The translations under genes and the position numbers were made by a program. From IMG/VR virus record IMGVR_UViG_3300035696_000002: DNA of 64,000 bases; one strand, given 5' to 3'. Below the pieces are notes generated by a model. The model had not been told where the DNA came from, made no database searches, and was given only the letters and a program-made list of their open reading frames with translations. Positions 1 through 64,000 of the stretch are shown here, one piece after another (positions within the stretch are counted from its first letter, which is position 1; each line of letters opens with the position of its first letter). Origin of the DNA: a virus (lineage: Duplodnaviria > Heunggongvirae > Uroviricota > Caudoviricetes).

Positions 1-1
1 C

Positions 2-481
2 GCCCTTCTCTTCACCCATTTCAAGCTCGTGCTTGCCTTCATCGGTGAATGCCTGTTCGGTCGGAGTCGCACCCAGATCAATACCGAGTGCTTCGGCGGC
101 GATTTCCATGGCGGCTGCCTGTTCGTCGAGAGCCTTGTAGGCTTCCTGAAGGGCTGTTTCCAGCATATCAGGCTGCTCTTCGGCGAGCTTCTTCAGGCCA
201 ACGCCGTAGTTCTTGGCAGCGGCAATACGGACGGCTGAGGACGCACCCTTGGGGGCACGAACGAGGTCACAGTGATCCATCAGATTCTCGAAGCCATAAG
301 CCATCTTGTTCGCCGTCACGGCGATAGAACGGAACAGCTTTTCCAGCTTCTCCGGGGCCTTCTGGGCGGTCTGCTGCATCTTGGCATACTTGGAGACCTT
401 CTCGGTCTTCCGTGCCTGCCTACGGGCCGCGATGCGGGCTCGAAGGGCTTCTTGCGGGGTTTTCGTCGTTTTTGCTGCCAT
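2..481 (-). CDS. N-terminal part of a charged, helical head-associated protein (runs off the window)
   Basis: Hand translation from ATG 481 (MAAKTTKTPQEALRARIAARRQARK...) is open to the window edge; GAGGA RBS; late-promoter motif at 491-513. Not in the ORF track. Confidence 0.75.
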   Translation of the reverse strand, partial: MAAKTTKTPQEALRARIAARRQARKTEKVSKYAKMQQTAQKAPEKLEKLFRSIAVTANKMAYGFENLMDHCDLVRAPKGASSAVRIAAAKNYGVGLKKLAEEQPDMLETALQEAYKALDEQAAAMEIAAEALGIDLGATPTEQAFTDEGKHELEMGEEKG

Positions 482-490
482 TTTCCTCAC

Positions 491-513
491 CTCAACTAAA
501 GGATTTGATAGTT
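491..513 (-). promoter_or_regulatory. putative late promoter motif
   Basis: AACTATCAAATCCTTTAGTTGAG matches the motif seen upstream of about 11 virion genes. Confidence 0.55.
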
Positions 514-3500
514 ACTCGGTTTGTGGGGCGTCAACTTGGGACGACCCCTGATTCGGAAGGTGAGGCGGGGTAGTGAAAACCCCAAAATAAATCTCATCTT
601 CATGGTACTGCTGGTGGTACTTATCGTACTGAGCTTCGGCTTCTTCCCGTGTATCGAACACGTTGAACCAAACCTCAACGCCCTCATCCATCAACACGAA
701 CCACTTACCGCTTACATTCGTCGGTTTGTGGTGTGTGATCTCGGCCCCAGTCTTAGACGGCACCGGAGTCGATTCAACCGCACTGCCGATCATAGCTTCC
801 ATCTCATCAGGAGGAATCGGCGTGCCGCCAGTATCTTCGATCCACAGATTGACCATGCCCAACAGGCCACGGCAAACAGCGTTCATGTCTTCCATGTCCA
901 CGCCCGGCTCCGGGAAGGCACCAAAAACCGCCTTACCCTTCGCTGAACTGAACTTGAAATATGGCCCAAGGCCCTCAGCTTCGTTTTGGCTGTTCATTCC
1001 CTCGACGAGGTAGTTGATCGCAAGACGCAATTCCTGCTTGGCCCCCTCCGCTGCTCCGGGGAGTACCGTGTCGAGAATCGTATAGGCGTTGAGCAACTGA
1101 CCGAGGACTTCACTCTGGGCAGTCTTCTGCGAAGACGTGTGCCCCTGATCGCTCAGGAACCCATCGGTCTGCTCTTCCTCACTGATGTCAGGAAGTTTTT
1201 GATCCGGGTGATATCCGTAGAAATCCATCCATTCACGGATGTGGGGCTCTTCCCCACGGCCATCACGAATAGCCTCATCAACCATGTCCTGCATGTAGAC
1301 GTTGCCGTCCGTGGTCAGAGGATTTTCAAGGAACACACCGCACTTATCACAGTGCTGCGGGCCGTCTGCGGCACCGCCGCCGTTCGGGTATGGGCCTTTC
1401 GGGTAATCGTCCGAGTCGAACGTGTGCTCATCAGCCGGATTCGCCGGAGGCTGCAACTGCTTCATGGTCTCACGGGCACATTCGTCGCAGACGAGGGCTG
1501 CCTGATAGATGTATGCCTGCTTGCTCGCGACCTTCGCGACTTCTAGTCCGCCCAAACTTGCCATATAGAACCTCTGATTCGGTAACTCCGGTGGGATGTG
1601 CTTCCTCTCTGGCTGCTTCGGAGGCTCGCCAGCCCCGGAGCCACTTTCCGGGTCTTGCTGATTCAGCAAAATGGAAGTCATCGGCCCCTGTTGCTGCTGT
1701 TGCTGGGCATTTTCTTGCGGAACCGCAGCACCGCCAGCGGGGGCACCGACACCAGATTGGGCGGCTTCCTTCGAGGCTGTTGACGACAACTGATTGTTCT
1801 CCACCTGACTGAAATCCTGACTGTACGGATTCACCGGGTCTTGTGCCTGCGTGTCCGACACCTCGCGATCACTTACTTCGTTGCTCGGATTCCGAGGTGC
1901 AACGTAAGGAGCATTCGGCGAATGTGGGCCGGGCTCGGTCAGATCACTGCCTACACGCACACGTCCAGTCGTATCCGAGTGCATTTCGCGACCCGTATCA
2001 CCCGGCATAGTCTGCGGACGAATGGCGTTGTAGAAATCGTGGCCGAGGTCGCCCTCTTTCAACATGCCGCCCTCAACTTCCTTCCTGTACGCATCCCATT
2101 TCTGATCTTCAGGAACGCCCGGCAGATGTTCTCCGCCGTCCTTGCACGGACGCAGGTTGCACGTTACGCATTCAAGGCAACGCGGGCAGTACAGATGCGT
2201 GCGGTTGGCAATCTCCCAGTCCTCTTCTGCATGCTGAGGCTCTTCAGAGACATCGTCCAAGCCTTCCCAATAGCCTTCGGGCCGCTGCAACTTCAGCCGT
2301 TCAGCTTTTTCTTCAGGACTCTCGTCCGCTTTCTTGGGATAAAGCTTCTCCAACGTCTCGTCGAAATTCTTACTGTAGACCGGGCATTCCATCTTGTGGT
2401 GCCCCGTAACAGAACCGCAGCACGGCAATGCCGGGCCAAGGGAAGTAGCCCGCTTGTCCGAGGTCATTTTAACCTGCCGTTGTGGGTTGTCATCCTGATC
2501 TTGCTGTACCTGTTGCTGACCTTGAGGCGTATTGACTTGCTGCGGGCCTTGCTGATCGACTTGCGGAGCTTGCTGATCGGCGGGGACTGCATCAACTTCG
2601 TCAGTGATGGTCATCTGGTTTTGGGTTGGCGTTTGAGATACCGTTTCGCCCTTACCGGAGAGCAGATTCATCGCTGAAATTCCAGTTGTGACCGCAACGG
2701 AGAGCACAAGCTGCTGGGCAGCGAGTTTCCAGAACGCTCTGAAGCGGTCTGTGCCCTGTTGCTGGGCGTAGCTATCCAATGTCGCAAGGGAAGTAACGCC
2801 CTTCTTCTCCAAAATGGATTCAGCTTTCTGAACGAGCGAGGAGCCGTCGCCAAAATATTCCTGCCACTTATTGCCCAGCCACTTGCCAAGCATCAACACA
2901 ACCCACGACCCAAGGAGGGTTGCAAGCTGCGGATCGAATGCGGCTTTCTTCGGGTGCCGTGATTCAAGCTTCTTGCGTACCGCTTCGCGATCTTCTGATT
3001 CCTCACGCACACCATTGACGTATGCGTAGTACACGGTCTTACCGTCACGCATGAGTTCGCCAATTTCTTCTCGGCGATCATCTGCATACGCCTGCTTGTC
3101 CATGGCGAATAGGTGGTTAATCGAGGCAGCGTGCTGGCCTTTCCACAACGGGAAAGCATGTTGCGGACGCTTCAAACGCCCGTCATTCGTGAAATTGAAT
3201 GCGTAGTTACGAATCCACTCGTCGTCCACGATCATCGGAATGACTGGGTGATTGTGCCCTTCCGCTGCGGCGTCAGCCACGAACGGATTGTTGATGTCAC
3301 AATTCGGGCATTCTTTCCATGTCTCAGCCCGGTGCGGGTTGTCCTTTGTCCACCGACGCGGGAAAGCATCCAATACCTGCTCACGCATCTCTGGTGTGAG
3401 TTCATCACCACGAATAAGGCGAGCGGTCTTCGTACTGCCATTCTTCACGCCTGAGTCCATATCCTGATACGCAGAGAGGTAGGCGTCAAGTGAGGCTGTA

Positions 3501-5788
3501 GAACGGCTCAGATCGTTGCTTCTTGCTTTACCATCAATCAGCGGTGCCCAGAACTCATTCATACCGTGAGTCACGATGATGATCTGAACATCGTTGTACG
3601 GATTTCTCCAAACTTCATCACCACTCGGAGTCGGCTGAGCAGGGTGATACCCATTTTCACCAAGAACCAAACGCCACTCATCAGCGAGAGGCTTGGATGC
3701 CGCCTCTTTTTCCGGCAGATCGGCGAGCATAAGCTCTTCGTGGGTCTTCAAGTTGAAGATCGCAATCTGGTCGTGTTCTTTACCGAGAGCGATGGCGGTG
3801 TCGCGGTCGGCAATTGTCTGAACCACATCGAAGTATGTCTGCCCGGAGTTGGCCCACGTACCGATGCTGCTGGTGGGATCATTCATGGCCGTCTGCACAC
3901 CCTGCGACTCAACGTACTGCTTGACCTGTGCCGGAGCGATCTGTGCCCCATTCTCAATTACCTGAAGGTCTTTGCGAATGCTGACAGACCACATGTCGGT
4001 ACCGTCAAGGTTTCCCATCTTCGGATGGAACGTGGAGCCGCCGTGCTGGTTGTGATACTGGGCAATCTGGGAGTAAAAATCATCCGCCGTCGCAGCGACT
4101 TTCTCCGAAGACAGAATGCGGATGTCCTTGGCAGGCAGATTCGCTTGCGTTGCTTCCAGACACGACTGGCAGTAACGGGTTTTGGTACCGAAAATCTCCA
4201 ACAGGTGGGCGGCAGGATTCATGCAACCACCAGCCTTGTGGCCCAGCGGGCACTTCTCCCACTCACAGGAGCACTGGCCAAGGTTCTGCGGGACACGGTT
4301 TCGATTGAACCACTCGCCGGGCTGCCAATCACGTGTAGCGGGATTCGGATCAGGATCAGCGGCAGTCTTTTCGTCTTCAGTGTGGATCACCATCACGGGC
4401 TCCCACTTCTGATAGTCCTCTTCGTCCTGATTCAAGGCAACATTGCTGCCCTGATTGTGTTCACGGAATTTCTCTGCGTCTTCAGGGGAGAAGAATGCTT
4501 CCTTCGAAGCTCCGTGTTGCTCACGATAAATCTGATCTTCAGTCTTGCGAACGAGGCCCAACTGTTCGGGAGATTTCGGCTTACCACGCTGTGGCATTTT
4601 CGAAATGAGATCGCCCGCTGGTGTGGCTTCTTTTTCAGCAGCAGACAGCGTAATCGGGGCAACCGTTTCCTTGTTAGCCTCGGCAACATCTCCGTCGATA
4701 CCCTCAGCCAAGTGCAGCGAAGACGCACGGGCAGGCACACCCTTCGGCTTGGTCTCGGTCATGTTGCGGACAAGATTGATGAACACGTTGGAATCTTCGT
4801 AGTAGTCGCCGCGTTCACGGACGAACGATGAGATCAGCCCGGCCAAATCGCCGAGATAAGCCTTCAAACTGCCGAGGCTCAGCCCCGTCTCTTTTTCCCA
4901 CTGGGGCAGCATCTCATTCCGCTTGGGCTTAGTACCATGGCTCATGACACTTTCCCAGATCATATCAAACAGGAAGAGATACTGCCCTGCGGTGGTGTAG
5001 GCCTGCTCGTTCTGGCCGTACTTCTTGACTAACCACTTGCCAAAATCTTCTTTGAACTTTTCAACATCGAGATCAGCTTCAACATCCCCAGCCCGGCTCG
5101 GTGTCGCGTACTGCTCGGTCTCAAGAATATTGGTTTCTTCACCTTCGTCAGTGCCCTCATCCTGCATGGACACTTCCTGCTCGGGCTGCATCTTGTTGAT
5201 GTACTCTTGGAAGTCGCCGCGATCACGCATCCAGATGAACGTCTGCCACAGGAAGTGGCTCACCTGACGGGCGAGCGGTTCCTTCTGGACTTTATCGGGG
5301 AATTTCTTGATAGCATTCTGGAAGTTCGCGAGGACGTTGCGGTCTTCGAGGGCCTTGAGAACGCCGAAGTGGATGGCTTCATCCTTCAAATCATCGTCGC
5401 CCTTGAGATGACGACCGATGGTCGAGGCCAGCCAGCTAGACCAATTCATCTTGTCGTCAACAGGGAGCCCGGCCTTTTGGATGTAGCTCTTGACGTAGCG
5501 GTCGAAGTCCTTGTTGTAAGCGACATGGAACCGCATCCACGCCCCGAAGTGGGCCATGGTGACGTTGATTGGGTGGAAGTCGGCGGGAGTCGGAATAGAC
5601 TCCCCCTGTAGATTGGCCAGCTTTACTTTGACCCCAGTGGGGCCGCTGACCATAGATGCGACCCGGTATTTCGTCCCGTCGAGGACGGTGACGATACGCC
5701 CCGGAACGATCAGGTGGGAGAATTTCCTAAAATCCGCCGCCTTGGGCTCAGCGAGTGCGTCGCCCAAAATGTTCGCGGCGTGCTTCAT
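512..5788 (-). CDS. 1758-aa multi-module head/ejection polyprotein with K-x-A linkers (sigma-like, SAM-lyase-like and Zn-binding modules)
   Basis: Long ORF with GGAG RBS; unrelated modules separated by KEAT, KEAF, KTAA, KVAA, KEAA, KTAR, KQAY, KKAA, KRAT, KKAD, KVAS, KTAQ. Confidence 0.8.
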   Translation of the reverse strand: MKHAANILGDALAEPKAADFRKFSHLIVPGRIVTVLDGTKYRVASMVSGPTGVKVKLANLQGESIPTPADFHPINVTMAHFGAWMRFHVAYNKDFDRYVKSYIQKAGLPVDDKMNWSSWLASTIGRHLKGDDDLKDEAIHFGVLKALEDRNVLANFQNAIKKFPDKVQKEPLARQVSHFLWQTFIWMRDRGDFQEYINKMQPEQEVSMQDEGTDEGEETNILETEQYATPSRAGDVEADLDVEKFKEDFGKWLVKKYGQNEQAYTTAGQYLFLFDMIWESVMSHGTKPKRNEMLPQWEKETGLSLGSLKAYLGDLAGLISSFVRERGDYYEDSNVFINLVRNMTETKPKGVPARASSLHLAEGIDGDVAEANKETVAPITLSAAEKEATPAGDLISKMPQRGKPKSPEQLGLVRKTEDQIYREQHGASKEAFFSPEDAEKFREHNQGSNVALNQDEEDYQKWEPVMVIHTEDEKTAADPDPNPATRDWQPGEWFNRNRVPQNLGQCSCEWEKCPLGHKAGGCMNPAAHLLEIFGTKTRYCQSCLEATQANLPAKDIRILSSEKVAATADDFYSQIAQYHNQHGGSTFHPKMGNLDGTDMWSVSIRKDLQVIENGAQIAPAQVKQYVESQGVQTAMNDPTSSIGTWANSGQTYFDVVQTIADRDTAIALGKEHDQIAIFNLKTHEELMLADLPEKEAASKPLADEWRLVLGENGYHPAQPTPSGDEVWRNPYNDVQIIIVTHGMNEFWAPLIDGKARSNDLSRSTASLDAYLSAYQDMDSGVKNGSTKTARLIRGDELTPEMREQVLDAFPRRWTKDNPHRAETWKECPNCDINNPFVADAAAEGHNHPVIPMIVDDEWIRNYAFNFTNDGRLKRPQHAFPLWKGQHAASINHLFAMDKQAYADDRREEIGELMRDGKTVYYAYVNGVREESEDREAVRKKLESRHPKKAAFDPQLATLLGSWVVLMLGKWLGNKWQEYFGDGSSLVQKAESILEKKGVTSLATLDSYAQQQGTDRFRAFWKLAAQQLVLSVAVTTGISAMNLLSGKGETVSQTPTQNQMTITDEVDAVPADQQAPQVDQQGPQQVNTPQGQQQVQQDQDDNPQRQVKMTSDKRATSLGPALPCCGSVTGHHKMECPVYSKNFDETLEKLYPKKADESPEEKAERLKLQRPEGYWEGLDDVSEEPQHAEEDWEIANRTHLYCPRCLECVTCNLRPCKDGGEHLPGVPEDQKWDAYRKEVEGGMLKEGDLGHDFYNAIRPQTMPGDTGREMHSDTTGRVRVGSDLTEPGPHSPNAPYVAPRNPSNEVSDREVSDTQAQDPVNPYSQDFSQVENNQLSSTASKEAAQSGVGAPAGGAAVPQENAQQQQQQGPMTSILLNQQDPESGSGAGEPPKQPERKHIPPELPNQRFYMASLGGLEVAKVASKQAYIYQAALVCDECARETMKQLQPPANPADEHTFDSDDYPKGPYPNGGGAADGPQHCDKCGVFLENPLTTDGNVYMQDMVDEAIRDGRGEEPHIREWMDFYGYHPDQKLPDISEEEQTDGFLSDQGHTSSQKTAQSEVLGQLLNAYTILDTVLPGAAEGAKQELRLAINYLVEGMNSQNEAEGLGPYFKFSSAKGKAVFGAFPEPGVDMEDMNAVCRGLLGMVNLWIEDTGGTPIPPDEMEAMIGSAVESTPVPSKTGAEITHHKPTNVSGKWFVLMDEGVEVWFNVFDTREEAEAQYDKYHQQYHEDEIYFGVFTTPPHLPNQGSSQVDAPQTE

Positions 5789-5797
5789 CGGTCTCCC

Positions 5798-6037
5798 TTA
5801 GTCGGTGATCGGGTCGTTCGGGTTTCCGCCAGACTTTTCGTCTTCGGCCAGAGCGGACTTCAGGGTCTCAAGATACTTGTCGTGATCTTCGAAAGCCTGC
5901 GGATCGTGGGAAATGCCGCCCACTTCTTCCTTGCCGTCCTTGCCTTCAGCAGCAACCTTGCCGCCGAGACGGGAAATTTCACCCGCGTACAGCGAGTTCA
6001 TTGCGTCGTTGTCAACTTGTGCGATCTTCTTAGCCAT
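5798..6037 (-). CDS. small acidic virion-associated protein
   Basis: AGGAG RBS, late motif upstream, KIA and KVAA motifs. Confidence 0.7.
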   Translation of the reverse strand: MAKKIAQVDNDAMNSLYAGEISRLGGKVAAEGKDGKEEVGGISHDPQAFEDHDKYLETLKSALAEDEKSGGNPNDPITD

Positions 6038-6075
6038 GGTACGTTTCTCCTGATGGATGCCGGAGAAAGGGCATC

Positions 6076-6096
6076 CTAGAAATGGGTCGGATAGTC
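6076..6096 (-). promoter_or_regulatory. putative late promoter motif
   Basis: GACTATCCGACCCATTTCTAG; nearly identical to the + strand copy at 57966-57986. Confidence 0.65.
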
Positions 6097-6119
6097 TGGG
6101 TTTTCTTTAGCTTGCCGTG

Positions 6120-6845
6120 TTACGTCACCGTGATCGTGACCGCCGAAGACGGAGCGAGCAGCACTTGCCCCGGCCCGTAGGTCGTTAAGGTCAGGGTAAT
6201 CGTGGCTGAAAACCCGTTGCCCACCACGTAAACCCCTGAGCCTGTTGTAGATATGAACCCCGTGTCAAAACCAGAAATGCTGCCGGGCGGAGGCGGCGAT
6301 TGGTAATCCACGTGATTGTTTCCTTGAATGCGAACGAAGGCCACGTTGAGGGTGTCCCAGAGGAGGATCACCGACGCAAACGGGGCCACAGTGAGCGGTA
6401 CAGCCGTCAGAGAGGCCTGTGGCGGCAGGCTGGCGTCGCCGGACGAGGTGTAGCTCGCTATCAGGGCGAAGCCCGGCAAGATTCCGCCGCTGGCGGGCAC
6501 CGTGAGAACCTGTTGAGTGAAACCGGGCGGGTAGTTCTGACTGGTCGCGAAGTTGGCATCTCCGCTATAGATCGCAACCATGGTATGAATCCCCGCCGTC
6601 AAGGAGGAGATTTGGAGTTGAGCCTGCCCGGTGAACCCGGTCAGCCCCACGAGAGGAACCGTGCCGATCAGAACCCCGGTGCCGCCGTCGCTCGGCGGGA
6701 CGCCGTCCCAGAACTCGACCGTGCCAGTCGGCCCGCCCGGAAACGAAGACACCCCGGTAACTGTCGCCGTGAAAACGACATTGTCCTCGAAATTCGAGGG
6801 GGCTTCGCTGCTGGTGAACATCAACGATGTGACGATAAGAGGCAT
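6120..6845 (-). CDS. Ig-like (Big_3-type) domain virion protein
   Basis: VVFTATVTG..PTGTVEFWDG..LTAGIHTMVAIYSGDANFATS is a typical bacterial Ig-like repeat. Confidence 0.75.
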   Translation of the reverse strand: MPLIVTSLMFTSSEAPSNFEDNVVFTATVTGVSSFPGGPTGTVEFWDGVPPSDGGTGVLIGTVPLVGLTGFTGQAQLQISSLTAGIHTMVAIYSGDANFATSQNYPPGFTQQVLTVPASGGILPGFALIASYTSSGDASLPPQASLTAVPLTVAPFASVILLWDTLNVAFVRIQGNNHVDYQSPPPPGSISGFDTGFISTTGSGVYVVGNGFSATITLTLTTYGPGQVLLAPSSAVTITVT

Positions 6846-6863
6846 TGTCTGTTAATACCGCCT

Positions 6864-7469
6864 TTAGCTCACGCTTGGAACTCTGACCACATAAAATCCG
6901 GTGCCAGACGATCCGTTTGAAACCAGAATTTTCTGACAATGCACGGTCAGCCTGTCGGTATCCTGCGGGTGCATAGCGATGCGGGGCCGCGTCACAAAAT
7001 GTGTCGGGTCGGTCGCATTTGTGTAAATCGTCTCGCTCGCACGAATCGAAGTGAATCCCGGATCATTGGCGACATACAGAGTATGAATCTGCCCGTTATC
7101 CACGACCATCGTGTAGACAGGCGGGCTACTCTGGGCCACGTAAAAAACATCAAACGTGAGGGCAGCCGTGATCCCAGTCGGAACAGCAGTCAAAGTCCCC
7201 GCCCCGAAATGGAAGTAGGGGATGTAGAAAACTTCCCCGCTCGTGTTTGCGTAGTACAGATTGATTTTGTCTGTGGCTGAGATTGCCGAGGCCCAAATTA
7301 CGTCCTGAGCAATCGCATACGCTACCAGCCCGTTGAAGTTTCGCACACGAAGCTCGCTGGTATCCGAAACGTAGAAGAAAAGCTCCTGCGAAAACAGAAC
7401 GCCGTGAGCTTTGGACTTGAACTCCGAAGACGGATCAATCGTGAAATATGTGTCGATTGGTATGCTCAC
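6864..7469 (-). CDS. hypothetical beta-rich tail/baseplate protein
   Basis: GTG start with AGGAGG RBS, in the structural operon. Confidence 0.65.
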   Translation of the reverse strand: MSIPIDTYFTIDPSSEFKSKAHGVLFSQELFFYVSDTSELRVRNFNGLVAYAIAQDVIWASAISATDKINLYYANTSGEVFYIPYFHFGAGTLTAVPTGITAALTFDVFYVAQSSPPVYTMVVDNGQIHTLYVANDPGFTSIRASETIYTNATDPTHFVTRPRIAMHPQDTDRLTVHCQKILVSNGSSGTGFYVVRVPSVS

Positions 7470-7478
7470 GGGGCCTCC

Positions 7479-10400
7479 TTAGACTCGGCGACCCCAGTGA
7501 TACTCGATGCTGAGGTTTGTACCGCTCTGTGTGCTCAATGCACCACTCGGCCCGGCCCCTTGGAACAACAGGAAGCCGTAGAACGGGTGGGCCTTGAAGA
7601 AGCTCACGCCACTCGCGGGAGCGGGCACAGGTTCCATGCTCCACCAGCCCAACACAGCCCAATACTGGTTCGTGTTGAATGTCTGAGTGAACGGAGAGAC
7701 CGGGCCTGTCGGATACGACGGGGAGAATGCCATAGTCGAGCCGCCGTCGAGCGACAATGACATGGCGTCCACGGACATACCGATGCACTGCGGATCGAAC
7801 GAGCCTGCCGCTGGCGTAGCGACGGGTGCGGTGCTGCTTCCGAGACGAGCATTGTTGATGGTGGTCTGGGAACCGTAATCAAACAGATACACCGGGCCGA
7901 AAGCTGCGGTTGAAAACACAGTGCCGCCGCCTGCGTTGAAAGGCGTGGTGCTGTAGTTGTACCCCTGCTGCACAGTAATGCGGAGGTTCGTGATGCCCAC
8001 CTGACGGGCGAACGTGTAAGCGTAGCCCATGTGTGCACGCCAGAGCGGAGTGATTTGTGTGTAAGAGATGCCGCCGTTGGTGCTCACCTCGAACTTGTAG
8101 CCACGCGACATATTCGCGTTTATGAGGTAGTATGGTGCATCCGAAGACTGACCGCCAACCTGAGAACCGAAGTTCATGAAGCACAGGTCAGAGAAGTTAA
8201 ATGTTGACTGACGTGAGCCGCTGTAGAATTGGAGCATACCCAGAGACGGGGTGTTACCGCCGCTGGCTTGCGTAATGCTCAACTGAATCCAGCGGAAGCT
8301 GCCCGGCGTGCTCGCCGTGAAGGCAACGCCGCGTTTGAAGGCGGAGAATCCCGTTTGCGAGTCGATGGTTGTGAACGGCCCGGACGCACTGGTGTTCGAA
8401 CCTTGCAGCACCCACGTTACAGGTGCCCCGGACACAGTGTTGGACGAGTCGTAGAACAGACGGAAGCTGTATCCGCTGATGAGCGTAGCGGCACCCAGAT
8501 CAATCGTGAGCGAGCCAGTGTTGCCCGCGTTCGACTTCCAGAACCGCTGAGCACTGCCTGCGAATGCCTGCCAGTTTGGGAATCCTGCCTGATCGCCGCT
8601 CGATGTGATGTTCGGGCTGGACGCGGTGTACGGTGTGTACACGTTCGTTGTCGGATCGAAGTTGTTTGCCGTGATGACCATCTGCAACGCAGTTGCATCA
8701 TACGGGTAGTTACCAGTGTCCAGCTTCGGCCACGTGACCTGTGTGTTCCACCCGGTAAGAGGCGTTGTCAACGGTGCAGTCTGTGGCGTCGGGTTGATCG
8801 AAGTTGGAGCCGTAAATGCCACGTTGGACTGATCGGTATCCACGAAGTAGAGCCCAACTGCATTTTGCTCTGCCACAGTGCGGGCGTCAGTCTGGAGGAA
8901 CGTCTGTCCAGCAAACATTGACCACGCGAAACGTGACTTACGGGCGAACTTCGTGTTGCCCCAGCACAGATTGAATGTGAAGAATTCGCTGTTGCCGATG
9001 CTGATGTCGTTTGCCGTTCCAGTGTCGGCAGCCGGGCCGTAACCGCCGTTGTAGTACGCAACGGTCGCGGTGAACTGATTAGTTGAAGCCGAGGCCAGAG
9101 TAACCGTCAACCCATTCAAGAAGGTCGCCGTCGTGAGACCGGACAGGGTGACCTTGTCTCCGGGGTTGAAGTTGTTCGTCGTGGTCAACACGGTAAGGGT
9201 GTTGCCAGAGATCGAAACGTTCGTGATCGTCGCCTTGCTACCCTGACTCGTCCAAGTATCACTGCTATTCGGGCCGAACTGTACCTGCAACCCGTAAGGC
9301 AGCGGGACGTTTGTGTTTGCGGACGGGATGGAGATCGGGTTGTTGAAAGCATCGGCGAAATTGTCCGCCATCTTCCACATGACCTCTGCGGTACCGCTGT
9401 TCGCTGTAGGCCCGTAGTTCGGGTAAGTGAGCTTCGCTGCGAACTGTGCACCGCTCAGACCAGCCGAAAGGACGGTCACGGTCATGCCATTCAGGAACGT
9501 GGCATTCGAGACGCCAGAGAATGTCACATGATCGCCCGCACTGAATGTGTTGGTCGCCTGTACGGTGAGGACGTTCCCAGCAATCTGGATGCTGGTGATC
9601 GACGCGGAGTTACCCACCCATTTGTGGTAGGTCGGCAACCATGCAAAACTCTGAGCACACAGACCGTACAGCGAGTTCCCATTTGGCAGATTTTGCGGTG
9701 GGCTCGTGAGGCCGCTGGTGATGCGGATAAAGTGCATGTAGTTGTCCAGCGTCATAACTGGATACGTCCAGTTCTGAGCGGCGTCGTTGCCGATGAAGCG
9801 GCTGCCGAGATCGCCTTCAGTCCAGCAATCCTTACCAAACGAATTGATGGTGACTCCTGCCATGCTGTTGAGATGCATCAACTGAAGTGTGTTCGGGGCT
9901 CCCCACGTGTACCCCGGTGCCGCCTGATAAAGCGGGGAGTCGCCGAACAGCGTGTACGTTTTGTGGACGTAGAACATGGTACGATCAGCGTTTGTCGCAA
10001 AGTCTTTTGCATGCGTGATCGACACTGGCTCATACGCCGGGTTCGAACTGTTGGTAACGAACGTGTCGCTGCCAGTCCAACCGCTGCCGCCGCCGTAGCT
10101 CCAGAGCGTGGAGGCCGGAACTGGTGTCAAGTTGGCATTGGACGTACCAAGGGTCGTTCCGCTGATGTCCAGAACCCACAAGTTGCCAGCCGTCCAGTTG
10201 CCTTGGATGAGCAGCTTGTTCGTTGCCACATCATGCATGAAAGCGTTGGGCATGTAGAACCAGAAATCCTTGAGGTTGTTGAAGCCCGTCTGTCCAGTGT
10301 TGGTGCCGTACTGGATACCCTGCGTCAAAGTGCCGCTCTGGCTAACTGGGCCATAGGTCGAGTTGTACGAAGGAATCGTCGCCGTGATCTGTGATGTTGA

Positions 10401-12806
10401 AGAGGTCAGGACGGTGATGAGTTGACCGTCGAGTTCTGTGTGACCGCCAAGCTGCGTGTTCATGTTAATCATCAACACAGCACCAACCGGGAACTGAGTC
10501 GTCAATGTCGGCGAGAAAGTAATCGTCAGGTTGCTACCAGCCGACTGAATCGTGCTGATGTACGCAGTGTTCGGTGAAGCATCCGGCGTCGTGACGGCGT
10601 CGATTTGAGCGGAGTTCCATGTCGGCCCGGTCGGATCAAGCAAGCCAACCTGCCAACGGATGTTCGGCAGTACGGTCGCTGTCGGCGTCCCGGAGGGGGT
10701 CAGGATATTCGTGACATTCGGGTTCGTGTAGCTGACTTCTTCAACGCAAACAGCCAGACGGCCATCGCGAAGCACAATCAGTTCGTGCAAAGAACGCCCA
10801 TTGTGGCGTGCCTGATTCGGCATGAAGCTCATGGTGCCGAGAGTCTGCCAAGTCTGCGTCCCGATGTTGTAGGAGATGACACCCACACGCGGAGCCACAG
10901 CACCCGTTACCGTCGTAAGACGCGGATCAGGCGACACTGTGCCATAAATGGCATAGAGCGTGGAGCCATCGGCACTCAGTTTCATCGCACCGTAGCACTC
11001 CCAAGTGTGAGCCGGAGTGGGGGCGTTGAAACCGACCAGTGAGATCGCACCGTTAAGCTGGGTGAAATCGTAAATCGCAAGGATGCCATCTTCCGAAAGG
11101 AAGTAAATCTGGTAACCGCCGCATTCACCAGTATCCGGCGTAGAAGCGTAATCCGCATGAGTGAACGAAGCCGTGAATTGCAGCGGTGTGGCTGTCTGCA
11201 CAGTCAAGGTCTGACCGTTCAGGAATGTGGCACTGGTCAAATTCTGGATGTAGATGTTCTGACCATTCTGGTAGTTGTTGTTGGCTGTGATAGTCACGAC
11301 GTTGCTGGTCAGCGAAACGTTCGTGATAATTCCCTGATTGACGCCGGAGACCGCCACGCCAGCGATACGTGGGCGAACAGAGGCAGACCAAGTGTCTGCA
11401 AGATCGAAGAACACCAGCGGCAACATGGAAGACTTGTTCGACCAGATTGAGCATTTCGTATCCGATACGAGACCGTAGTACTCTTCGTTGATCGTGAACG
11501 TAGCTGCCTGACGGATGCGGATGTCAGGATTGAGGCTGGCCACGGCACCGCTCGTAGACTCCGGCGACGATGAGTAGTTTGAAGCCGTCCAGTTCGCCTC
11601 GAATTGCAGGCCAGACAACCCGGTGGACAGGACAGTCAACACCTGTCCGTTGTACTCCGAGTGGTTCTGGAACCCGTTCATGATGACCTGATCCCCGGCT
11701 GCCAGTGTGTTCACGCACACGAATGTCGCGACGTTGCTGGTGACACTCGTCGCAGTAACCGTGAAGTCCTGACCACGCTGCCAGAGGTATTGGGTCTGCA
11801 CATTGACGGGCAGAACTGGTTCTTCTGTGATCCCGTCCTCTTCGTAGCGATACGGGAAGGCATTCCAACCGTTGTCGAACACCTTGGCGAGGTGCATCGT
11901 CAAACCACGACTGTTGAGCTTGCGGACACCAGTGACTTGGAAATACTCCTGTGAGTTGCTGGTGGGAGAACTTGCAGACGCTCCCTTCAATGGATCGGTT
12001 GTGTACGGCCCACCCGAGGCCGGGTTGCCGTTCATGTACGAAGTGGCGACATCATTGCCGCTGTCGATCATGGAGTTGTTGTCGTTGAATCCGGCAGCAC
12101 GCAATGATGGACGCTCTTCAAAGAAGAATTTGGTGTTGCCCGAACCAAGAGTCGAAGAGCCGACCGGGAAATTCGCACAGTACAGGTGGTGATAGACAGG
12201 CGGCATGTACGGCGTGCGGGTGAAGGCTGACGCAGAATTCGTTGCTGTCAAGCTGGCATCAGACAGCGGGTTGCTGGAATCGCGGAACTGCCGGGCAAGA
12301 CCGGAATCCGGGAAAGTCTGATTGACCAACTCAGGCCATGTGTATCCTGTGCCGTGTCCGTACAGCGGTTCATAATCCACAGCGAGGGTGTTGATGTCGA
12401 AAACGTAATCGAACTGCTCACAGCCGCCGACAAAGCTGCCGTAGTAGCCATCACGAGCCACAACCGGGTTCGTCACAGGCGGGATCGTATTGTCAGTGAA
12501 CCACACGCCACGAAGGAAGTATCCACCGTTCGGACGCCACGGGAGCGGGTTGCTCGGCCCAGTGCTCTGGTTGTACCCGTTATCCTGACCATAGGAGCCA
12601 ATGAACGTGTTATTCGAGGACTGGGTGAGGGCGGCATTCTGCCACATACCAAAGATGCGGGTGTAGCGGGCAAGCTGGCCGTTCAGGTTGTCGGGCTGCA
12701 ACGGGTATTCCGACACGTAAGCTCCGGCCTTACGAGTAGCGTCAGAGCCCGAGTTGAACATCATCTTGCCGTTGATGGTGCCGATTTGAAATACGTTAAC
12801 AGCCAT
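7479..12806 (-). CDS. 1775-aa tail fibre/baseplate receptor-binding-like protein with five internal ~70-aa repeats and a discoidin-like domain
   Basis: S/T/N/G-rich beta content; repeats of ITNVS..NV.T....N.F..GD.V...G...ATFLNG...TV....QF.A; LTIDLGAATLISGY..PVTWVLQGSN..FRWIQLSIT resembles an F5/8 discoidin. Confidence 0.75.
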   Translation of the reverse strand: MAVNVFQIGTINGKMMFNSGSDATRKAGAYVSEYPLQPDNLNGQLARYTRIFGMWQNAALTQSSNNTFIGSYGQDNGYNQSTGPSNPLPWRPNGGYFLRGVWFTDNTIPPVTNPVVARDGYYGSFVGGCEQFDYVFDINTLAVDYEPLYGHGTGYTWPELVNQTFPDSGLARQFRDSSNPLSDASLTATNSASAFTRTPYMPPVYHHLYCANFPVGSSTLGSGNTKFFFEERPSLRAAGFNDNNSMIDSGNDVATSYMNGNPASGGPYTTDPLKGASASSPTSNSQEYFQVTGVRKLNSRGLTMHLAKVFDNGWNAFPYRYEEDGITEEPVLPVNVQTQYLWQRGQDFTVTATSVTSNVATFVCVNTLAAGDQVIMNGFQNHSEYNGQVLTVLSTGLSGLQFEANWTASNYSSSPESTSGAVASLNPDIRIRQAATFTINEEYYGLVSDTKCSIWSNKSSMLPLVFFDLADTWSASVRPRIAGVAVSGVNQGIITNVSLTSNVVTITANNNYQNGQNIYIQNLTSATFLNGQTLTVQTATPLQFTASFTHADYASTPDTGECGGYQIYFLSEDGILAIYDFTQLNGAISLVGFNAPTPAHTWECYGAMKLSADGSTLYAIYGTVSPDPRLTTVTGAVAPRVGVISYNIGTQTWQTLGTMSFMPNQARHNGRSLHELIVLRDGRLAVCVEEVSYTNPNVTNILTPSGTPTATVLPNIRWQVGLLDPTGPTWNSAQIDAVTTPDASPNTAYISTIQSAGSNLTITFSPTLTTQFPVGAVLMINMNTQLGGHTELDGQLITVLTSSTSQITATIPSYNSTYGPVSQSGTLTQGIQYGTNTGQTGFNNLKDFWFYMPNAFMHDVATNKLLIQGNWTAGNLWVLDISGTTLGTSNANLTPVPASTLWSYGGGSGWTGSDTFVTNSSNPAYEPVSITHAKDFATNADRTMFYVHKTYTLFGDSPLYQAAPGYTWGAPNTLQLMHLNSMAGVTINSFGKDCWTEGDLGSRFIGNDAAQNWTYPVMTLDNYMHFIRITSGLTSPPQNLPNGNSLYGLCAQSFAWLPTYHKWVGNSASITSIQIAGNVLTVQATNTFSAGDHVTFSGVSNATFLNGMTVTVLSAGLSGAQFAAKLTYPNYGPTANSGTAEVMWKMADNFADAFNNPISIPSANTNVPLPYGLQVQFGPNSSDTWTSQGSKATITNVSISGNTLTVLTTTNNFNPGDKVTLSGLTTATFLNGLTVTLASASTNQFTATVAYYNGGYGPAADTGTANDISIGNSEFFTFNLCWGNTKFARKSRFAWSMFAGQTFLQTDARTVAEQNAVGLYFVDTDQSNVAFTAPTSINPTPQTAPLTTPLTGWNTQVTWPKLDTGNYPYDATALQMVITANNFDPTTNVYTPYTASSPNITSSGDQAGFPNWQAFAGSAQRFWKSNAGNTGSLTIDLGAATLISGYSFRLFYDSSNTVSGAPVTWVLQGSNTSASGPFTTIDSQTGFSAFKRGVAFTASTPGSFRWIQLSITQASGGNTPSLGMLQFYSGSRQSTFNFSDLCFMNFGSQVGGQSSDAPYYLINANMSRGYKFEVSTNGGISYTQITPLWRAHMGYAYTFARQVGITNLRITVQQGYNYSTTPFNAGGGTVFSTAAFGPVYLFDYGSQTTINNARLGSSTAPVATPAAGSFDPQCIGMSVDAMSLSLDGGSTMAFSPSYPTGPVSPFTQTFNTNQYWAVLGWWSMEPVPAPASGVSFFKAHPFYGFLLFQGAGPSGALSTQSGTNLSIEYHWGRRV

Positions 12807-13483
12807 TAGCTTGCCCCCACAATGGACAGGAAGTAGGAAACCTGAAGAATGTCCGGGGTTCCTGCTCCACCATTACGTCCGTGAATGAAAACTGATGTCG
12901 GCAGAACAACAAGTGTCTGCGGAACAAAGATTGTTGGTTGCATGTTCGTGGTCGATCCAGCACCGTACTGCTGGTCAACAATGTCGTTCTCCCATGCAGT
13001 AAGTCCGAGAGCCTTCAACTGCAAACCAAGTCCGGGCAGCCCGCCGCTGGTGCCCCACTGGTAGAACAAACGCCAACGTCCGGCAATACCTGTCGGGTAC
13101 GAAAGCACCGTCGTGTTATCCGGGGCCAAAAATGTCGTCGATGTAGCCAGCTTCCAGTTCGGCTCTGCGGAGGTATCCACGGAATTGTTCACAGAGGTGC
13201 AGTAAGGTGCCCACGGATTCTGTCGGTCAAAAACGCTGCCCTGTGCGGCCCACATTCCGCTAGTCCAGTTTGTCAGCCCGATTGGATCATCGGGCAGAAG
13301 GAAGCAGTATGGTGTGCTTCCGGTGGAAGGCGGGATATAACCGTGCTCATAAATGCGTCCACCAACTTCACCACCAACAACGAAGTCATCCGAAATGGCG
13401 TTCGGGTCTTTCCACTCGTAGACGACTTTTCCGGTTTCCCCGGAGATCACCTTCAATTCGACTTCGTTTTCAAACTTGTACAT
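12806..13483 (-). CDS. hypothetical tail-associated protein
   Basis: GGAG RBS; TAATG coupling to the next gene. Confidence 0.65.
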   Translation of the reverse strand: MYKFENEVELKVISGETGKVVYEWKDPNAISDDFVVGGEVGGRIYEHGYIPPSTGSTPYCFLLPDDPIGLTNWTSGMWAAQGSVFDRQNPWAPYCTSVNNSVDTSAEPNWKLATSTTFLAPDNTTVLSYPTGIAGRWRLFYQWGTSGGLPGLGLQLKALGLTAWENDIVDQQYGAGSTTNMQPTIFVPQTLVVLPTSVFIHGRNGGAGTPDILQVSYFLSIVGAS

Positions 13484-13491
13484 GCGTCTCC

Positions 13492-14745
13492 TTACTCCAA
13501 CTGGGCCGTCGCAGACATGCTGCCATAATAGTTACTCGGCCCGGCACCGAACGGAATGTTGATCGGGACTTCTGATACGGCTTCCGCAATAAATTCCTGC
13601 CGCGACTCGACCGTACCGTAAGCCATTGTGCCGATAGGGTGATCGCCGAATCGTCCTATAGTAGAGACGGGAAAACCGATTGTGTCAGATGGCGATTCAA
13701 CCACGAATTCCTGCCGGGGATCGAGGTTGACAAAGGCCATGTCACTCTCAAACTTAAGTGTAAGTGGTTCATTTACTTGGAACTGATAGCTCGGGTGCTC
13801 CACGGTCGAATCCACCGTGACCACGTAGAAGCCGGGGATGCCCTCGGCATGCAAGACCGGGTTGAACGGGGCACTGGGGCTGTACAGGTCGCCCCACGTC
13901 GCCGTGTACTGATACCGGAACGGTGAGGTCGCCAAAGCACTGTCCGTGTACGAGAACGTTGTCGGCACCCAATCCTGAAGCAGAATCCATGGCAGCGTCC
14001 CAATCGCCCGGCGATACAGCCGGAAATAAGCCGTGTAGTTGGGATTCAGAAGGAACGGCACCCAGCTTGGGTCTAACGAGATGGTGACCGAGTACGTGTT
14101 CGTCGTTGCGTCGATGAACAACAGGCCGCGATCAATCAGCGGCGGGTTGAAGTAGTCGTTCACCGATCCATCTGTGTTGCCGCCCTTCAGGTTGAGCGTG
14201 ATGGCATCTGCCATGAACGAGAACTGGGTCGTAAATGACGCCACATGGCCACGATCAACCCAAACGATCTGAGTGTTGCCTGTGCCATCCGTCGTCGTAC
14301 CGCCGCTATCATTCCACGTCGGCATAATCGAGCCGGAGACGCCGCCGTTACCGCCCGGTGCTCCTGTGCCGCCAGCCTGCTGGAGGTGATGAGCCGGATC
14401 AACGATCTGCGATCCTGTCGGATAAAATGTGGTTGGCTGCCACTGATTGCTCGTGTTCGGCCCACCCGAGGATGCGTTGCCAATCGGGTTGACAACGGTC
14501 GGAGGCCACGTGCTGATGTCAACGATGCGGCACGTGAGGTGCGACAGGAAATCAAACGTCAGAATGAACTGGTTCGGCGGATTGTACTGTTGAATGGACG
14601 GACGAGAGCCCGGCCCGACGAAGTACCACACGCCATCGTCAGTCTCCGAAGGAATACCCGGAGTGTGATCGTCGATGGCTTGCGACAATCGAGTGATGTA
14701 AATCTGCCCGTTGATTTCTTTTGACGCACAAAGGTACTGTGACAT
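13492..14745 (-). CDS. tail-associated protein with a carbohydrate-binding-like insert
   Basis: WQPTTFYPTGSQIVDP..GVSGSIMPTW..TTTDG..IVW is a short Trp-containing module common in phage fibres. Confidence 0.6.
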   Translation of the reverse strand: MSQYLCASKEINGQIYITRLSQAIDDHTPGIPSETDDGVWYFVGPGSRPSIQQYNPPNQFILTFDFLSHLTCRIVDISTWPPTVVNPIGNASSGGPNTSNQWQPTTFYPTGSQIVDPAHHLQQAGGTGAPGGNGGVSGSIMPTWNDSGGTTTDGTGNTQIVWVDRGHVASFTTQFSFMADAITLNLKGGNTDGSVNDYFNPPLIDRGLLFIDATTNTYSVTISLDPSWVPFLLNPNYTAYFRLYRRAIGTLPWILLQDWVPTTFSYTDSALATSPFRYQYTATWGDLYSPSAPFNPVLHAEGIPGFYVVTVDSTVEHPSYQFQVNEPLTLKFESDMAFVNLDPRQEFVVESPSDTIGFPVSTIGRFGDHPIGTMAYGTVESRQEFIAEAVSEVPINIPFGAGPSNYYGSMSATAQLE

Positions 14746-14748
14746 AGT

Positions 14749-15090
14749 TTATCCTGCGTCCATGTCCGGCTCGGTACCAACCTGAATACCGAAGATCGGC
14801 GGGTTCGCGTTGAACTGGAAGGGCGGATCAGGCATGTGATGCGTGACCTGAATCAAACCCTGCAAATCAAATTGAGTAGTCATGAAGACGAGGTACCGAT
14901 TGTTATTCGCATCGAATGACCACGTCTGCACGATCAGTCTTGCCCCGTTGCAGTAGAACTGCAAATCCCTGCTCGGATCAAAATTTCCAAGAGGCCCGTC
15001 CTGCGTGAATGGGCCTTGCAGCGATCCAAGTTGAATCTGGATGCGGTTCGGGTACGGCCCGTTCGTGATAGCTGTGATCGGCAGCGGCAT
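14749..15090 (-). CDS. hypothetical structural protein
   Basis: Abuts the upstream gene; GAGGA RBS. Confidence 0.6.
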   Translation of the reverse strand: MPLPITAITNGPYPNRIQIQLGSLQGPFTQDGPLGNFDPSRDLQFYCNGARLIVQTWSFDANNNRYLVFMTTQFDLQGLIQVTHHMPDPPFQFNANPPIFGIQVGTEPDMDAG

Positions 15091-16032
15091 TTATTCCTCT
15101 TCCCTCGGCTTATACGGCAGGCCTGTGTGCAAGTGCGGTTCACCCTTCTCATGAGCCTCTTCGATTTTCGCTTGTTCGTCGTTCGTAAGCTCCTCAATCG
15201 CCTCTTCCTCACGCGGCTTACGCGGGGCTGGCCGGGCCGGAGCCGGGGCTGGAGCGGGCTTTGCTTCCGGCGTCACGATAGACGGCGGCTCAGCATTGCG
15301 GCCAACGACAGCGGGCTCGGGTTCTCCATGTTCGCCCTGTTCAAGCTCCTGCTGATGGACTAACTTTTCTTCCTCTTTCTTCCGCAAAGCGTCCAACAGT
15401 TTTTCCTGAACCTTTTGATCCTTGACTTTACGAATCTTCTCGATTTCCTGTTTCTTCCGCAAACGTTCCTGATCCTTCAACAGCCGCTCTGGCGTCTTGT
15501 CCTTCTCGTCCTTCTTTCTCGCCATTTCCCGTTCGCGAAGAATCTTCACGATGTTGTGCTGCACCGAGGGGAGGATTCGCTCGAACACCGCATGAATGTG
15601 TTTGCAAATCACGAAATTCCCACGGAGATCAAGACGCTCAGTTGGAGCCCGCAGTTCGGGCCGGGGCGTGTCAAGCAAGCCGTCACGCTGATGCAGGTTC
15701 CACTGGGCTCCCCAGTACAGGAACGCCGGACACGAGCAGCTAACCTGCACGTCAAGGTCTTTCGCCTGCTTCGTCTCATCCAGCTTCGCGAGATCGAATT
15801 TCACACGCACATCGTGCCCAGCAGGATCGGAATCTTCCTTGTGGCACTTGACGTTGTAGTGGAGGAAAAGCTCTTTGGGACTTGAATCCTGAAGAGTCGG
15901 GGTGCAGCCGGGGCGGTATTTCTTCGAGAAGGCGTTAGTCTGCCTCACCAAGTCCGGCAGCGAAATCGCGGTCTTAGTGGATGGAAAATCCGCCAAGTAC
16001 AGTGGAATTGTAATGAAGACACGCTCGCCCAT
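15091..16032 (-). CDS. SWIM zinc-finger protein with a charged C-terminal tail
   Basis: VSCSCPAF...ICKHIHAV SWIM signature; N-terminal STKTA motif; late motif upstream. Confidence 0.75.
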   Translation of the reverse strand: MGERVFITIPLYLADFPSTKTAISLPDLVRQTNAFSKKYRPGCTPTLQDSSPKELFLHYNVKCHKEDSDPAGHDVRVKFDLAKLDETKQAKDLDVQVSCSCPAFLYWGAQWNLHQRDGLLDTPRPELRAPTERLDLRGNFVICKHIHAVFERILPSVQHNIVKILREREMARKKDEKDKTPERLLKDQERLRKKQEIEKIRKVKDQKVQEKLLDALRKKEEEKLVHQQELEQGEHGEPEPAVVGRNAEPPSIVTPEAKPAPAPAPARPAPRKPREEEAIEELTNDEQAKIEEAHEKGEPHLHTGLPYKPREEE

Positions 16033-16066
16033 GGACGCAAAAAGCCCTCACTGTAGATTTGGGTAG

Positions 16067-16402
16067 TCAGTAGCCTAGCGGGGAGTCGTTGCCTTCACCG
16101 TAAAACACTATGCGAATGGCACTTAGATCGCCGAGGACGTACCCGAGAGACATCAGGTTACGGATCACCCGGACTTTGACGAACTTTCGGAACTCGGACA
16201 CCGTCATATTGTCTTTGAGGTTGTTGCAGTACAGGCAGGCCGGAAGGAGGTTGTCGGCGAAGTTCAGCCCGCCCCGGCTCCGGGGCTTGGCGTGATCGAC
16301 TGTCATGGCCTCAGGATCGGGCACGAAGCCACAATACCAGCAGCGGCCTCCGCATTTCTTTGCAGCGGCCCACCAAGTTGTTTTCCGGGGCGATCTCGGC
16401 AC
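16067..16402 (-). CDS. HNH endonuclease
   Basis: CWYCG..TVDHAKPRSRGGLN..DNLLPACLYCNNLK. Confidence 0.85.
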   Translation of the reverse strand: MPRSPRKTTWWAAAKKCGGRCWYCGFVPDPEAMTVDHAKPRSRGGLNFADNLLPACLYCNNLKDNMTVSEFRKFVKVRVIRNLMSLGYVLGDLSAIRIVFYGEGNDSPLGY

Positions 16403-16845
16403 TAGACAGTTTCATCTTCGATGGCGAGGGCCTTGCGTAGTTGCTCCGGCATTTCGTCCACCGACACTTCCTTAGGTTGAGCCTTACCACGCTTGACGGC
16501 TGGGGTGTACTCCTCAGCGGTGTACCCAGATTTCTTGGGCTCTTCCTTCTTGGGAGCAGGCTTAGGAGCTATTTTAACAGGTTCCGGGGCTTTGACCACT
16601 TCTTTCACAGGCTCGACCTTGGCCGGGGCCGGAGGAGCATCATGAAGCTCCGCGATGAAGTCGTTCATCAGCATTGCTTTGATGCCTAGTACTGTTTGTG
16701 ACAGAGTCTTGACAATTGCACCGCCCCGGTACACAGTCAAGCTGTTGTGGTTTTGGGTGTCGTGTTTCAAAATGTCCCCGACCTTCACGAAGAAGTTGAA
16801 GTCGGCAAAGTTGACGGGGCGTTTTACGACGTATGACTTTTGCAC
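16402..16845 (-). CDS. hypothetical protein
   Basis: GTG start with GGAGG RBS; Lys/Pro-rich C-terminus. Confidence 0.65.
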   Translation of the reverse strand: MQKSYVVKRPVNFADFNFFVKVGDILKHDTQNHNSLTVYRGGAIVKTLSQTVLGIKAMLMNDFIAELHDAPPAPAKVEPVKEVVKAPEPVKIAPKPAPKKEEPKKSGYTAEEYTPAVKRGKAQPKEVSVDEMPEQLRKALAIEDETV

Positions 16846-16914
16846 AGGCAGAGTCCTCCAGTAATCTAATACCGCAAAATGACGCTACCTATGGGTTTGA
16901 AAACGGTGGGATTG

Positions 16915-16947
16915 AAAAAAGAAAAGGGCCATACCGAAGTATGGCCC
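16915..16947 (-). terminator. intrinsic terminator after the major capsid gene
   Basis: GGGCCATAC-TTCG-GTATGGCCC followed by a U-tract. Confidence 0.85.
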
Positions 16948-16976
16948 AGATTTGTTGTCCGACGACAACGAGAAGG

Positions 16977-17936
16977 TTAGTTCTCGCCGTAGTTGGCGGC
17001 AGCGTTGAAGCGACCGTTGACCGTGAGACGCTGAACACCTGACGGGTTGAAGATCAGGAAGCCCAGAATTTCGAAGATGCTGAAACCGATCTGACGGAGG
17101 TCAGGACGGTCGGCAGACATGACGGTGAGCGGCACACGTTCCGGGATAACACCGAGGAATTCGGCGTCCGCCAGAATGTAGATCGAGCCGTAGCCGACCT
17201 TACGAGACTGGAGGAGCGTCGCACCCCACAAGTACCCCATCACGCCCGTTTTCAACAGCTTACGCTGGGTTTCGCGGTCGATGTTCTGCTGAGTCCACTT
17301 CAGCAAATCCGTGTAATCACGGGGATTGAAGAAGACGAACGCGACAGACAAGTCGTGACGCTGAACCTGCCCAAAGCCATCGGCCATCGAGTTGATGTCG
17401 ATAGGAGCATTGATCGGAATGTCCGGGTTGTAGACCGGATCGTTGGAGGCGTGCGTTGCAGCCGAGGATGCAACCGCGTCGAACAGGGAGAAGACGTATC
17501 CGTCCTCAGCCGCACCGACTTCGGCTTTCGCCAAATTCAGTGAACGAGCAACGAGGTCGAAACGACGTTCCTTGATCTGCGTGATCGGAATCATCGGGTT
17601 GGACACGATTTCGAAAGTCGGAACCGTGACACGCTTTGGTTTGGTGACGCGGACGATGTCGCCGCCTTCTTCACCCACGACGAAGGCTTCCACGAAGGAC
17701 GAGCCGGGGGTCGAGCCCACGGTCATTGCCGACGTGTCAAATTCCTTATCGTAGATGGGCAGGGCACCATCAGGTAGGGTTTCGACCATCAATGCCTTGC
17801 GGGCAATCGACATATAGTCGCGGCGACGACGGAGCGAAGGCCCCAACGAAGCGGCGAGCTTCTGACGACCACCAGCGGTCTTGAGCAACTGCCCAAGCAT
17901 CGCGGTCTGCTGTTGTGTACGTGAAAGGTTTGCCAT
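16977..17936 (-). CDS. major capsid protein (HK97-like fold)
   Basis: Start reassigned to ATG 17936 (AGGAG RBS); LMVETLPDGALPIYDKE..RVTVPTFEIVSNPMIPITQIKERRFDLV..GYLWGA; follows protease, scaffold and decoration genes; strong terminator. Confidence 0.85.
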   Translation of the reverse strand: MANLSRTQQQTAMLGQLLKTAGGRQKLAASLGPSLRRRRDYMSIARKALMVETLPDGALPIYDKEFDTSAMTVGSTPGSSFVEAFVVGEEGGDIVRVTKPKRVTVPTFEIVSNPMIPITQIKERRFDLVARSLNLAKAEVGAAEDGYVFSLFDAVASSAATHASNDPVYNPDIPINAPIDINSMADGFGQVQRHDLSVAFVFFNPRDYTDLLKWTQQNIDRETQRKLLKTGVMGYLWGATLLQSRKVGYGSIYILADAEFLGVIPERVPLTVMSADRPDLRQIGFSIFEILGFLIFNPSGVQRLTVNGRFNAAANYGEN

Positions 17937-17965
17937 GGTAATGGTTTCTCCTGTTTCCTGTTTCC

Positions 17966-18529
17966 TTAGATCAAGCTCGCCACACCAAGCCAAGGCTCGG
18001 TGACGGACGGCACGTGGGTGCAGATGCCAATCGCAGTGGTCGAAGCCGTGTGCGTGGAGTCTGTGTAAAGCCCAACGTTGGTGTGTGCGTTGCCTCCGCA
18101 GTAGACGTACTGTCCTACCTTGAAAGCACCTGCGGCATCATAGCCCTGAAAGTCCACGTTGCCTTGGAACATGGCACGAACCGTGGGAGCCTTGCGGGAG
18201 CCAGAAGGCCCAATGGAGCCGGAGAATTCGCCGGGGCCATTGAGAAGAACTGCGAACGGAATGTTGCCTTCGTTTGCACCGTACTTCACCGCACTTGTGT
18301 CGCAAGGGACGATGTTGCCGATGGTGCCGAAAGCGGGTTCGTTGGCCGACTGGAACGCAAACGGAGCAGTCAGAGTTGCGGCACTGTCGATGAGACCGAC
18401 AATGACACCACCAAGATAGCCCGCCGACGTAAGAGTCTGCTGGTCGGTACCCGGATCACCCGTTAGGAAAACAGCAGGCGTTGCGTTAACGCTGTCGTTT
18501 TGCCCGTAATATGTCAGCTTCAAAGACAT
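17966..18529 (-). CDS. putative capsid decoration/cement protein
   Basis: Start reassigned to ATG 18529 (GGAGG RBS); beta-rich, directly upstream of the capsid gene. Confidence 0.6.
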   Translation of the reverse strand: MSLKLTYYGQNDSVNATPAVFLTGDPGTDQQTLTSAGYLGGVIVGLIDSAATLTAPFAFQSANEPAFGTIGNIVPCDTSAVKYGANEGNIPFAVLLNGPGEFSGSIGPSGSRKAPTVRAMFQGNVDFQGYDAAGAFKVGQYVYCGGNAHTNVGLYTDSTHTASTTAIGICTHVPSVTEPWLGVASLI

Positions 18530-18685
18530 AGTTATTCCTCCAGTGGAATGGTGTTCGGTTTTGTTAAAGTTTGAAACGATTTGCACTAATCCCAATCCAG
18601 CCTTTTTGGGGGGCGAGGACTATAGGAAAAGCACGTTCATAAGTGCACTGCGTAGCGAAGAAACTTTTTCACTGACATTTTGCCC

Positions 18686-18716
18686 AAAACTAAACCCCCG
18701 ACCGAAGCCGGGGGTT
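18686..18716 (-). terminator. intrinsic terminator after the scaffold gene
   Basis: AACCCCCGG-CTTCGG-TCGGGGGTT followed by TAGTTTT. Confidence 0.7.
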
Positions 18717-18746
18717 GTGATCCAGAAGATGTAGCCTTCCGGGTGA

Positions 18747-28353: not shown

Positions 28354-28788
28354 TTAAACTGTGATATCCGGGATCACAGGCATCAGCATCATGCTACGCA
28401 ACTGCAACATCGCTTGACGGATCGACTGTTGCATCAGCGTGACCCATGCTGTAGCAGCCTCGCTCGGATTCTGTGTCACACAATCCAGCGGCCCTTGTAC
28501 CGGGGCTGGCTGGTTGGGGTTCTGAGGCCCCGGCAAAGCCAACATAAACTGTGCCGTATAGGACGACAAAGTCGTCGTAATTCCGGCCATAATCTGCGTT
28601 GACGGAAACTGGAACGTAAACGCCGGGTTGTTCGGGTCTGTGAACGAGCCTGCGATGTTAATCTCAGGATCGCCAAAGGCCGCGATCAACGCCTTGTCAT
28701 TCGCGTCAGTCGGTGCACCGACGAAGGTGCATTGCAACTGAATCTGAATGACGCCATTCGCCTGTGTCACGTTCGCGTGTACTTTCAT
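28354..28788 (-). CDS. hypothetical virion protein
   Basis: GGAG RBS; in the tail operon. Confidence 0.65.
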   Translation of the reverse strand: MKVHANVTQANGVIQIQLQCTFVGAPTDANDKALIAAFGDPEINIAGSFTDPNNPAFTFQFPSTQIMAGITTTLSSYTAQFMLALPGPQNPNQPAPVQGPLDCVTQNPSEAATAWVTLMQQSIRQAMLQLRSMMLMPVIPDITV

Positions 28789-28837
28789 TCCTAGCTCCGT
28801 TTAAGTAGCCAAAGGGCGGCTCATGCCGCCCTCAGGG

Positions 28838-31800
28838 TTACAAAGTTGTCGTGACCGTGAAGACCACGCTCAGGTACAGCAAGCTGAAGATCGGCTTGTA
28901 CGTGACCGTGACATCCACAGTTGTCGGATCAGTCGGATCAGGAACGACTGCCAAGTTCTGGTAGCCAGAGATGATCTGGTTGTCCAACAGGGCTTGCAGT
29001 CGAGCGTTGCACACCAACGTGATGTCCGTGATGAGGCTGTCCACGATCTTGCGACCGATGAACTGTGCCAAGTCAGCACGGAAAGCCTGAGCGGTGAAGT
29101 CCGCGATTGTCGTGCAAGTCGGCTCACTCGTGATCGGGTTCGACGGGTCAGTGGACTTGTAGTGACGAACCAGCAACGAACCACTGTTGTTCTTCAGGCA
29201 GATCAAACCATCGGCTGCCATCTGATCCATCGTCGGGTCATCATAAGTGATGAGCAGGCGGCTGAATCCAACAAGGTTTTGATTGGTCAGAGTCGTTGCC
29301 ACGTCGTTGGCCGGGTTGAATTCCAGACCACACAGGGCAGCGGCCATGAACGGGCCGTCAACCGGGTACTCTACGGTGACACCAGTCTGGCTGTCGGTAA
29401 CTTCGACACCAGCCAGCGGCATACCGATAGCGAGCATACGGCTGTTGTGCAGTGCACGTGCATTCGCACGGGCGATTGCCGGAGTCGTGAACTGATCGTA
29501 GCCGACGAAACCGATTGCCTCACCCTTGTTGCGGATGGTCGCCTGAGTAATCAACTGATTGCTCAAGAACTGGTGGACGGTCGGGCTCGTGCTCAACGGG
29601 ATGATACCGTTGGCCTTGTTCGTGCTGCCCGGCAGAGCCACTGTGAGCGACTGGATGGCTGCGATGTAATCAGCATCCGAAGCCAAGTTGGAACCCGGCT
29701 GTTGCGGAACCTGAATTGCACCGAAGGTCTGGACGCCGTTCTGAACCATGAACTGGATACCCAGCGACAGACGGTTGATCGTGCTCGGAGCCCCGTAGGC
29801 TGCGTAAGCGTCGGTCGGATTGGTGTAGATGTGAATCGCCAAGTCCGAAGCCTGCTTCTCAGTCTGGAACGAGACATAGTAGAACTCGCCAACGCTCGGG
29901 TTGTTACCCGACTTGTTGAACGTGCTCACGATGACCGAGTCGCCAGTCGTCGAACCGAAGTTCGAGACCACCGAGAATTTCAGACCGCCGATGCAGACGA
30001 GCGTGTTGGCCTGCGAAGGAGCAACGCCCGGCGAACCGCAGTTGCGGATAGCCGCGTTTGCACCCGTTGCGTCAGCCTTCACGATGTACTGAAGGGTGTC
30101 GCCCGGAGCGAAGGCATAGTTGCCGCCTGCGGGTAATGACTGACCGCCGAAGGCCGGATTCGAAGCATCAGCCGGGTTGACAATCGTGACGCGGAATCCA
30201 GTCGCAACGTCGATGTAGGTCTGGTCGAGGTAGCCAACATTGCTGCCCTGCGAACCGGAACCCTTCGAGTTGGTCGAGGAAACCGTGTAGCTGTGAGTGA
30301 CCGGAACCGTGACCGCGTTGGTGCCGCCAGCGAGATTCGTTGCTGCGGTGACCTGCGGGTTGCCAGCCGTGAAAGTTGCCGTGATCTGACCACCATCCGG
30401 TGTTTCACCGGAGGGGAAGAATCCAGCGATCTGGGCGTTCGTGTTGAGCGAACCATTCCAGAAGGCATAGATCGTGATCTGATCGCCGTTGACAACGACC
30501 GGGATCGGGTTCTGTGTAGTCACGTCGATTGCAACCGAGACATGGTTGCCGCCAGTGCCCGGCGTTGACGCGGTGAACGTCAGTGTGCCGCTGGAACCGG
30601 GGACGGTGACCGTCGCCTGAGATGCAGGAACAAGAACGTTGTTGCCGTCGTGGTTGAAGGTCAGTGTGACCGTCTCATCGACTGCTGCACCAGCCTGAGC
30701 CTGTGCATCACCAGTCTGGAGCGGGTTACCAGCGGAGAAGACGAACGGGTAAACAACGCCCGTGATCGCGAAAGCCGCCGAGGCCGCAACCGTGTTGGTG
30801 CCGCCGATGACGAGCGGGGCCACGCGGCCAAGTTCGTCTGCGACGGTGAAGGTGCCTGCACCCGCATAACCGGGGCTGACAACCGTGACCGAGTACTGAT
30901 GGTCGGTCAGATTGTTGCCGTAGTAAGATGCCCACACGCCGTTGCCGGACGCGGGCGGGTTGTACAGGGTGACCTGCTGTGTGTTTCCGTTGAGACGGGC
31001 GACACGCACCGGGCCAGCGAGGAAAGCTTCCAGCGGATCGGAGCCGACGTAAACATTGATGAGGCTCGGGTCATCGGTTGTGACCGACAGACCGCTGCCA
31101 TCAACAGGCGTGTCTTCCAGAGCGAAGACCGTGTTCTTGCCGTTTACCGCACCCGTGACCGGGCGGAGGTAAAGGTGCTCATCCACCAGCGTGGCGAGAA
31201 CTTCTGCCGGGGTGAAGTTGGCGGATTCTCCGGCTGCGGAGACGCCAATCGCTTCGCTGACCGAAGCACCCCAGTTGATCGTTCCGTTGCCGTCTGCATC
31301 GACGCCAAGGACGTAATCAGTTCCCTGAATGTAGTCCTGACGGTTCGGGCCGAGACCGACCTGAGTGATCGAGGAGACGTGCGATGCCGGAAGCAGATCG
31401 AACGTGTTCTTCCACGTGTTGAAGTAGTATGAAATTGTGAGCGAGATCGCGTTCGCCGGGACAGGCTGAGCCAGAGTGACGAGACCATTCTGTCCATCGA
31501 CTGCGAGGACGCCGACCGGGCTGCCGTTCAGTTGAACGAGCACGTTTGCCGGGTTTGTGGTTGTGACGCCGCCGTTCGTACCATCAGTGATCGGGGCATG
31601 CTTGACTGCGAACACGGTGTTGCTGCTCGGGCCAGAACCGCCAGCCAGAGGAACTGCACCACCAGCAACCAGTGCGGTTGAAGCCACACCCGTGATACCG
31701 CTCACTGTCAGGTAACCCGCATCCAACGTCGGGATACCCGCGTTGATGAGGTTCACGAGGTCTTGCAGGGTACGTGTTGCCGGGCCGGGCTTCGTGATGT

Positions 31801-32482
31801 TGATCGTGATCGCGTCCGAACCTGCACCACTTACTGCCTGAGCATCAGGTGTCGCGACGCCTGTCACGAATTGAATCGTGACCAAGTTGCCGAGTTCGCC
31901 GGGGACTGTGGTGCTGACCGTGACGCTGTTTCCGACAGAAGGTGCGATGACCAGAGAAGCGTAGGACGGAACCTGCGGGAGCAGATTTTCAGGCACGTTG
32001 TACGGAGGCCCGGAAGGCGAGTTTGCACCGATGTAGGTGTCGCCGCGTTTGAAGTTGTAGGTGATGTAGAGGCTGTATCCAGCGGGGACGATGTCCTGCG
32101 TCTGGAACTGGCCCGTTGCACCAGTCAGGCTGATGACGGTTACAGGGAATGTGTTGCCATTCGTGTCAGTTGCTTGAGCCTGAATCTTGCTCGGATCGTT
32201 CGTGGTGACGCCCTTACCAGTTCCATCGACAACCGGGAAATAGGTTGTCTGGAAGCTGCGTGTCAAACCAGTGACTTGATTCGAGATGTTTTCTGCAACC
32301 GCTTGATCGTCTTGAACCGCCGATGACCCACGGAAAAGTTCGATGTTGTTGAAGGTGTTGAAAAGTGAACCTTCACCAATAATCACCGGAATACGTGCCG
32401 ACCCGAGAGCGGGCGGAAGCGTGCTCTGAATGATTGTCTGGGTGTAAACACCCGGTGGTGCGTAGCTCAAGAAGAGTGCCAT
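28838..32482 (-). CDS. contractile tail sheath protein with inserted domains
   Basis: N-terminal YAPPGVYTQ; C-terminal PDPTDPTTVDVTVTYKPIFSLLYLSVVF is sheath-typical. Confidence 0.9.
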   Translation of the reverse strand: MALFLSYAPPGVYTQTIIQSTLPPALGSARIPVIIGEGSLFNTFNNIELFRGSSAVQDDQAVAENISNQVTGLTRSFQTTYFPVVDGTGKGVTTNDPSKIQAQATDTNGNTFPVTVISLTGATGQFQTQDIVPAGYSLYITYNFKRGDTYIGANSPSGPPYNVPENLLPQVPSYASLVIAPSVGNSVTVSTTVPGELGNLVTIQFVTGVATPDAQAVSGAGSDAITINITKPGPATRTLQDLVNLINAGIPTLDAGYLTVSGITGVASTALVAGGAVPLAGGSGPSSNTVFAVKHAPITDGTNGGVTTTNPANVLVQLNGSPVGVLAVDGQNGLVTLAQPVPANAISLTISYYFNTWKNTFDLLPASHVSSITQVGLGPNRQDYIQGTDYVLGVDADGNGTINWGASVSEAIGVSAAGESANFTPAEVLATLVDEHLYLRPVTGAVNGKNTVFALEDTPVDGSGLSVTTDDPSLINVYVGSDPLEAFLAGPVRVARLNGNTQQVTLYNPPASGNGVWASYYGNNLTDHQYSVTVVSPGYAGAGTFTVADELGRVAPLVIGGTNTVAASAAFAITGVVYPFVFSAGNPLQTGDAQAQAGAAVDETVTLTFNHDGNNVLVPASQATVTVPGSSGTLTFTASTPGTGGNHVSVAIDVTTQNPIPVVVNGDQITIYAFWNGSLNTNAQIAGFFPSGETPDGGQITATFTAGNPQVTAATNLAGGTNAVTVPVTHSYTVSSTNSKGSGSQGSNVGYLDQTYIDVATGFRVTIVNPADASNPAFGGQSLPAGGNYAFAPGDTLQYIVKADATGANAAIRNCGSPGVAPSQANTLVCIGGLKFSVVSNFGSTTGDSVIVSTFNKSGNNPSVGEFYYVSFQTEKQASDLAIHIYTNPTDAYAAYGAPSTINRLSLGIQFMVQNGVQTFGAIQVPQQPGSNLASDADYIAAIQSLTVALPGSTNKANGIIPLSTSPTVHQFLSNQLITQATIRNKGEAIGFVGYDQFTTPAIARANARALHNSRMLAIGMPLAGVEVTDSQTGVTVEYPVDGPFMAAALCGLEFNPANDVATTLTNQNLVGFSRLLITYDDPTMDQMAADGLICLKNNSGSLLVRHYKSTDPSNPITSEPTCTTIADFTAQAFRADLAQFIGRKIVDSLITDITLVCNARLQALLDNQIISGYQNLAVVPDPTDPTTVDVTVTYKPIFSLLYLSVVFTVTTTL

Positions 32483-32563
32483 GGGTTAATCCCTCTTAAA
32501 GTGGACTTCATTTATGCTGTCAAAAGTCCAAAGATTTTGTTGTTCTCGAACAATTGGAACGGG

Positions 32564-32923
32564 TTAGTCGTCCTTCGGCTCCGGGGTAGCTACCGCTCTC
32601 AGCGGTTTGTCAGTGGGGACGTATTCGTTTACCCCCACGGCAGTTAGCCCCGGTTTCCCGCTCTCCCTGCGAATCTTGTCTCGTTTTTCCTGCCGCTCAT
32701 GGATGCGATCCCAACGTTTGGCCGCGTCCTGTCCGATCACCACATCAAGTGGTGCGTTAGTCATGCTTCCGGTGAGCACTGCTGGGGCGGAAACCTTCAT
32801 CGCTGAAGGCCCACCGCACTTCGGGCATGACAGAGTTTCCGGCTTTACTGCGGACATTGCTGCATAAAGCTCTTGCACGACGCCGCAGTCTTCCTTGTTA
32901 CACTGGTACTCGTAAATGGCCAT
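32564..32923 (-). CDS. FmdB-like zinc-ribbon protein
   Basis: MAIYEYQCNKEDCG...CPKCG. Confidence 0.8.
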   Translation of the reverse strand: MAIYEYQCNKEDCGVVQELYAAMSAVKPETLSCPKCGGPSAMKVSAPAVLTGSMTNAPLDVVIGQDAAKRWDRIHERQEKRDKIRRESGKPGLTAVGVNEYVPTDKPLRAVATPEPKDD

Positions 32924-32931
32924 AGGCCCCC

Positions 32932-34683
32932 TTAAACGTAACTCTGAACGAACTGAAATCGTTCGGCTCCAAGGGCTTGCACCCGAGGAACCATCTGTAA
33001 TTTACCTGCAAAGTCGGGTAATTGCTCAACCTGTGTGATCTCGAACTGAGTCACGCGGTTCACCAGCGGCACGTAGACCTTCCAGTCGCACATCGCCGTC
33101 ACCGAGATGTTGAAGGTGTACGTCGAGGCGGTTGCGGACGGATCACGCTGCTGACCGATAAAGTCACGACTGGCCTCAAAAACAGTAATGCCGTCCTGCT
33201 CCATGTAGTTGCGGCGGCGGATCAAAAGCTGTTCCTTCAGCATTTCGCTCAACATGGAAGCGGTCTGAAGATCGTTTGCCTTGACTTCTAATGTGATCGT
33301 CAGGTTGTCTTTGGAGCCAAAAATCTCGTAAACCTCTGTGGTTACGGGACTTACTATAACCGCGATCTGGTCTCCAACCACTACCTGATCGCCGATGGCG
33401 AGCCACAGGCCGGGGAACACGTACTGAAGCTGCCCGGCGTTGTTCAAAAGCGGCTTCCCCGCCGTGTCCTGTTCCTTCTGTGTCGGCGTCGGATTCTGCG
33501 GAGTCGGCTTCGGGACTGAGTATGTGATCGAATTCGGATCGACAATGACGAAGTTGCTCAGTTCCAGCTTTCTGCCCTTGGCGAGATATCGCTGATCGAG
33601 GATGCGAACCTCCCAACGACACCATTGGCCGGGCTGGAGCAGCACCGGGAGCACAACGTTGCCTTGTGCATCCGGCGTCACGTTCGGAAAGTCCCCGGCT
33701 GGCGTGTGGATAAACACCTGTCCCTCGGCCAGACTTTGGTTCGGCCCAACGTTAGTCGGGAGAATATTCTCTGGGTTGGTGCCCGGCGTAGTATAAGGAT
33801 TCAGCTTCACGACCATATTGGCCGTGATGGTGCTGCCGGGAGGTGCGGTCTGCGACAGTTGAATCCACTGCGGCCCGCCGTAGAAGGTGTAATCCAGATT
33901 GGGACGGAGTTGGTACCCAGTCTGATCGGTGAAGTTCACCGAAACGTAGGGCACCGGGATGTTGATGAGTTCTCGCTCGAAGCCGCCCTTCGTGCTCTGG
34001 CACACGACCATGCTCTGGGGCCGCTGGTACCAAAAATCGGTGAAGGGATTCAGCGGTGTGCCGTTCTGGAAGTTGAACACAAGCTGCTCGCACGGCGTAA
34101 GGAGATTTGCGAACCCACCATACGAGGTGTTGAACGCATTGAAATTCACCACAGCACCAGTCGTCGCGTCATGAGCGGTCAGAGTCGTGAGATCGACAAC
34201 CTGATTGTTCATGATGCCGGGCGAATCATAAGTTGGGTCGATGAGGCCTTGACGGAAAAACACCTGCGAGCCAGCAGCCTGCTTGATGCAGCCCTCACGC
34301 CAGATGTATTTCTGCACGGTGAAGCCTACGTCGCGTGTCTGTTCGCTGACGTAGTCCACATTGATGTAGTAAACACCGGGGTCTTGCAACGCGAGTGTGG
34401 GATCGGTCTCACGAAGGTACTCAATGAAGCAGCCTTCCTTGTCTTCGAACTTGCCAAGGATGGCACGGCCCAACTGAGTGCACATGAAATAATCTGGGGA
34501 GAGGCGGTTGCCGGAGGAGGCGACGTTCTTGATGATAATCCAAGCATCTTTCCAGCGAATCATTGTGTTCGCTGGATAGCTGACCTCTCCCAGAGTTTTC
34601 TTGAATCGGGGATTACGATCTACGGCGTCGCGGATGATACGCAGCAGGTATGCTACGAGATTTCCGCCAGTAAGGTCTAGCAT
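32932..34683 (-). CDS. putative tail completion/terminator-like structural protein
   Basis: Position just upstream of the sheath gene; GGAGG RBS; function inferred from synteny only. Confidence 0.5.
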   Translation of the reverse strand: MLDLTGGNLVAYLLRIIRDAVDRNPRFKKTLGEVSYPANTMIRWKDAWIIIKNVASSGNRLSPDYFMCTQLGRAILGKFEDKEGCFIEYLRETDPTLALQDPGVYYINVDYVSEQTRDVGFTVQKYIWREGCIKQAAGSQVFFRQGLIDPTYDSPGIMNNQVVDLTTLTAHDATTGAVVNFNAFNTSYGGFANLLTPCEQLVFNFQNGTPLNPFTDFWYQRPQSMVVCQSTKGGFERELINIPVPYVSVNFTDQTGYQLRPNLDYTFYGGPQWIQLSQTAPPGSTITANMVVKLNPYTTPGTNPENILPTNVGPNQSLAEGQVFIHTPAGDFPNVTPDAQGNVVLPVLLQPGQWCRWEVRILDQRYLAKGRKLELSNFVIVDPNSITYSVPKPTPQNPTPTQKEQDTAGKPLLNNAGQLQYVFPGLWLAIGDQVVVGDQIAVIVSPVTTEVYEIFGSKDNLTITLEVKANDLQTASMLSEMLKEQLLIRRRNYMEQDGITVFEASRDFIGQQRDPSATASTYTFNISVTAMCDWKVYVPLVNRVTQFEITQVEQLPDFAGKLQMVPRVQALGAERFQFVQSYV

Positions 34684-34692
34684 GAGACCTCC

Positions 34693-35205
34693 TTACCAGC
34701 CGCCAGATACGTTTCCCTGCGGTGGAGGCGAAAGAACATCCGGTGCACCGAATTCCGGGCCATCGACCACCCGAACAGGCTGGGCGTCGTAATCCACTCC
34801 CGGAGGCGGGGGCGGAATGACCTGCTGGACGGGTTCAACGTACTGGTGAATCGAGCGGCGAATGTCATAAACCGAAACTTGAGCATGAATGCGTGGGTAC
34901 CAGCGATTTTCGATCTCAACTTGTCCACGAGCGTCATAGCCAAGAATCCACCATTCACTGCCGTCATGAGATTGGAAGATCGCTCCCGGAATCAAGTAGG
35001 CGAAGAAAATCTCGTCGCCCTCGACCGGGGAGAGGGGGTTGGGCAGCAAGAGGTTGCCGGGATTCGGCCCCATCTGAGCGAAAGTCGAAATGCGGCTGTC
35101 GTCCGGGTCTCCTACCATCGCCTGAAGATCAGGATTGACGTTAGGCTGGTCGTCATCACACAAAACACGGGCGGTTTTCGCCAAATCGTTCACATCAAAA
35201 GCCAT
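34693..35205 (-). CDS. hypothetical virion protein
   Basis: Start reassigned to ATG 35205 (GAGG RBS); N-terminal LAKTA motif; late motif upstream. Confidence 0.6.
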   Translation of the reverse strand: MAFDVNDLAKTARVLCDDDQPNVNPDLQAMVGDPDDSRISTFAQMGPNPGNLLLPNPLSPVEGDEIFFAYLIPGAIFQSHDGSEWWILGYDARGQVEIENRWYPRIHAQVSVYDIRRSIHQYVEPVQQVIPPPPPGVDYDAQPVRVVDGPEFGAPDVLSPPPQGNVSGGW

Positions 35206-35239
35206 AAAGGAAGCCTCTCTACTAGGGTACAAATAGTCA

Positions 35240-36529
35240 TTACGTTTGGATTTTCCCGAATGTCACCGTCCGGCCAAGCGGGATGTTCGGGTTCTCCCAG
35301 TCCTTGCCCGGCACGGTACGCGGATCGAACACGGGCTCGCCATCCTGCTTGCCATTCAACGGGTTGTGGTGCACAACCGGGTTGTAGATCGTCGGGAGGA
35401 CGGTGTTCACTTCCGGGATCAAGTACCGGGTGTCGCCCTCAGGCAGCAAGCTGACCGTGAAGTCCTGCTGCAAAAGGATGCCACGAGGGTTTTTGTAGAC
35501 CACGTTATTGATGACCAACCGCTCGCCATTACGCCGGATGATGAGGTCGCCGTTTTGGACAATCGGAGTTGGGCCGAGGTATGCCCGGCTGTCGCGGGTG
35601 GTCTTGATACCGCCCTCGTTCAACTCACGCATCAAAGCGGTGTCCGGTGGAACGAAGATGAAATCATACGGGCCGAGGTAGCCGCCGACCCAACCCGTCT
35701 CGTAGCAGGAGGTGCAGCCATGCTTCGGTTCTTCTGTGCCAAACAGGCAGCCGCAACGTTCACCACGATTGAGCTTGAAGAACAGAAATGCAGGCTCCCC
35801 AACTTCCTCAAAGAGCCACTGGTTGCGGCGAACCATCTCTTGGTACTCCCACGTGATCTTGTCCACTTCCTGAGTGTTGACCACCGTGGTGCCGGGGTGA
35901 CCGGGCACGTGCATCTCGCCTTCGGCACCCACGGGAACAATCGTGTAGTACGTGCGGACGAGCGAGGTGTAGATGTCCACGTAGTTGACGAGCTTTTTGT
36001 ACGTCGCCTGAAACAGCGTGAAGTTCGAGTAGTTGGCGGCAAGGACTTGGCCTGCACTCGCGAGCGGCAGTGCATTGACCGAACCTCCGCCTGCGATGGT
36101 GTTATCCATCTGGAGCCAGACGGCTCTGTCGGTCGCATCAACTTTCACAGGGCGGAATGTCTGCCCGTCGATGTTGGGCTGGCCGGAGACAGAGCATGTC
36201 ACAGTGACATCCTCGACACCCGCCAACACTGGGCGACCAACGACGATATTGGAGTACGGGAAATCCGGGATGTGGAAGCCCCAGCGGCCCAGCGTGCCCT
36301 GTTCGAGCCAGTCGCCCGGCTGCACGGTGTAGGTCACCACTTCCAGAGCGGACATGTCGCGGTAGAAATGCCCACGCCACGGCGTCGCATTCAGTTTGAT
36401 CCAATTGACCGGATAATCCTGTGCCCGATAAATGTTGTACCCGAGGGTTGCACAGGGATCGTCCACCCACCATATATCGCGGGAGCCAACGAAACTCGAA
36501 TTCAGTACAAGAACGTTACTGACTGCCAT
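35240..36529 (-). CDS. putative head-closure/neck protein
   Basis: RCGC..CTSCYETGWVGGY..PIVQNGDLIIRRNGERLVI; GGAGG RBS; position in the neck region. Confidence 0.55.
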   Translation of the reverse strand: MAVSNVLVLNSSFVGSRDIWWVDDPCATLGYNIYRAQDYPVNWIKLNATPWRGHFYRDMSALEVVTYTVQPGDWLEQGTLGRWGFHIPDFPYSNIVVGRPVLAGVEDVTVTCSVSGQPNIDGQTFRPVKVDATDRAVWLQMDNTIAGGGSVNALPLASAGQVLAANYSNFTLFQATYKKLVNYVDIYTSLVRTYYTIVPVGAEGEMHVPGHPGTTVVNTQEVDKITWEYQEMVRRNQWLFEEVGEPAFLFFKLNRGERCGCLFGTEEPKHGCTSCYETGWVGGYLGPYDFIFVPPDTALMRELNEGGIKTTRDSRAYLGPTPIVQNGDLIIRRNGERLVINNVVYKNPRGILLQQDFTVSLLPEGDTRYLIPEVNTVLPTIYNPVVHHNPLNGKQDGEPVFDPRTVPGKDWENPNIPLGRTVTFGKIQT

Positions 36530-37049
36530 CAGATTCCTCCGCCGAGGCTGTATTCAATGAGGAGTAAAAATCTTTTGCTGGTTGCCGGGGCTGAATCTTC
36601 TTGCCCTTCGGCACTCGCCGTGTATCGGCCTTAATCACCTCGATAGCGTCATGGAGGTGACTGAACGCGGTCTCCAGTTTCGGCCCCGCCTTGCCGTAAT
36701 CGTTAGTCATGTCGAGCGTGTGTTGTGCCAGCGAGATTTGTTCGATGGCGTCGTCGATATCAATCTTGATCTGGTCTTTCGCCTTCTTCGAAACCACCTT
36801 CATTGCTTTCTGAATCTCGGGCAGCAAACGGCTCTTCAAAGAGTTCATCGTGAAGTTCCATACACGTTGAGCCCCGTAGGAATTCTGGTACTCAGGGACG
36901 TACCCACGCACCGGGTTATTAAGAATCTCGTCATGAAGAGCCATGAGATCGGTTGCGATCTCGCTGTCGTAGTCATCAAAATCGAGAATGCTCAACAACC
37001 CAGCACGTTTCGTATACGGGTAGTTCAAAAGTGGCGACTTGAAATCCAT
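36516..37049 (-). CDS. helical protein with an N-terminal K-x-A leader
   Basis: Start reassigned to ATG 37049; MDFKSPLLNYPYTKRA-GLL... Confidence 0.6.
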   Translation of the reverse strand: MDFKSPLLNYPYTKRAGLLSILDFDDYDSEIATDLMALHDEILNNPVRGYVPEYQNSYGAQRVWNFTMNSLKSRLLPEIQKAMKVVSKKAKDQIKIDIDDAIEQISLAQHTLDMTNDYGKAGPKLETAFSHLHDAIEVIKADTRRVPKGKKIQPRQPAKDFYSSLNTASAEESDGSQ

Positions 37050-37051
37050 GG

Positions 37052-38002
37052 TTACCCCAACAGCCAACGTTGCTGACGCAGACCAGCGGAGAACGGACGG
37101 TTCGCCGTGAGCAGCGGTGCAACGGTCTGGAACTGGGTCGTGTACGTGTCACCCAGTCCTCGATACAAATCTGCTTTGTTGATGTCCAGCGACACGCCAT
37201 TGAGCGAGTAGCTAAACTGGTCGGCTGCCCAGCGTGCACCTTCAGAAGACAGGCACAGGCCAGCCGCACCCAATGCAGCGATTCTGCCCCAGTCCACCGG
37301 GATGTTGTCGAGCGTGTAGTTGTAGTAGTTCTTCGGGTTCCACACGTTCAACTGGCTGATCGCGATGTCGAGCATGATGAGGATTGTCGAATCAAGCCAG
37401 ATGTAGCCAACACGGGTCGTGTAGCCCGCGACAACCCGGCCCGGCGTCGGCGGGCGGAAATGGTAGTTCCGGTCGGGGTTCGTATCCGACAGGAGTTCGC
37501 GGACGTACCGGATCGCCTGAGCGTACATCTGCGGCGTCGTGGCAGCGGAGGCTATGCTGAGTTGCTGGCCGACGATCATGGACGGGGCCTCAAAGGCCGG
37601 GTCGGTCGGATCGACGGTCTGGACGACGAAGTTTTCGAAGACAGTATCAACCGGGCTGCTGGCGTACTGCTGGAGGTTCCAGACAATGCGATAAATGCCC
37701 CGCCACTGGGTCGGGATGGTGATGTTGGCGTAGTAGGCCCCCTGCGATGCCCGTGTGGGCACCTGCTGAGGCTGGCCAACCAGAGTCATACCCTCGGCTG
37801 GCACCGGAGGCCCGCCTTGCATGTTCTGGGGCTGGTGCAGGTCATATTCGTAAGCAATTGTGGGTTTTACCGGGATGCTGGAACTGATCTGGAAGATCGA
37901 AAAATTGAGAAGAACCGGGTCAAGCAGAGTCCCTTGGGCGTCCCGAACCATGATCGAAAGGTTGCTGGGGCCTAATGTCTGCCCCTGTGTGAATGTCACC
38001 AT
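37052..38002 (-). CDS. putative head-tail adaptor/neck protein
   Basis: IRYVRELLSDTNPD..FSYSLNGVSLDINKADLY; first gene of the late region. Confidence 0.55.
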   Translation of the reverse strand: MVTFTQGQTLGPSNLSIMVRDAQGTLLDPVLLNFSIFQISSSIPVKPTIAYEYDLHQPQNMQGGPPVPAEGMTLVGQPQQVPTRASQGAYYANITIPTQWRGIYRIVWNLQQYASSPVDTVFENFVVQTVDPTDPAFEAPSMIVGQQLSIASAATTPQMYAQAIRYVRELLSDTNPDRNYHFRPPTPGRVVAGYTTRVGYIWLDSTILIMLDIAISQLNVWNPKNYYNYTLDNIPVDWGRIAALGAAGLCLSSEGARWAADQFSYSLNGVSLDINKADLYRGLGDTYTTQFQTVAPLLTANRPFSAGLRQQRWLLG

Positions 38003-38037
38003 AAAGATAGTTCTCTCCCTACAAAGAAACGGGTATT

Positions 38038-38595
38038 ATGTTAGTGATGATCCTCTTCAACATCTGCGGTGGGCCGGGGGCTGGAAAAACCACGTTCTCG
38101 TACTACCTCGCATATCGCCTCAAGCGGGCTGGCTTTAGGACAGACCTGATCTACGAGCCATCACGTGACCTTATCTTCGGCGGCTACCCAGACCGTCCGC
38201 CGCACCAGTTGCTCGACAACCAAGTCCTGATGGTCGGAGAAACCTACGAGCGGACGCTGCGGCTCAAGCGGCACGGCTTTCAAGTTGCCGTCTCCGACTC
38301 ACCCATCGTCCAATGTCTTCTCTACTGCAAAGGACATAAGTACTTCGATAACCTGAAGTCCGTCATCAAGGACATCGAGACTGAGTTCGACACGTACAAC
38401 ATCTTCATTCACCCGAGGCCGGGCAGCTACGATCCTGAATCACGCACTCAGAAGACTGAGGCTGAGGCTCGTGCACTGGATAGTGTAGTGCGGGAGTTGT
38501 TCGATAAGTTTTGGATGGAAGTAAACTGGGATCAGGAAGAACTGTTGGGGGACGCGGCGGTCGAACTGGTCAGGAAGAAATCTTCATCTTCGTAA
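38038..38595 (+). CDS. P-loop kinase/ATPase (NadR/AAA_28-like)
   Basis: GGPGAGKTT Walker A; VAVSDSP; YDPESRTQ..EA..LD; start may be ATG 38047. Confidence 0.7.
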   Translation: MLVMILFNICGGPGAGKTTFSYYLAYRLKRAGFRTDLIYEPSRDLIFGGYPDRPPHQLLDNQVLMVGETYERTLRLKRHGFQVAVSDSPIVQCLLYCKGHKYFDNLKSVIKDIETEFDTYNIFIHPRPGSYDPESRTQKTEAEARALDSVVRELFDKFWMEVNWDQEELLGDAAVELVRKKSSSS

Positions 38596-38737
38596 GCCAG
38601 CCTTTATCCTCGTCGGTGAGTTCGTGCCGGGTCATTGGTGCATCCGACAAGGGAACAACATTCAATCCCGCCTCGACCGGATCGAAATCAAAAATGAAAC
38701 AGGAACCTAGCGGGTCGTAACCGTAATCATCATTCAT
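38570..38737 (-). CDS. small hypothetical protein (55 aa)
   Basis: Hand translation MNDDYGYDPLGSCF...; overlaps the upstream stop; below the ORF-track cutoff. Confidence 0.4.
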   Translation of the reverse strand: MNDDYGYDPLGSCFIFDFDPVEAGLNVVPLSDAPMTRHELTDEDKGWLTKMKISS

Positions 38738-38993
38738 TCTCTTCGTCTTCTTCTCGCACCCACATCATCTCTTGCCAGTGTTCATCACAAAGCCAATGGG
38801 CGTAGTTAAAGAACCCATCCTCCAGAAGATACTCTGGATTTTCGTATCCTGCTGGCTGGCCGCAAAGGGAGTTCTGATCTATGGTGAAGAAATCGGGGTT
38901 CCCGTCTTCGTCGAAATTGGATTCGTCATCCATCGCGACTGTTACGGTCATGCCAGCATCGTCAACTTCAACACCGCAAAAATGATCGGGCAT
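38730..38993 (-). CDS. small acidic Cys/His protein
   Basis: TAATG coupling to the upstream gene. Confidence 0.55.
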   Translation of the reverse strand: MPDHFCGVEVDDAGMTVTVAMDDESNFDEDGNPDFFTIDQNSLCGQPAGYENPEYLLEDGFFNYAHWLCDEHWQEMMWVREEDEENE

Positions 38994-39337
38994 TATCCAT
39001 GAGCCTGTGAGGCGTCGGCGGCATGATTCGCCGGAAGCCGTTGACTCATCTGCCGAATCTGTGCTTCGAGTTCAGCATATTCCGGCACGTCGCCGTTCTG
39101 TTTGAGTTTCAGATTCTCGTAGGTGATGCCAACGCGGCGATACATTTCGAGCATGGCACAAATGAACATGCCCATGGTCGCGTTGAGATCGGAGTAATTC
39201 AGGCCTTGGCCGATGAGGAACTTGAGGGCCAAGCGAGTCGCGACGTAGTTCAGATCACCCACCGTATGGACATTCTCGCTGATGGCTTGAATGTGTGGGT
39301 CGATTGCTTCGCGTGCGATCTCTTGAATGTAGGGCAT
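38993..39337 (-). CDS. conserved phage hypothetical protein
   Basis: MPYI..GDLNY..T..LEMYRR..YE..K..NGDV pattern, widespread in phages. Confidence 0.7.
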   Translation of the reverse strand: MPYIQEIAREAIDPHIQAISENVHTVGDLNYVATRLALKFLIGQGLNYSDLNATMGMFICAMLEMYRRVGITYENLKLKQNGDVPEYAELEAQIRQMSQRLPANHAADASQAHG

Positions 39338-40134
39338 TAGGTTGTTTTCTCGGCTTCCTCACCCGGCCTCAAATAAGTGATGGTTTGCGGGTTGGAGTAA
39401 GTATACCGAATTTCTTCTGGCAACTCAAGAACGAGGCTCCATGCGATGGTGCTGTAGCCAAGCAAGTCCTTAGCGGAGTCGGCCAGTCCTTCGAAATTGC
39501 TAGTATTGCCGTTCGCCTTTAATTGGGTAATCCGGGCGATCTTATCCCACAGTCGAGGAAGCAATCCGGGGATGCCGTGGCGGCGGAAACTCTCGCCGTA
39601 ATCTTGTGCTTTGGGATGAAGAAGTTTGGTGGTCTGGTGGAGGCGTCTCTGAACATTGTATTCGGAGTCGAGGAATTGCTCCTCAGTGACGGCCCACGCG
39701 GCCCCATAAGGGCCATGCTCTTCGAGAAGGCATATCATCGCCGACATGTAGACCAAGAAATGGAGGCCGTCGTCAACCATGGCCAGTATCATCGGAGGCC
39801 ATGCTGCCATGGGCAACTTCCGCTGTGTTTCCACGCAGCCCTCGATGATGAAATACCGATACAGCCATTGAAGTGTGAAATCCTCGACGCCATAAAACCC
39901 AATTGGGGGCATGAACTTTTTGAGGATGTCGCTGTCGATAGTGCCCACTACGGGAGTCCCGGCGACGTAGCCCAAGCCCTCCATACTGTGGGTGAGTTGA
40001 TCTTTGGACTGCATCAGTTTTGCGGCTCTATCAATTTCAACACGGGCGGGAATGGACTCGACTACAGATCGCCAGTCGGTGCCGTGAATCATCAAGCCTT
40101 TGCGGACTTCATTCCAAACGGGAGTGATGCTCAT
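39337..40134 (-). CDS. protein with a C-terminal DUF1599/nucleotide-modification-associated domain
   Basis: KAQDYGESF..RLWDKIAR..EGLADSAKDLLGY; start moved to ATG 40134 to avoid overlap with the divergent gene. Confidence 0.6.
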   Translation of the reverse strand: MSITPVWNEVRKGLMIHGTDWRSVVESIPARVEIDRAAKLMQSKDQLTHSMEGLGYVAGTPVVGTIDSDILKKFMPPIGFYGVEDFTLQWLYRYFIIEGCVETQRKLPMAAWPPMILAMVDDGLHFLVYMSAMICLLEEHGPYGAAWAVTEEQFLDSEYNVQRRLHQTTKLLHPKAQDYGESFRRHGIPGLLPRLWDKIARITQLKANGNTSNFEGLADSAKDLLGYSTIAWSLVLELPEEIRYTYSNPQTITYLRPGEEAEKTT

Positions 40135-40172
40135 GTCATATAAATACGCAGGTTTGGCAGTATTGAGTAGGT

Positions 40173-40484
40173 ATGGCGAAGAAAAAAGCTGACGACTTCC
40201 CGGCTGTGCGTGCAATCGCGGCTGAGTCAGAGGAGCGGCGGCGGACGCGATTAGAGGAAGAGATCGCACGCGAACAGGACGTAATCAACAAGGCCTACGA
40301 CCGGGCCATGGAGACCGCTTGGCGAAAGTACAGCAGTGCCATGCGGGACAATACTGACTCCCACAAACCCGGCACAGAAATGCCTTACGATGTTCAGTAT
40401 GATCGCGACCGGGCAGCAGCGTTGAAAGAGTGGAAGGACGCCAGCAAGCAGTTGGAACACAAAGCGGATTCTATCGGAGTCTGA
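40173..40484 (+). CDS. hypothetical helical protein
   Basis: Divergent gene preceded by a GTATTG element; charged helical composition. Confidence 0.55.
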   Translation: MAKKKADDFPAVRAIAAESEERRRTRLEEEIAREQDVINKAYDRAMETAWRKYSSAMRDNTDSHKPGTEMPYDVQYDRDRAAALKEWKDASKQLEHKADSIGV

Positions 40485-40833
40485 ACTCTACCGTACCCTC
40501 GGCCTCAGCCGGGACACCGTTACAGGTAGCCGGGCGGAACCGCCACTGACGGATTCCTCGCAGAGCGACAGCCGGGCCGTCCAGCATCAGAGGGCCGTAC
40601 ACTCGCCCATCAATTCCCACAATCAAACTGATCTTGGCATTGGTTTGGAGCACCATCGGATCGGGCGTCGAGATCGGCACCGGGGGCGTCGCATTCTCGC
40701 ACCGTAGCCCATTGAAGGCCATCTTACGGAAGAACCTGACTCGCGGCAGAGGCCGGGCAGCCGGGGCCGAAGTTGTATCCGACGCCGGAGCCAAGGAAGC
40801 CAGCAGGAGCACGGCCAGAAAGAGTCTACCCAC
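40471..40833 (-). CDS. secreted TonB C-terminal-domain protein
   Basis: GTG 40833 gives signal peptide MGRLFLAVLLLASLAPA; IVGIDGRV..IRQWRFRPATCNGVPAEAEGTVEF. Confidence 0.7.
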   Translation of the reverse strand: MGRLFLAVLLLASLAPASDTTSAPAARPLPRVRFFRKMAFNGLRCENATPPVPISTPDPMVLQTNAKISLIVGIDGRVYGPLMLDGPAVALRGIRQWRFRPATCNGVPAEAEGTVEFRLR

Positions 40834-41290
40834 GAAGCACCCCCTCCAGTTGGGCGATCCGGGCCTTGAGTTCTTCGTAGGTCGGTTCCGGCTTCGCGGC
40901 GGTCTTGGCCGGGAGGACGCGGAACGGACGCTCGAACGCACCGATCTTGATGTCGATGTACCAGCCCACGTCGAAATAGTCGGTTTGCGGTTCGCTGCGG
41001 TCGTGGTTGCCGACCATCATCGCGGCCTTGATCTTCTTGAACGTCTCCGCCAGCGGGGCCGGGTACTCACGGTCGAGGTAGTATTCGTTGAGATTGACGT
41101 ACTCCGGGCGGGACTCGCGGCGTTCCTTACAGACGAGGTTTTCGCCAATCAGGTCAATCGGGGCGGCAGTGATGGTCAGGACGAGCGTGCTGTGGTGATG
41201 CACCGACAGCGTGTATTTCCAGTCTTGCGGGATGACTTTCTTGATTTCGGCGGCGAGGACTGCTTTGCGTTCCTGCGACATGAATGCCAT
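40826..41290 (-). CDS. conserved phage protein (LPD29-like)
   Basis: NHDRSEPQTDYFDVGWYIDIKIG motif. Confidence 0.6.
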   Translation of the reverse strand: MAFMSQERKAVLAAEIKKVIPQDWKYTLSVHHHSTLVLTITAAPIDLIGENLVCKERRESRPEYVNLNEYYLDREYPAPLAETFKKIKAAMMVGNHDRSEPQTDYFDVGWYIDIKIGAFERPFRVLPAKTAAKPEPTYEELKARIAQLEGVLRG

Positions 41291-41337
41291 GTCTATAGTA
41301 TACCGATCCGGGGGAGGGATTGGCCAGCCTTAACCCC

Positions 41338-41736
41338 TTATAATTCAAGCATTTCGGGGTGATTTAGGTTGGGTTTTGTGGGTGGACGGTGGGTGTGGCC
41401 TTGGCAATCCACGTTCAACTCGGCCTGTGCCTCGTCTTCGATGGCCGCGACGATCTCGTTGACGCCGCGTTCGTCGATCAGCTTCGGCCCAGTCTGGAAG
41501 CGTAAATCGTAATTGTGTTTCAGGGTGCCGTCCGGTGCCCGGTAGGTGCCCACCAGTTGCACCGACACGCAGAGGCAACCCGCGTGCTTCCACACGATCT
41601 TGACAAATTTGTCCGTGGCATACGAGCCCCGATCCAGCAGAGCGAAACTCACATGCCTACGGACAATCTTTGGAGCATGGCCGATCTTGAACTTCCCCGG
41701 CCTATCCTCGCTGCCGTTTTTGTTGATGTAGATCAC
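41338..41736 (-). CDS. hypothetical protein
   Basis: Co-directional ORF filling the gap; GAGG RBS. Confidence 0.5.
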   Translation of the reverse strand: MIYINKNGSEDRPGKFKIGHAPKIVRRHVSFALLDRGSYATDKFVKIVWKHAGCLCVSVQLVGTYRAPDGTLKHNYDLRFQTGPKLIDERGVNEIVAAIEDEAQAELNVDCQGHTHRPPTKPNLNHPEMLEL

Positions 41737-41742
41737 GCGATC

Positions 41743-43179
41743 TTATGCGTAAACCTCAAGTGGTATCTCGGCCAATGCACGGATTTCCGGGAACGTCTGG
41801 AGCCTCAACATTTCCCCGTTCAGGAAAATGGGCTCAAGAATATCGAACGGATATCCTGTTCTGCCGTCTCCCTTGTACTGCATCGTGTGGTAGCCGCCAT
41901 TCTGGTCATCCAGAAGAGCCAGCCGTCCACGCTTCGATGCCTTACCGGGGTCGGTGATCGGGTCTTTCCAGATTTCAACCTGCTCACCGTTGACCACAGC
42001 GTTGCAGCACTTGATCGCAACCTTCTGCGTATCACGGTTCAACTTCTGGAGCAAGCCGCCGCCCATGCCGAATACGATGTTGGCTGCTGACCACTTCGCA
42101 TCCTTCATCGCCTGCAAGATTCTGCGGACGCCGGAATGGTCGATGCCATCGCCCCACAGAACGCCGACGCAGGGTGGAAGCATCTTGTAGCCCTTCTCGT
42201 TCTCGGTGACGCCAAACTTCTCACCGAGGATGTCCAACACGCGGAGCGTGATCGCTACCGGATCGCCGGAGTCAGGCCGGACTACGACCTTTCCCTTGCG
42301 ATTGCGGATGCGTTCACGATACGTGCCGCCGATGATGTTGGCGGTGAAGTTGAAGATGTCGTAGGAGTCGCCGACAAGGGACAGGATGCCCGTAGGTACT
42401 TCGTCCAGAGCGTGCTCCACAAACTTCGCTTCGTACTCACGCTTCCACATGGTGGTTACGGAGTGCTCAGAGGCGAAGACCGAATAGCCGGGCATTTCTC
42501 CCGGTTTGCTTCCGAAGCCATAGAACTGTTCGATGTAGTCAATTCCGGGCAGCGTATCCGTGCCGAAGAAATTGACAAGATGAGCCGAGGCTCCAATGCC
42601 CATCACCAGATCGCAGGGAACGCCGCGACCGCCGAAATCGTGAAGCTGGTAGGGCAGCGTCGAATAATCGTCCGCCGTATCACGAAGGAACTCAGCGATG
42701 ATTTCCTTGGTGTAGCGGGACTTGGTCGCGACGCCGGAGCCGTACCACGTGTGCTCCAGAATAGTTTCAGACCAACCCGGAATCCAAGAACATTGTTCGC
42801 AGGAGTTCTTCATCGTCCACATGACGTTTTTCACGGGGATCGGAAGGCCCTCTTTCACCCCACGAATATCCAGCGGCAGATAGCCGCCGTGCTTGTTGAT
42901 GACGTGACGCCAGCCTTCTTTGTTGAAGGCACGGTCGGTGCCGAAGTGGAGGCCAGCCTTGTACTCCGCTTCCTCGACATCCGTCAGCGTGGCGAATCTG
43001 CCTTCAAAATTTCGCAGCAAGTTTCCTTGCAGGTCGTAGAGCATGGAATAGTCGTATTCCCCGCCACGGGCCTCGTAGTAGTACAGCATTTCTGTGGTGC
43101 CCGGAACGATAAACCGCCAGTGGCCGACCTTGTAGCTGTCGGTCTTATGTAGTGGGCGTGCTATGAATGGCCTCGGCAT
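41743..43179 (-). CDS. nadV: nicotinamide phosphoribosyltransferase
   Basis: TDSYKVGH, LHDFGGRG, SAHLVNFFGTDT, ASEHS, VGDSYD, VVRPDSGDP, WGDGI, FGMGGGLLQ. Confidence 0.95.
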   Translation of the reverse strand: MPRPFIARPLHKTDSYKVGHWRFIVPGTTEMLYYYEARGGEYDYSMLYDLQGNLLRNFEGRFATLTDVEEAEYKAGLHFGTDRAFNKEGWRHVINKHGGYLPLDIRGVKEGLPIPVKNVMWTMKNSCEQCSWIPGWSETILEHTWYGSGVATKSRYTKEIIAEFLRDTADDYSTLPYQLHDFGGRGVPCDLVMGIGASAHLVNFFGTDTLPGIDYIEQFYGFGSKPGEMPGYSVFASEHSVTTMWKREYEAKFVEHALDEVPTGILSLVGDSYDIFNFTANIIGGTYRERIRNRKGKVVVRPDSGDPVAITLRVLDILGEKFGVTENEKGYKMLPPCVGVLWGDGIDHSGVRRILQAMKDAKWSAANIVFGMGGGLLQKLNRDTQKVAIKCCNAVVNGEQVEIWKDPITDPGKASKRGRLALLDDQNGGYHTMQYKGDGRTGYPFDILEPIFLNGEMLRLQTFPEIRALAEIPLEVYA

Positions 43180-43194
43180 AGTGTCCTTTCTTTT

Positions 43195-44148
43195 TCAAAT
43201 AGTGCTGTCAGTCTTTTTCAAATATTCGACAAGCATGTGGTACAGAACGCGGTGTTCTGGAACGAACAGGCTGTCGTTGAGGTCGCCAATCTTGAACCAT
43301 TTGACTCGCTTGACATCGTCGCCGCCAATGGCACCCAAAGTCATGGACGTGCCCAAAAAGAACGCGGTCTTGATGATGCGGTCGGGGCAGTTCGCGTACC
43401 GCCAGTCGTCGATAGTGGTTGAACCAATGTATTCGAGGGAAGTCAGATCGACACCGCCCTCTTCCAAAGTTTCGCTCTTGGCGTCCTGCTCATACGTCGG
43501 ACGCCTCAGGCCCTCGGCGTGTCCGCCGATGAACCGCCATTGCGTTTCGTCGCCACGCTGTGCCAGCAGTAGTTCGGCGGTGAAACCATCCGGCTCACTG
43601 CCGCCCCAATGCATGACCGCAATGTCCACGCAGGGAAGGACAATTGGAAACAGGTGGTGCATGGCATAGATCATTCCGGCCCGGAAGTCTGGTGATTGGA
43701 TTATGGTATTGGAGACTTCCAGCCGAACATCAGCCCCACTGATTTTGTGTTTGCGAGGATCGAGGGCGAGTTCAACGACTTGATGCCGACCGTGGTAGTG
43801 CGGGACGAAAGAATCGCGTCCGCCATACAGGGTGACCCGGCCAAAAGGAACAACGTCAGAGATCGCAGCGTCGAGTTTTTCGCTCCAGATATCGTCGGTG
43901 CGGGCGTCCTTCAATGGCAGGACAATGAAATTGGGGAAGGAGGCCTGAATCATCGCTTTACGTGCAGGGAAGTCCAGCGGGTGTTTCTGACTGATGCCCC
44001 CCGGCGAGATGCCGACGAACACGATGACAGATTTGTGCCGGGCCTGAACCTGATCGAACAAGTCCAGATGCCCGTCATGCAGGGCGTTGACTTGAAAGCG
44101 ACCAACGATTACGCCATAATCTGGTTCAATCATTTTCTTTATCCCCAC
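43195..44148 (-). CDS. nadM: bifunctional NMN adenylyltransferase / Nudix hydrolase (NadM-Nudix, NatV-like)
   Basis: VGRFQ..LHDGH nucleotidyltransferase motif; Nudix box GGHAE..AKSETLEEGG; adjacent to nadV. Confidence 0.9.
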   Translation of the reverse strand: MGIKKMIEPDYGVIVGRFQVNALHDGHLDLFDQVQARHKSVIVFVGISPGGISQKHPLDFPARKAMIQASFPNFIVLPLKDARTDDIWSEKLDAAISDVVPFGRVTLYGGRDSFVPHYHGRHQVVELALDPRKHKISGADVRLEVSNTIIQSPDFRAGMIYAMHHLFPIVLPCVDIAVMHWGGSEPDGFTAELLLAQRGDETQWRFIGGHAEGLRRPTYEQDAKSETLEEGGVDLTSLEYIGSTTIDDWRYANCPDRIIKTAFFLGTSMTLGAIGGDDVKRVKWFKIGDLNDSLFVPEHRVLYHMLVEYLKKTDSTI

Positions 44149-44186
44149 TTACTCTTTTGATGCTCACGCCAGCTAACGGATGAAAT

Positions 44187-44402
44187 TTATAACCCCAATT
44201 TTCTCTTCATCACTACGATACTGATGGGGTTGAACAGCATCCGCACACCCGCGTGCTTGTCCCAGTTCTCATGCCACTCTGCGGCCTGTGCACGAATCTC
44301 CGGGGGAACTCCGGGAGTGTTTTTGATCTGGTGCAACAAACCCGCCATCATGGCACCGATGAAATCCTTGCGTTCCTGCTGTAAGTCCGCTTTCTTTTTC
44401 AT
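44187..44402 (-). CDS. small hypothetical protein
   Basis: ATGA overlap with the upstream gene. Confidence 0.55.
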   Translation of the reverse strand: MKKKADLQQERKDFIGAMMAGLLHQIKNTPGVPPEIRAQAAEWHENWDKHAGVRMLFNPISIVVMKRKLGL

Positions 44403-45346
44403 ACGGCAACCGCCTTTCGATTTTCGATCTGTTTAATCCGGCCTTCGTCCACAGCCCGGAGAAACTTCTGCACGTACTGCCGATCCCACACTGCCCAAAT
44501 CGCCGGGTAGTTCTCGACGGCGAACTCACGGAACCAGCCGCCAGTCAGGGTCGTGCAAATCCGCATCAGAGACCATTGCATGGCCGTCTCAGCCGTCGCC
44601 AGCTTTTTGCCCTCGAATAGCATTGGAATAATCGCCCGTTCCAGAGCGATAACATAGGCCTCTTCGAGTACGCATCGCATCTGATCGTGAAAGCTGAGGG
44701 CGAAGAATTTGTTCTTATCGCACGTCACACGCTCCGGGCTGATCTTGATGTACTCGTACATCGGCTTCTCCCGGTGAGCCATGACCAGATGAATGTCATC
44801 GTGGACAAACACATGGTTGCTGACATCGTCTTGGAAAAATTCGTCCTTGGTTTTTTGCAGACTCGGGGTTTTGTGCTTGGGGGTTTCCTTCACCCGCTGC
44901 TTTGTGACCTCGGGCAGGACATCCTTGTCCACCAGTTGCTTCAACAGGTGGTAATCGCGAATGTGCTTCTCCCACTGCCGAGGGATGAAACGGTGCGACT
45001 TCTTGATGGAGAAAAGAACTTCCAGCGGAGCCACGATAGTCTCATTCCCGTAAACCGGAAGGGTGAACAGGTTGGTCGGGTCGGAGGAGGCAACGTAGTC
45101 GATGTAGGCCGCACTGGACGTGCCCTCGTCCGCGAGATCAAATTCAATGTGGTCGTACTCGGGGGCGTCGTTGGCAATCCAGTGACGCTGATCGTTCGGG
45201 TTCATGACAAGGTGGAGCCCGTGGGCCTCGGCGAAAACGATCATCTCAAAGGTCGTACAGATGACATCCAGATCACGCGGCTTGCGGAAGGGGATTCCGC
45301 GTTTGGCCGCGTGTGCTGCAAGAGCCGATGACCCGATAATCAGCAA
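44399..45346 (-). CDS. phage nucleotidyltransferase-like protein
   Basis: TTG start with AGGAG RBS; IIGSSAL..PRDLDVI (GS..DxD); KKSHRF..WEKHIRDY; HDDIH; EEAYVIALER. Confidence 0.65.
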   Translation of the reverse strand: MLIIGSSALAAHAAKRGIPFRKPRDLDVICTTFEMIVFAEAHGLHLVMNPNDQRHWIANDAPEYDHIEFDLADEGTSSAAYIDYVASSDPTNLFTLPVYGNETIVAPLEVLFSIKKSHRFIPRQWEKHIRDYHLLKQLVDKDVLPEVTKQRVKETPKHKTPSLQKTKDEFFQDDVSNHVFVHDDIHLVMAHREKPMYEYIKISPERVTCDKNKFFALSFHDQMRCVLEEAYVIALERAIIPMLFEGKKLATAETAMQWSLMRICTTLTGGWFREFAVENYPAIWAVWDRQYVQKFLRAVDEGRIKQIENRKAVAV

Positions 45347-45355
45347 ACAAGTCTC

Positions 45356-45619
45356 CTACCAGCAACTCGACGATTCGTAAGAGTCCGAGTACTCGACTTC
45401 GGGCTCCTCTTCCGGGCTGCTGACATAGCCGCTATTGATGCTTTCCAGCGACCGCAGTTCTTCTATCGGCGGCACCTTAAAAGCAACGCCGGGGTGTTCC
45501 TTGTTCACGGCCTTGGACAACTGGCCCAGTGCACGCGACGCAGACTCCGCAGTCACGTTGCCTTCCTTCAAGTCCGTGAGAATAACGACGATTTTTTCGT
45601 AAGCTTCTACCAGCTTCAT
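45356..45619 (-). CDS. small protein with an acidic tail ending YESSSCW
   Basis: Co-directional, directly upstream of the nucleotidyltransferase-like gene. Confidence 0.6.
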   Translation of the reverse strand: MKLVEAYEKIVVILTDLKEGNVTAESASRALGQLSKAVNKEHPGVAFKVPPIEELRSLESINSGYVSSPEEEPEVEYSDSYESSSCW

Positions 45620-45666
45620 ACCCTACCCCAGTTCTTTTCAGTATATACGGAGTCCGGCCTGTTTGG

Positions 45667-47589
45667 CTAGACTTTTATCCCGATCTCTTTCAGGAAGCGG
45701 CTGGGGGCAAGATCGGCAGTATTCGGCCCCCGTTGTTCCTGTTCGGGAAAACATAAGACTAACACATCGCGTGCTCGCGTGCAAGCCACATAAAATAAAC
45801 GTCTTTCCTCCTCGATCTCCTCTTCCGATCCCATGGAGAACATGTGCGGAAGGGAGCCTTCGATAAGGTTAGCCACGTAGACCCGCCGCCACTCCAGCCC
45901 TTTGGCGGCATGGATGGTGGAAATGACCACGGCCCCCTGTTCATCATCGTCCTTAGGCCGCTCCAACGTTAGCTGAAAGACCAAGTCTTCGAGGGTCAGC
46001 GTGGGCCGCTCGGTAAACAGATTGTCCACGAGGGCGGCGAAACGTACAAGGTTGTCGAGCTTCGATTGGATTTTTGATTTCTCCCGTTTGTACTTGTCGT
46101 GGATGTACGACTTGTAGTTGGTCAGGAGAATCACTTTTTCCAACGCCGTGACCGGGTCAGTCTTAAACTGATCGACGTGTTCGACAATTCTGACGAGGTT
46201 GGCAAGCTTCGGTTCATTCTGGGAGGCCGCAATAAGATCGCCTTCTGTAGCCTTCTCCGCCGCCTGCCGCAGCTTTTCAAGCGATGCCGGGCCGACGCCG
46301 CACTTGGGGGCCGCAACTGCACGGCTCATAGCCTGAAAATCCTTACGGTTTGCTACAAGGCGTAAGTAGGCAAGCACGTCCCTAACTTCTTCCGTTTGCA
46401 GCAAACCGCGTCCGCCGCGAACAATATACGGAATTCTGCGGCGAACAAGTTCACCTTCCACTCCCGGTATTTGTCGGTTGCTGCGAACCAAAATGCAGTT
46501 GTCACGAAACAGGATGGGGTTTCGTTTGTGACCCGCGTCTCGGGCGATTTCAGCCGCGATAGTAAATGCAACGTCATTGGCTTGCCAGCCCCGCATAAAC
46601 TGAGTCTCGCCCGTCTCTCCGTTAATGCCCCGCCAGCTTTCCATTTTCAACGGAATGGTGTGCGTCATGCGATACTGAATCGCATTCGCGATATCCACGA
46701 TTTTCTGTCCGCTGCGATGGTTGCGGGCAATCCGGTAGAGCTTCGGTACAACCCCCTTGTAGCCTTCGCTGTACTGTCGGAGCAAGTCTGGCACGGCTCC
46801 ATTGAATCCATAGATCGACTGGCTCATGTCGCCGACGATGTACAGATTCAGGTTGCCGGGCGGAAGGAGGGAAGTGACGAATTCCCACTGAACCGGGTTG
46901 GTATCCTGAGCCTCATCCATGAGAACGTGATCGTACTGGGTCTGAATCTCAGCCAACCACTCTGCGTCTTCCCGGAGACGGCGGACAACTAAGTGAAGCA
47001 TGTCGTCGAAATCTACGACTGAGTTCTTTTGCTTCTCGATTTCAAACTGCTCCCACAAACTGCGTTCAACTGGCGTCAAGGCGTGATAGCCGGAGTGAAT
47101 GTTCTTGGCACGATCATGCACTTCATCCGTGTACTCGGAGCGGAAGCCGATTCCGCGTGCCCGATGGAAACTGATCTTCTTGATGACGATCTTCGCCTTG
47201 ATTTCTTCATCGGTCTTCAAACGGTCGATGAGCGTTTTCATCATCTGCCGCTGGTCATAGTCGTCCAGCGGGGTGACCTTCTTAGCTAAGCCAAAACCTT
47301 CTGGGTCGCGGCGAATCTGTAGGAGGGCAAGGGAGTGGATGGTGGAGACGCGGGGCAGTAGCTCGTCCGGCGTGTCCTCAGTGAGGCCGAGGCGGTCGAT
47401 GAGTTCCCCGGCAGCCTTGTTCGTGAATGTGATGGCACAGATACGTGGCGGCTTGATACCCTGTTTGATGATCCAACGAACACGTTCTGTAAGGACGCGG
47501 GTCTTACCGGAGCCAGCACCAGCGATCAAGCAGGCGGGCTCATCCAGCGGGTGCTGGACTGCAAGCATTTGTTCTTCGTTTAGCTGCAT
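45667..47589 (-). CDS. uvrD: UvrD/PcrA-family SF1 DNA helicase
   Basis: AGAGSGKT, ITFTNKAA, MDEAQDTN, VGDMSQSIYGF, NHRS, STIHAAKGLEW, EERRLFYVACTRA. Confidence 0.95.
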   Translation of the reverse strand: MQLNEEQMLAVQHPLDEPACLIAGAGSGKTRVLTERVRWIIKQGIKPPRICAITFTNKAAGELIDRLGLTEDTPDELLPRVSTIHSLALLQIRRDPEGFGLAKKVTPLDDYDQRQMMKTLIDRLKTDEEIKAKIVIKKISFHRARGIGFRSEYTDEVHDRAKNIHSGYHALTPVERSLWEQFEIEKQKNSVVDFDDMLHLVVRRLREDAEWLAEIQTQYDHVLMDEAQDTNPVQWEFVTSLLPPGNLNLYIVGDMSQSIYGFNGAVPDLLRQYSEGYKGVVPKLYRIARNHRSGQKIVDIANAIQYRMTHTIPLKMESWRGINGETGETQFMRGWQANDVAFTIAAEIARDAGHKRNPILFRDNCILVRSNRQIPGVEGELVRRRIPYIVRGGRGLLQTEEVRDVLAYLRLVANRKDFQAMSRAVAAPKCGVGPASLEKLRQAAEKATEGDLIAASQNEPKLANLVRIVEHVDQFKTDPVTALEKVILLTNYKSYIHDKYKREKSKIQSKLDNLVRFAALVDNLFTERPTLTLEDLVFQLTLERPKDDDEQGAVVISTIHAAKGLEWRRVYVANLIEGSLPHMFSMGSEEEIEEERRLFYVACTRARDVLVLCFPEQEQRGPNTADLAPSRFLKEIGIKV

Positions 47590-47591
47590 GA

Positions 47592-47864
47592 TTAGTAAAG
47601 CGGCGGATACTTCAGTCGCCGCAATCTTTCCTCGAAAGACGGTGGATTGGCCTCGTCAAAAATACGCCACATTTGAGCCTTGATTAAATCCATGTCATTC
47701 CACTCATCGTGGGACAGGGCGTCGATGTCTATACCCACCATCAGCTTCGCTTCATGCTTTGCCCAGAGACGTTTGTAGTAAGCTTCAAACTTCTCGTGCA
47801 GCACACGCAATTCTTCTGCTCGTGCCCCGCCAAGTCTGTGCAACATTTCCTCGGTCAAAATCAT
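47592..47864 (-). CDS. hypothetical protein
   Basis: Tightly packed co-directional ORF. Confidence 0.55.
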   Translation of the reverse strand: MILTEEMLHRLGGARAEELRVLHEKFEAYYKRLWAKHEAKLMVGIDIDALSHDEWNDMDLIKAQMWRIFDEANPPSFEERLRRLKYPPLY

Positions 47865-47983
47865 CGTCTGCTCTTCCGATCAAGTTTGATGATGAAATCG
47901 AGGACGAAGCCAAGAAACCCACCGACAGCGGCGGCACACAAAAGGCATATTACGATGAAAGTTAAAATCTGTCCCGTACTCAC
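47861..47983 (-). CDS. 40-aa single-pass membrane protein
   Basis: Hand translation MSTGQILTFIVICLLCAAAVGGFLGFVLDFIIKLDRKSRR; GTGA/ATGA overlaps on both sides. Confidence 0.55.
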   Translation of the reverse strand: MSTGQILTFIVICLLCAAAVGGFLGFVLDFIIKLDRKSRR

Positions 47984-48762
47984 ACTATCCTCACCAGCAT
48001 TGCAGTGACGTTGTCTTCCGTGGGGGCTGCGACAGCACGATCAACAATATGTTGAGCCGTGCCATGCCCCTCGATCAATTGTACAACGGAATCGAACGCC
48101 GACTTGCCTTTACCGTGACTAGGGTCTATCGCCCCGTCTGTACAGGCCAGCACCCAGCTTCCGACACCCAGCGTAAGGTCGTAAACTTCCGGCACGCGGG
48201 ATAAAATTCTGCCGAGATGGCGGTCGCCAAATGACCGGGACATTTGAAGTCCGGGCTGGTCAAGAGTCGAGTGCAGGTAGCCCCGGATGTAGAATGCTCC
48301 GCGATTTTGGGCGGCTTTGCGTTCCTTAACGTTCGTGCGGGCGTTGTGCTCGGGACTGAAAACGATGGTGCCGTTCGCATCTTTGACAATGACAGGGGAA
48401 TCCCCGAGGATGGCGACGTACACCTTGGTCGCCGACCATGGGCTCGTGGTTTTATCCCACGGGATGTAAACTACCGAAGCTGTGGAACCGTCCGCAAAAG
48501 ATTGAGTCGCGATAGCGAGATTTTGAAAGACCTTGAGAATTGCGTCTTTCGGGGACATTCCCTTTTCGGCGGCTTCGTCGAGAGCATCTGCAAAGAGGGC
48601 TGGGGCTTCTTCGGAACAGTATTCTGAGCAGTGGGCACCGCCGTGGCCGTCAAACACAGCCATCAGTACTCCGTCTGGACTCGTCATCGAAAAGTAGCGG
48701 TCTTCTTGGTAGTCCCGTCTACCCTTTGCTGTCGCGTCCGTTATTGGGCTCAGTATCGGCAT
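47980..48762 (-). CDS. PP2C-family Ser/Thr phosphatase
   Basis: GRRDYQEDR, VFDGHGG, DGSTA, LGDS, MSRSFGD, CTDG, EDNVT; start reassigned to ATG 48762. Confidence 0.9.
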   Translation of the reverse strand: MPILSPITDATAKGRRDYQEDRYFSMTSPDGVLMAVFDGHGGAHCSEYCSEEAPALFADALDEAAEKGMSPKDAILKVFQNLAIATQSFADGSTASVVYIPWDKTTSPWSATKVYVAILGDSPVIVKDANGTIVFSPEHNARTNVKERKAAQNRGAFYIRGYLHSTLDQPGLQMSRSFGDRHLGRILSRVPEVYDLTLGVGSWVLACTDGAIDPSHGKGKSAFDSVVQLIEGHGTAQHIVDRAVAAPTEDNVTAMLVRIV

Positions 48763-48804
48763 TGAAAGACACTCCTCCCACTTAATACTCAATGTGCGGG
48801 GAAA

Positions 48805-49224
48805 TTATTCGCTGGGGGGTTGCTGTTCGGTCGGGGGATGGTTGGAGCACACGCCCTGTGCACACAGGTCGCAATACTCCGGTTCCGGCTCCCATGCCCG
48901 GTCGAACAAGTCCTGATCGCGGACGCCGGGGCACAACATGAGGTCGATCATGTTCCGTCCGTGAAGCTTAATCCCGGCTTTAGCCATGGCAGGCTTAAAG
49001 CAGCGGTCACAAATAACCGCCACGTACACGTCGCCATCCATGGACTCGCCCTTTTCGTCCTGAGACGAGTAGCCCCAAGTTGTTTTGATGGTCATGAAAT
49101 CGCGGTCAAACGAGTACTTCCCGTCCACCCATGGTTCGGCTTTCATGACATAGTCACAGACATCGCAGGTCACGCCTGTCACGATATCCACGTTGATCGG
49201 TCGCTGTTCAAGTTTCAAGCCCAT
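48805..49224 (-). CDS. hypothetical Zn-binding protein
   Basis: CDVC, CDRC and CDLC motifs; GGAGG RBS. Confidence 0.6.
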   Translation of the reverse strand: MGLKLEQRPINVDIVTGVTCDVCDYVMKAEPWVDGKYSFDRDFMTIKTTWGYSSQDEKGESMDGDVYVAVICDRCFKPAMAKAGIKLHGRNMIDLMLCPGVRDQDLFDRAWEPEPEYCDLCAQGVCSNHPPTEQQPPSE

Positions 49225-49227
49225 ACT

Positions 49228-49509
49228 TTACGCTGCCTCCGCTACGCTCCAATACTGCACCATGACGGACATCACGCACAGGTTCTCTGGGAGCCCGAAC
49301 GTGCCGCCCTTAGTCATGTAAGAAATTGTGGCCAGAACATGCCGCCCTGTATAGCGTTGCGTATCAGGATTCCATTCCCTGAGTAGCAATTCGTCGCCTT
49401 CCTGATAGTTGCGGTCATTCACGCGAACTTCGTGCTTCTTGAAGCCGGAGAGGGTTGCTGAGAACTGCTTTGGCCAAGTCTTCAACTCGTGACGGGTCAC
49501 GGTTACCAT
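49228..49509 (-). CDS. DUF3850 / ASCH-like domain protein
   Basis: HELKTWP..F..KKHEVRVNDRNYQEGDELLLREW. Confidence 0.85.
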   Translation of the reverse strand: MVTVTRHELKTWPKQFSATLSGFKKHEVRVNDRNYQEGDELLLREWNPDTQRYTGRHVLATISYMTKGGTFGLPENLCVMSVMVQYWSVAEAA

Positions 49510-49563
49510 TGTAACACAAAACCCCGGCTGGTTGGCCGGGGCTTGTTAGGGAGGGCGGGGGAG

Positions 49564-50310
49564 TTATTTGTTGCCGTCGAACAACTTACCGCACGCCGCA
49601 TGCATCTGTTCACACTTGTCGTCCAACAAGGGGTTCATCTGGCACGCCGGGGGAATCTTCGCAAAGCAAGCATCGTTCTCACCCTTTAGCTTTGCCAGTA
49701 GGGCTTGCAGCCGGGCGATCTCCGCTTCGTTGGCGTCCCATTCGGCCTTGAGGTCGGTCTCTGCCTGTTTCCACGTAGCAAGGTCTTTCTGGAGTCCCGC
49801 TTGGATGGTGTCAAGTTGGGAAGCCGTCGTGTCAAGGTATTGGGCTGTGGATTGCAATTGCTGAGCCTGTGCGTCCAACGGAGCGTAAGCCTGTTGAAGC
49901 TGAGCCCGGTTATTGTCTAGCTGATTTTTCTCAGCCGTGTACCAAGCACATTTACCGTCACAGGAGCCGTTCGTACAGACCTCGGTGCACTGATTGGCGT
50001 TGTGCTGAGCCAATCGCTGCTTATAGTTGTCCAAAGCTGGTTGGAGCAGTTCGTACTGGCGTTTAACTTCGGTGTTTTTGGCGTTGTACTCCGCCAGATC
50101 ATCCTTATACTTCGCGGATTGCTTCACCCATGCATCGTAAACGAACTTGATGTCGGAAGCCTTGGCGTCCTGCTTGTCGGAACGGGCGGCGATGTCTGCA
50201 CGCTTGGTAATGTGGTCGTTGAGTTGCTGTTGAATGGCGTCCATCGAATCGTCTGCCCAACAAATTGTGGCCAGAGCGGCAAACAAAAATGCTATCAGGA
50301 TGCGTTTCAT
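49564..50310 (-). CDS. secreted coiled-coil protein with Cys clusters
   Basis: Signal peptide MKRILIAFLFAALATICWA; long heptad helix; hairpin plus U-tract downstream at ~49515-49543. Confidence 0.7.
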   Translation of the reverse strand: MKRILIAFLFAALATICWADDSMDAIQQQLNDHITKRADIAARSDKQDAKASDIKFVYDAWVKQSAKYKDDLAEYNAKNTEVKRQYELLQPALDNYKQRLAQHNANQCTEVCTNGSCDGKCAWYTAEKNQLDNNRAQLQQAYAPLDAQAQQLQSTAQYLDTTASQLDTIQAGLQKDLATWKQAETDLKAEWDANEAEIARLQALLAKLKGENDACFAKIPPACQMNPLLDDKCEQMHAACGKLFDGNK

Positions 50311-50351
50311 TAAATCCCCCAAAAAGTTGGGGAGGTTGCCCTCCCCTGATT

Positions 50352-50537
50352 TTACCGCGTTCGCCAGATCGGTTTTGTTGGCGTGCCGAGGACTTCTCGG
50401 CGTTCACGATCAAACTGCGTACATTGTTTGCAGAGACGGATGATTTTGCCATCTTTGAACGTGAAGCCAATCAGGCCGACGTGGCGACACTTCCTTGGTT
50501 CTATGGTGATCTTCTTTGCTACCGCTGCGGTTGCCAT
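50352..50537 (-). CDS. small Zn-binding hypothetical protein
   Basis: ATG 50537 with GGAGG RBS; CRH..CKQC. Confidence 0.55.
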   Translation of the reverse strand: MATAAVAKKITIEPRKCRHVGLIGFTFKDGKIIRLCKQCTQFDRERREVLGTPTKPIWRTR

Positions 50538-50568
50538 GGCAATATCCTCCCGTTTATTAGATGCGAAA

Positions 50569-51975
50569 CTAACTCTGCGGAGCCAAAATGATCTCCACCG
50601 TGCGGGCATCACCAGTACCCGTTTCGGTCTTGATCTGGCTGGCTTTAACCCCTTCGGTCTCAAGCTGCTTTTGAACGCGATACGCACGGGAGACCGCCGT
50701 CACAGGCGATTCCGATGGATTGCGATTCCCACGCAGTATGATGACGCTACCGGGATTCCGCTTGAGTGCCTTAACCGCCGCCGACAACATTTCCTTGCAG
50801 ACTGACGTGGGGCGAGTAGGGTCTACGATGACGGCATCACTGCCGGGAGTTTGGCACTGGGTCTTACTGGCAAACGTGCAAACGCCGATCAACTGCTCAA
50901 CAACTGGAGTCACGGGCACCGCCACTTGCGGAGCCGCAACCGGATTAGCGGCAGTCTGGACAGGCACCACGATAATCGTGGGCTGCTTCTCTTCAACCGG
51001 AGGAAGCGGCGGAGCCGCAACCGGGGCTGGCTGAGCATCCACGGTCATGCAATCTTCGAACGTGACGCCAGCCTTCTTGCTGCGTTTCTGGGTCACGAGC
51101 ATCTTGCAGGCCGCGACACGGCTGTGGAGCAATTCCGCGTAGTAGCGGGCGTACTCACGAGCGTCGCAACCACCGTCGATCTTTCCGCCGCCGCCCGAGA
51201 TGCCAAAGGCTTGCGTCTGAACACCGCCGCCGTAAGTCTTATAGCAAGGGTTGCCGGGGATGATCGAAGTACCGACAGCGGTGTTGACCGGAATGTCAGC
51301 CGCCTTGTAGTTCGTGGTATTCGAGTAGTTGTTCGAGTTGTCGCCATTTCCGTTGGCGGAGGAGGCGTTGTTGTTGGTGGACGAATTGGACTGTTGCTGG
51401 TTCGAACTGCCGCCAGCACCGCCCTGTCCACCTGTGGCCGTGGCATTGCCGCCAGCCCCACCCGCACCACCCTGTGCGGTGTTGTTATTCGTGTTGGACG
51501 AGTTGCCGGAGTTCTTCACGCCGCTAGTCGAGGACACCGGGCCGATTGTGTTGTTGACACCAACAGTCGAATTGCCGGAGCCGCTAACAGAACCACCAGT
51601 TGCAGTGGACGTAGACTTGGAACTGCCGCCAGTGGCCGAGGCACTGCCGCCGTTGGCCGTCTGGTTTTGTCCCTGCTGTTGCCCCTGCTGCTGTCCCTGA
51701 TTCTGATTGGACGACGCAGAAGAATTGGACGAAGAATTCGATGACGAAGTCGCTGTCGATGACGAAGAATTGCTGCTCGGATTGGACGGCGGAGTGGGGT
51801 TTTGGCACTGGAACGTTTGACCGTTCTCCGTGACTACCGCACCGATGCCGGATGATGCCGTGCCCTTGGTTCCCGATGGAACCGAAACCCAGTTCCCCGA
51901 ACACGGGGGCCATGCGAATGCCGCACTGGACATCAAACAGATTACAGCGATTAAGGCCAGATTCTTGATTTTCAT
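50569..51975 (-). CDS. secreted Ser/Gly/Asn-rich protein with a C-terminal OmpA-like domain
   Basis: Signal peptide from ATG 51975; low-complexity stalk; LKRNPGSVIILRGN..VSRAYRVQKQLETEGVKASQI..ARTVEI resembles OmpA_C. Confidence 0.65.
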   Translation of the reverse strand: MKIKNLALIAVICLMSSAAFAWPPCSGNWVSVPSGTKGTASSGIGAVVTENGQTFQCQNPTPPSNPSSNSSSSTATSSSNSSSNSSASSNQNQGQQQGQQQGQNQTANGGSASATGGSSKSTSTATGGSVSGSGNSTVGVNNTIGPVSSTSGVKNSGNSSNTNNNTAQGGAGGAGGNATATGGQGGAGGSSNQQQSNSSTNNNASSANGNGDNSNNYSNTTNYKAADIPVNTAVGTSIIPGNPCYKTYGGGVQTQAFGISGGGGKIDGGCDAREYARYYAELLHSRVAACKMLVTQKRSKKAGVTFEDCMTVDAQPAPVAAPPLPPVEEKQPTIIVVPVQTAANPVAAPQVAVPVTPVVEQLIGVCTFASKTQCQTPGSDAVIVDPTRPTSVCKEMLSAAVKALKRNPGSVIILRGNRNPSESPVTAVSRAYRVQKQLETEGVKASQIKTETGTGDARTVEIILAPQS

Positions 51976-52098
51976 TTTCCTTTTCCTTGGTGGTCGATAT
52001 GGATTTATGAGTTTCACCATGTCAATAGTATCAAACTCACGAAGGTAATTACAACACAATAACGAAAGATTGGACATGGCACCGAAGTGCCATTGACC

Positions 52099-52344
52099 TC
52101 AACCCTTGAGTTTTATCGCCTGAATGCGTTGCCCGTGTTCGATCCAACTGACGGGTCGAGCCTTGGGCTCGTCGTTGTGATTCTCGTCGAACGCACGTCC
52201 GGTACAGAACGTCATGAAATTGTGGACATGAAACCACCTTTTCTTGAGCCCGCACCATCGAATTTGCTTACCGCATTCGCACACTGCTCGCTGATCGTCC
52301 ACCGGAACAGAACTTTCCCTCATCAGCACTGCTGCTGTTTCCAC
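52099..52344 (-). CDS. small Zn-binding hypothetical protein
   Basis: GTG with GGGAGG RBS; CECG..H..C. Confidence 0.5.
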   Translation of the reverse strand: METAAVLMRESSVPVDDQRAVCECGKQIRWCGLKKRWFHVHNFMTFCTGRAFDENHNDEPKARPVSWIEHGQRIQAIKLKG

Positions 52345-52367
52345 GTCTTGCCTCCCTCGGTTGTTAG

Positions 52368-53411
52368 TTAAAAGTTGTCAATCAAGTATTGTCGTAGCAA
52401 CGTCAGGCGGAACTGCATATCCTGAATGTCTACCTGTAAAACGAGTCGATCTGCCTGCAATTGGTTTTTGAATGTAAGTGCGGCGGCAGTATCCACACCA
52501 TTCAATGACTGTAAAGTCTGGTCGATGTCTGCATCATGGGCTAACAAAACCTTCAACTGTTCTTCATCAATCTGGACTGTCTCAGTGATTTCCTTTTGAA
52601 GAATGTTCGCCTGCACTGTCACGTCAATGCCCTGCGTTTCCTTCCATTGCGTGTAAGCCTGCACTGAGGCATCAATGTGCTTATCCGCACGCCTGCTCCC
52701 CAAGTTGTAGGAGAGCCCAATGGAGCCATAAGTCGCAGGGGGCAAGCCGGGATTAACCTGTGAATAAGCCCCTACGGCGAGGCTCACATCCCAGTCATTC
52801 TGTTTCGCCAGCCGGGCGAGGCTCTTTTGAGCCGCAACTTCGCTGCCCATCTTCTCCTGAATCAATTCTCGCAGGGGGGTTGAACTGAGCGGCGGCACAT
52901 AAGGGGTAGTAATCCCCGTCAGTGTAGTTGCACGACTTGAGTCCAGCCGGAGTTTCGCGGCTTGCAAAGAGTAGACCGACTGTCGGGAAAGGTTTTGAAC
53001 CTCAACCAGTTTCATATTCTCGGCGATCATCACGTCCAGTTTATCTGAGGTATCCTGAATCAATCGCAGTCTGTTTTTGAGCACCCCCTTTTCAATGGAA
53101 GGCAACGCGAAAAAGATTCGCCTCTGGGCCTCAGTCGTGGACTTGTACAGGTCACAATTCTTGCGGGCCGCGTCGAGGGTCATCCCCGCCTTTCGCTGGT
53201 TGGCAATGCTTGACGTAAACCCCCACGCCAGCGTGGCGGGCTGATTCATGCTCGGCTGCGTTGGCCCAAATACAGCATTCGGTGCCCGGAGCAGGTCGGC
53301 CTGAGCCTTCCCCTGTTCGATGACGTAGGCACAATACGCATCCTGCTCATCAGATGCGTGAGCCAGTAACGCGGCAAACAGAAATGCGAGAATGAATGCA
53401 ATCTTCCTCAT
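52368..53411 (-). CDS. secreted helical protein, putative outer-membrane efflux (TolC-like) component
   Basis: Signal peptide, long helices with short beta segments (WDVSLAVGAY, GSIGLSYNL); last gene of the synthase operon. Confidence 0.45.
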   Translation of the reverse strand: MRKIAFILAFLFAALLAHASDEQDAYCAYVIEQGKAQADLLRAPNAVFGPTQPSMNQPATLAWGFTSSIANQRKAGMTLDAARKNCDLYKSTTEAQRRIFFALPSIEKGVLKNRLRLIQDTSDKLDVMIAENMKLVEVQNLSRQSVYSLQAAKLRLDSSRATTLTGITTPYVPPLSSTPLRELIQEKMGSEVAAQKSLARLAKQNDWDVSLAVGAYSQVNPGLPPATYGSIGLSYNLGSRRADKHIDASVQAYTQWKETQGIDVTVQANILQKEITETVQIDEEQLKVLLAHDADIDQTLQSLNGVDTAAALTFKNQLQADRLVLQVDIQDMQFRLTLLRQYLIDNF

Positions 53412-53419
53412 GCAGCCTC

Positions 53420-54454
53420 CTAAAAGAGCAGCGGTTTATGGTTGAGGAACAGGACAGAGTTCTTCGCTGCTTGAACATCTGTCAGGTTCAGTTGAATCAG
53501 TGTACCGCGAAGCTGGGTGTGGAAAACCGGGTGCATGGTCGTCTCTTCTTCCGAAAACGCCCGTTCAACCGTTCCAACACGATGGCAAATAATCATGCTC
53601 AGATAGCACCCGTAAACCGGGGCTCCCACAACCATATTGGACTGATTCGAGTATGGAACAAAGGCAAACTGCGTGTCGCCCTGAGTAGCCAAATAGTAAG
53701 GGCTGATACTGGCGATTTTAAGGGCTTGTTGCAGAAAGGCGATCTGCTGCTTGTCAGAGACTAGCTGCTCCTCCCCGGTCTCAATTAAAACGTCAAGCTG
53801 AACTTCTTGGCTTTTCAGATCAGCCTGCTTAGAGAGGACATCGAGGAGTTGTGTACCCGTCGTATTTTTCTGGAGGACGCTATCCCGCAGCAAAACCTCT
53901 GCAATTTTACTATCCGTGTGAGACGTTTTGGCCTGATTGATCGCCGTTCTTTGGGTAGCAGCATCCCCTTTCGTGATAAGTCCGGCCTTCAACTCCTGAT
54001 TGATCTGATCTTCAACCTGTTGGACATCATCCAAAATCGCTCGTGTTTTAACGTTGTCGTCTTGCTTTTGAGCATCCAACTGAGCTAACGCCGCACCACT
54101 AACTTCATTGTGAACAGACTCCCGAGAGATAGCGGCTTGCAGTTCTTTGTCGAGCCGCAACAAGGCCGCTTTTTGGGTCTTCATATCGCCGAGGCTGGTG
54201 TCCAATCGGTCTCTATCCAAAGTTAACGTCGCCAAAGATTGTTGGCTGGTAATCAACTTACCAGTCATGTCGAGAATCTTATCGTTGCTCGGGGTCGCAA
54301 TGAACGGCACGACCCACGAACTACTGGCGGCAAAGAAACCTAGATTGAAAACGTAGGAGCCAATGGCCAAAAGCACGCCGTACAAAATAATGGCGGCTGC
54401 AATCTTGTAGCACAACACAAACGACTTGTGCATGTAGCTGTGAAGGGTTCTCAT
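53420..54454 (-). CDS. membrane-fusion (HlyD-like) protein
   Basis: N-terminal TM, long coiled coil, C-terminal beta domain; ATGA-coupled to the synthase. Confidence 0.5.
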   Translation of the reverse strand: MRTLHSYMHKSFVLCYKIAAAIILYGVLLAIGSYVFNLGFFAASSSWVVPFIATPSNDKILDMTGKLITSQQSLATLTLDRDRLDTSLGDMKTQKAALLRLDKELQAAISRESVHNEVSGAALAQLDAQKQDDNVKTRAILDDVQQVEDQINQELKAGLITKGDAATQRTAINQAKTSHTDSKIAEVLLRDSVLQKNTTGTQLLDVLSKQADLKSQEVQLDVLIETGEEQLVSDKQQIAFLQQALKIASISPYYLATQGDTQFAFVPYSNQSNMVVGAPVYGCYLSMIICHRVGTVERAFSEEETTMHPVFHTQLRGTLIQLNLTDVQAAKNSVLFLNHKPLLF

Positions 54455-55674
54455 ACGACTGCTTTCTCCTCTTTCGGTTTCTGGTCACGTGTCACCCAAC
54501 CTGCTTGATCGAGGGTGAACATGGCGAGAATGGTCAGAAAAACGGTGTTCAATGCCCATAGAGTCGCACAAAGGGCCAACTTGATGGGGGTTTTAATTGC
54601 GTGTTCGGGGTCGTATTTGTTCAAAAAGAACGCAGCGATCACAGCCGATAAAAAGAAACTCACCAACCCCACAATGCTGACTTCTAGTAATTCTCCCGAC
54701 ATAGCAGCGTAGAATCCGGCGATTAAAGGGATGAAGGTCGCCAACGGCTGAATAAGATACCCATAGATAGCTCCGGGGTGCAAATCCAAATGCCTATGCA
54801 ATGTCCGCACCGTGAAAAAGAAATCCCGCAACCCGGTTCGACGCCAGCGAAGTTGCTGTTTGAAATACTCCGTGAATGTCGCGGGGGCGGCTGTCCAGCA
54901 TTTCGCAGCCGGGTTTGTGTAAGTCCCCCACCCTTTCAAAATAACGCGATGCGTAATAAACCGATCCTCACCATCGTGGACAGGGATACCAAACCAATGC
55001 CGTTCCTCCAGTTCCTTTTGAATTTCCACAAGAAGGTGTCGGCGAATTGTGAGCATAGCACCTGAACAGCAAGCCACTGTCCGCATGAAACTCTGAGCCG
55101 TTTTGGTGAGTTCAAACACGATGAAATACGTGTAGGCCTGAAAAGCGGCGATCAGACTTTGATTTTGGTTTCGGACTCGAACAGACCCGGCTGCCGCACC
55201 AATGGTGGGGTCGCTCAAACAAACCACCAGTTCTTTGACCGTATCAGCATCAAACAGCGTGTCAGAATCCGTGAGCAAAATGACATCCCCAACGGAGCGT
55301 CGAAACCCATACATGGTCGCACCATCTTTACCACCGCTATTGACCGGGGTTTGATGTGCGAACACGTTCGGAAAATCAGCCGCCGCCTTTTTGATCCAGA
55401 CATAGCTGTCATCACGTGAACAATCATCGACAGCAATAACCTCCAGCTTTTCAGCCGGGTAATCACTGTGAACAACACTCTCAATCGTATCGTAGACCAC
55501 CCGGCCCTCATTGAAACAGGGAATGATGACACTCACCGTGGGCTGGTACGAGTAGTCTTTCTCAAGCTGCCAGAGATCGGGATGAAACCAGCGGAGAATG
55601 CCGGAATACACCCGATCCATGACTATGGTGAGAAGGACGATTGACGCACAGACAGCTACGAGTCCATCCAACAT
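54451..55674 (-). CDS. processive GT2 polysaccharide synthase (hyaluronan synthase/NodC-like)
   Basis: VDDCSRD, GGK, TDSD, CCSG, GEDRFIT, QQLRWRR, with N- and C-terminal TMs. Confidence 0.9.
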   Translation of the reverse strand: MLDGLVAVCASIVLLTIVMDRVYSGILRWFHPDLWQLEKDYSYQPTVSVIIPCFNEGRVVYDTIESVVHSDYPAEKLEVIAVDDCSRDDSYVWIKKAAADFPNVFAHQTPVNSGGKDGATMYGFRRSVGDVILLTDSDTLFDADTVKELVVCLSDPTIGAAAGSVRVRNQNQSLIAAFQAYTYFIVFELTKTAQSFMRTVACCSGAMLTIRRHLLVEIQKELEERHWFGIPVHDGEDRFITHRVILKGWGTYTNPAAKCWTAAPATFTEYFKQQLRWRRTGLRDFFFTVRTLHRHLDLHPGAIYGYLIQPLATFIPLIAGFYAAMSGELLEVSIVGLVSFFLSAVIAAFFLNKYDPEHAIKTPIKLALCATLWALNTVFLTILAMFTLDQAGWVTRDQKPKEEKAVV

Positions 55675-56423
55675 TAGTTGGCCCCCAAGGGAGTGAACGT
55701 TACATTCTTGACAAAGATGTAACGCGGCGTCTTAAAAGTGGCCGTTCCGCCCCAACGGCGATTGTTGCCCCAATGGTCGATGCAGATAAACGCGGGGGCC
55801 GATGGGACGTTTTTGGTATGAACCCCAACGAACTTCCCGTCGATATAAAATTCGATGCTGCCCGGTTTCCAGACGTACTCGAACCGATGAAAACCATCAC
55901 TCAGGTTGGCAACTTTGGTTTGTTGATTGAAGACGGGGCTCTTTTTCTGCGAACGGTTCGCCCAACTCGTGACATACGTGTTTCCCGGCTCACTGCCAAG
56001 AAACTCGAAATCAATTTCAGTCTGAGAATTGTTGTAGTAGCTAAACAGGCCAGTCACGCCGCCTGAGACCGAGGAGCCGGGGCCGTTGGGTGTGCTAGAT
56101 GTAGTCCCGATTCGGACAGTAAACCCATATTTACCGAAACCGAAACGACGAATGGAGCGAATTTCTCCACCAGTCGAAACGATCTGCCCCTGTTTTGGAT
56201 TCGTTTGCACGAGGGCGATCCGCAACATGCCCTGAGAAAAATCTACGTTGGCGGGATCGTACAAACTTGTGAGGTTTCCGACCGTACCCGGCCCATAGCC
56301 TTTCGAGATCGTCCACTTATCTGTGTCAAGTTTGCCAGCAGAAAAATCATCGCTGAAGGTGGGAGATTGGGCGACAGCAAAAGTCGCCAAAAACAATACG
56401 AGCAAACTGACAGTAAACCGCAT
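55674..56423 (-). CDS. secreted GH16 glycoside hydrolase
   Basis: Signal peptide; EIDFEFLG catalytic motif; FHRFEYVWKPGSIEFYIDG. Confidence 0.9.
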   Translation of the reverse strand: MRFTVSLLVLFLATFAVAQSPTFSDDFSAGKLDTDKWTISKGYGPGTVGNLTSLYDPANVDFSQGMLRIALVQTNPKQGQIVSTGGEIRSIRRFGFGKYGFTVRIGTTSSTPNGPGSSVSGGVTGLFSYYNNSQTEIDFEFLGSEPGNTYVTSWANRSQKKSPVFNQQTKVANLSDGFHRFEYVWKPGSIEFYIDGKFVGVHTKNVPSAPAFICIDHWGNNRRWGGTATFKTPRYIFVKNVTFTPLGAN

Positions 56424-56502
56424 ACTTCCTCCGGGGAACCTAGTGTCGCCCTCGGGGAGGGCTGATTAAAAATATACTAGGTCTCGGGGAAAACTGCAAG
56501 TC

Positions 56503-57231
56503 TTAATGCCAGTAGCCTTGATCTTTGTAGAAATACTCAGGGTTGCCGCCCATGAAGATCGTTTTGATGAAGAGCCAGACCATCTTGGGGCCGTGCATCT
56601 TGGTCTTCTTAAAGCGACGGTTGGTCGTCGCGACGCCGCCGCCAACAACGGCGAACTGCTTCCGGGGAACCTTCTTGCTGAGCATATAGTCTTCAGCATA
56701 AAGGGCTTTTTCGTCGAAACCACCCAGCCGCCAGAAAGCGTCCCGGTTCCAGAGCATGAACATTCCGGTCGCGAAACTCATCCCAAACCAGCCGGAGGCA
56801 CGCTGACAAAGATTGGCACAACGGTAGATCATGCGATCCGAGGCCGACCCGGTCGGGCAGTACAGATCGGTGGTCACGAGCGTCCGGTTGTGGGCTCGGG
56901 CCTCCATGACCGCGTCTTCAATCACGTAGGGCGAATGCAGGATGATGTCGGCGTCCATGAACAGGACAAACCGGGTAGTGGCGACCTGTGCCCCACGGTT
57001 CCGGCCTACAGCCGGAAGCCCGCCCGGCACCACAGTCAGATCGTACTTGTAGGCCTTCGATAGGGCCTTCGCCTTGCCCACGGTCAAATCCCATGAGTCG
57101 GCATCAGCGAGAATGATTTTCGGAAATCCGTGGTTCTTGACGTAGCTTTGCTGCCAGATGGAAGTGAGGAGTCTGCCAATCAACCGCTCTTCATTTTTAG
57201 CTGGGATCACTATGGTGAGTTCTGAGTTCAT
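56503..57231 (-). CDS. GT2 glycosyltransferase
   Basis: IVIPAKNEE, GRNRGA, FMDAD, GGFDE..AED. Confidence 0.9.
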   Translation of the reverse strand: MNSELTIVIPAKNEERLIGRLLTSIWQQSYVKNHGFPKIILADADSWDLTVGKAKALSKAYKYDLTVVPGGLPAVGRNRGAQVATTRFVLFMDADIILHSPYVIEDAVMEARAHNRTLVTTDLYCPTGSASDRMIYRCANLCQRASGWFGMSFATGMFMLWNRDAFWRLGGFDEKALYAEDYMLSKKVPRKQFAVVGGGVATTNRRFKKTKMHGPKMVWLFIKTIFMGGNPEYFYKDQGYWH

Positions 57232-57910
57232 GCAGTTCTACTCCCTCTTCGCCTAAGGTCACATACGTGGAGACATCCCCAGTCCAGTGTCCGGTATTCC
57301 AATACCCTACTCCATCTCGGATTTCATGGCAAGCATGATGTGTGTGCCCACAAAAAATAAATTGGGCCTCTTCACGTCGGGCTTTTGCAAATGCTCCCTC
57401 CATGACTTTGGTATCGAGTCTTTCCCAATGCGTGTGCAAACGGTCGAGGAGCCGGGGCAGCCAATTCTGCACGGTTTTGAAATGCTGGAGCCAGAGATAG
57501 AATTTCGTGAAGACTGCACCGATCATCGGCGTGCCGCCAGCCCACAGACTATCGTACTGGTGCCCGTGGATTGCGAAACATTTGTGCCCGGCCCACGCCC
57601 ACTCGTACTGCTGATAGACTTTGACGCCCAACAGGTGCTCCATGACCTCGGTGATTCCAGCATCGTGGTTGCCCTCAACCCACACGACTTCAACGCCACG
57701 TTTTGGATTGGACAGCGTGCGAATGTAGCTGATGAGTTTCCACTGTTCTTTCGTGAGACGGGAAAAATTCAAGTCGGCAAAAATGTCGCCGAGAAGAATG
57801 AGCCGCTTGAATTGCGTGTTTTTTAAGAGCGTGAGGAGGTCTTTGGCTCTCGCGATTTTCGAGCCAAGGTGGATGTCGCTGACGATGAGTGAGTCGTAGG
57901 GCATCATCAC
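57197..57910 (-). CDS. LpxH-like metallophosphoesterase
   Basis: SDIHLG, GDIF, GNHD, HGH, GHTH, NTGHW. Confidence 0.85.
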   Translation of the reverse strand: MMMPYDSLIVSDIHLGSKIARAKDLLTLLKNTQFKRLILLGDIFADLNFSRLTKEQWKLISYIRTLSNPKRGVEVVWVEGNHDAGITEVMEHLLGVKVYQQYEWAWAGHKCFAIHGHQYDSLWAGGTPMIGAVFTKFYLWLQHFKTVQNWLPRLLDRLHTHWERLDTKVMEGAFAKARREEAQFIFCGHTHHACHEIRDGVGYWNTGHWTGDVSTYVTLGEEGVELHELRTHHSDPS

Positions 57911-57965
57911 TTATGGTACACGTAGGCACATTACAGTCAGGTTAAAATTTCGTCCCCAAAAGCCA

Positions 57966-57986
57966 GACTATCCGCCTCATTACCAG
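57966..57986 (+). promoter_or_regulatory. putative late promoter motif
   Basis: GACTATCCGCCTCATTACCAG; shares CCAGACTATCCG with the copy at 6088-6099. Confidence 0.65.
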
Positions 57987-57999
57987 AGGTGCATTACTC

Positions 58000-58776
58000 A
58001 TGGCTGACTCGCTGCACAACCCCATCAAGGACAGGTCAAGACTGATGACAGACAGATCACAATACAAATTAGGGAAAAAGGATTTCAAGTTCGATTCCCG
58101 AACGCTGAAACTGAGGGACTATCTTGTTCCAACGTTGCCAGCACCACCTGCGTCGATCAACTGGGCACCAAACGTGACCTCTTGGCCGATGCTCATGAAT
58201 GACACGCTCGGCGACTGCACGATTGCTGCCGCCCTGCATGCGGTTCAAGTGTGGATGCTCAGCCAAGGCAAGACGTACACGCCCACTGATGCGATTGCTC
58301 TTGAGTACTACGAGAAATGGGACGGCTATGTCAATGGCGACCCCAACACCGATAACGGCGGAGATGAAACCACCGTTCTCACGAGGTGGAAGGCACACAA
58401 CCTCAACACCCACGTGTTGAGAGGCTGGGTCGATCCGCAGCCGGGCAACCAGACGCACATCATGCAGTCCATCGCCTACTTCGGCGGCGTGTATATTGGG
58501 CTTCAACTCCCGGTGTCGGCACAGAATCAAACCGAGTGGACTGTGGTTGCAAACGACGGCGGCGTGTGGGGCGGGCATGCAGTTTACTGCTATGCCTACA
58601 ACTCCACTGGGCCGATCTGTGCCACGTGGAACGAAGTGATGCAGATGACTTGGGGCTTCTGGGACAAGTACTGCGACGAAGCACACTGCTTGCTTGGTGC
58701 GGCTTGGGCTCCGGGAGTCAAGGACGTAATCAAGTACAGCCAGTTCGAGGCCGATCTGGCATTGGTCAGCGGCTAA
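58000..58776 (+). CDS. papain-like (C1-type) cysteine peptidase
   Basis: NDTLGDCTIAA (Cys), WGGHAV (His), ATW. Confidence 0.65.
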   Translation: MADSLHNPIKDRSRLMTDRSQYKLGKKDFKFDSRTLKLRDYLVPTLPAPPASINWAPNVTSWPMLMNDTLGDCTIAAALHAVQVWMLSQGKTYTPTDAIALEYYEKWDGYVNGDPNTDNGGDETTVLTRWKAHNLNTHVLRGWVDPQPGNQTHIMQSIAYFGGVYIGLQLPVSAQNQTEWTVVANDGGVWGGHAVYCYAYNSTGPICATWNEVMQMTWGFWDKYCDEAHCLLGAAWAPGVKDVIKYSQFEADLALVSG

Positions 58777-58791
58777 GCGAACCTGAAATAC

Positions 58792-58822
58792 AAAAGGGCA
58801 GCCTCAACGGGCTGCCCTTTTT
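58792..58822. terminator. bidirectional intrinsic terminator
   Basis: AAAAGGGCAGCC-TCAACG-GGCTGCCCTTTTT between convergent genes. Confidence 0.85.
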
Positions 58823-58834
58823 AGTTTGGGAACT

Positions 58835-59257
58835 TTACTCAAGGCCGAGGGCTTTCTTCTCAACTGCAACGCGATTCAAGGCACGCTGGAGATCGCCGCA
58901 CGCGGCTTGGTAGCCATGGTTCGGTTGGAATCCATTCAACCACCAATTCATCGCCCGGCCCCAGAGCTTGCCTTCACAAGACGCACGCCATGCGTGTGCG
59001 GACATGGTCTCGTCATTCTGCCCGTTCATAAAAGTCACGTTCAGGAAAATGTCGAACGCATCGAGCCAGCGATGGATGCGACTCTCATGGTTGGACTTCT
59101 CCATTGCGATGGCGATGTTCGCTGGGTTCATGGGCATGCTGTTGCTCGTGCCCAAAAGGTGGTGGATGCCACGGAAGATCAGACTGACAACGACGAGTGC
59201 AGAAGCGGCGGCGAGATAGATTTCCCCGCCGAGAAGGAGTTTGTGTAAGAAGGTCAT
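58835..59257 (-). CDS. phage membrane protein
   Basis: Start reassigned to ATG 59257, abutting a late motif; N-terminal TM; D..LN...G..DETMS motif. Confidence 0.6.
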   Translation of the reverse strand: MTFLHKLLLGGEIYLAAASALVVVSLIFRGIHHLLGTSNSMPMNPANIAIAMEKSNHESRIHRWLDAFDIFLNVTFMNGQNDETMSAHAWRASCEGKLWGRAMNWWLNGFQPNHGYQAACGDLQRALNRVAVEKKALGLE

Positions 59258-59282
59258 ACTAAGGGGTGGGAAAGTGCAGAAT

Positions 59283-59356
59283 TGGCTGCCCCCCAAGGAT
59301 TCGAACCTCGCTTTCCTGATTCAGAGTCAGGCGTCCTACCGCTAGACGACAGGGCA
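59283..59356 (-). tRNA. tRNA-Gln(CTG)
   Basis: Cloverleaf, loop CT-CTG-AA, TTCGAAT, encoded CCA. Confidence 0.9.
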
Positions 59357-59361
59357 AAATT

Positions 59362-59435
59362 TGGCTGGGTCGGAGCGATTCGAACGCCCATAGACTGATT
59401 CAAAGTCAGCCGTCCTGCCGTTAGACGACAACCCA
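59362..59435 (-). tRNA. tRNA-Gln(TTG)
   Basis: Cloverleaf, loop CT-TTG-AA, encoded CCA. Confidence 0.9.
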
Positions 59436-59439
59436 AAAA

Positions 59440-59516
59440 TGGCACCGGGTGATGGGTACGATCCACCATCATACGGGTCAAAGCCGTAGGCCTTCTTCCG
59501 TTTAGGCGAACCCGGT
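59440..59516 (-). tRNA. atypical tRNA-Gln(TTG)
   Basis: Loop CT-TTG-AC; T-loop ATCGTAC; A1-U72; CCA. Confidence 0.75.
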
Positions 59517-59521
59517 AAGTT

Positions 59522-59607
59522 TGGAGCCGATGGAGGGATTCGAACCCCCGTGGGATTTCTCCGGCAGTTTACAAAACTGCTGCAATCGACCACTATGCGA
59601 CATCGGC
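59522..59607 (-). tRNA. tRNA-Thr(TGT) with a long variable arm
   Basis: GCAGT-TTTGTAA-ACTGC; C2-G71 and U73 as in the neighbouring Thr tRNAs; GGA-GAAA-TCC variable arm. Confidence 0.75.
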
Positions 59608-59611
59608 AAAT

Positions 59612-59884
59612 CTAAGCTCTTCGTGCGAACCCGGTCACGACCACGGGTTTTGCTTTCGGTTCTGGCGGATTGTCGATCACCCACGCCAGATGGGCTGCAA
59701 ATAATTTTTCGTATTCGGCCTTGAGGGCATTTCCCTCGTCGATCATCGCCTGATCGTTGGCTTTGATGCCAGCGGCCAATTTTCGGAGGAAGCTACGCCG
59801 TGCTTCCAGTACCTTGGAATTCTGATACAGCAAGTCAACCTGCTCGTCAGACAAAGGCAATTGCCGGGTTCTCCCTAGCAGCAC
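59612..59884 (-). CDS. hypothetical protein within the tRNA array
   Basis: Overlaps the upstream ORF; ends just before tRNA-Thr. Confidence 0.5.
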   Translation of the reverse strand: MLLGRTRQLPLSDEQVDLLYQNSKVLEARRSFLRKLAAGIKANDQAMIDEGNALKAEYEKLFAAHLAWVIDNPPEPKAKPVVVTGFARRA

Positions 59885-60189
59885 ACCCCGTTCATCGCCG
59901 GGCCTGAGTTATCGTAGCCGCAGCGATCATCCCAACAGGCCTTGCACCTTGCGGAGCCGGGGCCGGGTTGAGTGGGTGTCCCACAATCAATGCAAACGGA
60001 AGTCTGCAATCGCGGGACGTAACATCCGGGACACGGAACACTCTCGTACCACTCGATCATTTCCTTCACCCACTGCTCTTTCGTCTTGCCCAACTTCGCG
60101 AACAACTCGGGCTTGTAGCGTGGATGATCGAAACTGGTAATCACCTGCACGTGCCCGCAACGATGCTTCACTTCCATCTTCTCGTTCAT
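59875..60189 (-). CDS. Zn-finger hypothetical protein
   Basis: HRCGH, CPGC, CIDC, CKAC; ATGA coupling. Confidence 0.6.
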   Translation of the reverse strand: MNEKMEVKHRCGHVQVITSFDHPRYKPELFAKLGKTKEQWVKEMIEWYESVPCPGCYVPRLQTSVCIDCGTPTQPGPGSARCKACWDDRCGYDNSGPAMNGVCC

Positions 60190-60380
60190 GACAACCTTTC
60201 AATAGCCGTTAGGATGTTCTGTTCCTGCTCCACCAAAGCCGCCGCCCAGCCCTTCAAATTCTGCTTTGCTCGGGCACCTGCGAGTGTGTTGCGTGTCATC
60301 TGCAACTCGCTCTGGTAGTGTCTCAACAATACGACCCGCACTTCCGGGTCACTCAGATCATAATACTCGTATGCTTTCAT
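60186..60380 (-). CDS. small hypothetical protein
   Basis: ATG 4 nt after the tRNA CCA; coupled to the next ORF. Confidence 0.5.
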   Translation of the reverse strand: MKAYEYYDLSDPEVRVVLLRHYQSELQMTRNTLAGARAKQNLKGWAAALVEQEQNILTAIERLS

Positions 60381-60384
60381 AAAC

Positions 60385-60459
60385 TGGAGCTACGGGTGGG
60401 AATCGAACCCACAGCCTCTCCCTTACCAAGGGAGTACACCGCCGTTGTGTTACCGTAGC
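60385..60459 (-). tRNA. tRNA-Thr(GGT)
   Basis: CTCCC-TTGGTAA-GGGAG; TTCGATT; CCA. Confidence 0.9.
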
Positions 60460-60463
60460 AAAC

Positions 60464-60539
60464 TGGAGCCGAAGAGGGGACTCGAACCCCTGACCTACCG
60501 CTTACGAGGCGGTTGCTCTACCAACTGAGCTACTTCGGC
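60464..60539 (-). tRNA. tRNA-Thr(CGT)
   Basis: ACCGC-CTCGTAA-GCGGT; canonical D and T arms; CCA. Confidence 0.95.
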
Positions 60540-60710
60540 GAAATCTTCCGGGTCAACATAAAAATAATCGCGACCCAATGTGTGAACGGCCTCTGCCAGT
60601 TCACGATACTCCGGCGTCCATGTGCTGGCGGGCATCTGCTTGGTGAGGCTCTTCAAATGAGCCCACGCCATGCAAGAATCTTCGTACCGCTTTCGCCAGT
60701 CACTCGCCAT
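60495..60710 (-). CDS. hypothetical protein whose 3' end overlaps tRNA-Thr(CGT)
   Basis: 71-aa ORF filling the inter-tRNA gap. Confidence 0.45.
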   Translation of the reverse strand: MASDWRKRYEDSCMAWAHLKSLTKQMPASTWTPEYRELAEAVHTLGRDYFYVDPEDFAEVAQLVEQPPRKR

Positions 60711-60715
60711 CGTCT

Positions 60716-60764
60716 GTACCCATAAAGGGGCTTATTGTGCCCTAAACGACCCCTGTATGGGTAC
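60716..60764. repeat. 15-bp inverted repeat (hairpin) in the tRNA array
   Basis: GTACCCATAAAGGGG ... CCCCTGTATGGGTAC. Confidence 0.7.
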
Positions 60765-60782
60765 GATATGACACATTGATCT

Positions 60783-60856
60783 TGGTACACCCGCATGGAT
60801 TCGAACCACGATCTCACGCTAATCAGGCGTGGGCCTTGCCGTTAGACGACGGGTGC
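60783..60856 (-). tRNA. tRNA-Ile(GAT), atypical U37
   Basis: CACGC-CTGATTA-GCGTG; TTCGAAT; ACCA. Confidence 0.8.
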
Positions 60857-60862
60857 ATATTT

Positions 60863-61045
60863 ACGTGTGGTGCAGCCGTTGGGCTGTGAAGCTACTCGCC
60901 GCACCGCACGGGTGTCGCTTTTGTTATCTGGCTCAGCTTACTTGTACGTCATCCGGCCCTTTCGGTCGCTCACGCTCCTACTCGGTACCCCGGACTTCAC
61001 TTTCAACAGTCCAGCGTGTGCAGTTGCTTACCAAGCTGTCTGCAT
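60863..61045 (-). ncRNA. unknown structured RNA between the two Ile tRNAs
   Basis: Several helices, a GAAA-capped hairpin, 3' long hairpin containing GCACCA. Confidence 0.45.
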
Positions 61046-61048
61046 ACT

Positions 61049-61125
61049 TGGTTGGCGGGGCGAGATTTGAACTCGCGACCACACGATTATCGGTCGTGGG
61101 CTCTACCGGGCTGAGCTACCCGCCA
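61049..61125 (-). tRNA. tRNA-Ile(GAT), atypical C33
   Basis: CACGA-CCGATAA-TCGTG; TTCAAAT; ACCA. Confidence 0.85.
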
Positions 61126-61396
61126 AAACCTGCTCAAAAATTCTGCGGCATTCGCAGCCGGGAACGTTGTGTTCGTTCTCCCCAAAACAATCGGGGCTCG
61201 GCTGATCTTGCCTCACTTCAATCTTCACTTCCGGCAACGGCTTCGAATCCAGTATCTCCAGAAACTCTTCCAGATGCCTGACGACTTTCTTGTAGGCCCC
61301 CTTCAAGTGGCCGACATGGCCGAAGCCGTCGCCTTCAAGAGCCTTTCCATCCGCCCGGAGGCGGACGATAATGTCTGCGATCTCATTCCTGTCCAT
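61103..61396 (-). CDS. hypothetical protein whose 3' end overlaps tRNA-Ile
   Basis: ATG 61396 (MDRNEIADII...) overlaps the stop of the upstream small ORF. Confidence 0.5.
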   Translation of the reverse strand: MDRNEIADIIVRLRADGKALEGDGFGHVGHLKGAYKKVVRHLEEFLEILDSKPLPEVKIEVRQDQPSPDCFGENEHNVPGCECRRIFEQVLAGSSAR

Positions 61397-61517
61397 CGTC
61401 ATCATACGAGTCGCCACAATCGAGGCAGTAATGATGCCCCGGCTGATCCTCGTCCTCCACGTAGTTGTGGCCGTTGAACTCGCAAGCCGACCATTCAGAG
61501 TAATCTTCGTCTGCCAT
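61383..61517 (-). CDS. 44-aa acidic Zn-binding peptide, first gene after the attenuator
   Basis: Hand translation MADEDYSEWSACEFNGHNYVEDEDQPGHHYCLDCGDSYDDDGQE; GGGGG RBS. Confidence 0.55.
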   Translation of the reverse strand: MADEDYSEWSACEFNGHNYVEDEDQPGHHYCLDCGDSYDDDGQE

Positions 61518-61529
61518 AATTTCCCCCGG

Positions 61530-61559
61530 AAACACAAAAGCCGCCCGTTTGGGCGGCTC
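61530..61559 (-). terminator. attenuator terminator
   Basis: AGCCGCCC-AAAC-GGGCGGCT followed by TTTGTGTTT. Confidence 0.85.
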
Positions 61560-61625
61560 GGAAGTCTCTGATTTCTCTTGGGTTACGTTACGATAACCCC
61601 ATCAGACACACCCGAACCACCGCCC
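61551..61625 (-). promoter_or_regulatory. antiterminator helix
   Basis: GGGC(GGT)GGTTCGGG..TCTGAT (61625-61601) pairs with ATCAGA..TCCGAGCCGCCC (61572-61551), sequestering the terminator 5' arm. Confidence 0.75.
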
Positions 61626-61678
61626 GTAATTGTAATACGTTGCGTCGTGGTAGTTCGCGTTGTCTGTGTCTGCTTCAT
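61583..61678 (-). CDS. Thr/Gln/Ile-rich attenuator leader peptide (31 aa)
   Basis: MKQTQTTRTTTTQRITITGGGSGVSDGVIVT, between a sigma70 promoter and a terminator. Confidence 0.8.
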   Translation of the reverse strand: MKQTQTTRTTTTQRITITGGGSGVSDGVIVT

Positions 61679-61688
61679 GATCTCAATA

Positions 61689-61717
61689 AGTATGCACGTA
61701 GACGAGAAACTTGTCAA
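61689..61717 (-). promoter_or_regulatory. sigma70-type promoter of the leader/tRNA operon
   Basis: TTGACA-17 nt-CATACT. Confidence 0.8.
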
Positions 61718-61726
61718 CGGCTATTT

Positions 61727-61918
61727 TCAGTCGAAACCGATTGTAACTTTCTGCGATTTCGTGTTGCCCACCTCGAATGTGTCGAGGCATAGATACGGCT
61801 CAGCATCGAATTGTTCGACCGGGTTCAAATCGGTCAACTGATCCCAGCCCCGCACGACGATCTTCACGTCAGGCGGGTACGCCTTCAGTTCTTCGATGAA
61901 CTGAGCGACCGTCTTCAT
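61727..61918 (-). CDS. small phage hypothetical protein
   Basis: MKTVAQFIEELKAYPPDVKIVV is a common phage N-terminus; TAATG coupling. Confidence 0.65.
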   Translation of the reverse strand: MKTVAQFIEELKAYPPDVKIVVRGWDQLTDLNPVEQFDAEPYLCLDTFEVGNTKSQKVTIGFD

Positions 61919-62892
61919 TAGTTGAAGTACTCGTCCGCTGAAGCGGGCTTTTCGTCTTCGTCTTCAGACAGGAGGACGCCTTCAACGGCCTTCGTCACCT
62001 TCGGTTCCGGCGACGGCGGCGTGAAGTCGATGTCGTTCATGTCCGTGTTGTCGTCCACTCGGAACATCTCTGAGATCGAGTTGTCATCAGCCTCATCAGT
62101 GATGCCAAGCTCGACCGGGTCGATATCTTCCTGAAGACCACACACCACCTTGAGCGTGTCTTCGAGGTCTGCAAGCTGAATGTCGAAATCTTTCTTCGCG
62201 ACGGCCACTTCAGAAATCGCCGTCACAACCGACTTCAGTTGCTCTTCGACTTTGACCGAAAGTTCCGTCAAACGCTTCGCCGTCATCGCAGTGAAATCTG
62301 CAATCGTCTTGCGGATCGCGATCTTGAGATCAACTCGACGCTGACGTTCGATGGCCTCGCCCTTTTCCTGAGCTTCGGTTTTGATCGGCGTCATTTCGAC
62401 AACAACATCGCCGAGTTCACCGGGCGAACACTTGATCTTGTTTTTCTTGTCCACCTTGGCGACCTTGGGCTCCGTAGGAATATCCACGATGACTTCCTTT
62501 TGGACTTGAGCGTAGGCTCTTTTCATGCCGCCCTGTGTGTTCCAGTTCGGACGCACCGGGAAACGTGCCTCGCCCTCGGTGTGGACTTCGAGTCCGTTGA
62601 TTTCGCGTGTCAGGCTTTGCAGAGCGGCGTCGGCCTCCGCAATGTTGTTGCGGATGGCGGAAGTGTCACGTCTTTCGGGAACGAAATTCGCCGTAACGTC
62701 ACTGGAGGCTTCGCGGTACACTCGCGTCTTTGCCGCAGCCTTTTTCTTGCCCTTACTGATCTTTGCGACGGAAACAACATCAGCATGATCGCCGGAGACA
62801 TGCACACCCGACTGGGACTGTAGATGCGATACCGTCTTTTTCTTCTTGCTCAGTGATTCTGAAACTCTGCGTCGCCGCCAATTTGTAGCCAT
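61918..62892 (-). CDS. hypothetical coiled-coil protein with a basic N-terminus and acidic C-terminus
   Basis: GAGGG RBS; 324 aa. Confidence 0.7.
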   Translation of the reverse strand: MATNWRRRRVSESLSKKKKTVSHLQSQSGVHVSGDHADVVSVAKISKGKKKAAAKTRVYREASSDVTANFVPERRDTSAIRNNIAEADAALQSLTREINGLEVHTEGEARFPVRPNWNTQGGMKRAYAQVQKEVIVDIPTEPKVAKVDKKNKIKCSPGELGDVVVEMTPIKTEAQEKGEAIERQRRVDLKIAIRKTIADFTAMTAKRLTELSVKVEEQLKSVVTAISEVAVAKKDFDIQLADLEDTLKVVCGLQEDIDPVELGITDEADDNSISEMFRVDDNTDMNDIDFTPPSPEPKVTKAVEGVLLSEDEDEKPASADEYFN

Positions 62893-62998
62893 AGGAATCC
62901 CTCTCGGAGTAATACTGGATATTGCGAAGATTTCCCAATATTGAGGGTAAATAAAAGTGAATCAAATACTTACGGACGGAAGAAGTGGGAGATTGAAA

Positions 62999-63072
62999 TG
63001 GCCCCCCGGACAGGATTCAAACCCGCATCGTCGATTTTAGAGACCGCCGCTCTGCCATTGAGCTACCGGGAG
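62999..63072 (-). tRNA. amber suppressor tRNA (CTA), G73
   Basis: GCGGT-CTCTAAA-ATCGA; T-loop TTTGAAT; CCA. Confidence 0.75.
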
Positions 63073-63074
63073 AT

Positions 63075-63154
63075 TGGTGCCGAGGCAACACAGCTTGATC
63101 GCGGAACGAGTGCACCGAAGTGCAAGCCTTGATAACTTGTGTGCTGCCTCGACA
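63075..63154 (-). ncRNA. CCA-ended long-stem RNA without an anticodon or T arm
   Basis: 14-bp terminal stem plus ACCA; internal TGCAC-TTCG-GTGCA hairpin. Confidence 0.6.
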
Positions 63155-63229
63155 TGGAACTCGCGACGGGATTGGAACCCGCAACCCCTCGGTTTAGAAT
63201 CGAGTGCTCTGCCATTGAGCTACGCGAGC
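63155..63229 (-). tRNA. amber suppressor tRNA (CTA), U73
   Basis: CTCGA-TTCTAAA-CCGAG; T-loop TTCCAAT; CCA. Confidence 0.75.
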
Positions 63230-63240
63230 AAAACTAAACT

Positions 63241-63317
63241 TGGTGCACCCAGTGGGATTTGAACCCACGATCCACGTTTTAGAGACATGAGCTTTGATCG
63301 GGCTAAGCTACGGGTGC
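63241..63317 (-). tRNA. amber suppressor tRNA (CTA), A73
   Basis: CATGT-CTCTAAA-ACGTG; TTCAAAT; CCA. Confidence 0.8.
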
Positions 63318-63344
63318 ATGTCACTACTATAGTACTCGAAAATC

Positions 63345-63395
63345 TGGTGGGCGGTGAAGACTTTCATCCCCGGTGGTTTCCCACTTTTACCGCCC
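63345..63395 (-). ncRNA. 51-nt mini-tRNA-like RNA, copy 1
   Basis: GGGCGGT-AAAA-GTGG(GAAA)CCAC-C-GGGGAT(GAAA)GTCTTC-ACCGCCC-ACCA. Confidence 0.75.
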
Positions 63396-63396
63396 G

Positions 63397-63445
63397 TGTG
63401 CCCTCAAGAGCATCTTAACCAACTTAACGTGCTCTTGAGAGCATA
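63397..63445. repeat. ~14-bp hairpin spacer
   Basis: TGCCCTCAAGAGCA ... TGCTCTTGAGAGCA. Confidence 0.65.
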
Positions 63446-63448
63446 TCT

Positions 63449-63524
63449 TGGCTCCGGGGGAAGGAATTGAACCTCCATCCCCGAGGCTTTCGCCCCGGTG
63501 CTCTTGCAGTTGAGCTACCCCGGA
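63449..63524 (-). ncRNA. tRNA-like RNA with the anticodon loop replaced by a GAAA tetraloop
   Basis: Acceptor TCCGGGG/CCCCGGA-GCCA; D and T arms present; CCGGGGC-GAAA-GCCTCGG. Confidence 0.75.
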
Positions 63525-63527
63525 ATA

Positions 63528-63601
63528 TGGAGCCCGTTGAAGGAGTTGAACCCCCGACCTCTCCGTTAAAAACGGAGTGCTCTGCACTGAGCTAAACGGG
63601 C
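63528..63601 (-). tRNA. tRNA with a Lys(TTT) anticodon on a Thr-like acceptor
   Basis: CTCCG-TTTTTAA-CGGAG; GCC../..GGC-TCCA; D-loop lacks GG. Confidence 0.7.
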
Positions 63602-63612
63602 ACTTACAAACT

Positions 63613-63756
63613 TGGTGGACGCCTGAGGATTCGAACCTCCGGCTTTCACAGATTACTCACGCGGTACTCGTCGCGACGTTTCCCGTGCTTTCAATCAGCC
63701 TTACCCGGCTCTGTGAAATGCTGTCCGCTTGAAGCGGGCCATAACAGCGTGCGTCC
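63613..63756 (-). ncRNA. 144-nt expanded tRNA-like RNA
   Basis: Acceptor GGACGC/GCGTCC-ACCA; T arm GGAGG-TTCGAAT-CCTC; enlarged D arm; 9-bp stem opening to a ~57-nt branched domain. Confidence 0.7.
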
Positions 63757-63793
63757 GTTATAAAAGACATTCGTCTTTTATTTCATACAAACT

Positions 63794-63843
63794 TGGTGGG
63801 CGGTGATGCCTTCCGGCACCCAGCTTTCGCTGCTTTACCGCCC
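63794..63843 (-). ncRNA. 50-nt mini-tRNA-like RNA, copy 2
   Basis: GGGCGGT-AAAG-CAGC(GAAA)GCTG-GGTGCC(GGAA)GGCATC-ACCGCCC-ACCA. Confidence 0.75.
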
Positions 63844-63844
63844 G

Positions 63845-64000: not shown

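Follow-up and report, generated by a model that had tools for sequence, protein, structure and literature searches.

Herpesvirus assemblin cleaves its substrates between Ala and Ser at [V/L/I]-x-Ala-Ser sites, and in the MuF-domain polymorphic toxins of temperate phages and the Dar proteins of phage P1 a constant capsid-associated N-terminal domain is followed by variable C-terminal cargo. The substrates of T4 gp21 (internal proteins, Alt, gp22 and gp23) and of phiKZ/SPN3US gp175/gp245 carry a short P3-x-P1 motif, [L/I]-x-Glu or [S/A/G]-x-Glu, which capsid, scaffold and protease share with internal proteins in the first case and with ejection or inner-body proteins in the second; most known substrates lose an N-terminal propeptide. 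The polyvalent proteins of phages and conjugative elements, which are encoded among virion genes, hold many unrelated domains in one polypeptide, are predicted to be packaged and to travel with the DNA, show much domain shuffling between relatives and have been proposed to be processed into separate units (Iyer et al. 2017, PMC5512222, which also mentions DarB and MuF). Both concepts, multi-domain 'polyvalent' proteins that are packaged and ejection proteins that a protease processes, are already in the literature.

Here we analyze a 64,000-nucleotide stretch of DNA (the window) from a 463-kb soil jumbo phage genome, in which a late gene encodes a long modular protein, P0001. The gene, its parts and its downstream neighbor are as follows.

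512..5788, minus strand: the whole ORF, encoding P0001 (1758 aa), an N-domain followed by cargo cassettes
4739..5788, minus strand: conserved N-domain (approximately residues 1–350), the constant part of the family
515..4633, minus strand: variable cargo region (residues 386–1758), with 16 K-x-A motifs
4103..4291, minus strand: Cys-rich, zinc-ribbon-like cassette (residues 500–562), matching blocks elsewhere in P0002, P0006 and P0010
3728..4090, minus strand: cassette of residues 567–687, matching phrog_17808 (E 7.8e-9, profile positions 8–120 of 137)
3083..3457, minus strand: CxxC- and His-rich cassette (residues 778–902), found at varying positions in at least 15 other large proteins
2489..3079, minus strand: cassette of residues 904–1100, with homologues P0009, P0023, P0042 and P0051
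2321..2479, minus strand: small Cys/His cassette (residues 1104–1156), matching blocks elsewhere in P0002, P0003, P0004, P0006, P0010 and P0014
1202..1522, minus strand: double-CxxC cassette (residues 1423–1529), also found as hundreds of stand-alone viral proteins
2..481, minus strand: conserved partner gene directly downstream (392 aa, extending past the window start)

The ORF shares its strand with the sheath, protease, capsid, tail and terminase genes. It is located beyond the tail-fibre genes, ~15 kb from the protease gene, and Tunturi_5 and IMG/VR contigs have the family gene in the syntenic position. Pfam and NCBIfam searches matched P0001 to no family, and a PHROGs search returned just two matches, both to function-less PHROGs. 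Almost every related locus has the partner gene behind the family gene, and in Tunturi_5 gp345 and three further loci (L119–L121) the partner and the N-domain are fused. Read-through from P0001 into this in-frame downstream ORF was excluded, as the TAA stop of P0001 is followed by a Shine-Dalgarno sequence and an ATG that belong to the partner gene itself.

Set against the described systems, P0001 has the two to fifteen domains and the mosaic architecture by which polyvalent proteins are recognized. It differs from them in that its family is defined by a constant N-domain, in that Pfam, NCBIfam and PHROG searches turned up no domain from the conflict catalogue (which includes MPTase, ART, methylase, helicase, SNF2, ParB and BECR), and in that it has no in-chain peptidase, its proposed processing being by the prohead protease at a short linear motif. 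That motif, Lys-x-Ala (K-x-A), resembles those of T4 and phiKZ/SPN3US in being common to the same classes of head protein but differs from them in its residues; moreover, the protease is not detectably in the T4 or phiKZ Pfam families, no short T4-type targeting leader was recognized, and a whole string of cassettes, rather than a propeptide, would be separated. With assemblin sites K-x-A shares its spacing, Ala at P1 and a small P1' residue, but it has Lys rather than a hydrophobic residue at P3. Unlike the MuF and Dar proteins, to which the ORF has no homology, P0001 carries many cassettes per chain instead of one toxin. The literature covered makes no reference to Lys-x-Ala as a prohead-protease motif.

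The N-domain is common to 16 database proteins and 36 viral loci (30–41% identity). Complete ORFs of this family run from 439 to 2109 aa, with between 0 and ~1700 aa of shuffled cassettes behind the ~350-aa N-domain, and comparison across P0002–P0018 and the 36 loci separated at least eight blocks that vary in order and presence. The AlphaFold model of the N-domain (pLDDT 71.8) consists of a small beta unit and two helical lobes, the lobes being divided by a disordered acidic linker (residues 204–233). It gave no significant fold match in Foldseek searches of PDB and BFVD or in a VIA-wide search; the sigma-factor rows obtained for residues 91–203 and 232–340 (Z 4.3–5.4, Foldseek E 0.06–0.6) were weaker than chance matches to helical bundles. 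When the family was pooled, the N-domain showed no enrichment of K-x-A. The N terminus of P0001 reads M-K-H-A, with K-A-A at residues 16–18 (family consensus MKxAA..PKxA), and no N-terminal targeting leader common to the K-x-A-rich proteins was seen.

P0001 is thus modular, with shuffled cassettes behind a constant N-domain, two of them equal to whole stand-alone small phage proteins. The cassette at residues 567–687 corresponds to an entire small phage protein family, is also present in P0056, P0096 and P0144, and is bracketed by KVA 563, which directly follows the zinc-ribbon-like cassette, and KEA 694. The double-CxxC cassette aligns with more than 100 proteins of ~100–250 aa, whose residue 2–3 falls on residue 1424/1425 of P0001, the stand-alone start M-[DN]-[AV]-Y-I-Y-Q-A-A-L corresponding to K-Q-A-Y-I-Y-Q-A-A-L in P0001; gene 117 of Erythrobacter phage XM05 (132 aa) is one such copy. 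No names are on record for the stand-alone relatives, and no cassette has a paralogue elsewhere in this genome at E<=1e-3. In the AlphaFold model of residues 760–1165, the CxxC- and His-rich cassette reaches pLDDT 80–97 over residues 790–880, with KTA 787 at its N-terminal edge and KQA 898 in the linker behind it. The next cassette runs from a small beta domain through two hydrophobic helices to a Gln/Pro-rich disordered tail, with KKA 947 in a low-confidence linker and KLA 1021 in a helix, and KRA 1112 and KKA 1152 bound the small Cys/His cassette that follows. VIA-wide and ESM-Atlas searches with this model gave only a generic helical hairpin or TM<0.3. An alignment of residues 380–1579 with 93 fragments misplaced most of the fragments and was left out of folding.

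An earlier note on this DNA had described the ORF as a polyprotein of unrelated modules joined by K-x-A motifs, and had listed 14 of these; all 14 were found, in the listed order, in the minus-strand translation (KEAT 386, KEAF 429, KTAA 474, KVAA 563, KEAA 694, KTAR 787, KQAY 898, KKAA 947, KRAT 1112, KKAD 1152, KEAA 1340, KVAS 1419, KQAY 1423 and KTAQ 1555), together with five more at residues 2, 16, 56, 948 and 1021. The 16 in the cargo region occupy these spans, from K to A, in the window.

4625-4633, 4496-4504, 4361-4369, 4094-4102, 3701-3709, 3422-3430, minus strand: first six cargo K-x-A motifs
3089-3097, 2942-2950, 2939-2947, 2720-2728, 2447-2455, minus strand: next five
2327-2335, 1763-1771, 1526-1534, 1514-1522, 1118-1126, minus strand: last five

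The 19 K-x-A motifs of the ORF compare with 8.8 expected (whole-protein shuffle, p=0.0008), making K-x-A the most enriched of 400 XxY patterns; because this enrichment is only about two-fold, roughly half of the motifs could be chance occurrences. Near-patterns were unenriched, with observed/expected ratios of 0.97 for KA, 0.8 for KxxxA, 1.17 for AxK, 1.04 for RxA and 0.88 for KxS. The excess persisted when residues were shuffled inside blocks of 10–30 aa (p ~0.001–0.002), which excludes local composition as its cause. Codon use at the motifs equals that of the gene as a whole, which points to selection on the protein rather than the DNA and excludes a DNA-level junction signal.

The motifs sit in Ser/Ala/Lys-rich linkers and mark the joints between cassettes. 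As the earlier note had claimed from composition, they fall at transitions between segments: 12 of the 16 K-x-A sites in residues 331–1600 are no more than 10 aa away from the border of a recurring homology block, compared with 5.4 under the null (p=0.0009) or 6.2 when other Lys residues served as the null (p=0.0005). When laid over the domain boundaries predicted in the 760–1165 model, five of six sites (787, 898, 947, 1112 and 1152) were at domain edges or in low-confidence linkers, the helical site at 1021 being the sixth; in the N-domain, the motif at residue 56 lies in a beta strand. Moreover, the surroundings of K-x-A sites are poorer in order-promoting residues than those of other Lys residues (p=9e-5).

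The same signature recurs among relatives. In the pooled cargo of 31 non-redundant members, K-x-A occurred 282 times versus 141 expected (z-score 11.9), although counts across relatives are not phylogenetically independent, and the logo around the motif read S-S-[S/K]-K-T-A-A. K-x-A was the top pattern of 1200 in each of P0002, P0012, P0014 and P0103 independently, and it was also the top pattern in gp103 of mycobacteriophage I3. Isolated phages with K-x-A-rich relatives include Tunturi_5 (gp328, gp332 and gp348) and phage G (gp19 and gp21). The 'virion structural protein' label in Tunturi_5 is computational; Tunturi_5 also annotates a neighboring K-x-A-rich protein as DarB-like.

Across the 639 ORFs of the genome, the five most enriched in K-x-A all lie among the head genes, at 163.8–200.9 kb, and together hold 105 motifs versus 48 expected, compared with 596 versus 549 in the rest of the genome. 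These five are the ORF at 512–5788, the 1057-aa and 751-aa proteins that flank the protease, and two large neighbors. The head genes that bear on the argument are the following.

21002..21919, minus strand: prohead (head-maturation) protease, 305 aa, matching phrog_18299 (E 5.6e-16)
18747..21002, minus strand: scaffold-like protein (by position), 751 aa, 9.5% Lys, with 24 K-x-A versus 12.3 expected
16977..17936, minus strand: major capsid protein, 319 aa from the ATG start, matching phrog_2522 (E 9e-43)
21943..25116, minus strand: second K-x-A-rich multi-module protein, 1057 aa, adjoining the protease, with 17 K-x-A versus 7.5 expected

The protease gene lies between that of a large internal protein and those of the scaffold-like and capsid proteins, and its product is 56% identical to Tunturi_5 gp331. 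By sequence it could not be assigned to a MEROPS or Pfam peptidase family, with no Pfam match at E<=0.01; a profile of 28 family members found nothing among PDB sequences, and in tests against S77/S78/S80 (T4 gp21, HK97 gp4 and phiKZ gp175) one of the 28 weakly touched Peptidase_S78_2 (E 0.14). An invariant Ser lies in its L-S-M-G-C motif. Its 6 K-x-A motifs, versus 2.3 expected, include three N-terminal sites and one C-terminal site that are kept amid variable sequence, the C-terminal site being invariant in Ala-Ser but not in Lys. The scaffold-like protein, for which family searches gave no match, has the densest motifs (approximately one per 31 aa), and its homologues in 74 loci hold 1236 versus 685 expected. 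In 80 related loci, the observed/expected ratio was 2.96 for the protease, 1.8 for the scaffold-like protein and 1.7 for the polyprotein, compared with 1.17 for other proteins. Relatives of the protease in Erwinia jumbo phages showed no K-x-A excess, and the rule is therefore not valid for every protease relative.

The capsid protein, which is 69.5% identical to that of Tunturi_5 and 34% identical to phage G gp27, carries KTA at residues 19–21 and KLA at 26–28, numbered from the real ATG start. Both ends of the protease, the scaffold-like protein and the N terminus of the capsid protein all carry the motif, as the earlier note had read them. In phage G, N-terminal sequencing showed that the capsid protein is shortened from 282 to 255 residues by a cut after Ala27 (PMC5646251), which places the cut at G-R-V-A-L-A/Q; our K-L-A site (G-R-Q-K-L-A/A) aligns with it. 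The homologous phage G site has Ala rather than Lys at P3, and the capsid K-x-A motifs lie in a wholly conserved stretch, which suggests that Lys may not be required.

Judged from sequence, the K-x-A motifs are probably the cutting sites of the capsid-maturation protease. We consider the chances evenly balanced that the product of the ORF is a head-cargo precursor, made by a jumbo myophage of the phage G / Tunturi_5 type, which this protease cuts at K-x-A and whose pieces are injected. Counting against this are the location of the gene beyond the tail-fibre genes and ~15 kb from the protease gene, the lack of a common leader among the K-x-A-rich proteins, the modest enrichment and the Ala at P3 of the phage G capsid site. 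In such a pathway, the ~350-aa N-domain may bring the chain into the prohead as its carrier, or may have a function of its own; behind it lie some ten unrelated small cassettes, many of them zinc-ribbon-like, which related phages have gained, lost and reordered. Inside the prohead, the protease would cut after the Ala of K-x-A in this chain and likewise in the scaffold-like protein of 751 aa, in three further large Lys-rich proteins, at the capsid N terminus and at both of its own ends. Cutting of the chain would yield an N-domain of ~350–385 aa and a dozen pieces of 40–200 aa, and the cassette pieces would remain with the DNA and exit with it at infection. Packaging, cleavage, retention, injection and host function of the pieces are what we infer at each of these steps. 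The earlier note's modular protein, K-x-A joints and motif-bearing protease ends, scaffold and capsid N terminus all stand, but the cassettes have no known function, so its term 'effector' is a guess.

A less likely account, which nonetheless deserves weight, is that P0001 is an uncut multi-domain virion or 'polyvalent' protein in which K-x-A is a feature of a shared type of linker, inherited with the cassettes or favored for flexibility, and is not cleaved. Polyvalent proteins are often delivered whole, as are N4 vRNAP and ArdC (PMC5512222), and the Ser/Ala/Lys-rich setting of the motifs would suit such linkers. However, shuffling of local composition fails to generate the excess, nor is there any enrichment of KA, KxxxA, AxK or RxA. 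The motif also occurs outside cassette linkers, at the ends of the protease, in the scaffold-like protein and at the capsid N terminus, and the capsid site aligns with a real cut in phage G.

Somewhat less probable still is that P0001 is cut at K-x-A for clearance, as a scaffold- or core-like filler whose pieces leave the capsid either ahead of DNA packaging or in its course, with nothing injected. The motif density of the scaffold-like protein would be expected under such a scheme, SPN3US propeptides are removed by multiple cuts (PMC10052503), and the existence of cargo-less family members implies that cargo is dispensable. Against clearance, the cassettes are predicted to be folded domains (pLDDT up to 97), some are of the same kind as stand-alone small genes of hundreds of other phages, unlike filler, and the motifs avoid domain interiors, so that cutting would release whole domains instead of breaking them up.

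It is quite improbable that K-x-A is recognized by something other than the prohead protease, such as a host protease or the Lys-modifying GNAT module of the 1057-aa protein (PF00583, E 1.8e-5). The presence of this domain in an adjacent K-x-A-rich protein, and the restriction of invariance to Lys and a small residue, would fit a Lys-directed recognizer, but the motif is found in the classic set of prohead-protease substrates, the phage G capsid is cut exactly after the aligned Ala, and the C-terminal site of the protease is invariant in Ala-Ser, not Lys. That the excess is function-less chance or compositional bias is barely credible: although the excess in a single protein is only two-fold and the pattern was picked out once the sequence had been inspected, K-x-A ranks first in several independent relatives, reaches a pooled z-score of 11.9, is limited genome-wide to five head-region ORFs and coincides with module borders.

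If the head-cargo reading is true, a large and unstudied family of capsid-maturation proteases would gain a cleavage rule, with the cut falling after the Ala of Lys-x-Ala; among cultured phages, members of this family are found in phage G, Tunturi_5 and cluster C mycobacteriophages. The head-internal proteins of the clade would become predictable from sequence. The reading would also describe a route by which these jumbo phages could send in a varying set of small proteins along with their DNA, and hundreds of function-less stand-alone small phage families would be likely factors of the first minutes of infection. More tentatively, the locus may exemplify a generic 'address plus joint' system, in which small genes placed behind the N-domain and flanked by K-x-A are carried in, cut free and injected, and which may extend across phage G, Tunturi_5, Bixzunavirus relatives and about 100 soil contigs. 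Were this so, the protease family would have a previously undescribed specificity for Lys-x-Ala followed by a small residue, and a single late gene would hold an evolvable stock of ready-made proteins for host takeover or against host defences.

The ORF at 512-5788 (-) encodes a 1758-aa protein for which searches of Pfam and NCBIfam returned no family, and its translation contains 14 of the 14 Lys-x-Ala (K-x-A) motifs that an earlier note had listed. In total this target protein has 19 K-x-A motifs, compared with 8.8 expected (shuffle p=0.0008), placing K-x-A first in enrichment among 400 XxY patterns, and p was ~0.001-0.002 when residues were shuffled only inside blocks of 10-30 residues, which kept local composition. 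Codon choice for Lys and Ala within the motifs was the same as elsewhere in the gene, so the signal lies in the protein, and a DNA junction sequence is ruled out as its source. When 639 ORFs called across the entire contig were ranked by K-x-A enrichment, the top five all fell within 163.8-200.9 kb:

just outside the window, a 1545-aa protein
just outside the window, a 619-aa protein
512-5788 (-), the target
18747-21002 (-), a 751-aa scaffold-like protein between the protease and capsid genes
21943-25116 (-), a 1057-aa protein just upstream of the protease

The proposed head-region enrichment was borne out, with 105 motifs in these five ORFs compared with 48 expected, and 596 in all other ORFs compared with 549 expected. 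Just upstream of the target, a 79-aa ORF (5798-6037 (-)) that begins M-A-K-K-I-A has three K-x-A motifs (0.9 expected). Tunturiibacter phage Tunturi_5 has a single protein, gp350 (annotated as DarB-like), whose N-terminal 270 aa match the 1545-aa ORF and whose C-terminal 250 aa match the 677-aa ORF that follows it (both within genome 161824-168503 (-); L007:5825-12504), pointing to either a split gene or a gene with a much enlarged middle.

The window represents bases 175,749-239,748 of a single contig of 463,033 bp, which we assign to a jumbo myophage because one strand carries the genes annotated in the window as tail sheath, head-maturation protease, major capsid protein, helicase and NAMPT. 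The capsid protein shares 69.5% identity with its counterpart in Tunturi_5 (309 kb), which has the same gene order around the target, and 34% with gp27 of phage G; a protease 57-79% identical to this one is encoded on at least 80 IMG/VR contigs, which reach lengths of up to 455 kb. The five K-x-A-rich head-region proteins are Lys-rich (6-9.5%), and the tail proteins are nearly without Lys:

6120-6845 (-), tail/sheath protein, Lys 0/241
7479-12806 (-), tail/sheath protein, Lys 1.5%
13492-14745 (-), tail/sheath protein, Lys 0.7%
28838-32482 (-), tail/sheath protein, Lys 1.5%

Tunturi_5 has the same Lys split between its tail/sheath and K-x-A-rich proteins, with no Lys in gp343.

Database and viral-contig searches found residues 1 to ~350 of the target (the N-domain) in 16 large proteins and 36 loci, at 30-41% identity. 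The length behind this domain differs completely among relatives, with complete family ORFs of 439 to 2109 aa (members of 1968 residues are present in loci L103-L107) and strings of small swappable blocks, or cassettes, of zero to ~1700 residues. The same blocks occur in relatives in other orders, as illustrated by P0002, one of the large related proteins:

target 1426-1529 corresponds to P0002 1314-1421
target 498-607 corresponds to P0002 627-737
target 386-412 corresponds to P0002 1426-1452

Two target blocks each correspond to a complete phage protein that occurs on its own. The block at residues 570-679 spans positions 8-120 of phrog_17808 (137 positions). The block at residues 1423-1529 has matches in more than 100 viral proteins of ~100-250 aa, starting at their residue 2 or 3; among these is the product of Erythrobacter phage XM05 gene 117, a gene located in a row of small genes. 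These stand-alone equivalents and the reordered blocks therefore identify the modules as real, independently evolving cassettes on a constant head. Where the stand-alone relatives start M-[D/N]-[A/V]-Y-I-Y-Q-A-A-L, the target reads K-Q-A-Y-I-Y-Q-A-A-L. When the target is aligned with the stand-alone M-x-A-Y-I-Y-Q family, the Lys of this K-Q-A (residues 1423-1425, window 1514-1522 (-)) occupies the column of the initiator Met, as if the ATG of a captured gene had become AAG and thereby made the motif; other relatives instead have K-K-A ~19 residues upstream of this type of cassette.

Searches of Pfam, NCBIfam and PHROGs, fold searches with one modelled stretch, and name look-ups of the stand-alone relatives gave no function for any cassette; we hypothesize that the cassettes are effectors. 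The neighbouring 1057-aa protein contains a GNAT domain. One cassette (window 2640-2950 (-)) has two strongly hydrophobic helices, at residues ~950-975 and 1020-1050, which may insert into a membrane, followed by a disordered Gln/Pro-rich stretch of ~60 residues.

The motifs had been said to fall at transitions between segments, and most do: defining a border as a place where homology blocks from at least two relatives begin or end, 12 of the 16 motifs located between residues 331 and 1600 lay within 10 residues of one, compared with 5.4 by random placement (p=0.0009) and 6.2 with other Lys residues (p=0.0005). Residues 760-1165 were modelled with AlphaFold from a checked alignment of 27 fragments, and the model has confident domains at ~790-880, 910-945, 953-1035 and from ~1130 onward. 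The K-x-A motifs at 787, 898, 947, 1112 and 1152 are predicted to lie at the edges of domains or in linkers of low confidence, and only that at 1021 within a helix. Across 14 family members, K-x-A surroundings were poorer in order-promoting residues than those of other Lys residues (p=9e-5). When the cargo parts of 31 non-redundant members were pooled, giving 25,059 aa, K-x-A occurred 282 times compared with 141 expected (z=11.9); of 1200 patterns, CxxC alone ranked higher, and KA, KxxxA, AK, AxK, RxA, KxS and KxG were all close to expectation; the pooled motif logo read S-S-[S/K]-K-T-A-A.

No K-x-A excess was seen in the family N-domain, and fold searches with its AlphaFold model (pLDDT 71.8) found no significant structural relative. 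Weak sigma-2 and sigma-4 matches recur in the correct order at residues 91-203 and 232-340 (window 4739-5788 (-)), in model halves separated by a disordered acidic linker, with scores (VIA Z 4.3-5.4; BFVD phage sigma factors E 0.06-0.2) within the range that arises by chance among helical proteins. A 392-aa gene (window 2-481 (-), extending to genome 175051) lies immediately downstream of the target and comes after the family gene in almost every related locus. In Tunturi_5 (gp345, L001:37636-39639) and three IMG/VR loci (L119-L121), a single ORF of 635-667 aa combines this partner with the N-domain, so the cargo cassettes occupy the very point at which two conserved partners are linked in those loci.

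The motif is also dense, as the earlier note held, in the protease (21002-21919 (-)), scaffold and capsid. Counts across relatives reflect common ancestry and do not represent independent events. Across 80 related loci, observed/expected K-x-A was 2.96 for the protease, 1.8 for the scaffold-like protein, 1.7 for both the capsid protein and the upstream polyprotein, and 1.17 for all other proteins. An alignment of 28 proteases has a nearly invariant catalytic core and variable termini, with K-x-A near the N-terminus (F-K-K-x-A-N-A, Lys invariant) and 30-45 residues in, and K-x-A-S (Ala-Ser invariant) at the C-terminus. Motifs kept in otherwise variable termini are the pattern expected of self-processing sites. 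Sequence searches assigned the protease to no peptidase family. An invariant zinc-ribbon-like insertion, C-x2-C ... C-x-H, lies in the protease core (~residues 171-194, window 21300-21450 (-)) beside an invariant L-S-M-G-C motif, and 16/28 members have weak Pfam zinc-ribbon matches.

Counted from its true start, MANLSR, the capsid protein has K-T-A at 19-21 and K-L-A at 26-28. By N-terminal sequencing, the 282-residue (31.2-kDa) capsid protein of phage G was reported to mature to a form of 255 residues and 28.2 kDa (Hua et al., 2017, PMC5646251). Loss of 27 residues reproduces both figures and gives the cut G-R-V-A-L-A/Q-A-M, which aligns column for column with G-R-Q-K-L-A/A-S-L here (slash, cut position). 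The aligned cut thus provides an experimental anchor, in a relative, for cutting after Ala, and its lack of Lys at P3 indicates that Lys is not obligatory there.

K-x-A excess was also found in phage G (gp19, 8 compared with 2.4 expected; gp21, 7 compared with 2.8) and Tunturi_5 (gp328, gp332 and gp348), and was not found in more distant Erwinia jumbo phages. In cluster C mycobacteriophages, a 1408-aa protein has the homologous protease as its N-terminal portion; in gp103 (L124:8872-13098), the protein of this kind in mycobacteriophage I3, K-x-A is the top pattern (18 compared with 8.1). These are cultured phages in which the proposed cleavage rule would be testable.

The closest concepts are polyvalent proteins (Iyer et al., 2017, PMC5512222) and the protease-processed internal or ejection proteins of T4, phiKZ and SPN3US (PMC10052503). 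Polyvalent proteins have an in-chain peptidase, whereas here processing would be by the prohead protease, and the motif is Lys-x-Ala rather than the x-x-Glu of T4/phiKZ/SPN3US-type systems; a further difference is that a cassette string of such variable length follows a constant N-domain. K-x-A is well supported as a pattern in the sequences, and a system of putative protease sites is moderately supported. We infer that the target protein would enter the prohead, be cut, stay in the capsid and reach the host, and we hypothesize that it is a candidate cargo-injection device.

Follow-up and report, generated by a model that had tools for sequence, protein, structure and literature searches.

Several described systems couple the state of tRNA to a choice between alternative RNA structures. 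The pheM leader attenuator controls pheST, encoding phenylalanyl-tRNA synthetase, and senses the decoding of its cognate codon. T-boxes bind uncharged tRNA directly via a specifier codon, and act independently of ribosomes. The regulation of tRNA genes themselves is generally ascribed to growth-rate control and the stringent response, and discussion of phage tRNA arrays has mostly been confined to a constitutive role in supplementing codon usage or in counter-defense. We found no account of leader-peptide control of tRNA genes in the literature searched, including the Tunturi paper.

We have examined a 64,000 nucleotide stretch of DNA (the window) from a virus record (IMG/VR IMGVR_UViG_3300035696_000002) whose genome comprises 463,033 bp and 68 tRNAs. 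The original prediction placed here a ribosome-sensing attenuator ahead of a tRNA operon, consisting of a promoter, a 31-codon leader ORF and an intrinsic terminator, and all three were found at the positions given. All elements of the cassette lie on the minus strand. The −35 hexamer TTGACA (61712–61717) and the −10 hexamer CATACT (61689–61694) are separated by 17 nt, and this promoter (61717–61689) matches the consensus at 10 of 12 positions. The distance from the −10 hexamer to the ATG is only 10 nt, leaving a very short 5′ UTR, and the Shine-Dalgarno-like GAGA preceding the leader is weak. The spacer and the −10 context are similar to those of other tRNA-leader cassettes and of the tmRNA promoter.

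The leader ORF (61583–61678) begins with ATG at 61678 and has 31 codons followed by TAA (61585–61583). Its start, ATGAAGCAGAC, is unchanged in the orthologues from three relatives; the alignment of these orthologous cassettes comprises four sequences and is too shallow for covariation statistics. Codons 3–18 (61625–61672) constitute the regulatory run. Recounting gave the same composition as that first reported, i.e. 14 of 16 codons specify Thr, Gln or Ile, and the other two are Arg. Nine are Thr codons, with ACA, ACG, ACT and ACC all present, three are Gln (CAG twice and CAA) and two are Ile (both ATT). When all 598,255 stop-free windows in the six frames of the whole genome were scored, only one had at least 14 of 16 codons readable by the tRNAs encoded downstream, and that one is the leader. 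For the Arg codons of the run, and for about half the leader codons lying outside it, the cluster encodes no decoding tRNA.

The tRNAs that follow the leader (61125–59283) match its codons just as originally described, and ARAGORN and Rfam agree on all eight. They are two tRNA-Ile(gat) (61049–61125 and 60783–60856), tRNA-Thr(cgt) (60464–60539), tRNA-Thr(ggt) (60385–60459), tRNA-Thr(tgt) (59522–59607, unusually long at 86 nt), two tRNA-Gln(ttg) (59440–59516 and 59362–59435) and tRNA-Gln(ctg) (59283–59356), all on the minus strand. Two small ORFs occupy the interval between the terminator and the first tRNA, one of 44 codons (61383–61517) and one of 97 codons (61103–61396) that overlaps the end of the former and extends into the tRNA-Ile gene. 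Three more (64, 104 and 90 codons) lie amid the tRNAs (59612–60380). All five are on the same strand and none belongs to a known family. A promoter scan of 59283–61530 revealed no strong promoter resembling those of the cassettes; a weak promoter-like site matching 9 of 12 positions is present at 61395–61368. The 192-nt spacer separating the two tRNA-Ile genes has no unusual structure (z = −0.86). The same strand carries additional tRNAs upstream, at 62999–63919 (three with a CTA anticodon, one for Lys and two that were unassigned), so that the Thr/Gln/Ile cassette stands at the head of a single module within a larger tRNA region. A search of the 740 nt upstream of the CTA/Lys cluster found no leader. 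The phage also encodes its own RNase P RNA, located inside a tRNA array. TAG terminates 21% of long ORFs, and the genetic code therefore appears to be standard. Matches to cultured phages by blastn were confined to the tRNAs, and protein searches with a 324-aa neighbor against viral contigs and an 861-aa protein against metagenome contigs returned no relatives.

The terminator (61528–61559, minus strand, identified by scanning and folding) has a G+C-rich stem of 9 bp, a 4-nt loop and a T-rich tail. Seven of the nine pairs in the stem (61559–61538) are G-C, the calculated stability is −16.6 kcal/mol, and in the free RNA the terminator forms with a probability of 0.98. Folding of the minus-strand transcript reveals three upstream segments that can exchange partners. 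Segment 1 (61649–61666), lying within the regulatory codons, is the 5′ strand of a protector hairpin that is present in both the minimum free energy and centroid folds (z = −4.08). Segment 2 (61601–61625) is a G-rich stretch of Gly codons that can pair with either segment 1 or segment 3. Segment 3 (61551–61572) is the 3′ strand of the antiterminator and includes the 5′ arm of the terminator. The complementarity of 61625–61601 and 61572–61551 that had been noted in the sequence was reproduced, and this pairing becomes the lowest-energy structure once the leader's 5′ portion is masked. A hairpin of 7 bp spanning the leader stop codon (61580–61599) lies within the antiterminator loop. Taken with these alternative folds, the elements support the earlier assignment to the thrL/trpL type of attenuator.

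Folding with the ribosome placed at successive codons was carried out on truncated transcripts from which the 3′ arm of the terminator had been removed; equilibrium folding with the full terminator gave partial dips. With the A site at any of codons 1–15 the RNA 3′ of the footprint folds into the antiterminator, with a stability of −37 to −42 kcal/mol compared with −16.6 for the terminator, and 7 to 8 of 8 terminator-arm bases are paired. Pairing of the arm falls across codons 16–18, and is zero from codon 19, the first beyond the run. In silico, therefore, a stall within the run selects the antiterminator while a ribosome past the run permits the terminator. The switch point coincides in the folding with the end of the run in five cassettes of this genome, nine of uncultured relatives and three of Tunturi 5. 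At full equilibrium including the 3′ arm the terminator is usually favored, its probability passing through a minimum of 0.31 to 0.45 at codons 8–9. Any switching must therefore depend on kinetics, as it does in classical attenuators. As a control, the ordinary terminators of the genome were folded in the same way, and with their 3′ arm removed these too often pair their 5′ arm with upstream RNA. The cassettes differ from the controls by stability only (−34 to −42 versus −14 to −30 kcal/mol) at similar extents of pairing. Arm pairing by itself is thus a non-specific criterion, and it is the stability that is specific.

We consider it likely, on the basis of sequence and folding, that this is ribosome-mediated attenuation acting as a feedback loop on the tRNA supply of the phage. 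Transcription would start at the σ70-like promoter, and a ribosome would enter the leader almost immediately. If charged tRNA-Thr, tRNA-Gln or tRNA-Ile were scarce, whether of host or phage origin, the ribosome would linger on codons 3–18, leaving segment 2 free to pair with segment 3. This would sequester the 5′ arm of the terminator, and RNA polymerase would read through into the two small ORFs and the downstream tRNA genes for Ile, Thr and Gln. If decoding were fast the ribosome would clear the run and cover segment 2, so that the terminator would form and transcription would stop around 61530. An untranslated leader should give the same outcome, with segment 1 pairing with segment 2. Since the tRNAs so produced would be those that decode the leader's test codons, decoding capacity would be under negative feedback. 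Given a codon-matched leader and a switchable stop ahead of the cognate tRNAs, the latter are probably made only when decoding is slow. Leader translation, termination and read-through that responds to tRNA supply are each what we infer from these features.

The cassette had been presented as a single case, but it is a member of a paralogous family that spans most of the tRNA clusters of the phage. A promoter, leader and terminator precede four further clusters, encoding Ser (four tRNAs) plus Leu(taa) (L056:223–350), Trp/His/Arg/Asn/Gln/Cys/Lys (L057:243–396), Val/Gly/Ala/Asp/Cys/Glu (L058:157–333) and Tyr/Leu/Phe (L059:246–368). A sixth cluster, Pro/Gln/Met/Phe, has a leader (L060:242–313) without a U-tract terminator. 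The terminators of the five canonical cassettes have 8 to 9 G+C-rich pairs followed by a T run. In all five, a ribosome on the regulatory codons leads the downstream RNA to pair with the 5′ arm of the terminator, and this pairing is lost once the ribosome clears the last regulatory codon. The genome thus contains at least five such modules, each with a codon-matched leader of its own. The leader of the Ser/Leu(taa) cluster contains all six Ser codons and TTA, and that of the Tyr/Leu/Phe cluster contains the five Leu codons other than TTA. The fraction of codons decodable by the leader's own cluster is 0.33 to 0.57, and the true assignment of leaders to clusters is the best of 720 permutations. 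Together the leaders contain 50 distinct synonymous codons, compared with 42.8 ± 2.3 expected from phage codon usage (P ∼ 0.002). tRNA-Ile(tat) was not found in the Ser/Leu(taa) cluster, leaving the ATA codon of the Ser leader without a partner there. An intron-bearing tRNA called immediately after Leu(taa) by ARAGORN with introns allowed had no tRNA match in Rfam and was rejected. The cassettes share their promoter context, and the 17-mer preceding the terminator is identical in two of them. An exact search with this 17-mer hit one IMG/VR contig, a chance match within a coding region and without tRNAs.

The original prediction also proposed looking for other leaders that track their downstream tRNAs, and beyond this genome we found them in five uncultured IMG/VR relatives and in one cultured jumbo phage, Tunturi 5, which infects Tunturiibacter psychrotolerans (Acidobacteriota). 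The relatives, whose baseplate protein is 45–58% identical, have both orthologous and repartitioned cassettes, and their true leader-to-cluster assignments are the best of 24, 24, 24, 6 and 6 permutations. As judged from the sequences, leader composition tracks changes in cluster content. In G006 the Gln/Thr/Cys cluster is without tRNA-Ile, and the corresponding leader contains a Cys codon but none for Ile. The G001 cluster has gained tRNA-Cys, and there is a Cys codon within the sensing window of its leader. G006 and Tunturi 5 have their Tyr, Leu and Ser tRNAs merged in one cluster, and there the leader is a mixture of Leu, Ser and Tyr codons, supplemented in G006 by ATA (alongside Ile(tat)) and in Tunturi 5 by Cys. 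The G008 leader has a Cys codon without tRNA-Cys in its cluster, and this codon falls just outside the sensing window. No leader was found before the GNN cluster of G006, nor within 330 nt of the Ile/Thr cluster of G007. The Pro-type cassettes and two of the G006 cassettes lack a U-tract.

The absence of the U-tract bears on how a translation-dependent switch might act. Its output could be something other than classical intrinsic termination, for instance Rho-dependent termination, an effect on the processing or stability of the RNA, or control of whether RNase P can reach the first tRNA. Alternatively, the switch could operate in the opposite direction. The Pro-type cassettes of G000, G005, G007 and G008 and the Trp/His cassette of G006 have matched leaders and competing hairpins with no U-tract, the hairpin of the G000 Pro-type cassette adjoins the predicted start of the first tRNA, and the RNase P RNA encoded within the tRNA array fits with such an output. 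Yet the Thr/Gln/Ile cassette and four others in the genome have textbook terminators, and the geometry of the folds gives read-through on stalling rather than the reverse, so we think that either departure from the classical scheme is improbable. A further alternative dispenses with ribosomes altogether, having the leader RNA sense tRNA directly in the manner of a T-box, or act as a small RNA or decoy. Antitermination dependent on tRNA status would look much the same, and an attenuated transcript would be stable, rich in hairpins and about 150 nt in length. However, no match to Rfam leader families (including Thr_leader) or to the T-box was found at E ≤ 1 within 58000–64000, nor at E ≤ 0.1 at the other five cassettes. 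Moreover, the presence of many different in-frame codons between a conserved ATG and stop accords with reading by a ribosome, not with a lone specifier codon. This is the least probable of the explanations that we have considered.

The leader might instead be a small-peptide gene of the ordinary kind, with a constitutive terminator or insulator after it. Its codon bias would then arise from RNA structure, through the pairing of an A/C-rich with a G/U-rich strand, and from shared ancestry, and the tRNAs would be transcribed by leaky read-through or from other promoters. The A/C-rich segment 1 complements the G-rich segment 2, which alone would favor ACN and CAN codons, and the upstream pairing seen for ordinary terminators is also compatible with such a gene. 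But structure leaves unexplained the Ser, Leu, Pro/Met/Phe, GNN and Lys/His/Arg/Asn/Trp leaders that precede matching tRNAs. Nor does it account for the excess of distinct synonymous codons, the tracking of tRNA repartitioning in G006, G001 and Tunturi 5, or the uniqueness in the genome of the window with 14 of 16 matched codons, and we regard this explanation as very improbable.

If ribosome-mediated attenuation is correct, the regulation of tRNA genes would include a new logic, in which a closed-loop sensor measures decoding speed and responds with the tRNAs for the sensed codon set. The grouping of tRNA arrays by amino acid in giant phages would be explained, and synthetic biology would gain compact, modular, codon-specific sensors. 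We suggest only tentatively that the cassettes are a host-range and counter-defense device, sensing at the isoacceptor level and turning on only the matching replacement module when the host pool fails, those without a U-tract perhaps gating maturation of the first tRNA. The pool could fail because the codon usage of the phage does not suit a new host, through host shut-off, or when defense anticodon nucleases cleave the tRNAs. As the same cassettes are present in the cultured Tunturi 5, the attenuator idea is directly testable.

In its organization the cassette is most like thrL (and also trpL, hisL, leuL and pheL), having a short promoter-proximal ORF in which a stretch rich in Thr and Ile codons gives way to Gly codons, and the leader peptide presumably resembles that of E. 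coli thrL. The predicted protector (1:2), antiterminator (2:3) and terminator (3:4) correspond to those of thrL-type attenuators, and stalling should likewise lead to read-through. Unlike thrL it would also sense Gln, and there is no detectable homology of sequence or structure, nor a match to the Rfam Thr_leader. The usual targets of this class of attenuator, biosynthesis or synthetase genes, are absent; eight tRNA genes and small ORFs without a family lie downstream. The phage cassette would target tRNA genes rather than amino acid biosynthesis enzymes, and its output would feed back directly on decoding. The ilvGMEDA leader (Ile, Leu and Val) similarly combines codons for several amino acids, but in the phage the sensed set is the tRNA set encoded downstream, and its leaders sample nearly every synonymous codon. 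Such near-complete sampling points to sensing of isoacceptors rather than amino acids. T-box riboswitches also use tRNA status to select between terminator and antiterminator ahead of translation-related genes, although the phage cassettes have no T-box match. Like pheM–pheST, the cassette places a leader-peptide attenuator ahead of a gene of the translation apparatus, but where pheM acts on the synthetase protein for one amino acid, the targets in the phage would be the tRNAs themselves, in several modules.

The elements claimed for the Ile/Thr/Gln cassette in the original prediction were each located, all on the minus strand. The promoter (TTGACA and CATACT, 17 nt apart; 61717-61689) is followed by a 31-codon leader ORF with its ATG at 61678, 10 bases past the CATACT, and its TAA at 61585-61583, and then by a terminator (61559-61528) whose stem of nine pairs (seven G-C) closes a loop of 4 nt and precedes a T-rich tail. 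Codons 3-18 of the leader, the regulatory run, include nine Thr (all four ACN), three Gln (CAG twice, CAA) and two Ile (both ATT) codons, giving the predicted 14, and two Arg codons are the sole interruption. ARAGORN and the Rfam tRNA model both give the expected tRNA set downstream (61125-59283, minus strand), i.e. two Ile(gat), Thr(cgt), Thr(ggt), Thr(tgt), two Gln(ttg) and Gln(ctg). The tRNA-Thr(tgt) (59522-59607) measures 86 nt and contains an insertion not present in the Rfam model, whose positions 1-71 extend over 83 nt. Among the 598,255 stop-free 16-codon windows in the six frames of the whole genome, one has at least 14 of 16 codons readable by the Ile/Thr/Gln tRNAs, and this is the leader itself. 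The terminator is separated from the first tRNA, tRNA-Ile, by a 44-codon and a 97-codon ORF, for which no known family was found. The promoter scan found no strong promoter of the cassette type inside the operon; its weak sigma70-like hit there, at 61395-61368, matches 9 of 12 positions.

The free leader RNA is far more stable than its shuffled counterparts (z = -4.08). Its regulatory codons (61666-61649) pair with a G-rich stretch of Gly codons (61623-61603) in a long hairpin, and the terminator is intact. We modeled the translating ribosome as a 29-nt footprint at each codon, folding the RNA 3' of the footprint and cutting it before the 3' arm of the terminator. With the A site at codons 1-15 the RNA forms a structure of -37 to -42 kcal/mol in which 7-8 of the eight bases of the terminator 5' arm are paired; the terminator hairpin alone is -16.6 kcal/mol. 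Pairing of the arm drops across codons 16-18, and none is left once the A site reaches codon 19, immediately past the regulatory run. These alternative folds are consistent with the mutually exclusive structures predicted, and in the model they follow the 1:2, 2:3 and 3:4 (protector, antiterminator and terminator) logic of classical attenuators. When the full terminator is included the equilibrium still mostly favors the terminator. A freed 5' arm commonly pairs with upstream RNA at other terminators of the genome, and the cassettes are set apart from controls with similar pairing by stability, -34 to -42 versus -14 to -30. The modeled switch is common to all five canonical cassettes of this genome, in each case ending at the last regulatory codon.

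The virus record is a single contig of 463,033 bp (55% G+C) with 68 tRNA genes, in clusters grouped by amino acid, and a tmRNA gene. We scanned all its terminators for ones lying between a closely preceding short ORF and tRNA genes, and the search for further codon-tracking leaders yielded five. The Ser/Leu cassette (L056:223-350) precedes Ser(gct, gga, tga, cga) and Leu(taa), and its leader has eight Ser codons, of all six kinds, and TTA. The Trp/His-type cassette (L057:243-396) precedes Trp, two His, four CGN-reading Arg, Asn, Gln, Cys and Lys tRNAs; its leader has both Lys, both His and all four CGN codons with Asn, Gln and Trp. The GNN-type leader (cassette L058:157-333) includes the complete Ala and Val codon sets along with three Gly codons, Cys, Glu and Asp; the cluster behind it encodes tRNAs for Val, Gly, Ala, Asp, Cys and Glu. 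Tyr and five Leu codons, TTA being absent, are found in the Tyr/Leu leader (cassette L059:246-368), before two Tyr, Leu(gag, tag, cag, caa) and Phe. The Pro-type cassette (L060:242-313), before four Pro, Gln, three Met and two Phe tRNAs, has a leader rich in Met, Pro and Phe and lacks a U-tract terminator. When leaders and clusters are compared in a matrix of decodable codons, none of the other 720 permutations scores as high as the true assignment. The leaders use 50 distinct synonymous codons versus 42.8 ± 2.3 predicted from phage codon usage (P about 0.002), which suggests that they sample isoacceptors. An identical 17-mer precedes the terminator in two cassettes. The cassettes also have a promoter context in common, and its spacer and -10 surroundings recur at the tmRNA gene (minus strand, genome 242851-243222, roughly 3 kb past the end of the window), which has no leader ORF.

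The recurrence extends to relatives, which we sought by alignment of the baseplate J-like protein, finding 22 IMG/VR loci and one metagenome contig. Orthologous and repartitioned cassettes are present in G005 (332 kb, complete), G006 (300 kb, terminal repeats), G007, G008 and G001, all uncultured. In each genome the true leader-to-cluster assignment ranks first (of 24, 24, 24 and 6 permutations), and in nine terminator-bearing cassettes the modeled switch point coincides with the end of the run. Judged from these sequences leader content tracks tRNA content, as the original prediction required. The Gln/Thr x3/Cys cluster of G006 lacks tRNA-Ile; Ile codons are likewise absent from its leader (L048, ATG at 3021, minus strand), in which a Cys codon is present. 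In G001 the cluster gains tRNA-Cys and the leader (L012:4556-4482, minus strand) a Cys codon within the sensing window. A single G006 cluster fuses Tyr, five Leu, four Ser and Ile(tat), and in its leader (L046, from 1939) Leu, Ser and Tyr codons occur together with ATA and TTA. One match is imperfect: the G008 leader has a Cys codon, one position past loss of the antiterminator, and no tRNA-Cys was seen in its cluster.

The baseplate J-like protein is 47% identical over 80% of its length to that of the cultured Tunturiibacter phage Tunturi_5 (308,711 bp, PP885688.1; host Tunturiibacter psychrotolerans, Finnish tundra soil), and from this kinship we draw the weak inference that the present host may be an acidobacterium. 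Tunturi 5 has 43 reported tRNA genes (PMC11924767), a paper in which the words 'attenuat' and 'leader' are absent. A leader and terminator precede each of its three tRNA clusters (L062:857-1007, 8872-9079 and 21274-21473), the third leader being annotated as hypothetical protein gp308. The fractions decodable by their own clusters are 0.45, 0.49 and 0.69, the true assignment outranks all others among the six permutations, and in folds of all three the switch from antiterminator to terminator coincides with the end of the run. The clusters are partitioned unlike those of the present phage, and the leaders differ accordingly.

Five Ser codons are interleaved in the Tyr/Leu leader (L059:246-323; genome 340945-341022), with the Ser tRNAs 278 kb away behind their own leader. 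In both G006 and Tunturi 5 the Ser tRNAs are clustered with those for Tyr and Leu behind a single mixed leader, so the Ser codons of the present leader may be left over from a split or may reflect cross-talk. In Pro/Met/Phe-type cassettes (L060:242-345; L039, ATG at 8433, and L053, ATG at 7915, both minus strand) a hairpin with the conserved loop motif GCTGCTAGGC replaces the U-tract terminator, in the present genome adjoining the predicted start of the first tRNA-Pro. Cassettes lacking the U-tract, these and two in G006, may use another output.

Upstream of the cassette a minus-strand tRNA group (62999-63919) comprises three tRNAs with anticodon CTA (62999-63317; labeled Pyl by ARAGORN, amber-suppressor type), one Lys(ttt) and two tRNA-like genes (63449-63524 and 63845-63919) with anticodon loops unreadable by ARAGORN. 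No leader cassette was found within 740 nt upstream of this cluster. TAG still terminates 21% of long ORFs, and the genetic code therefore appears to be the standard one. Within the Val/Gly/Ala array there is a match to bacterial class A RNase P RNA (RF00010, 208 bits, E = 1.6e-66; L058:1812-2132, genome 305811-306131, plus strand), and the phage therefore appears to encode its own RNase P ribozyme. The window also carries, on the minus strand, a nicotinamide/nicotinate phosphoribosyltransferase homolog (41743-43179), Tunturi 5 also having a nicotinamide phosphoribosyl transferase, and a UvrD-type helicase (45667-47589) syntenic in relatives (52% identity in G001).

The sequences show the cassette anatomy, competing folds, conservation, recurrence and covariation of leaders with tRNA content. 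The best-supported interpretation is ribosome-mediated attenuation of the classical type applied to tRNA genes. We infer that the leader is translated, that termination occurs in vivo and that it responds to tRNA supply. Slow decoding of the codon set would allow transcription to read through the terminator, generating more tRNAs for those codons; faster decoding would then restore termination. Such attenuation of tRNA genes would therefore be a product-feedback loop on tRNA supply. The natural trigger may be codon-usage mismatch, host shut-off or anticodon-nuclease defense.

A full-text literature search found no description of leader-peptide attenuation of tRNA genes, in phage or elsewhere, in keeping with the earlier claim of novelty. 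The Rfam Thr, His, Leu, Trp and Phe leader families and the T-box gave no match, with cut-offs of E ≤ 1 for the window and E ≤ 0.1 for the remaining cassettes. The anatomy and position-dependent folds fit the thrL/trpL-type architecture proposed, recurring in this genome, its relatives and Tunturi 5. Given the Rfam result, what the cassette shares with E. coli thrL is functional and, so far as one can tell, convergent.

Follow-up and report, generated by a model that had tools for sequence, protein, structure and literature searches.

Two short elements, named here mini-2 (50 nt) and mini-1 (51 nt), were found in a phage DNA stretch of 64,000 nt (the window). Both retain the acceptor stem and CCA end of a tRNA and are devoid of an anticodon arm. 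They are very probably genuine, selected, non-decoding RNAs derived from tRNA, and it is rather likely that they act through the acceptor end. It is proposed tentatively that they decoy, or compete with, a host enzyme of the acceptor end.

Anatomy and classification of the minis

Both elements had been pointed out by a sequence-only reading and were recovered at the same positions, on the minus strand (Table 1). The 7-bp acceptor stem (GGGCGGU/ACCGCCC) was identical in mini-1 and mini-2, and its 5' strand is followed by an AAAA or AAAG linker (AAAG in mini-2). Next come a 4-bp hairpin 1 with a GAAA loop (GUGG-GAAA-CCAC in mini-1 and CAGC-GAAA-GCUG in mini-2) and a 6-bp hairpin 2 with a GNRA loop (GGGGAU-GAAA-GUCUUC and GGUGCC-GGAA-GGCAUC, respectively), after which both RNAs end in ACCA. 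The acceptor, the GAAA loop, and ACCA are common to the two copies, while both hairpins are rewritten with the pairing kept. The three-way junction was the minimum-free-energy structure of each mini, with -23.5 kcal/mol for mini-1 (z -2.8; 2/200 shuffles equally good) and -28.8 kcal/mol for mini-2 (z -4.5; 0/200).

Since hairpin 2 abuts the acceptor on the 3' side with no nucleotide between them, the two helices can stack as an acceptor/T-type minihelix of ~13 bp carrying a small side hairpin. The continuous helix of ~12 bp followed by NCCA that is typical of acceptor/T-arm minihelices is present, and the cap in place of the T-loop is GAAA, GGAA, GUAA, GCAA or, in G001, a 6-nt loop. The 7-bp acceptor, discriminator A73, and encoded CCA of canonical tRNAs were found in 7/7 sequences. 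An anticodon arm with a 7-nt loop is absent: there is no third arm, and 0-1 nt separates the two hairpins. The D-like and T-like arms are short stems with GAAA/GNRA tetraloops only. All loops except the 3' ACCA are sealed by one of the four tetraloops (the sole exception is hairpin 2 of G001), and a D-loop/T-loop elbow is lacking. The earlier view that neither an anticodon arm nor a T-loop exists was thus upheld.

No Rfam match was obtained over either mini, even at E up to 10, in line with the earlier suggestion of an undescribed family. ARAGORN and Rfam called 14 tRNAs in the window, neither mini among them. The models for mascRNA (RF01684) and YrlA (RF02553) gave no match over the minis at E up to 10, and their weak hits in the window sit on ordinary tRNAs. 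The G3:U70 alanine identity pair and the mRNA-like domain of tmRNA are absent, 3-70 being G-C throughout the sequences and the length only 50 nt; no SmpB gene was found in the phage. Literature searches on mini-tRNAs and minihelices of phages, on tRNA decoys, and on tRNA-like RNAs turned up no account of such genes.

The likeness of the acceptor to bacterial tRNA-Val, previously suggested, was borne out. In bacterial genomes, GGGCGGU..ACCGCCC-A, searched with a pattern that additionally demanded the common D-arm start UAGCUCAG, belonged to tRNA-Val in 79/80 matches (UAC 48, GAC 19, and CAC 12). The same stem occurs in 0 of the phage's own 68 tRNAs, the acceptors of its tRNA-Val genes being GCACUGU or ACGCGGG. 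The acceptor is termed putatively host-type from how widespread the stem is in bacteria.

The tRNA array and its operon

The minis sit in the tRNA array of a giant (463-kb) peat-soil phage. The features of the array and operon are listed in Table 1.

Table 1. Features of the mini locus and related loci (positions without a handle refer to the window).
Feature	Position	Strand	Description	Basis
mini-2	63843..63794	minus	50-nt CCA-ended mini-tRNA; orthologues in five other phage genomes	
mini-1	63395..63345	minus	51-nt paralogue; seen in this genome only	
Full-size tRNA-like	63845..63919	minus	CUCG tetraloop for anticodon loop	ARAGORN 'tRNA-???'; Rfam tRNA 52.6 bits; fold
Second full-size tRNA-like	63449..63524	minus	GAAA-capped anticodon arm with a 7-bp stem	ARAGORN, Rfam, fold
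Perfect 14-bp hairpin	63399..63443	minus	between the GAAA tRNA-like and mini-1	-26.5 kcal/mol, z -6.9
AU-rich hairpin	63762..63779	minus	AAAAGAC-GAAU-GUCUUUU; 14 nt past mini-2	flank comparison
144-nt tRNA-like	63613..63756	minus	ACCA-ended; T-arm and large internal insert; next gene past mini-2	sequence, fold
tRNA-Lys(UUU)	63528..63601	minus	canonical; in conserved array	ARAGORN, Rfam
Downstream end of array	62999..63317	minus		ARAGORN, Rfam, fold
Three tRNAs, anticodon CUA	63241-63317, 63155-63229, 62999-63072	minus		
79-nt RNA	63075-63153	minus	13-bp stem and ACCA	
216-aa ORF	63982..64000	minus	3' end; runs off the window	
PTH2-fold gene	G000 240359-240664		101 aa; heads the operon, upstream of the 216-aa ORF; promoter-like TTGACT	
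Phage tmRNA	G000 242851-243196		upstream of the PTH2-fold gene; ~3.3 kb upstream of the minis	
Full-size tRNA-likes of relatives	L010 8053-8125; L026 7492-7579			

The tRNA-like with the CUCG tetraloop has the acceptor ACGCGGG/CCCGCGU plus A and ends 1 nt before mini-2. The order tetraloop tRNA, 1-3 nt, mini was also observed in L018, L022, L023, and L159; the mini directly follows a full-size anticodon-less tRNA-like in 5/6 genomes. The distance to the end of the preceding gene is 1-3 nt in all six genomes, and a U-rich trailer follows the CCA. The AU-rich hairpin past mini-2 is retained in G001 and L023 and may act in processing or as a weak terminator; it was not called in a terminator scan. 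In L022, L023, and L018, sequence homologous to the 144-nt tRNA-like comes after the mini, and no Rfam match was found for this RNA. No sign of amber recoding was detected despite the three CUA tRNAs: ORF cover with TAG as sense was no better than with TAA as sense, and TAG ends 66/384 long ORFs.

The protein at the operon head was assigned to the PTH2 (peptidyl-tRNA hydrolase 2) fold by a structural model with pLDDT 81, for which Foldseek returned 3erj and 2zv3 (TM 0.78). Pfam returned nothing for this protein, and a sequence-profile search against solved structures gave a spurious repeat match only, so the assignment is one of fold. The gene lies co-oriented directly upstream in every relative examined, including those without minis. 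Pfam searches of the anchor protein and other flanking ORFs revealed nothing but DUF7178 in an 846-aa ORF. The phage encodes a CCA-adding enzyme (E 7e-35); genes for an AlaRS-family protein, SmpB, EF-Tu, or a class Ia synthetase were not found in it.

Conservation and descent

Mini orthologues were found in five other phage contigs, confirming that homologues conserve the structure, and the fold is retained by seven distinct mini sequences from six phage genomes. The covariance-model check proposed with the sequence-only reading recovered only the two minis from the 463-kb genome, namely mini-2 with 80.6 bits (E 5e-20) and mini-1 with 52.5 bits (E 6e-12). A 42-nt look-alike (G000 458800-458841) lies within an ORF and was dropped. 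In the alignment of the seven sequences (A6), pairing holds for 99.1% of cells; compensatory, both-sided changes occur in 5/17 pairs, most of them contributed by mini-1. No more than 1/500 shuffles reached any of these measures, and slid controls were 33-71% paired. RNAalifold independently predicted the same structure. Folding, pair counts, and RNAalifold therefore all sustain the structure and covariation first noticed between the two copies.

The identity of mini orthologues was 80-96% (interior 70-94%), versus 65-89% for the adjacent protein gene, 54-81% for the tetraloop tRNA, and 66-90% for tRNA-Lys in the same genome pairs. Judged by these identities, the minis are under purifying selection and surpass every other element of the array in conservation. 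A DNA pattern with the acceptor fixed retrieved five of the seven sequences, which makes the invariance of the acceptor partly an effect of the search and independent only for L159, L010, and L026, fetched through the neighbouring protein. In the viral collection, an interior-only pattern that did not constrain the acceptor matched nothing but G001 and G002. Pattern matches in L001, L004, L015-L017, L019-L021, and L024 were without tRNA neighbours and without the fold and were therefore treated as chance. No further mini variants came from the reads of three DNA runs. The locus was found in peat DNA metagenomes only.

The minis are confined to a sub-clade, and sister phages have full-size or hairpin versions. 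The full-size relatives are a 73-nt RNA with a 5-nt loop (CUUGU) in L010/L033 and an 88-nt RNA with an irregular 20-nt loop in L026, all fetched through the neighbouring protein and not through RNA. Their acceptor matches that of the minis, as does their T-stem over its 3' half (..CCUUCACCGCCCACCA), and their anticodon regions are non-decoding. These features indicate that the minis are reduced, anticodon-less tRNA derivatives, and the full-size tetraloop tRNAs of these arrays, those of L010 and L026 included, are likely their ancestors. Across minis and full-size relatives, the acceptor end alone is constant and the remainder shrinks or varies; hairpin 2 of mini-1 is similar to the T-arm that the full-size RNA of L010 carries. 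Body similarity did not distinguish a Val from a Lys origin of the full-size ancestors, the core being 0.65-0.82 identical to both.

Possible functions and known systems

As the minis read no codon, these RNAs are probably tRNA mimics whose task is other than decoding. They would be genes for small stable RNAs made from tRNA by reduction and excised from the array transcript like a tRNA, presumably with an RNase P cut at G1 and trimming past the encoded CCA. ValRS identity lies mainly in the anticodon bases A35 and C36, for which reason the mini would probably be mostly uncharged. It could then present a nuclease-hardened copy of the acceptor/CCA end of host tRNA-Val that competes for, or traps, a factor reading acceptor stems, while the phage's own decoding tRNA-Val genes bear other acceptors. 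The likeliest target would be a host tRNA-targeting defence enzyme acting on the 3' end, with toxSAS pyrophosphokinases, MenT/AbiEii nucleotidyltransferases, and acceptor-cleaving tRNases as candidates. The idea that the RNA is a decoy for acceptor-end toxins, or that a synthetase or EF-Tu uses it as a substrate or is inhibited by it, had been raised from the sequence and is regarded as plausible.

A precedent is the toxSAS (toxic small alarmone synthetase) FaRel2, which recognizes base pairs of the acceptor and for which a bare minihelix is enough for efficient modification (PMC11559606). RNase P cuts acceptor/T hairpin substrates at the canonical site, and replacement of the T-loop by a tetraloop lowers its efficiency and may shift the cut on model substrates (PMC11143913). 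The PTH2-fold gene at the operon head, the tmRNA, and the CCA-adding enzyme form an acceptor-end toolkit that was counted for the decoy reading. Against it, the minis are limited to a sub-clade, and the PTH2-fold gene is also present in mini-less relatives. In addition, a pure substrate decoy would face a very large tRNA pool and would need tight binding or high abundance, and to our knowledge no toxin is specific for the tRNA-Val acceptor.

It is unlikely that the mini is instead an aminoacyl or peptidyl carrier, charged with valine by host ValRS or with another amino acid and working with the PTH2-fold hydrolase, either to donate an amino acid in non-ribosomal transfer or to serve the ribosome as an acceptor that needs no codon. 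Discriminator A73 and the Val-type acceptor would suit such a role, as would the adjoining tmRNA and the PTH2-fold gene found directly upstream in all relatives examined; this gene is equally conserved where minis are missing, however. The acceptor/T-type helix is the part contacted by EF-Tu, peptidyl-tRNA hydrolases, and the peptidyl-transferase centre, and Frugier et al. are said to have reported in 1992 that minihelices are valylated at low efficiency. The minis nevertheless have neither A35/C36 nor G3:U70, and the phage lacks a class Ia synthetase, EF-Tu, SmpB, and an AlaRS-family gene. A specific form of this idea, in which the charged mini is a codon-independent peptidyl acceptor (natural puromycin-like or tag-less tmRNA-like) and the hydrolase frees the peptide, so that together they empty stalled or host ribosomes, is considered highly improbable.

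A processing or stability element, whose freed RNA has no function of its own, is judged quite unlikely. Such a tRNA-shaped cis signal, like the plant-mitochondrial t-elements, would be a handle for RNase P/RNase Z, mark the 3' terminus of the tRNA-like ahead of it, or protect the transcript. The 1-3 nt spacing past the preceding gene agrees with this, as do the service of t-elements as cleavage signals (PMC1920247) and the acceptance of hairpin substrates by RNase P (PMC11143913). However, neighbouring tRNA genes already give such sites every ~75 nt, and mini-1 is preceded by a hairpin, not a tRNA. A structural signal has no need of a fixed 7-bp stem, discriminator, and GAAA loop amid flanks that are 54-89% identical, and the encoded CCA and Val-type acceptor would be left unexplained. 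Decay, in which the minis are disappearing remnants of tRNA genes whose anticodon arm was lost as the array evolved fast, and for which the restriction to a sub-clade and several other truncated or distorted tRNA-likes in the genome could be cited, is hardly tenable for the array's most conserved element, with 99% of cells paired, compensatory change in five pairs, CCA kept, and stable tetraloops replacing the loops without erosion (bar the 6-nt loop in G001).

Phage tRNA genes are now seen as spare parts for host tRNAs destroyed by defence nucleases. The minis are not spare parts because they are unable to read a codon; they are the best-conserved genes of the array, yet non-decoding, and copy the acceptor end of a putatively host-type tRNA-Val. 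Action through this end would make them the first natural tRNA mimics of the acceptor-stem-only type. They would then mark an unexplored front of phage-host conflict at the tRNA 3' end, with toxSAS, MenT/AbiEii, GNAT toxins, and CCA-trimming enzymes on the host side and CCA-adding enzymes, PTH2-like hydrolases, and RNA decoys on the phage side. The minis are small, easily made, and directly testable in vitro, and might be used to probe or inhibit acceptor-end enzymes.

Among the systems compared, the full-size tetraloop tRNAs (the two of this array and those of L010 and L026) lie in the same operon, are non-decoding, and encode CCA, and those of L010 and L026 have the acceptor and T-stem of the minis. 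They retain the D-loop/T-loop elbow and an anticodon stem, whereas the minis are without both. The tRNA-like domain of tmRNA likewise combines an acceptor and T-arm with no anticodon arm; its tRNA-like processing is known, and that of the minis is presumed. In contrast to the minis, tmRNA carries the G3:U70 pair read by AlaRS, a genuine T-loop, and an mRNA-like domain, and it works with SmpB. MascRNA is also a small, non-decoding, tRNA-shaped RNA expected to carry CCA, but it is eukaryotic, forms a full cloverleaf of ~60 nt, and receives CCA post-transcriptionally, and its model does not match the minis.

Tymovirus 3' ends are valine-accepting tRNA-like structures with a pseudoknotted acceptor and a valine anticodon loop, being part of a plant RNA virus genome. 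They are virus-encoded mimics of the tRNA-Val acceptor with an ACCA end, as are the minis, while the mini is predicted to be a free 50-nt molecule without an anticodon. The tRNA cluster of phage T4 contains the small stable RNAs species 1 and 2 (~120-140 nt, no known function), located inside a phage tRNA cluster as the minis are. These RNAs and t-elements (PMC1920247) are tRNA-like structures in transcripts handled by tRNA enzymes, as is presumed for the minis. The t-elements flank mRNAs and are not conserved in sequence, whereas the surroundings of the minis are a tRNA array rather than an mRNA end, and their sequence is highly conserved; neither t-elements nor the T4 RNAs are CCA-encoded three-way junctions with a fixed acceptor, as the minis are. 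Synthetic acceptor-T-arm minihelices have served as laboratory substrates for RNase P, the CCA-adding enzyme, synthetases, EF-Tu, and, recently, the toxSAS FaRel2 (PMC11143913, PMC11559606). With the minis they share a coaxial acceptor and T-type helix of 12-13 bp, an NCCA end, the lack of an anticodon arm, and an identity that resides in the acceptor-pair sequence. The minis differ in being natural conserved genes, in which GNRA replaces the T-loop and an extra 4-bp GAAA hairpin on an A-rich linker creates a three-way junction.

Array and fold of the mini-tRNAs

The window corresponds to bases 175749-239748 of one 463,033-bp virus record (G000) with a G+C content of 55%, 68 tRNA genes and a tmRNA; its DNA occurs in peat metagenomes. 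The minus strand carries every gene close to the two CCA-ended mini-tRNAs (minis), and the array is preceded by a promoter-like TTGACT and two ORFs in the same orientation. Nothing in G000 points to TAG recoding: of 384 long ORFs, TAG terminates 66, and treating it as a sense codon gained no more ORF cover than the equivalent reading of TAA.

Features of the array and of related loci. Coordinates are those of the window unless a record is named; the array is read on the minus strand, from 63919 down to 62999. L numbers denote fetched contigs or loci, L003 being the locus of the related phage genome G001.
Feature	Coordinates	Strand	Remarks
Full-size tRNA-like, CUCG tetraloop as anticodon loop	63919..63845	minus	position 1
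mini-2	63843..63794	minus	position 2, 1 base past the CUCG tRNA-like
Small AU-rich hairpin	63762-63779	minus	position 3, 3' of mini-2; conserved in G001 and L023
144-nt ACCA-ended tRNA-like	63756..63613	minus	position 4
tRNA-Lys(UUU)		minus	position 5, after the 144-nt tRNA-like
Second full-size tRNA-like, GAAA-capped anticodon stem	63524..63449	minus	position 6
Perfect 14-bp hairpin	63399-63443	minus	position 7, just 5' of mini-1
mini-1	63395..63345	minus	position 8
Three different tRNAs, anticodon CUA (amber readers)	within 62999-63317	minus	array end, one operon
79-nt RNA, 13-bp stem and ACCA	63075-63153	minus	between two CUA tRNAs
101-aa operon-heading gene	G000 240359-240664 (L005 5860-6165)	minus	first ORF, ~600 nt past the window end
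Short CCA-ended tRNA-likes	G000 307457-307518, 347088-347144	plus	outside the window, in other arrays
46-nt three-way-junction mini	L003 7745-7790	minus	G001 slot of the 79-nt RNA; acceptor GGGGCAG/CUGCCCC-ACCA
45-nt CCA-ended mini	L159 4969-5013		acceptor GGGCGUG, single GAAA hairpin
tRNA with 8-nt anticodon loop	L159 6077-6156		loop UUCUAGAG; ARAGORN reads a 4-base anticodon, CUAG
tRNA-Lys(UUU)-like genes	L003 7957-8038; L018 673-746	minus (L003)	altered anticodon loops
Simple 32-35-nt NCCA-ended hairpins	L010 8604-8638; L026 7456-7490; L035 6649-6683, 8724-8757; L003 ~8117-8150	minus	natural minihelices in relatives' tRNA arrays
Full-size tRNA-like	L010/L033		73 nt, 5-nt loop CUUGU; anchor protein 80% identical
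Full-size tRNA-like	L026/L027		88 nt, 4-bp stem and 20-nt loop; anchor protein 73% identical
AlaRS-family (PF01411) genes	L026 11931-12318; L033 9674-10411; L034 9706-10303

In the minimum-free-energy fold of both minis, a 7-bp acceptor is joined through an A-rich linker of 4 nt to a hairpin of 4 bp with a GAAA loop; a GNRA hairpin of 6 bp then abuts the 3' acceptor strand, and the RNA ends in ACCA (-23.5 kcal/mol, z -2.8, for mini-1; -28.8 kcal/mol, z -4.5, for mini-2). The acceptor, GAAA loop and ACCA are common to the two, and most positions differ in both hairpin stems with every pair kept. These folds and the rewritten stems bear out the sequence-only reading, which had described two covarying structured copies with neither anticodon nor TTC loop; both the anticodon arm and the elbow are absent. 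ARAGORN reported neither mini. Two checks proposed with that reading, an Rfam comparison and a covariance-model search, were run: none of 4227 Rfam models matched either mini at E up to 10, and a model built from two copies gave exactly two matches in the genome of the window and one in G001.

Further unusual RNAs occur in these arrays. At the place of the two tetraloop tRNA-likes (63845-63919 and 63449-63524), relatives have GCAA, GUUA or long irregular arms, and the first of the two has an acceptor (ACGCGGG) similar to the one in the phage's own tRNA-Val(UAC). The 144-nt tRNA-like, to which Rfam gave no match, combines a T-arm with a large structured insert that includes the conserved core GGGAAAC.UCGCGA.GAGUACCGCGU.AGUA; homologous sequence lies 3' of the mini in L022, L023 and L018. 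The 46-nt mini of G001 indicates that minis exist with other acceptors. Two of the 32-35-nt hairpins have a UUAGUA loop in common. One of the two short G000 tRNA-likes (62 nt) has a true T-arm and G3:U70, an alanine identity mark, and the other (57 nt) has a T-arm-like hairpin. Of the Lys-like genes with altered loops, one has A33 in place of U33 and the other a loop of only 6 nt, which recalls loop changes described in the literature by which tRNAs escape anticodon nucleases.

Homologues and covariation

A DNA pattern of acceptor, AAA and ACCA retrieved a 50-nt orthologue in G001 (a 455,708-bp IMG/VR phage) and in a 41-kb fragment, and three more minis in the metagenome contigs L018, L022 and L023, where CUA and Lys tRNAs were also present. 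The remaining matches were treated as chance because they had neither tRNA context nor fold. The sixth genome (L159/L160) was fetched via a homologue of the 101-aa protein and contains a mini with the same acceptor and the linker AGAG, which the pattern could not reach; this genome is therefore independent of the pattern search.

In the alignment of seven sequences from six genomes, standard pairs occupied 99.1% of cells, so homologues keeping the structure, whose absence would have counted against the earlier reading, do exist. Of the ten hairpin pairs, five had changed on both sides, and these changes occurred in three lineages or more (L022, G001 and mini-1). Any measure was reached by at most 1 of 500 shuffles, slid registers paired in only 33-71%, and RNAalifold predicted the same structure. 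All seven have the same acceptor, A73-CCA and GAAA loop, and in all of them the second pair of the 6-bp hairpin is G.U, the acceptor and ACCA having been part of the pattern that found the minis of G001, L018, L022 and L023. Six of them cap the 6-bp hairpin with GAAA, GGAA, GUAA or GCAA.

Acceptor identity and origin

The likeness of the acceptor to bacterial tRNA-Val(UAC), put forward in the sequence-only reading, was supported by a scan in which each prokaryotic species was represented by one genome and GGGCGGU with the common D-arm start, followed by ACCGCCC-A, was sought. It gave at least 80 loci; among the matches listed, 79 were tRNA-Val (48 UAC, 19 GAC, 12 CAC) and one was tRNA-Lys, and these spanned many phyla, including peat-typical Acidobacteriota. 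None of the phage's 68 own tRNAs has this stem, and its tRNA-Val genes have the acceptor GCACUGU or ACGCGGG. The phage thus combines decoding Val tRNAs with altered acceptors and a non-decoding RNA with a bacterial-type acceptor.

Two relatives, fetched via protein and not RNA, encode a full-size tRNA-like (L010/L033 and L026/L027) with an acceptor identical to that of the minis, the T-arm GGGGG-UUCAAGU-CCUUC, a normal D-arm, and anticodon regions unable to decode. The 6-bp hairpin of mini-1 (GGGGAU-GAAA-GUCUUC) aligns with this T-arm. The mini lies 1-3 nt 3' of a tetraloop tRNA in five of the six genomes, and the acceptor of that tRNA (GGGCGAG, AGGCGAG or ACGCGGG) is related; in G001, the mini follows 1 nt after a tRNA-Lys-like gene, which separates it from the tetraloop tRNA (acceptor GCGCGGU). 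In the simplest history, a tRNA would first have had its anticodon loop sealed or distorted, giving a tRNA-like, and the whole anticodon arm would then have been lost, with tetraloops in place of the D- and T-loops; only the acceptor/CCA end would be held constant across this series. Comparison of the bodies did not distinguish a Val from a Lys ancestor.

Possible roles and known RNAs

On the sequence evidence, the minis are conserved, structured, CCA-encoded, non-decoding RNA genes of tRNA-like origin with a Val-type acceptor. From tRNA biology, RNase P cleavage would be expected at G1; hairpins of the acceptor/T type serve as substrates for this enzyme, and tetraloop caps reduce its efficiency on model substrates (PMC11143913). 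The 3' end would be trimmed to the encoded CCA. Since ValRS depends chiefly on the anticodon, the mini would stay largely uncharged. In the predicted fold, the loops that endonucleases usually attack are all sealed and the ACCA tail is the only single-stranded part, which may be read as presenting a host-type acceptor end in hardened form. We tentatively favour a decoy or competitor role, in which the end so presented would compete for an acceptor-stem-reading factor. Defence toxins include such factors: tRNA selection by FaRel2 uses four acceptor base pairs, and this toxin efficiently modifies a bare minihelix (PMC11559606); MenT toxins extend acceptor ends (PMC10435456). Phages are known to counter tRNA-targeting defences by means of altered tRNAs (PMC12445682; PMC11555353). 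Against the decoy, a substrate decoy faces a stoichiometric problem relative to the cellular tRNA pool, the minis are narrowly distributed, and "host-type" here means bacterial-type. We also know of no toxin specific for the tRNA-Val acceptor.

Alternatively, though this is unlikely, the mini may act as a carrier of an aminoacyl or peptidyl group, together with the 101-aa protein. This protein had no Pfam match and no sequence-level match to solved structures; its AlphaFold model (pLDDT 81) resembled the archaeal/eukaryotic peptidyl-tRNA hydrolase 2 (PTH2) structures 3erj, 2zv3, 1q7s and 1xty (TM ~0.72-0.78, Foldseek probability 1.0; 0.78 to 3erj and 2zv3), and a PTH2 fold is thus predicted. 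Most of its 88 homologues, with D44, E67, P68, D69, G73 and W96 invariant, lie in large phage contigs beside tmRNA and CUA tRNAs, many with the gene order tmRNA, PTH2-fold gene, CUA tRNAs. With the PTH2-fold gene, the tmRNA and a CCA-adding enzyme encoded by G000, the locus is rich in tRNA 3'-end functions, which are context and not proof of mini function. G000 has no genes for SmpB, EF-Tu, a class Ia synthetase or an AlaRS-family protein. In relatives, a PF01411 protein (~246-282 aa, the size of a stand-alone fragment and not of a full synthetase) is encoded a few kb downstream of the array, with no match in the genome of the window.

A role as a processing or stability element, as with t-elements (PMC1920247), is doubtful and ranks next. 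A decaying relic is very improbable, being hard to reconcile with the conservation of the mini, which no other element of the array equals: between genomes, identity among mini-2 orthologues is 80-96% (70-94% without the acceptor), against 65-89% for the adjacent protein gene, 54-81% for the tetraloop tRNA and 66-90% for tRNA-Lys in the same genome pairs. The rest of the probability falls to an explanation of another kind, not yet thought of.

Published descriptions of such mini genes were not found in the literature searched. The minis fail the defining tests of a canonical tRNA, having neither anticodon arm nor elbow, and of the tmRNA tRNA-like domain, having no G3:U70 and no mRNA part, in a phage without SmpB; they also fail as mascRNA or YrlA, with no model match. 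Of known objects, the synthetic acceptor/T-arm minihelix comes nearest to them; of natural relatives, the anticodon-less tetraloop tRNAs in these same arrays do. The minis are classed among the tRNA-derived, tRNA-mimicking small RNAs.
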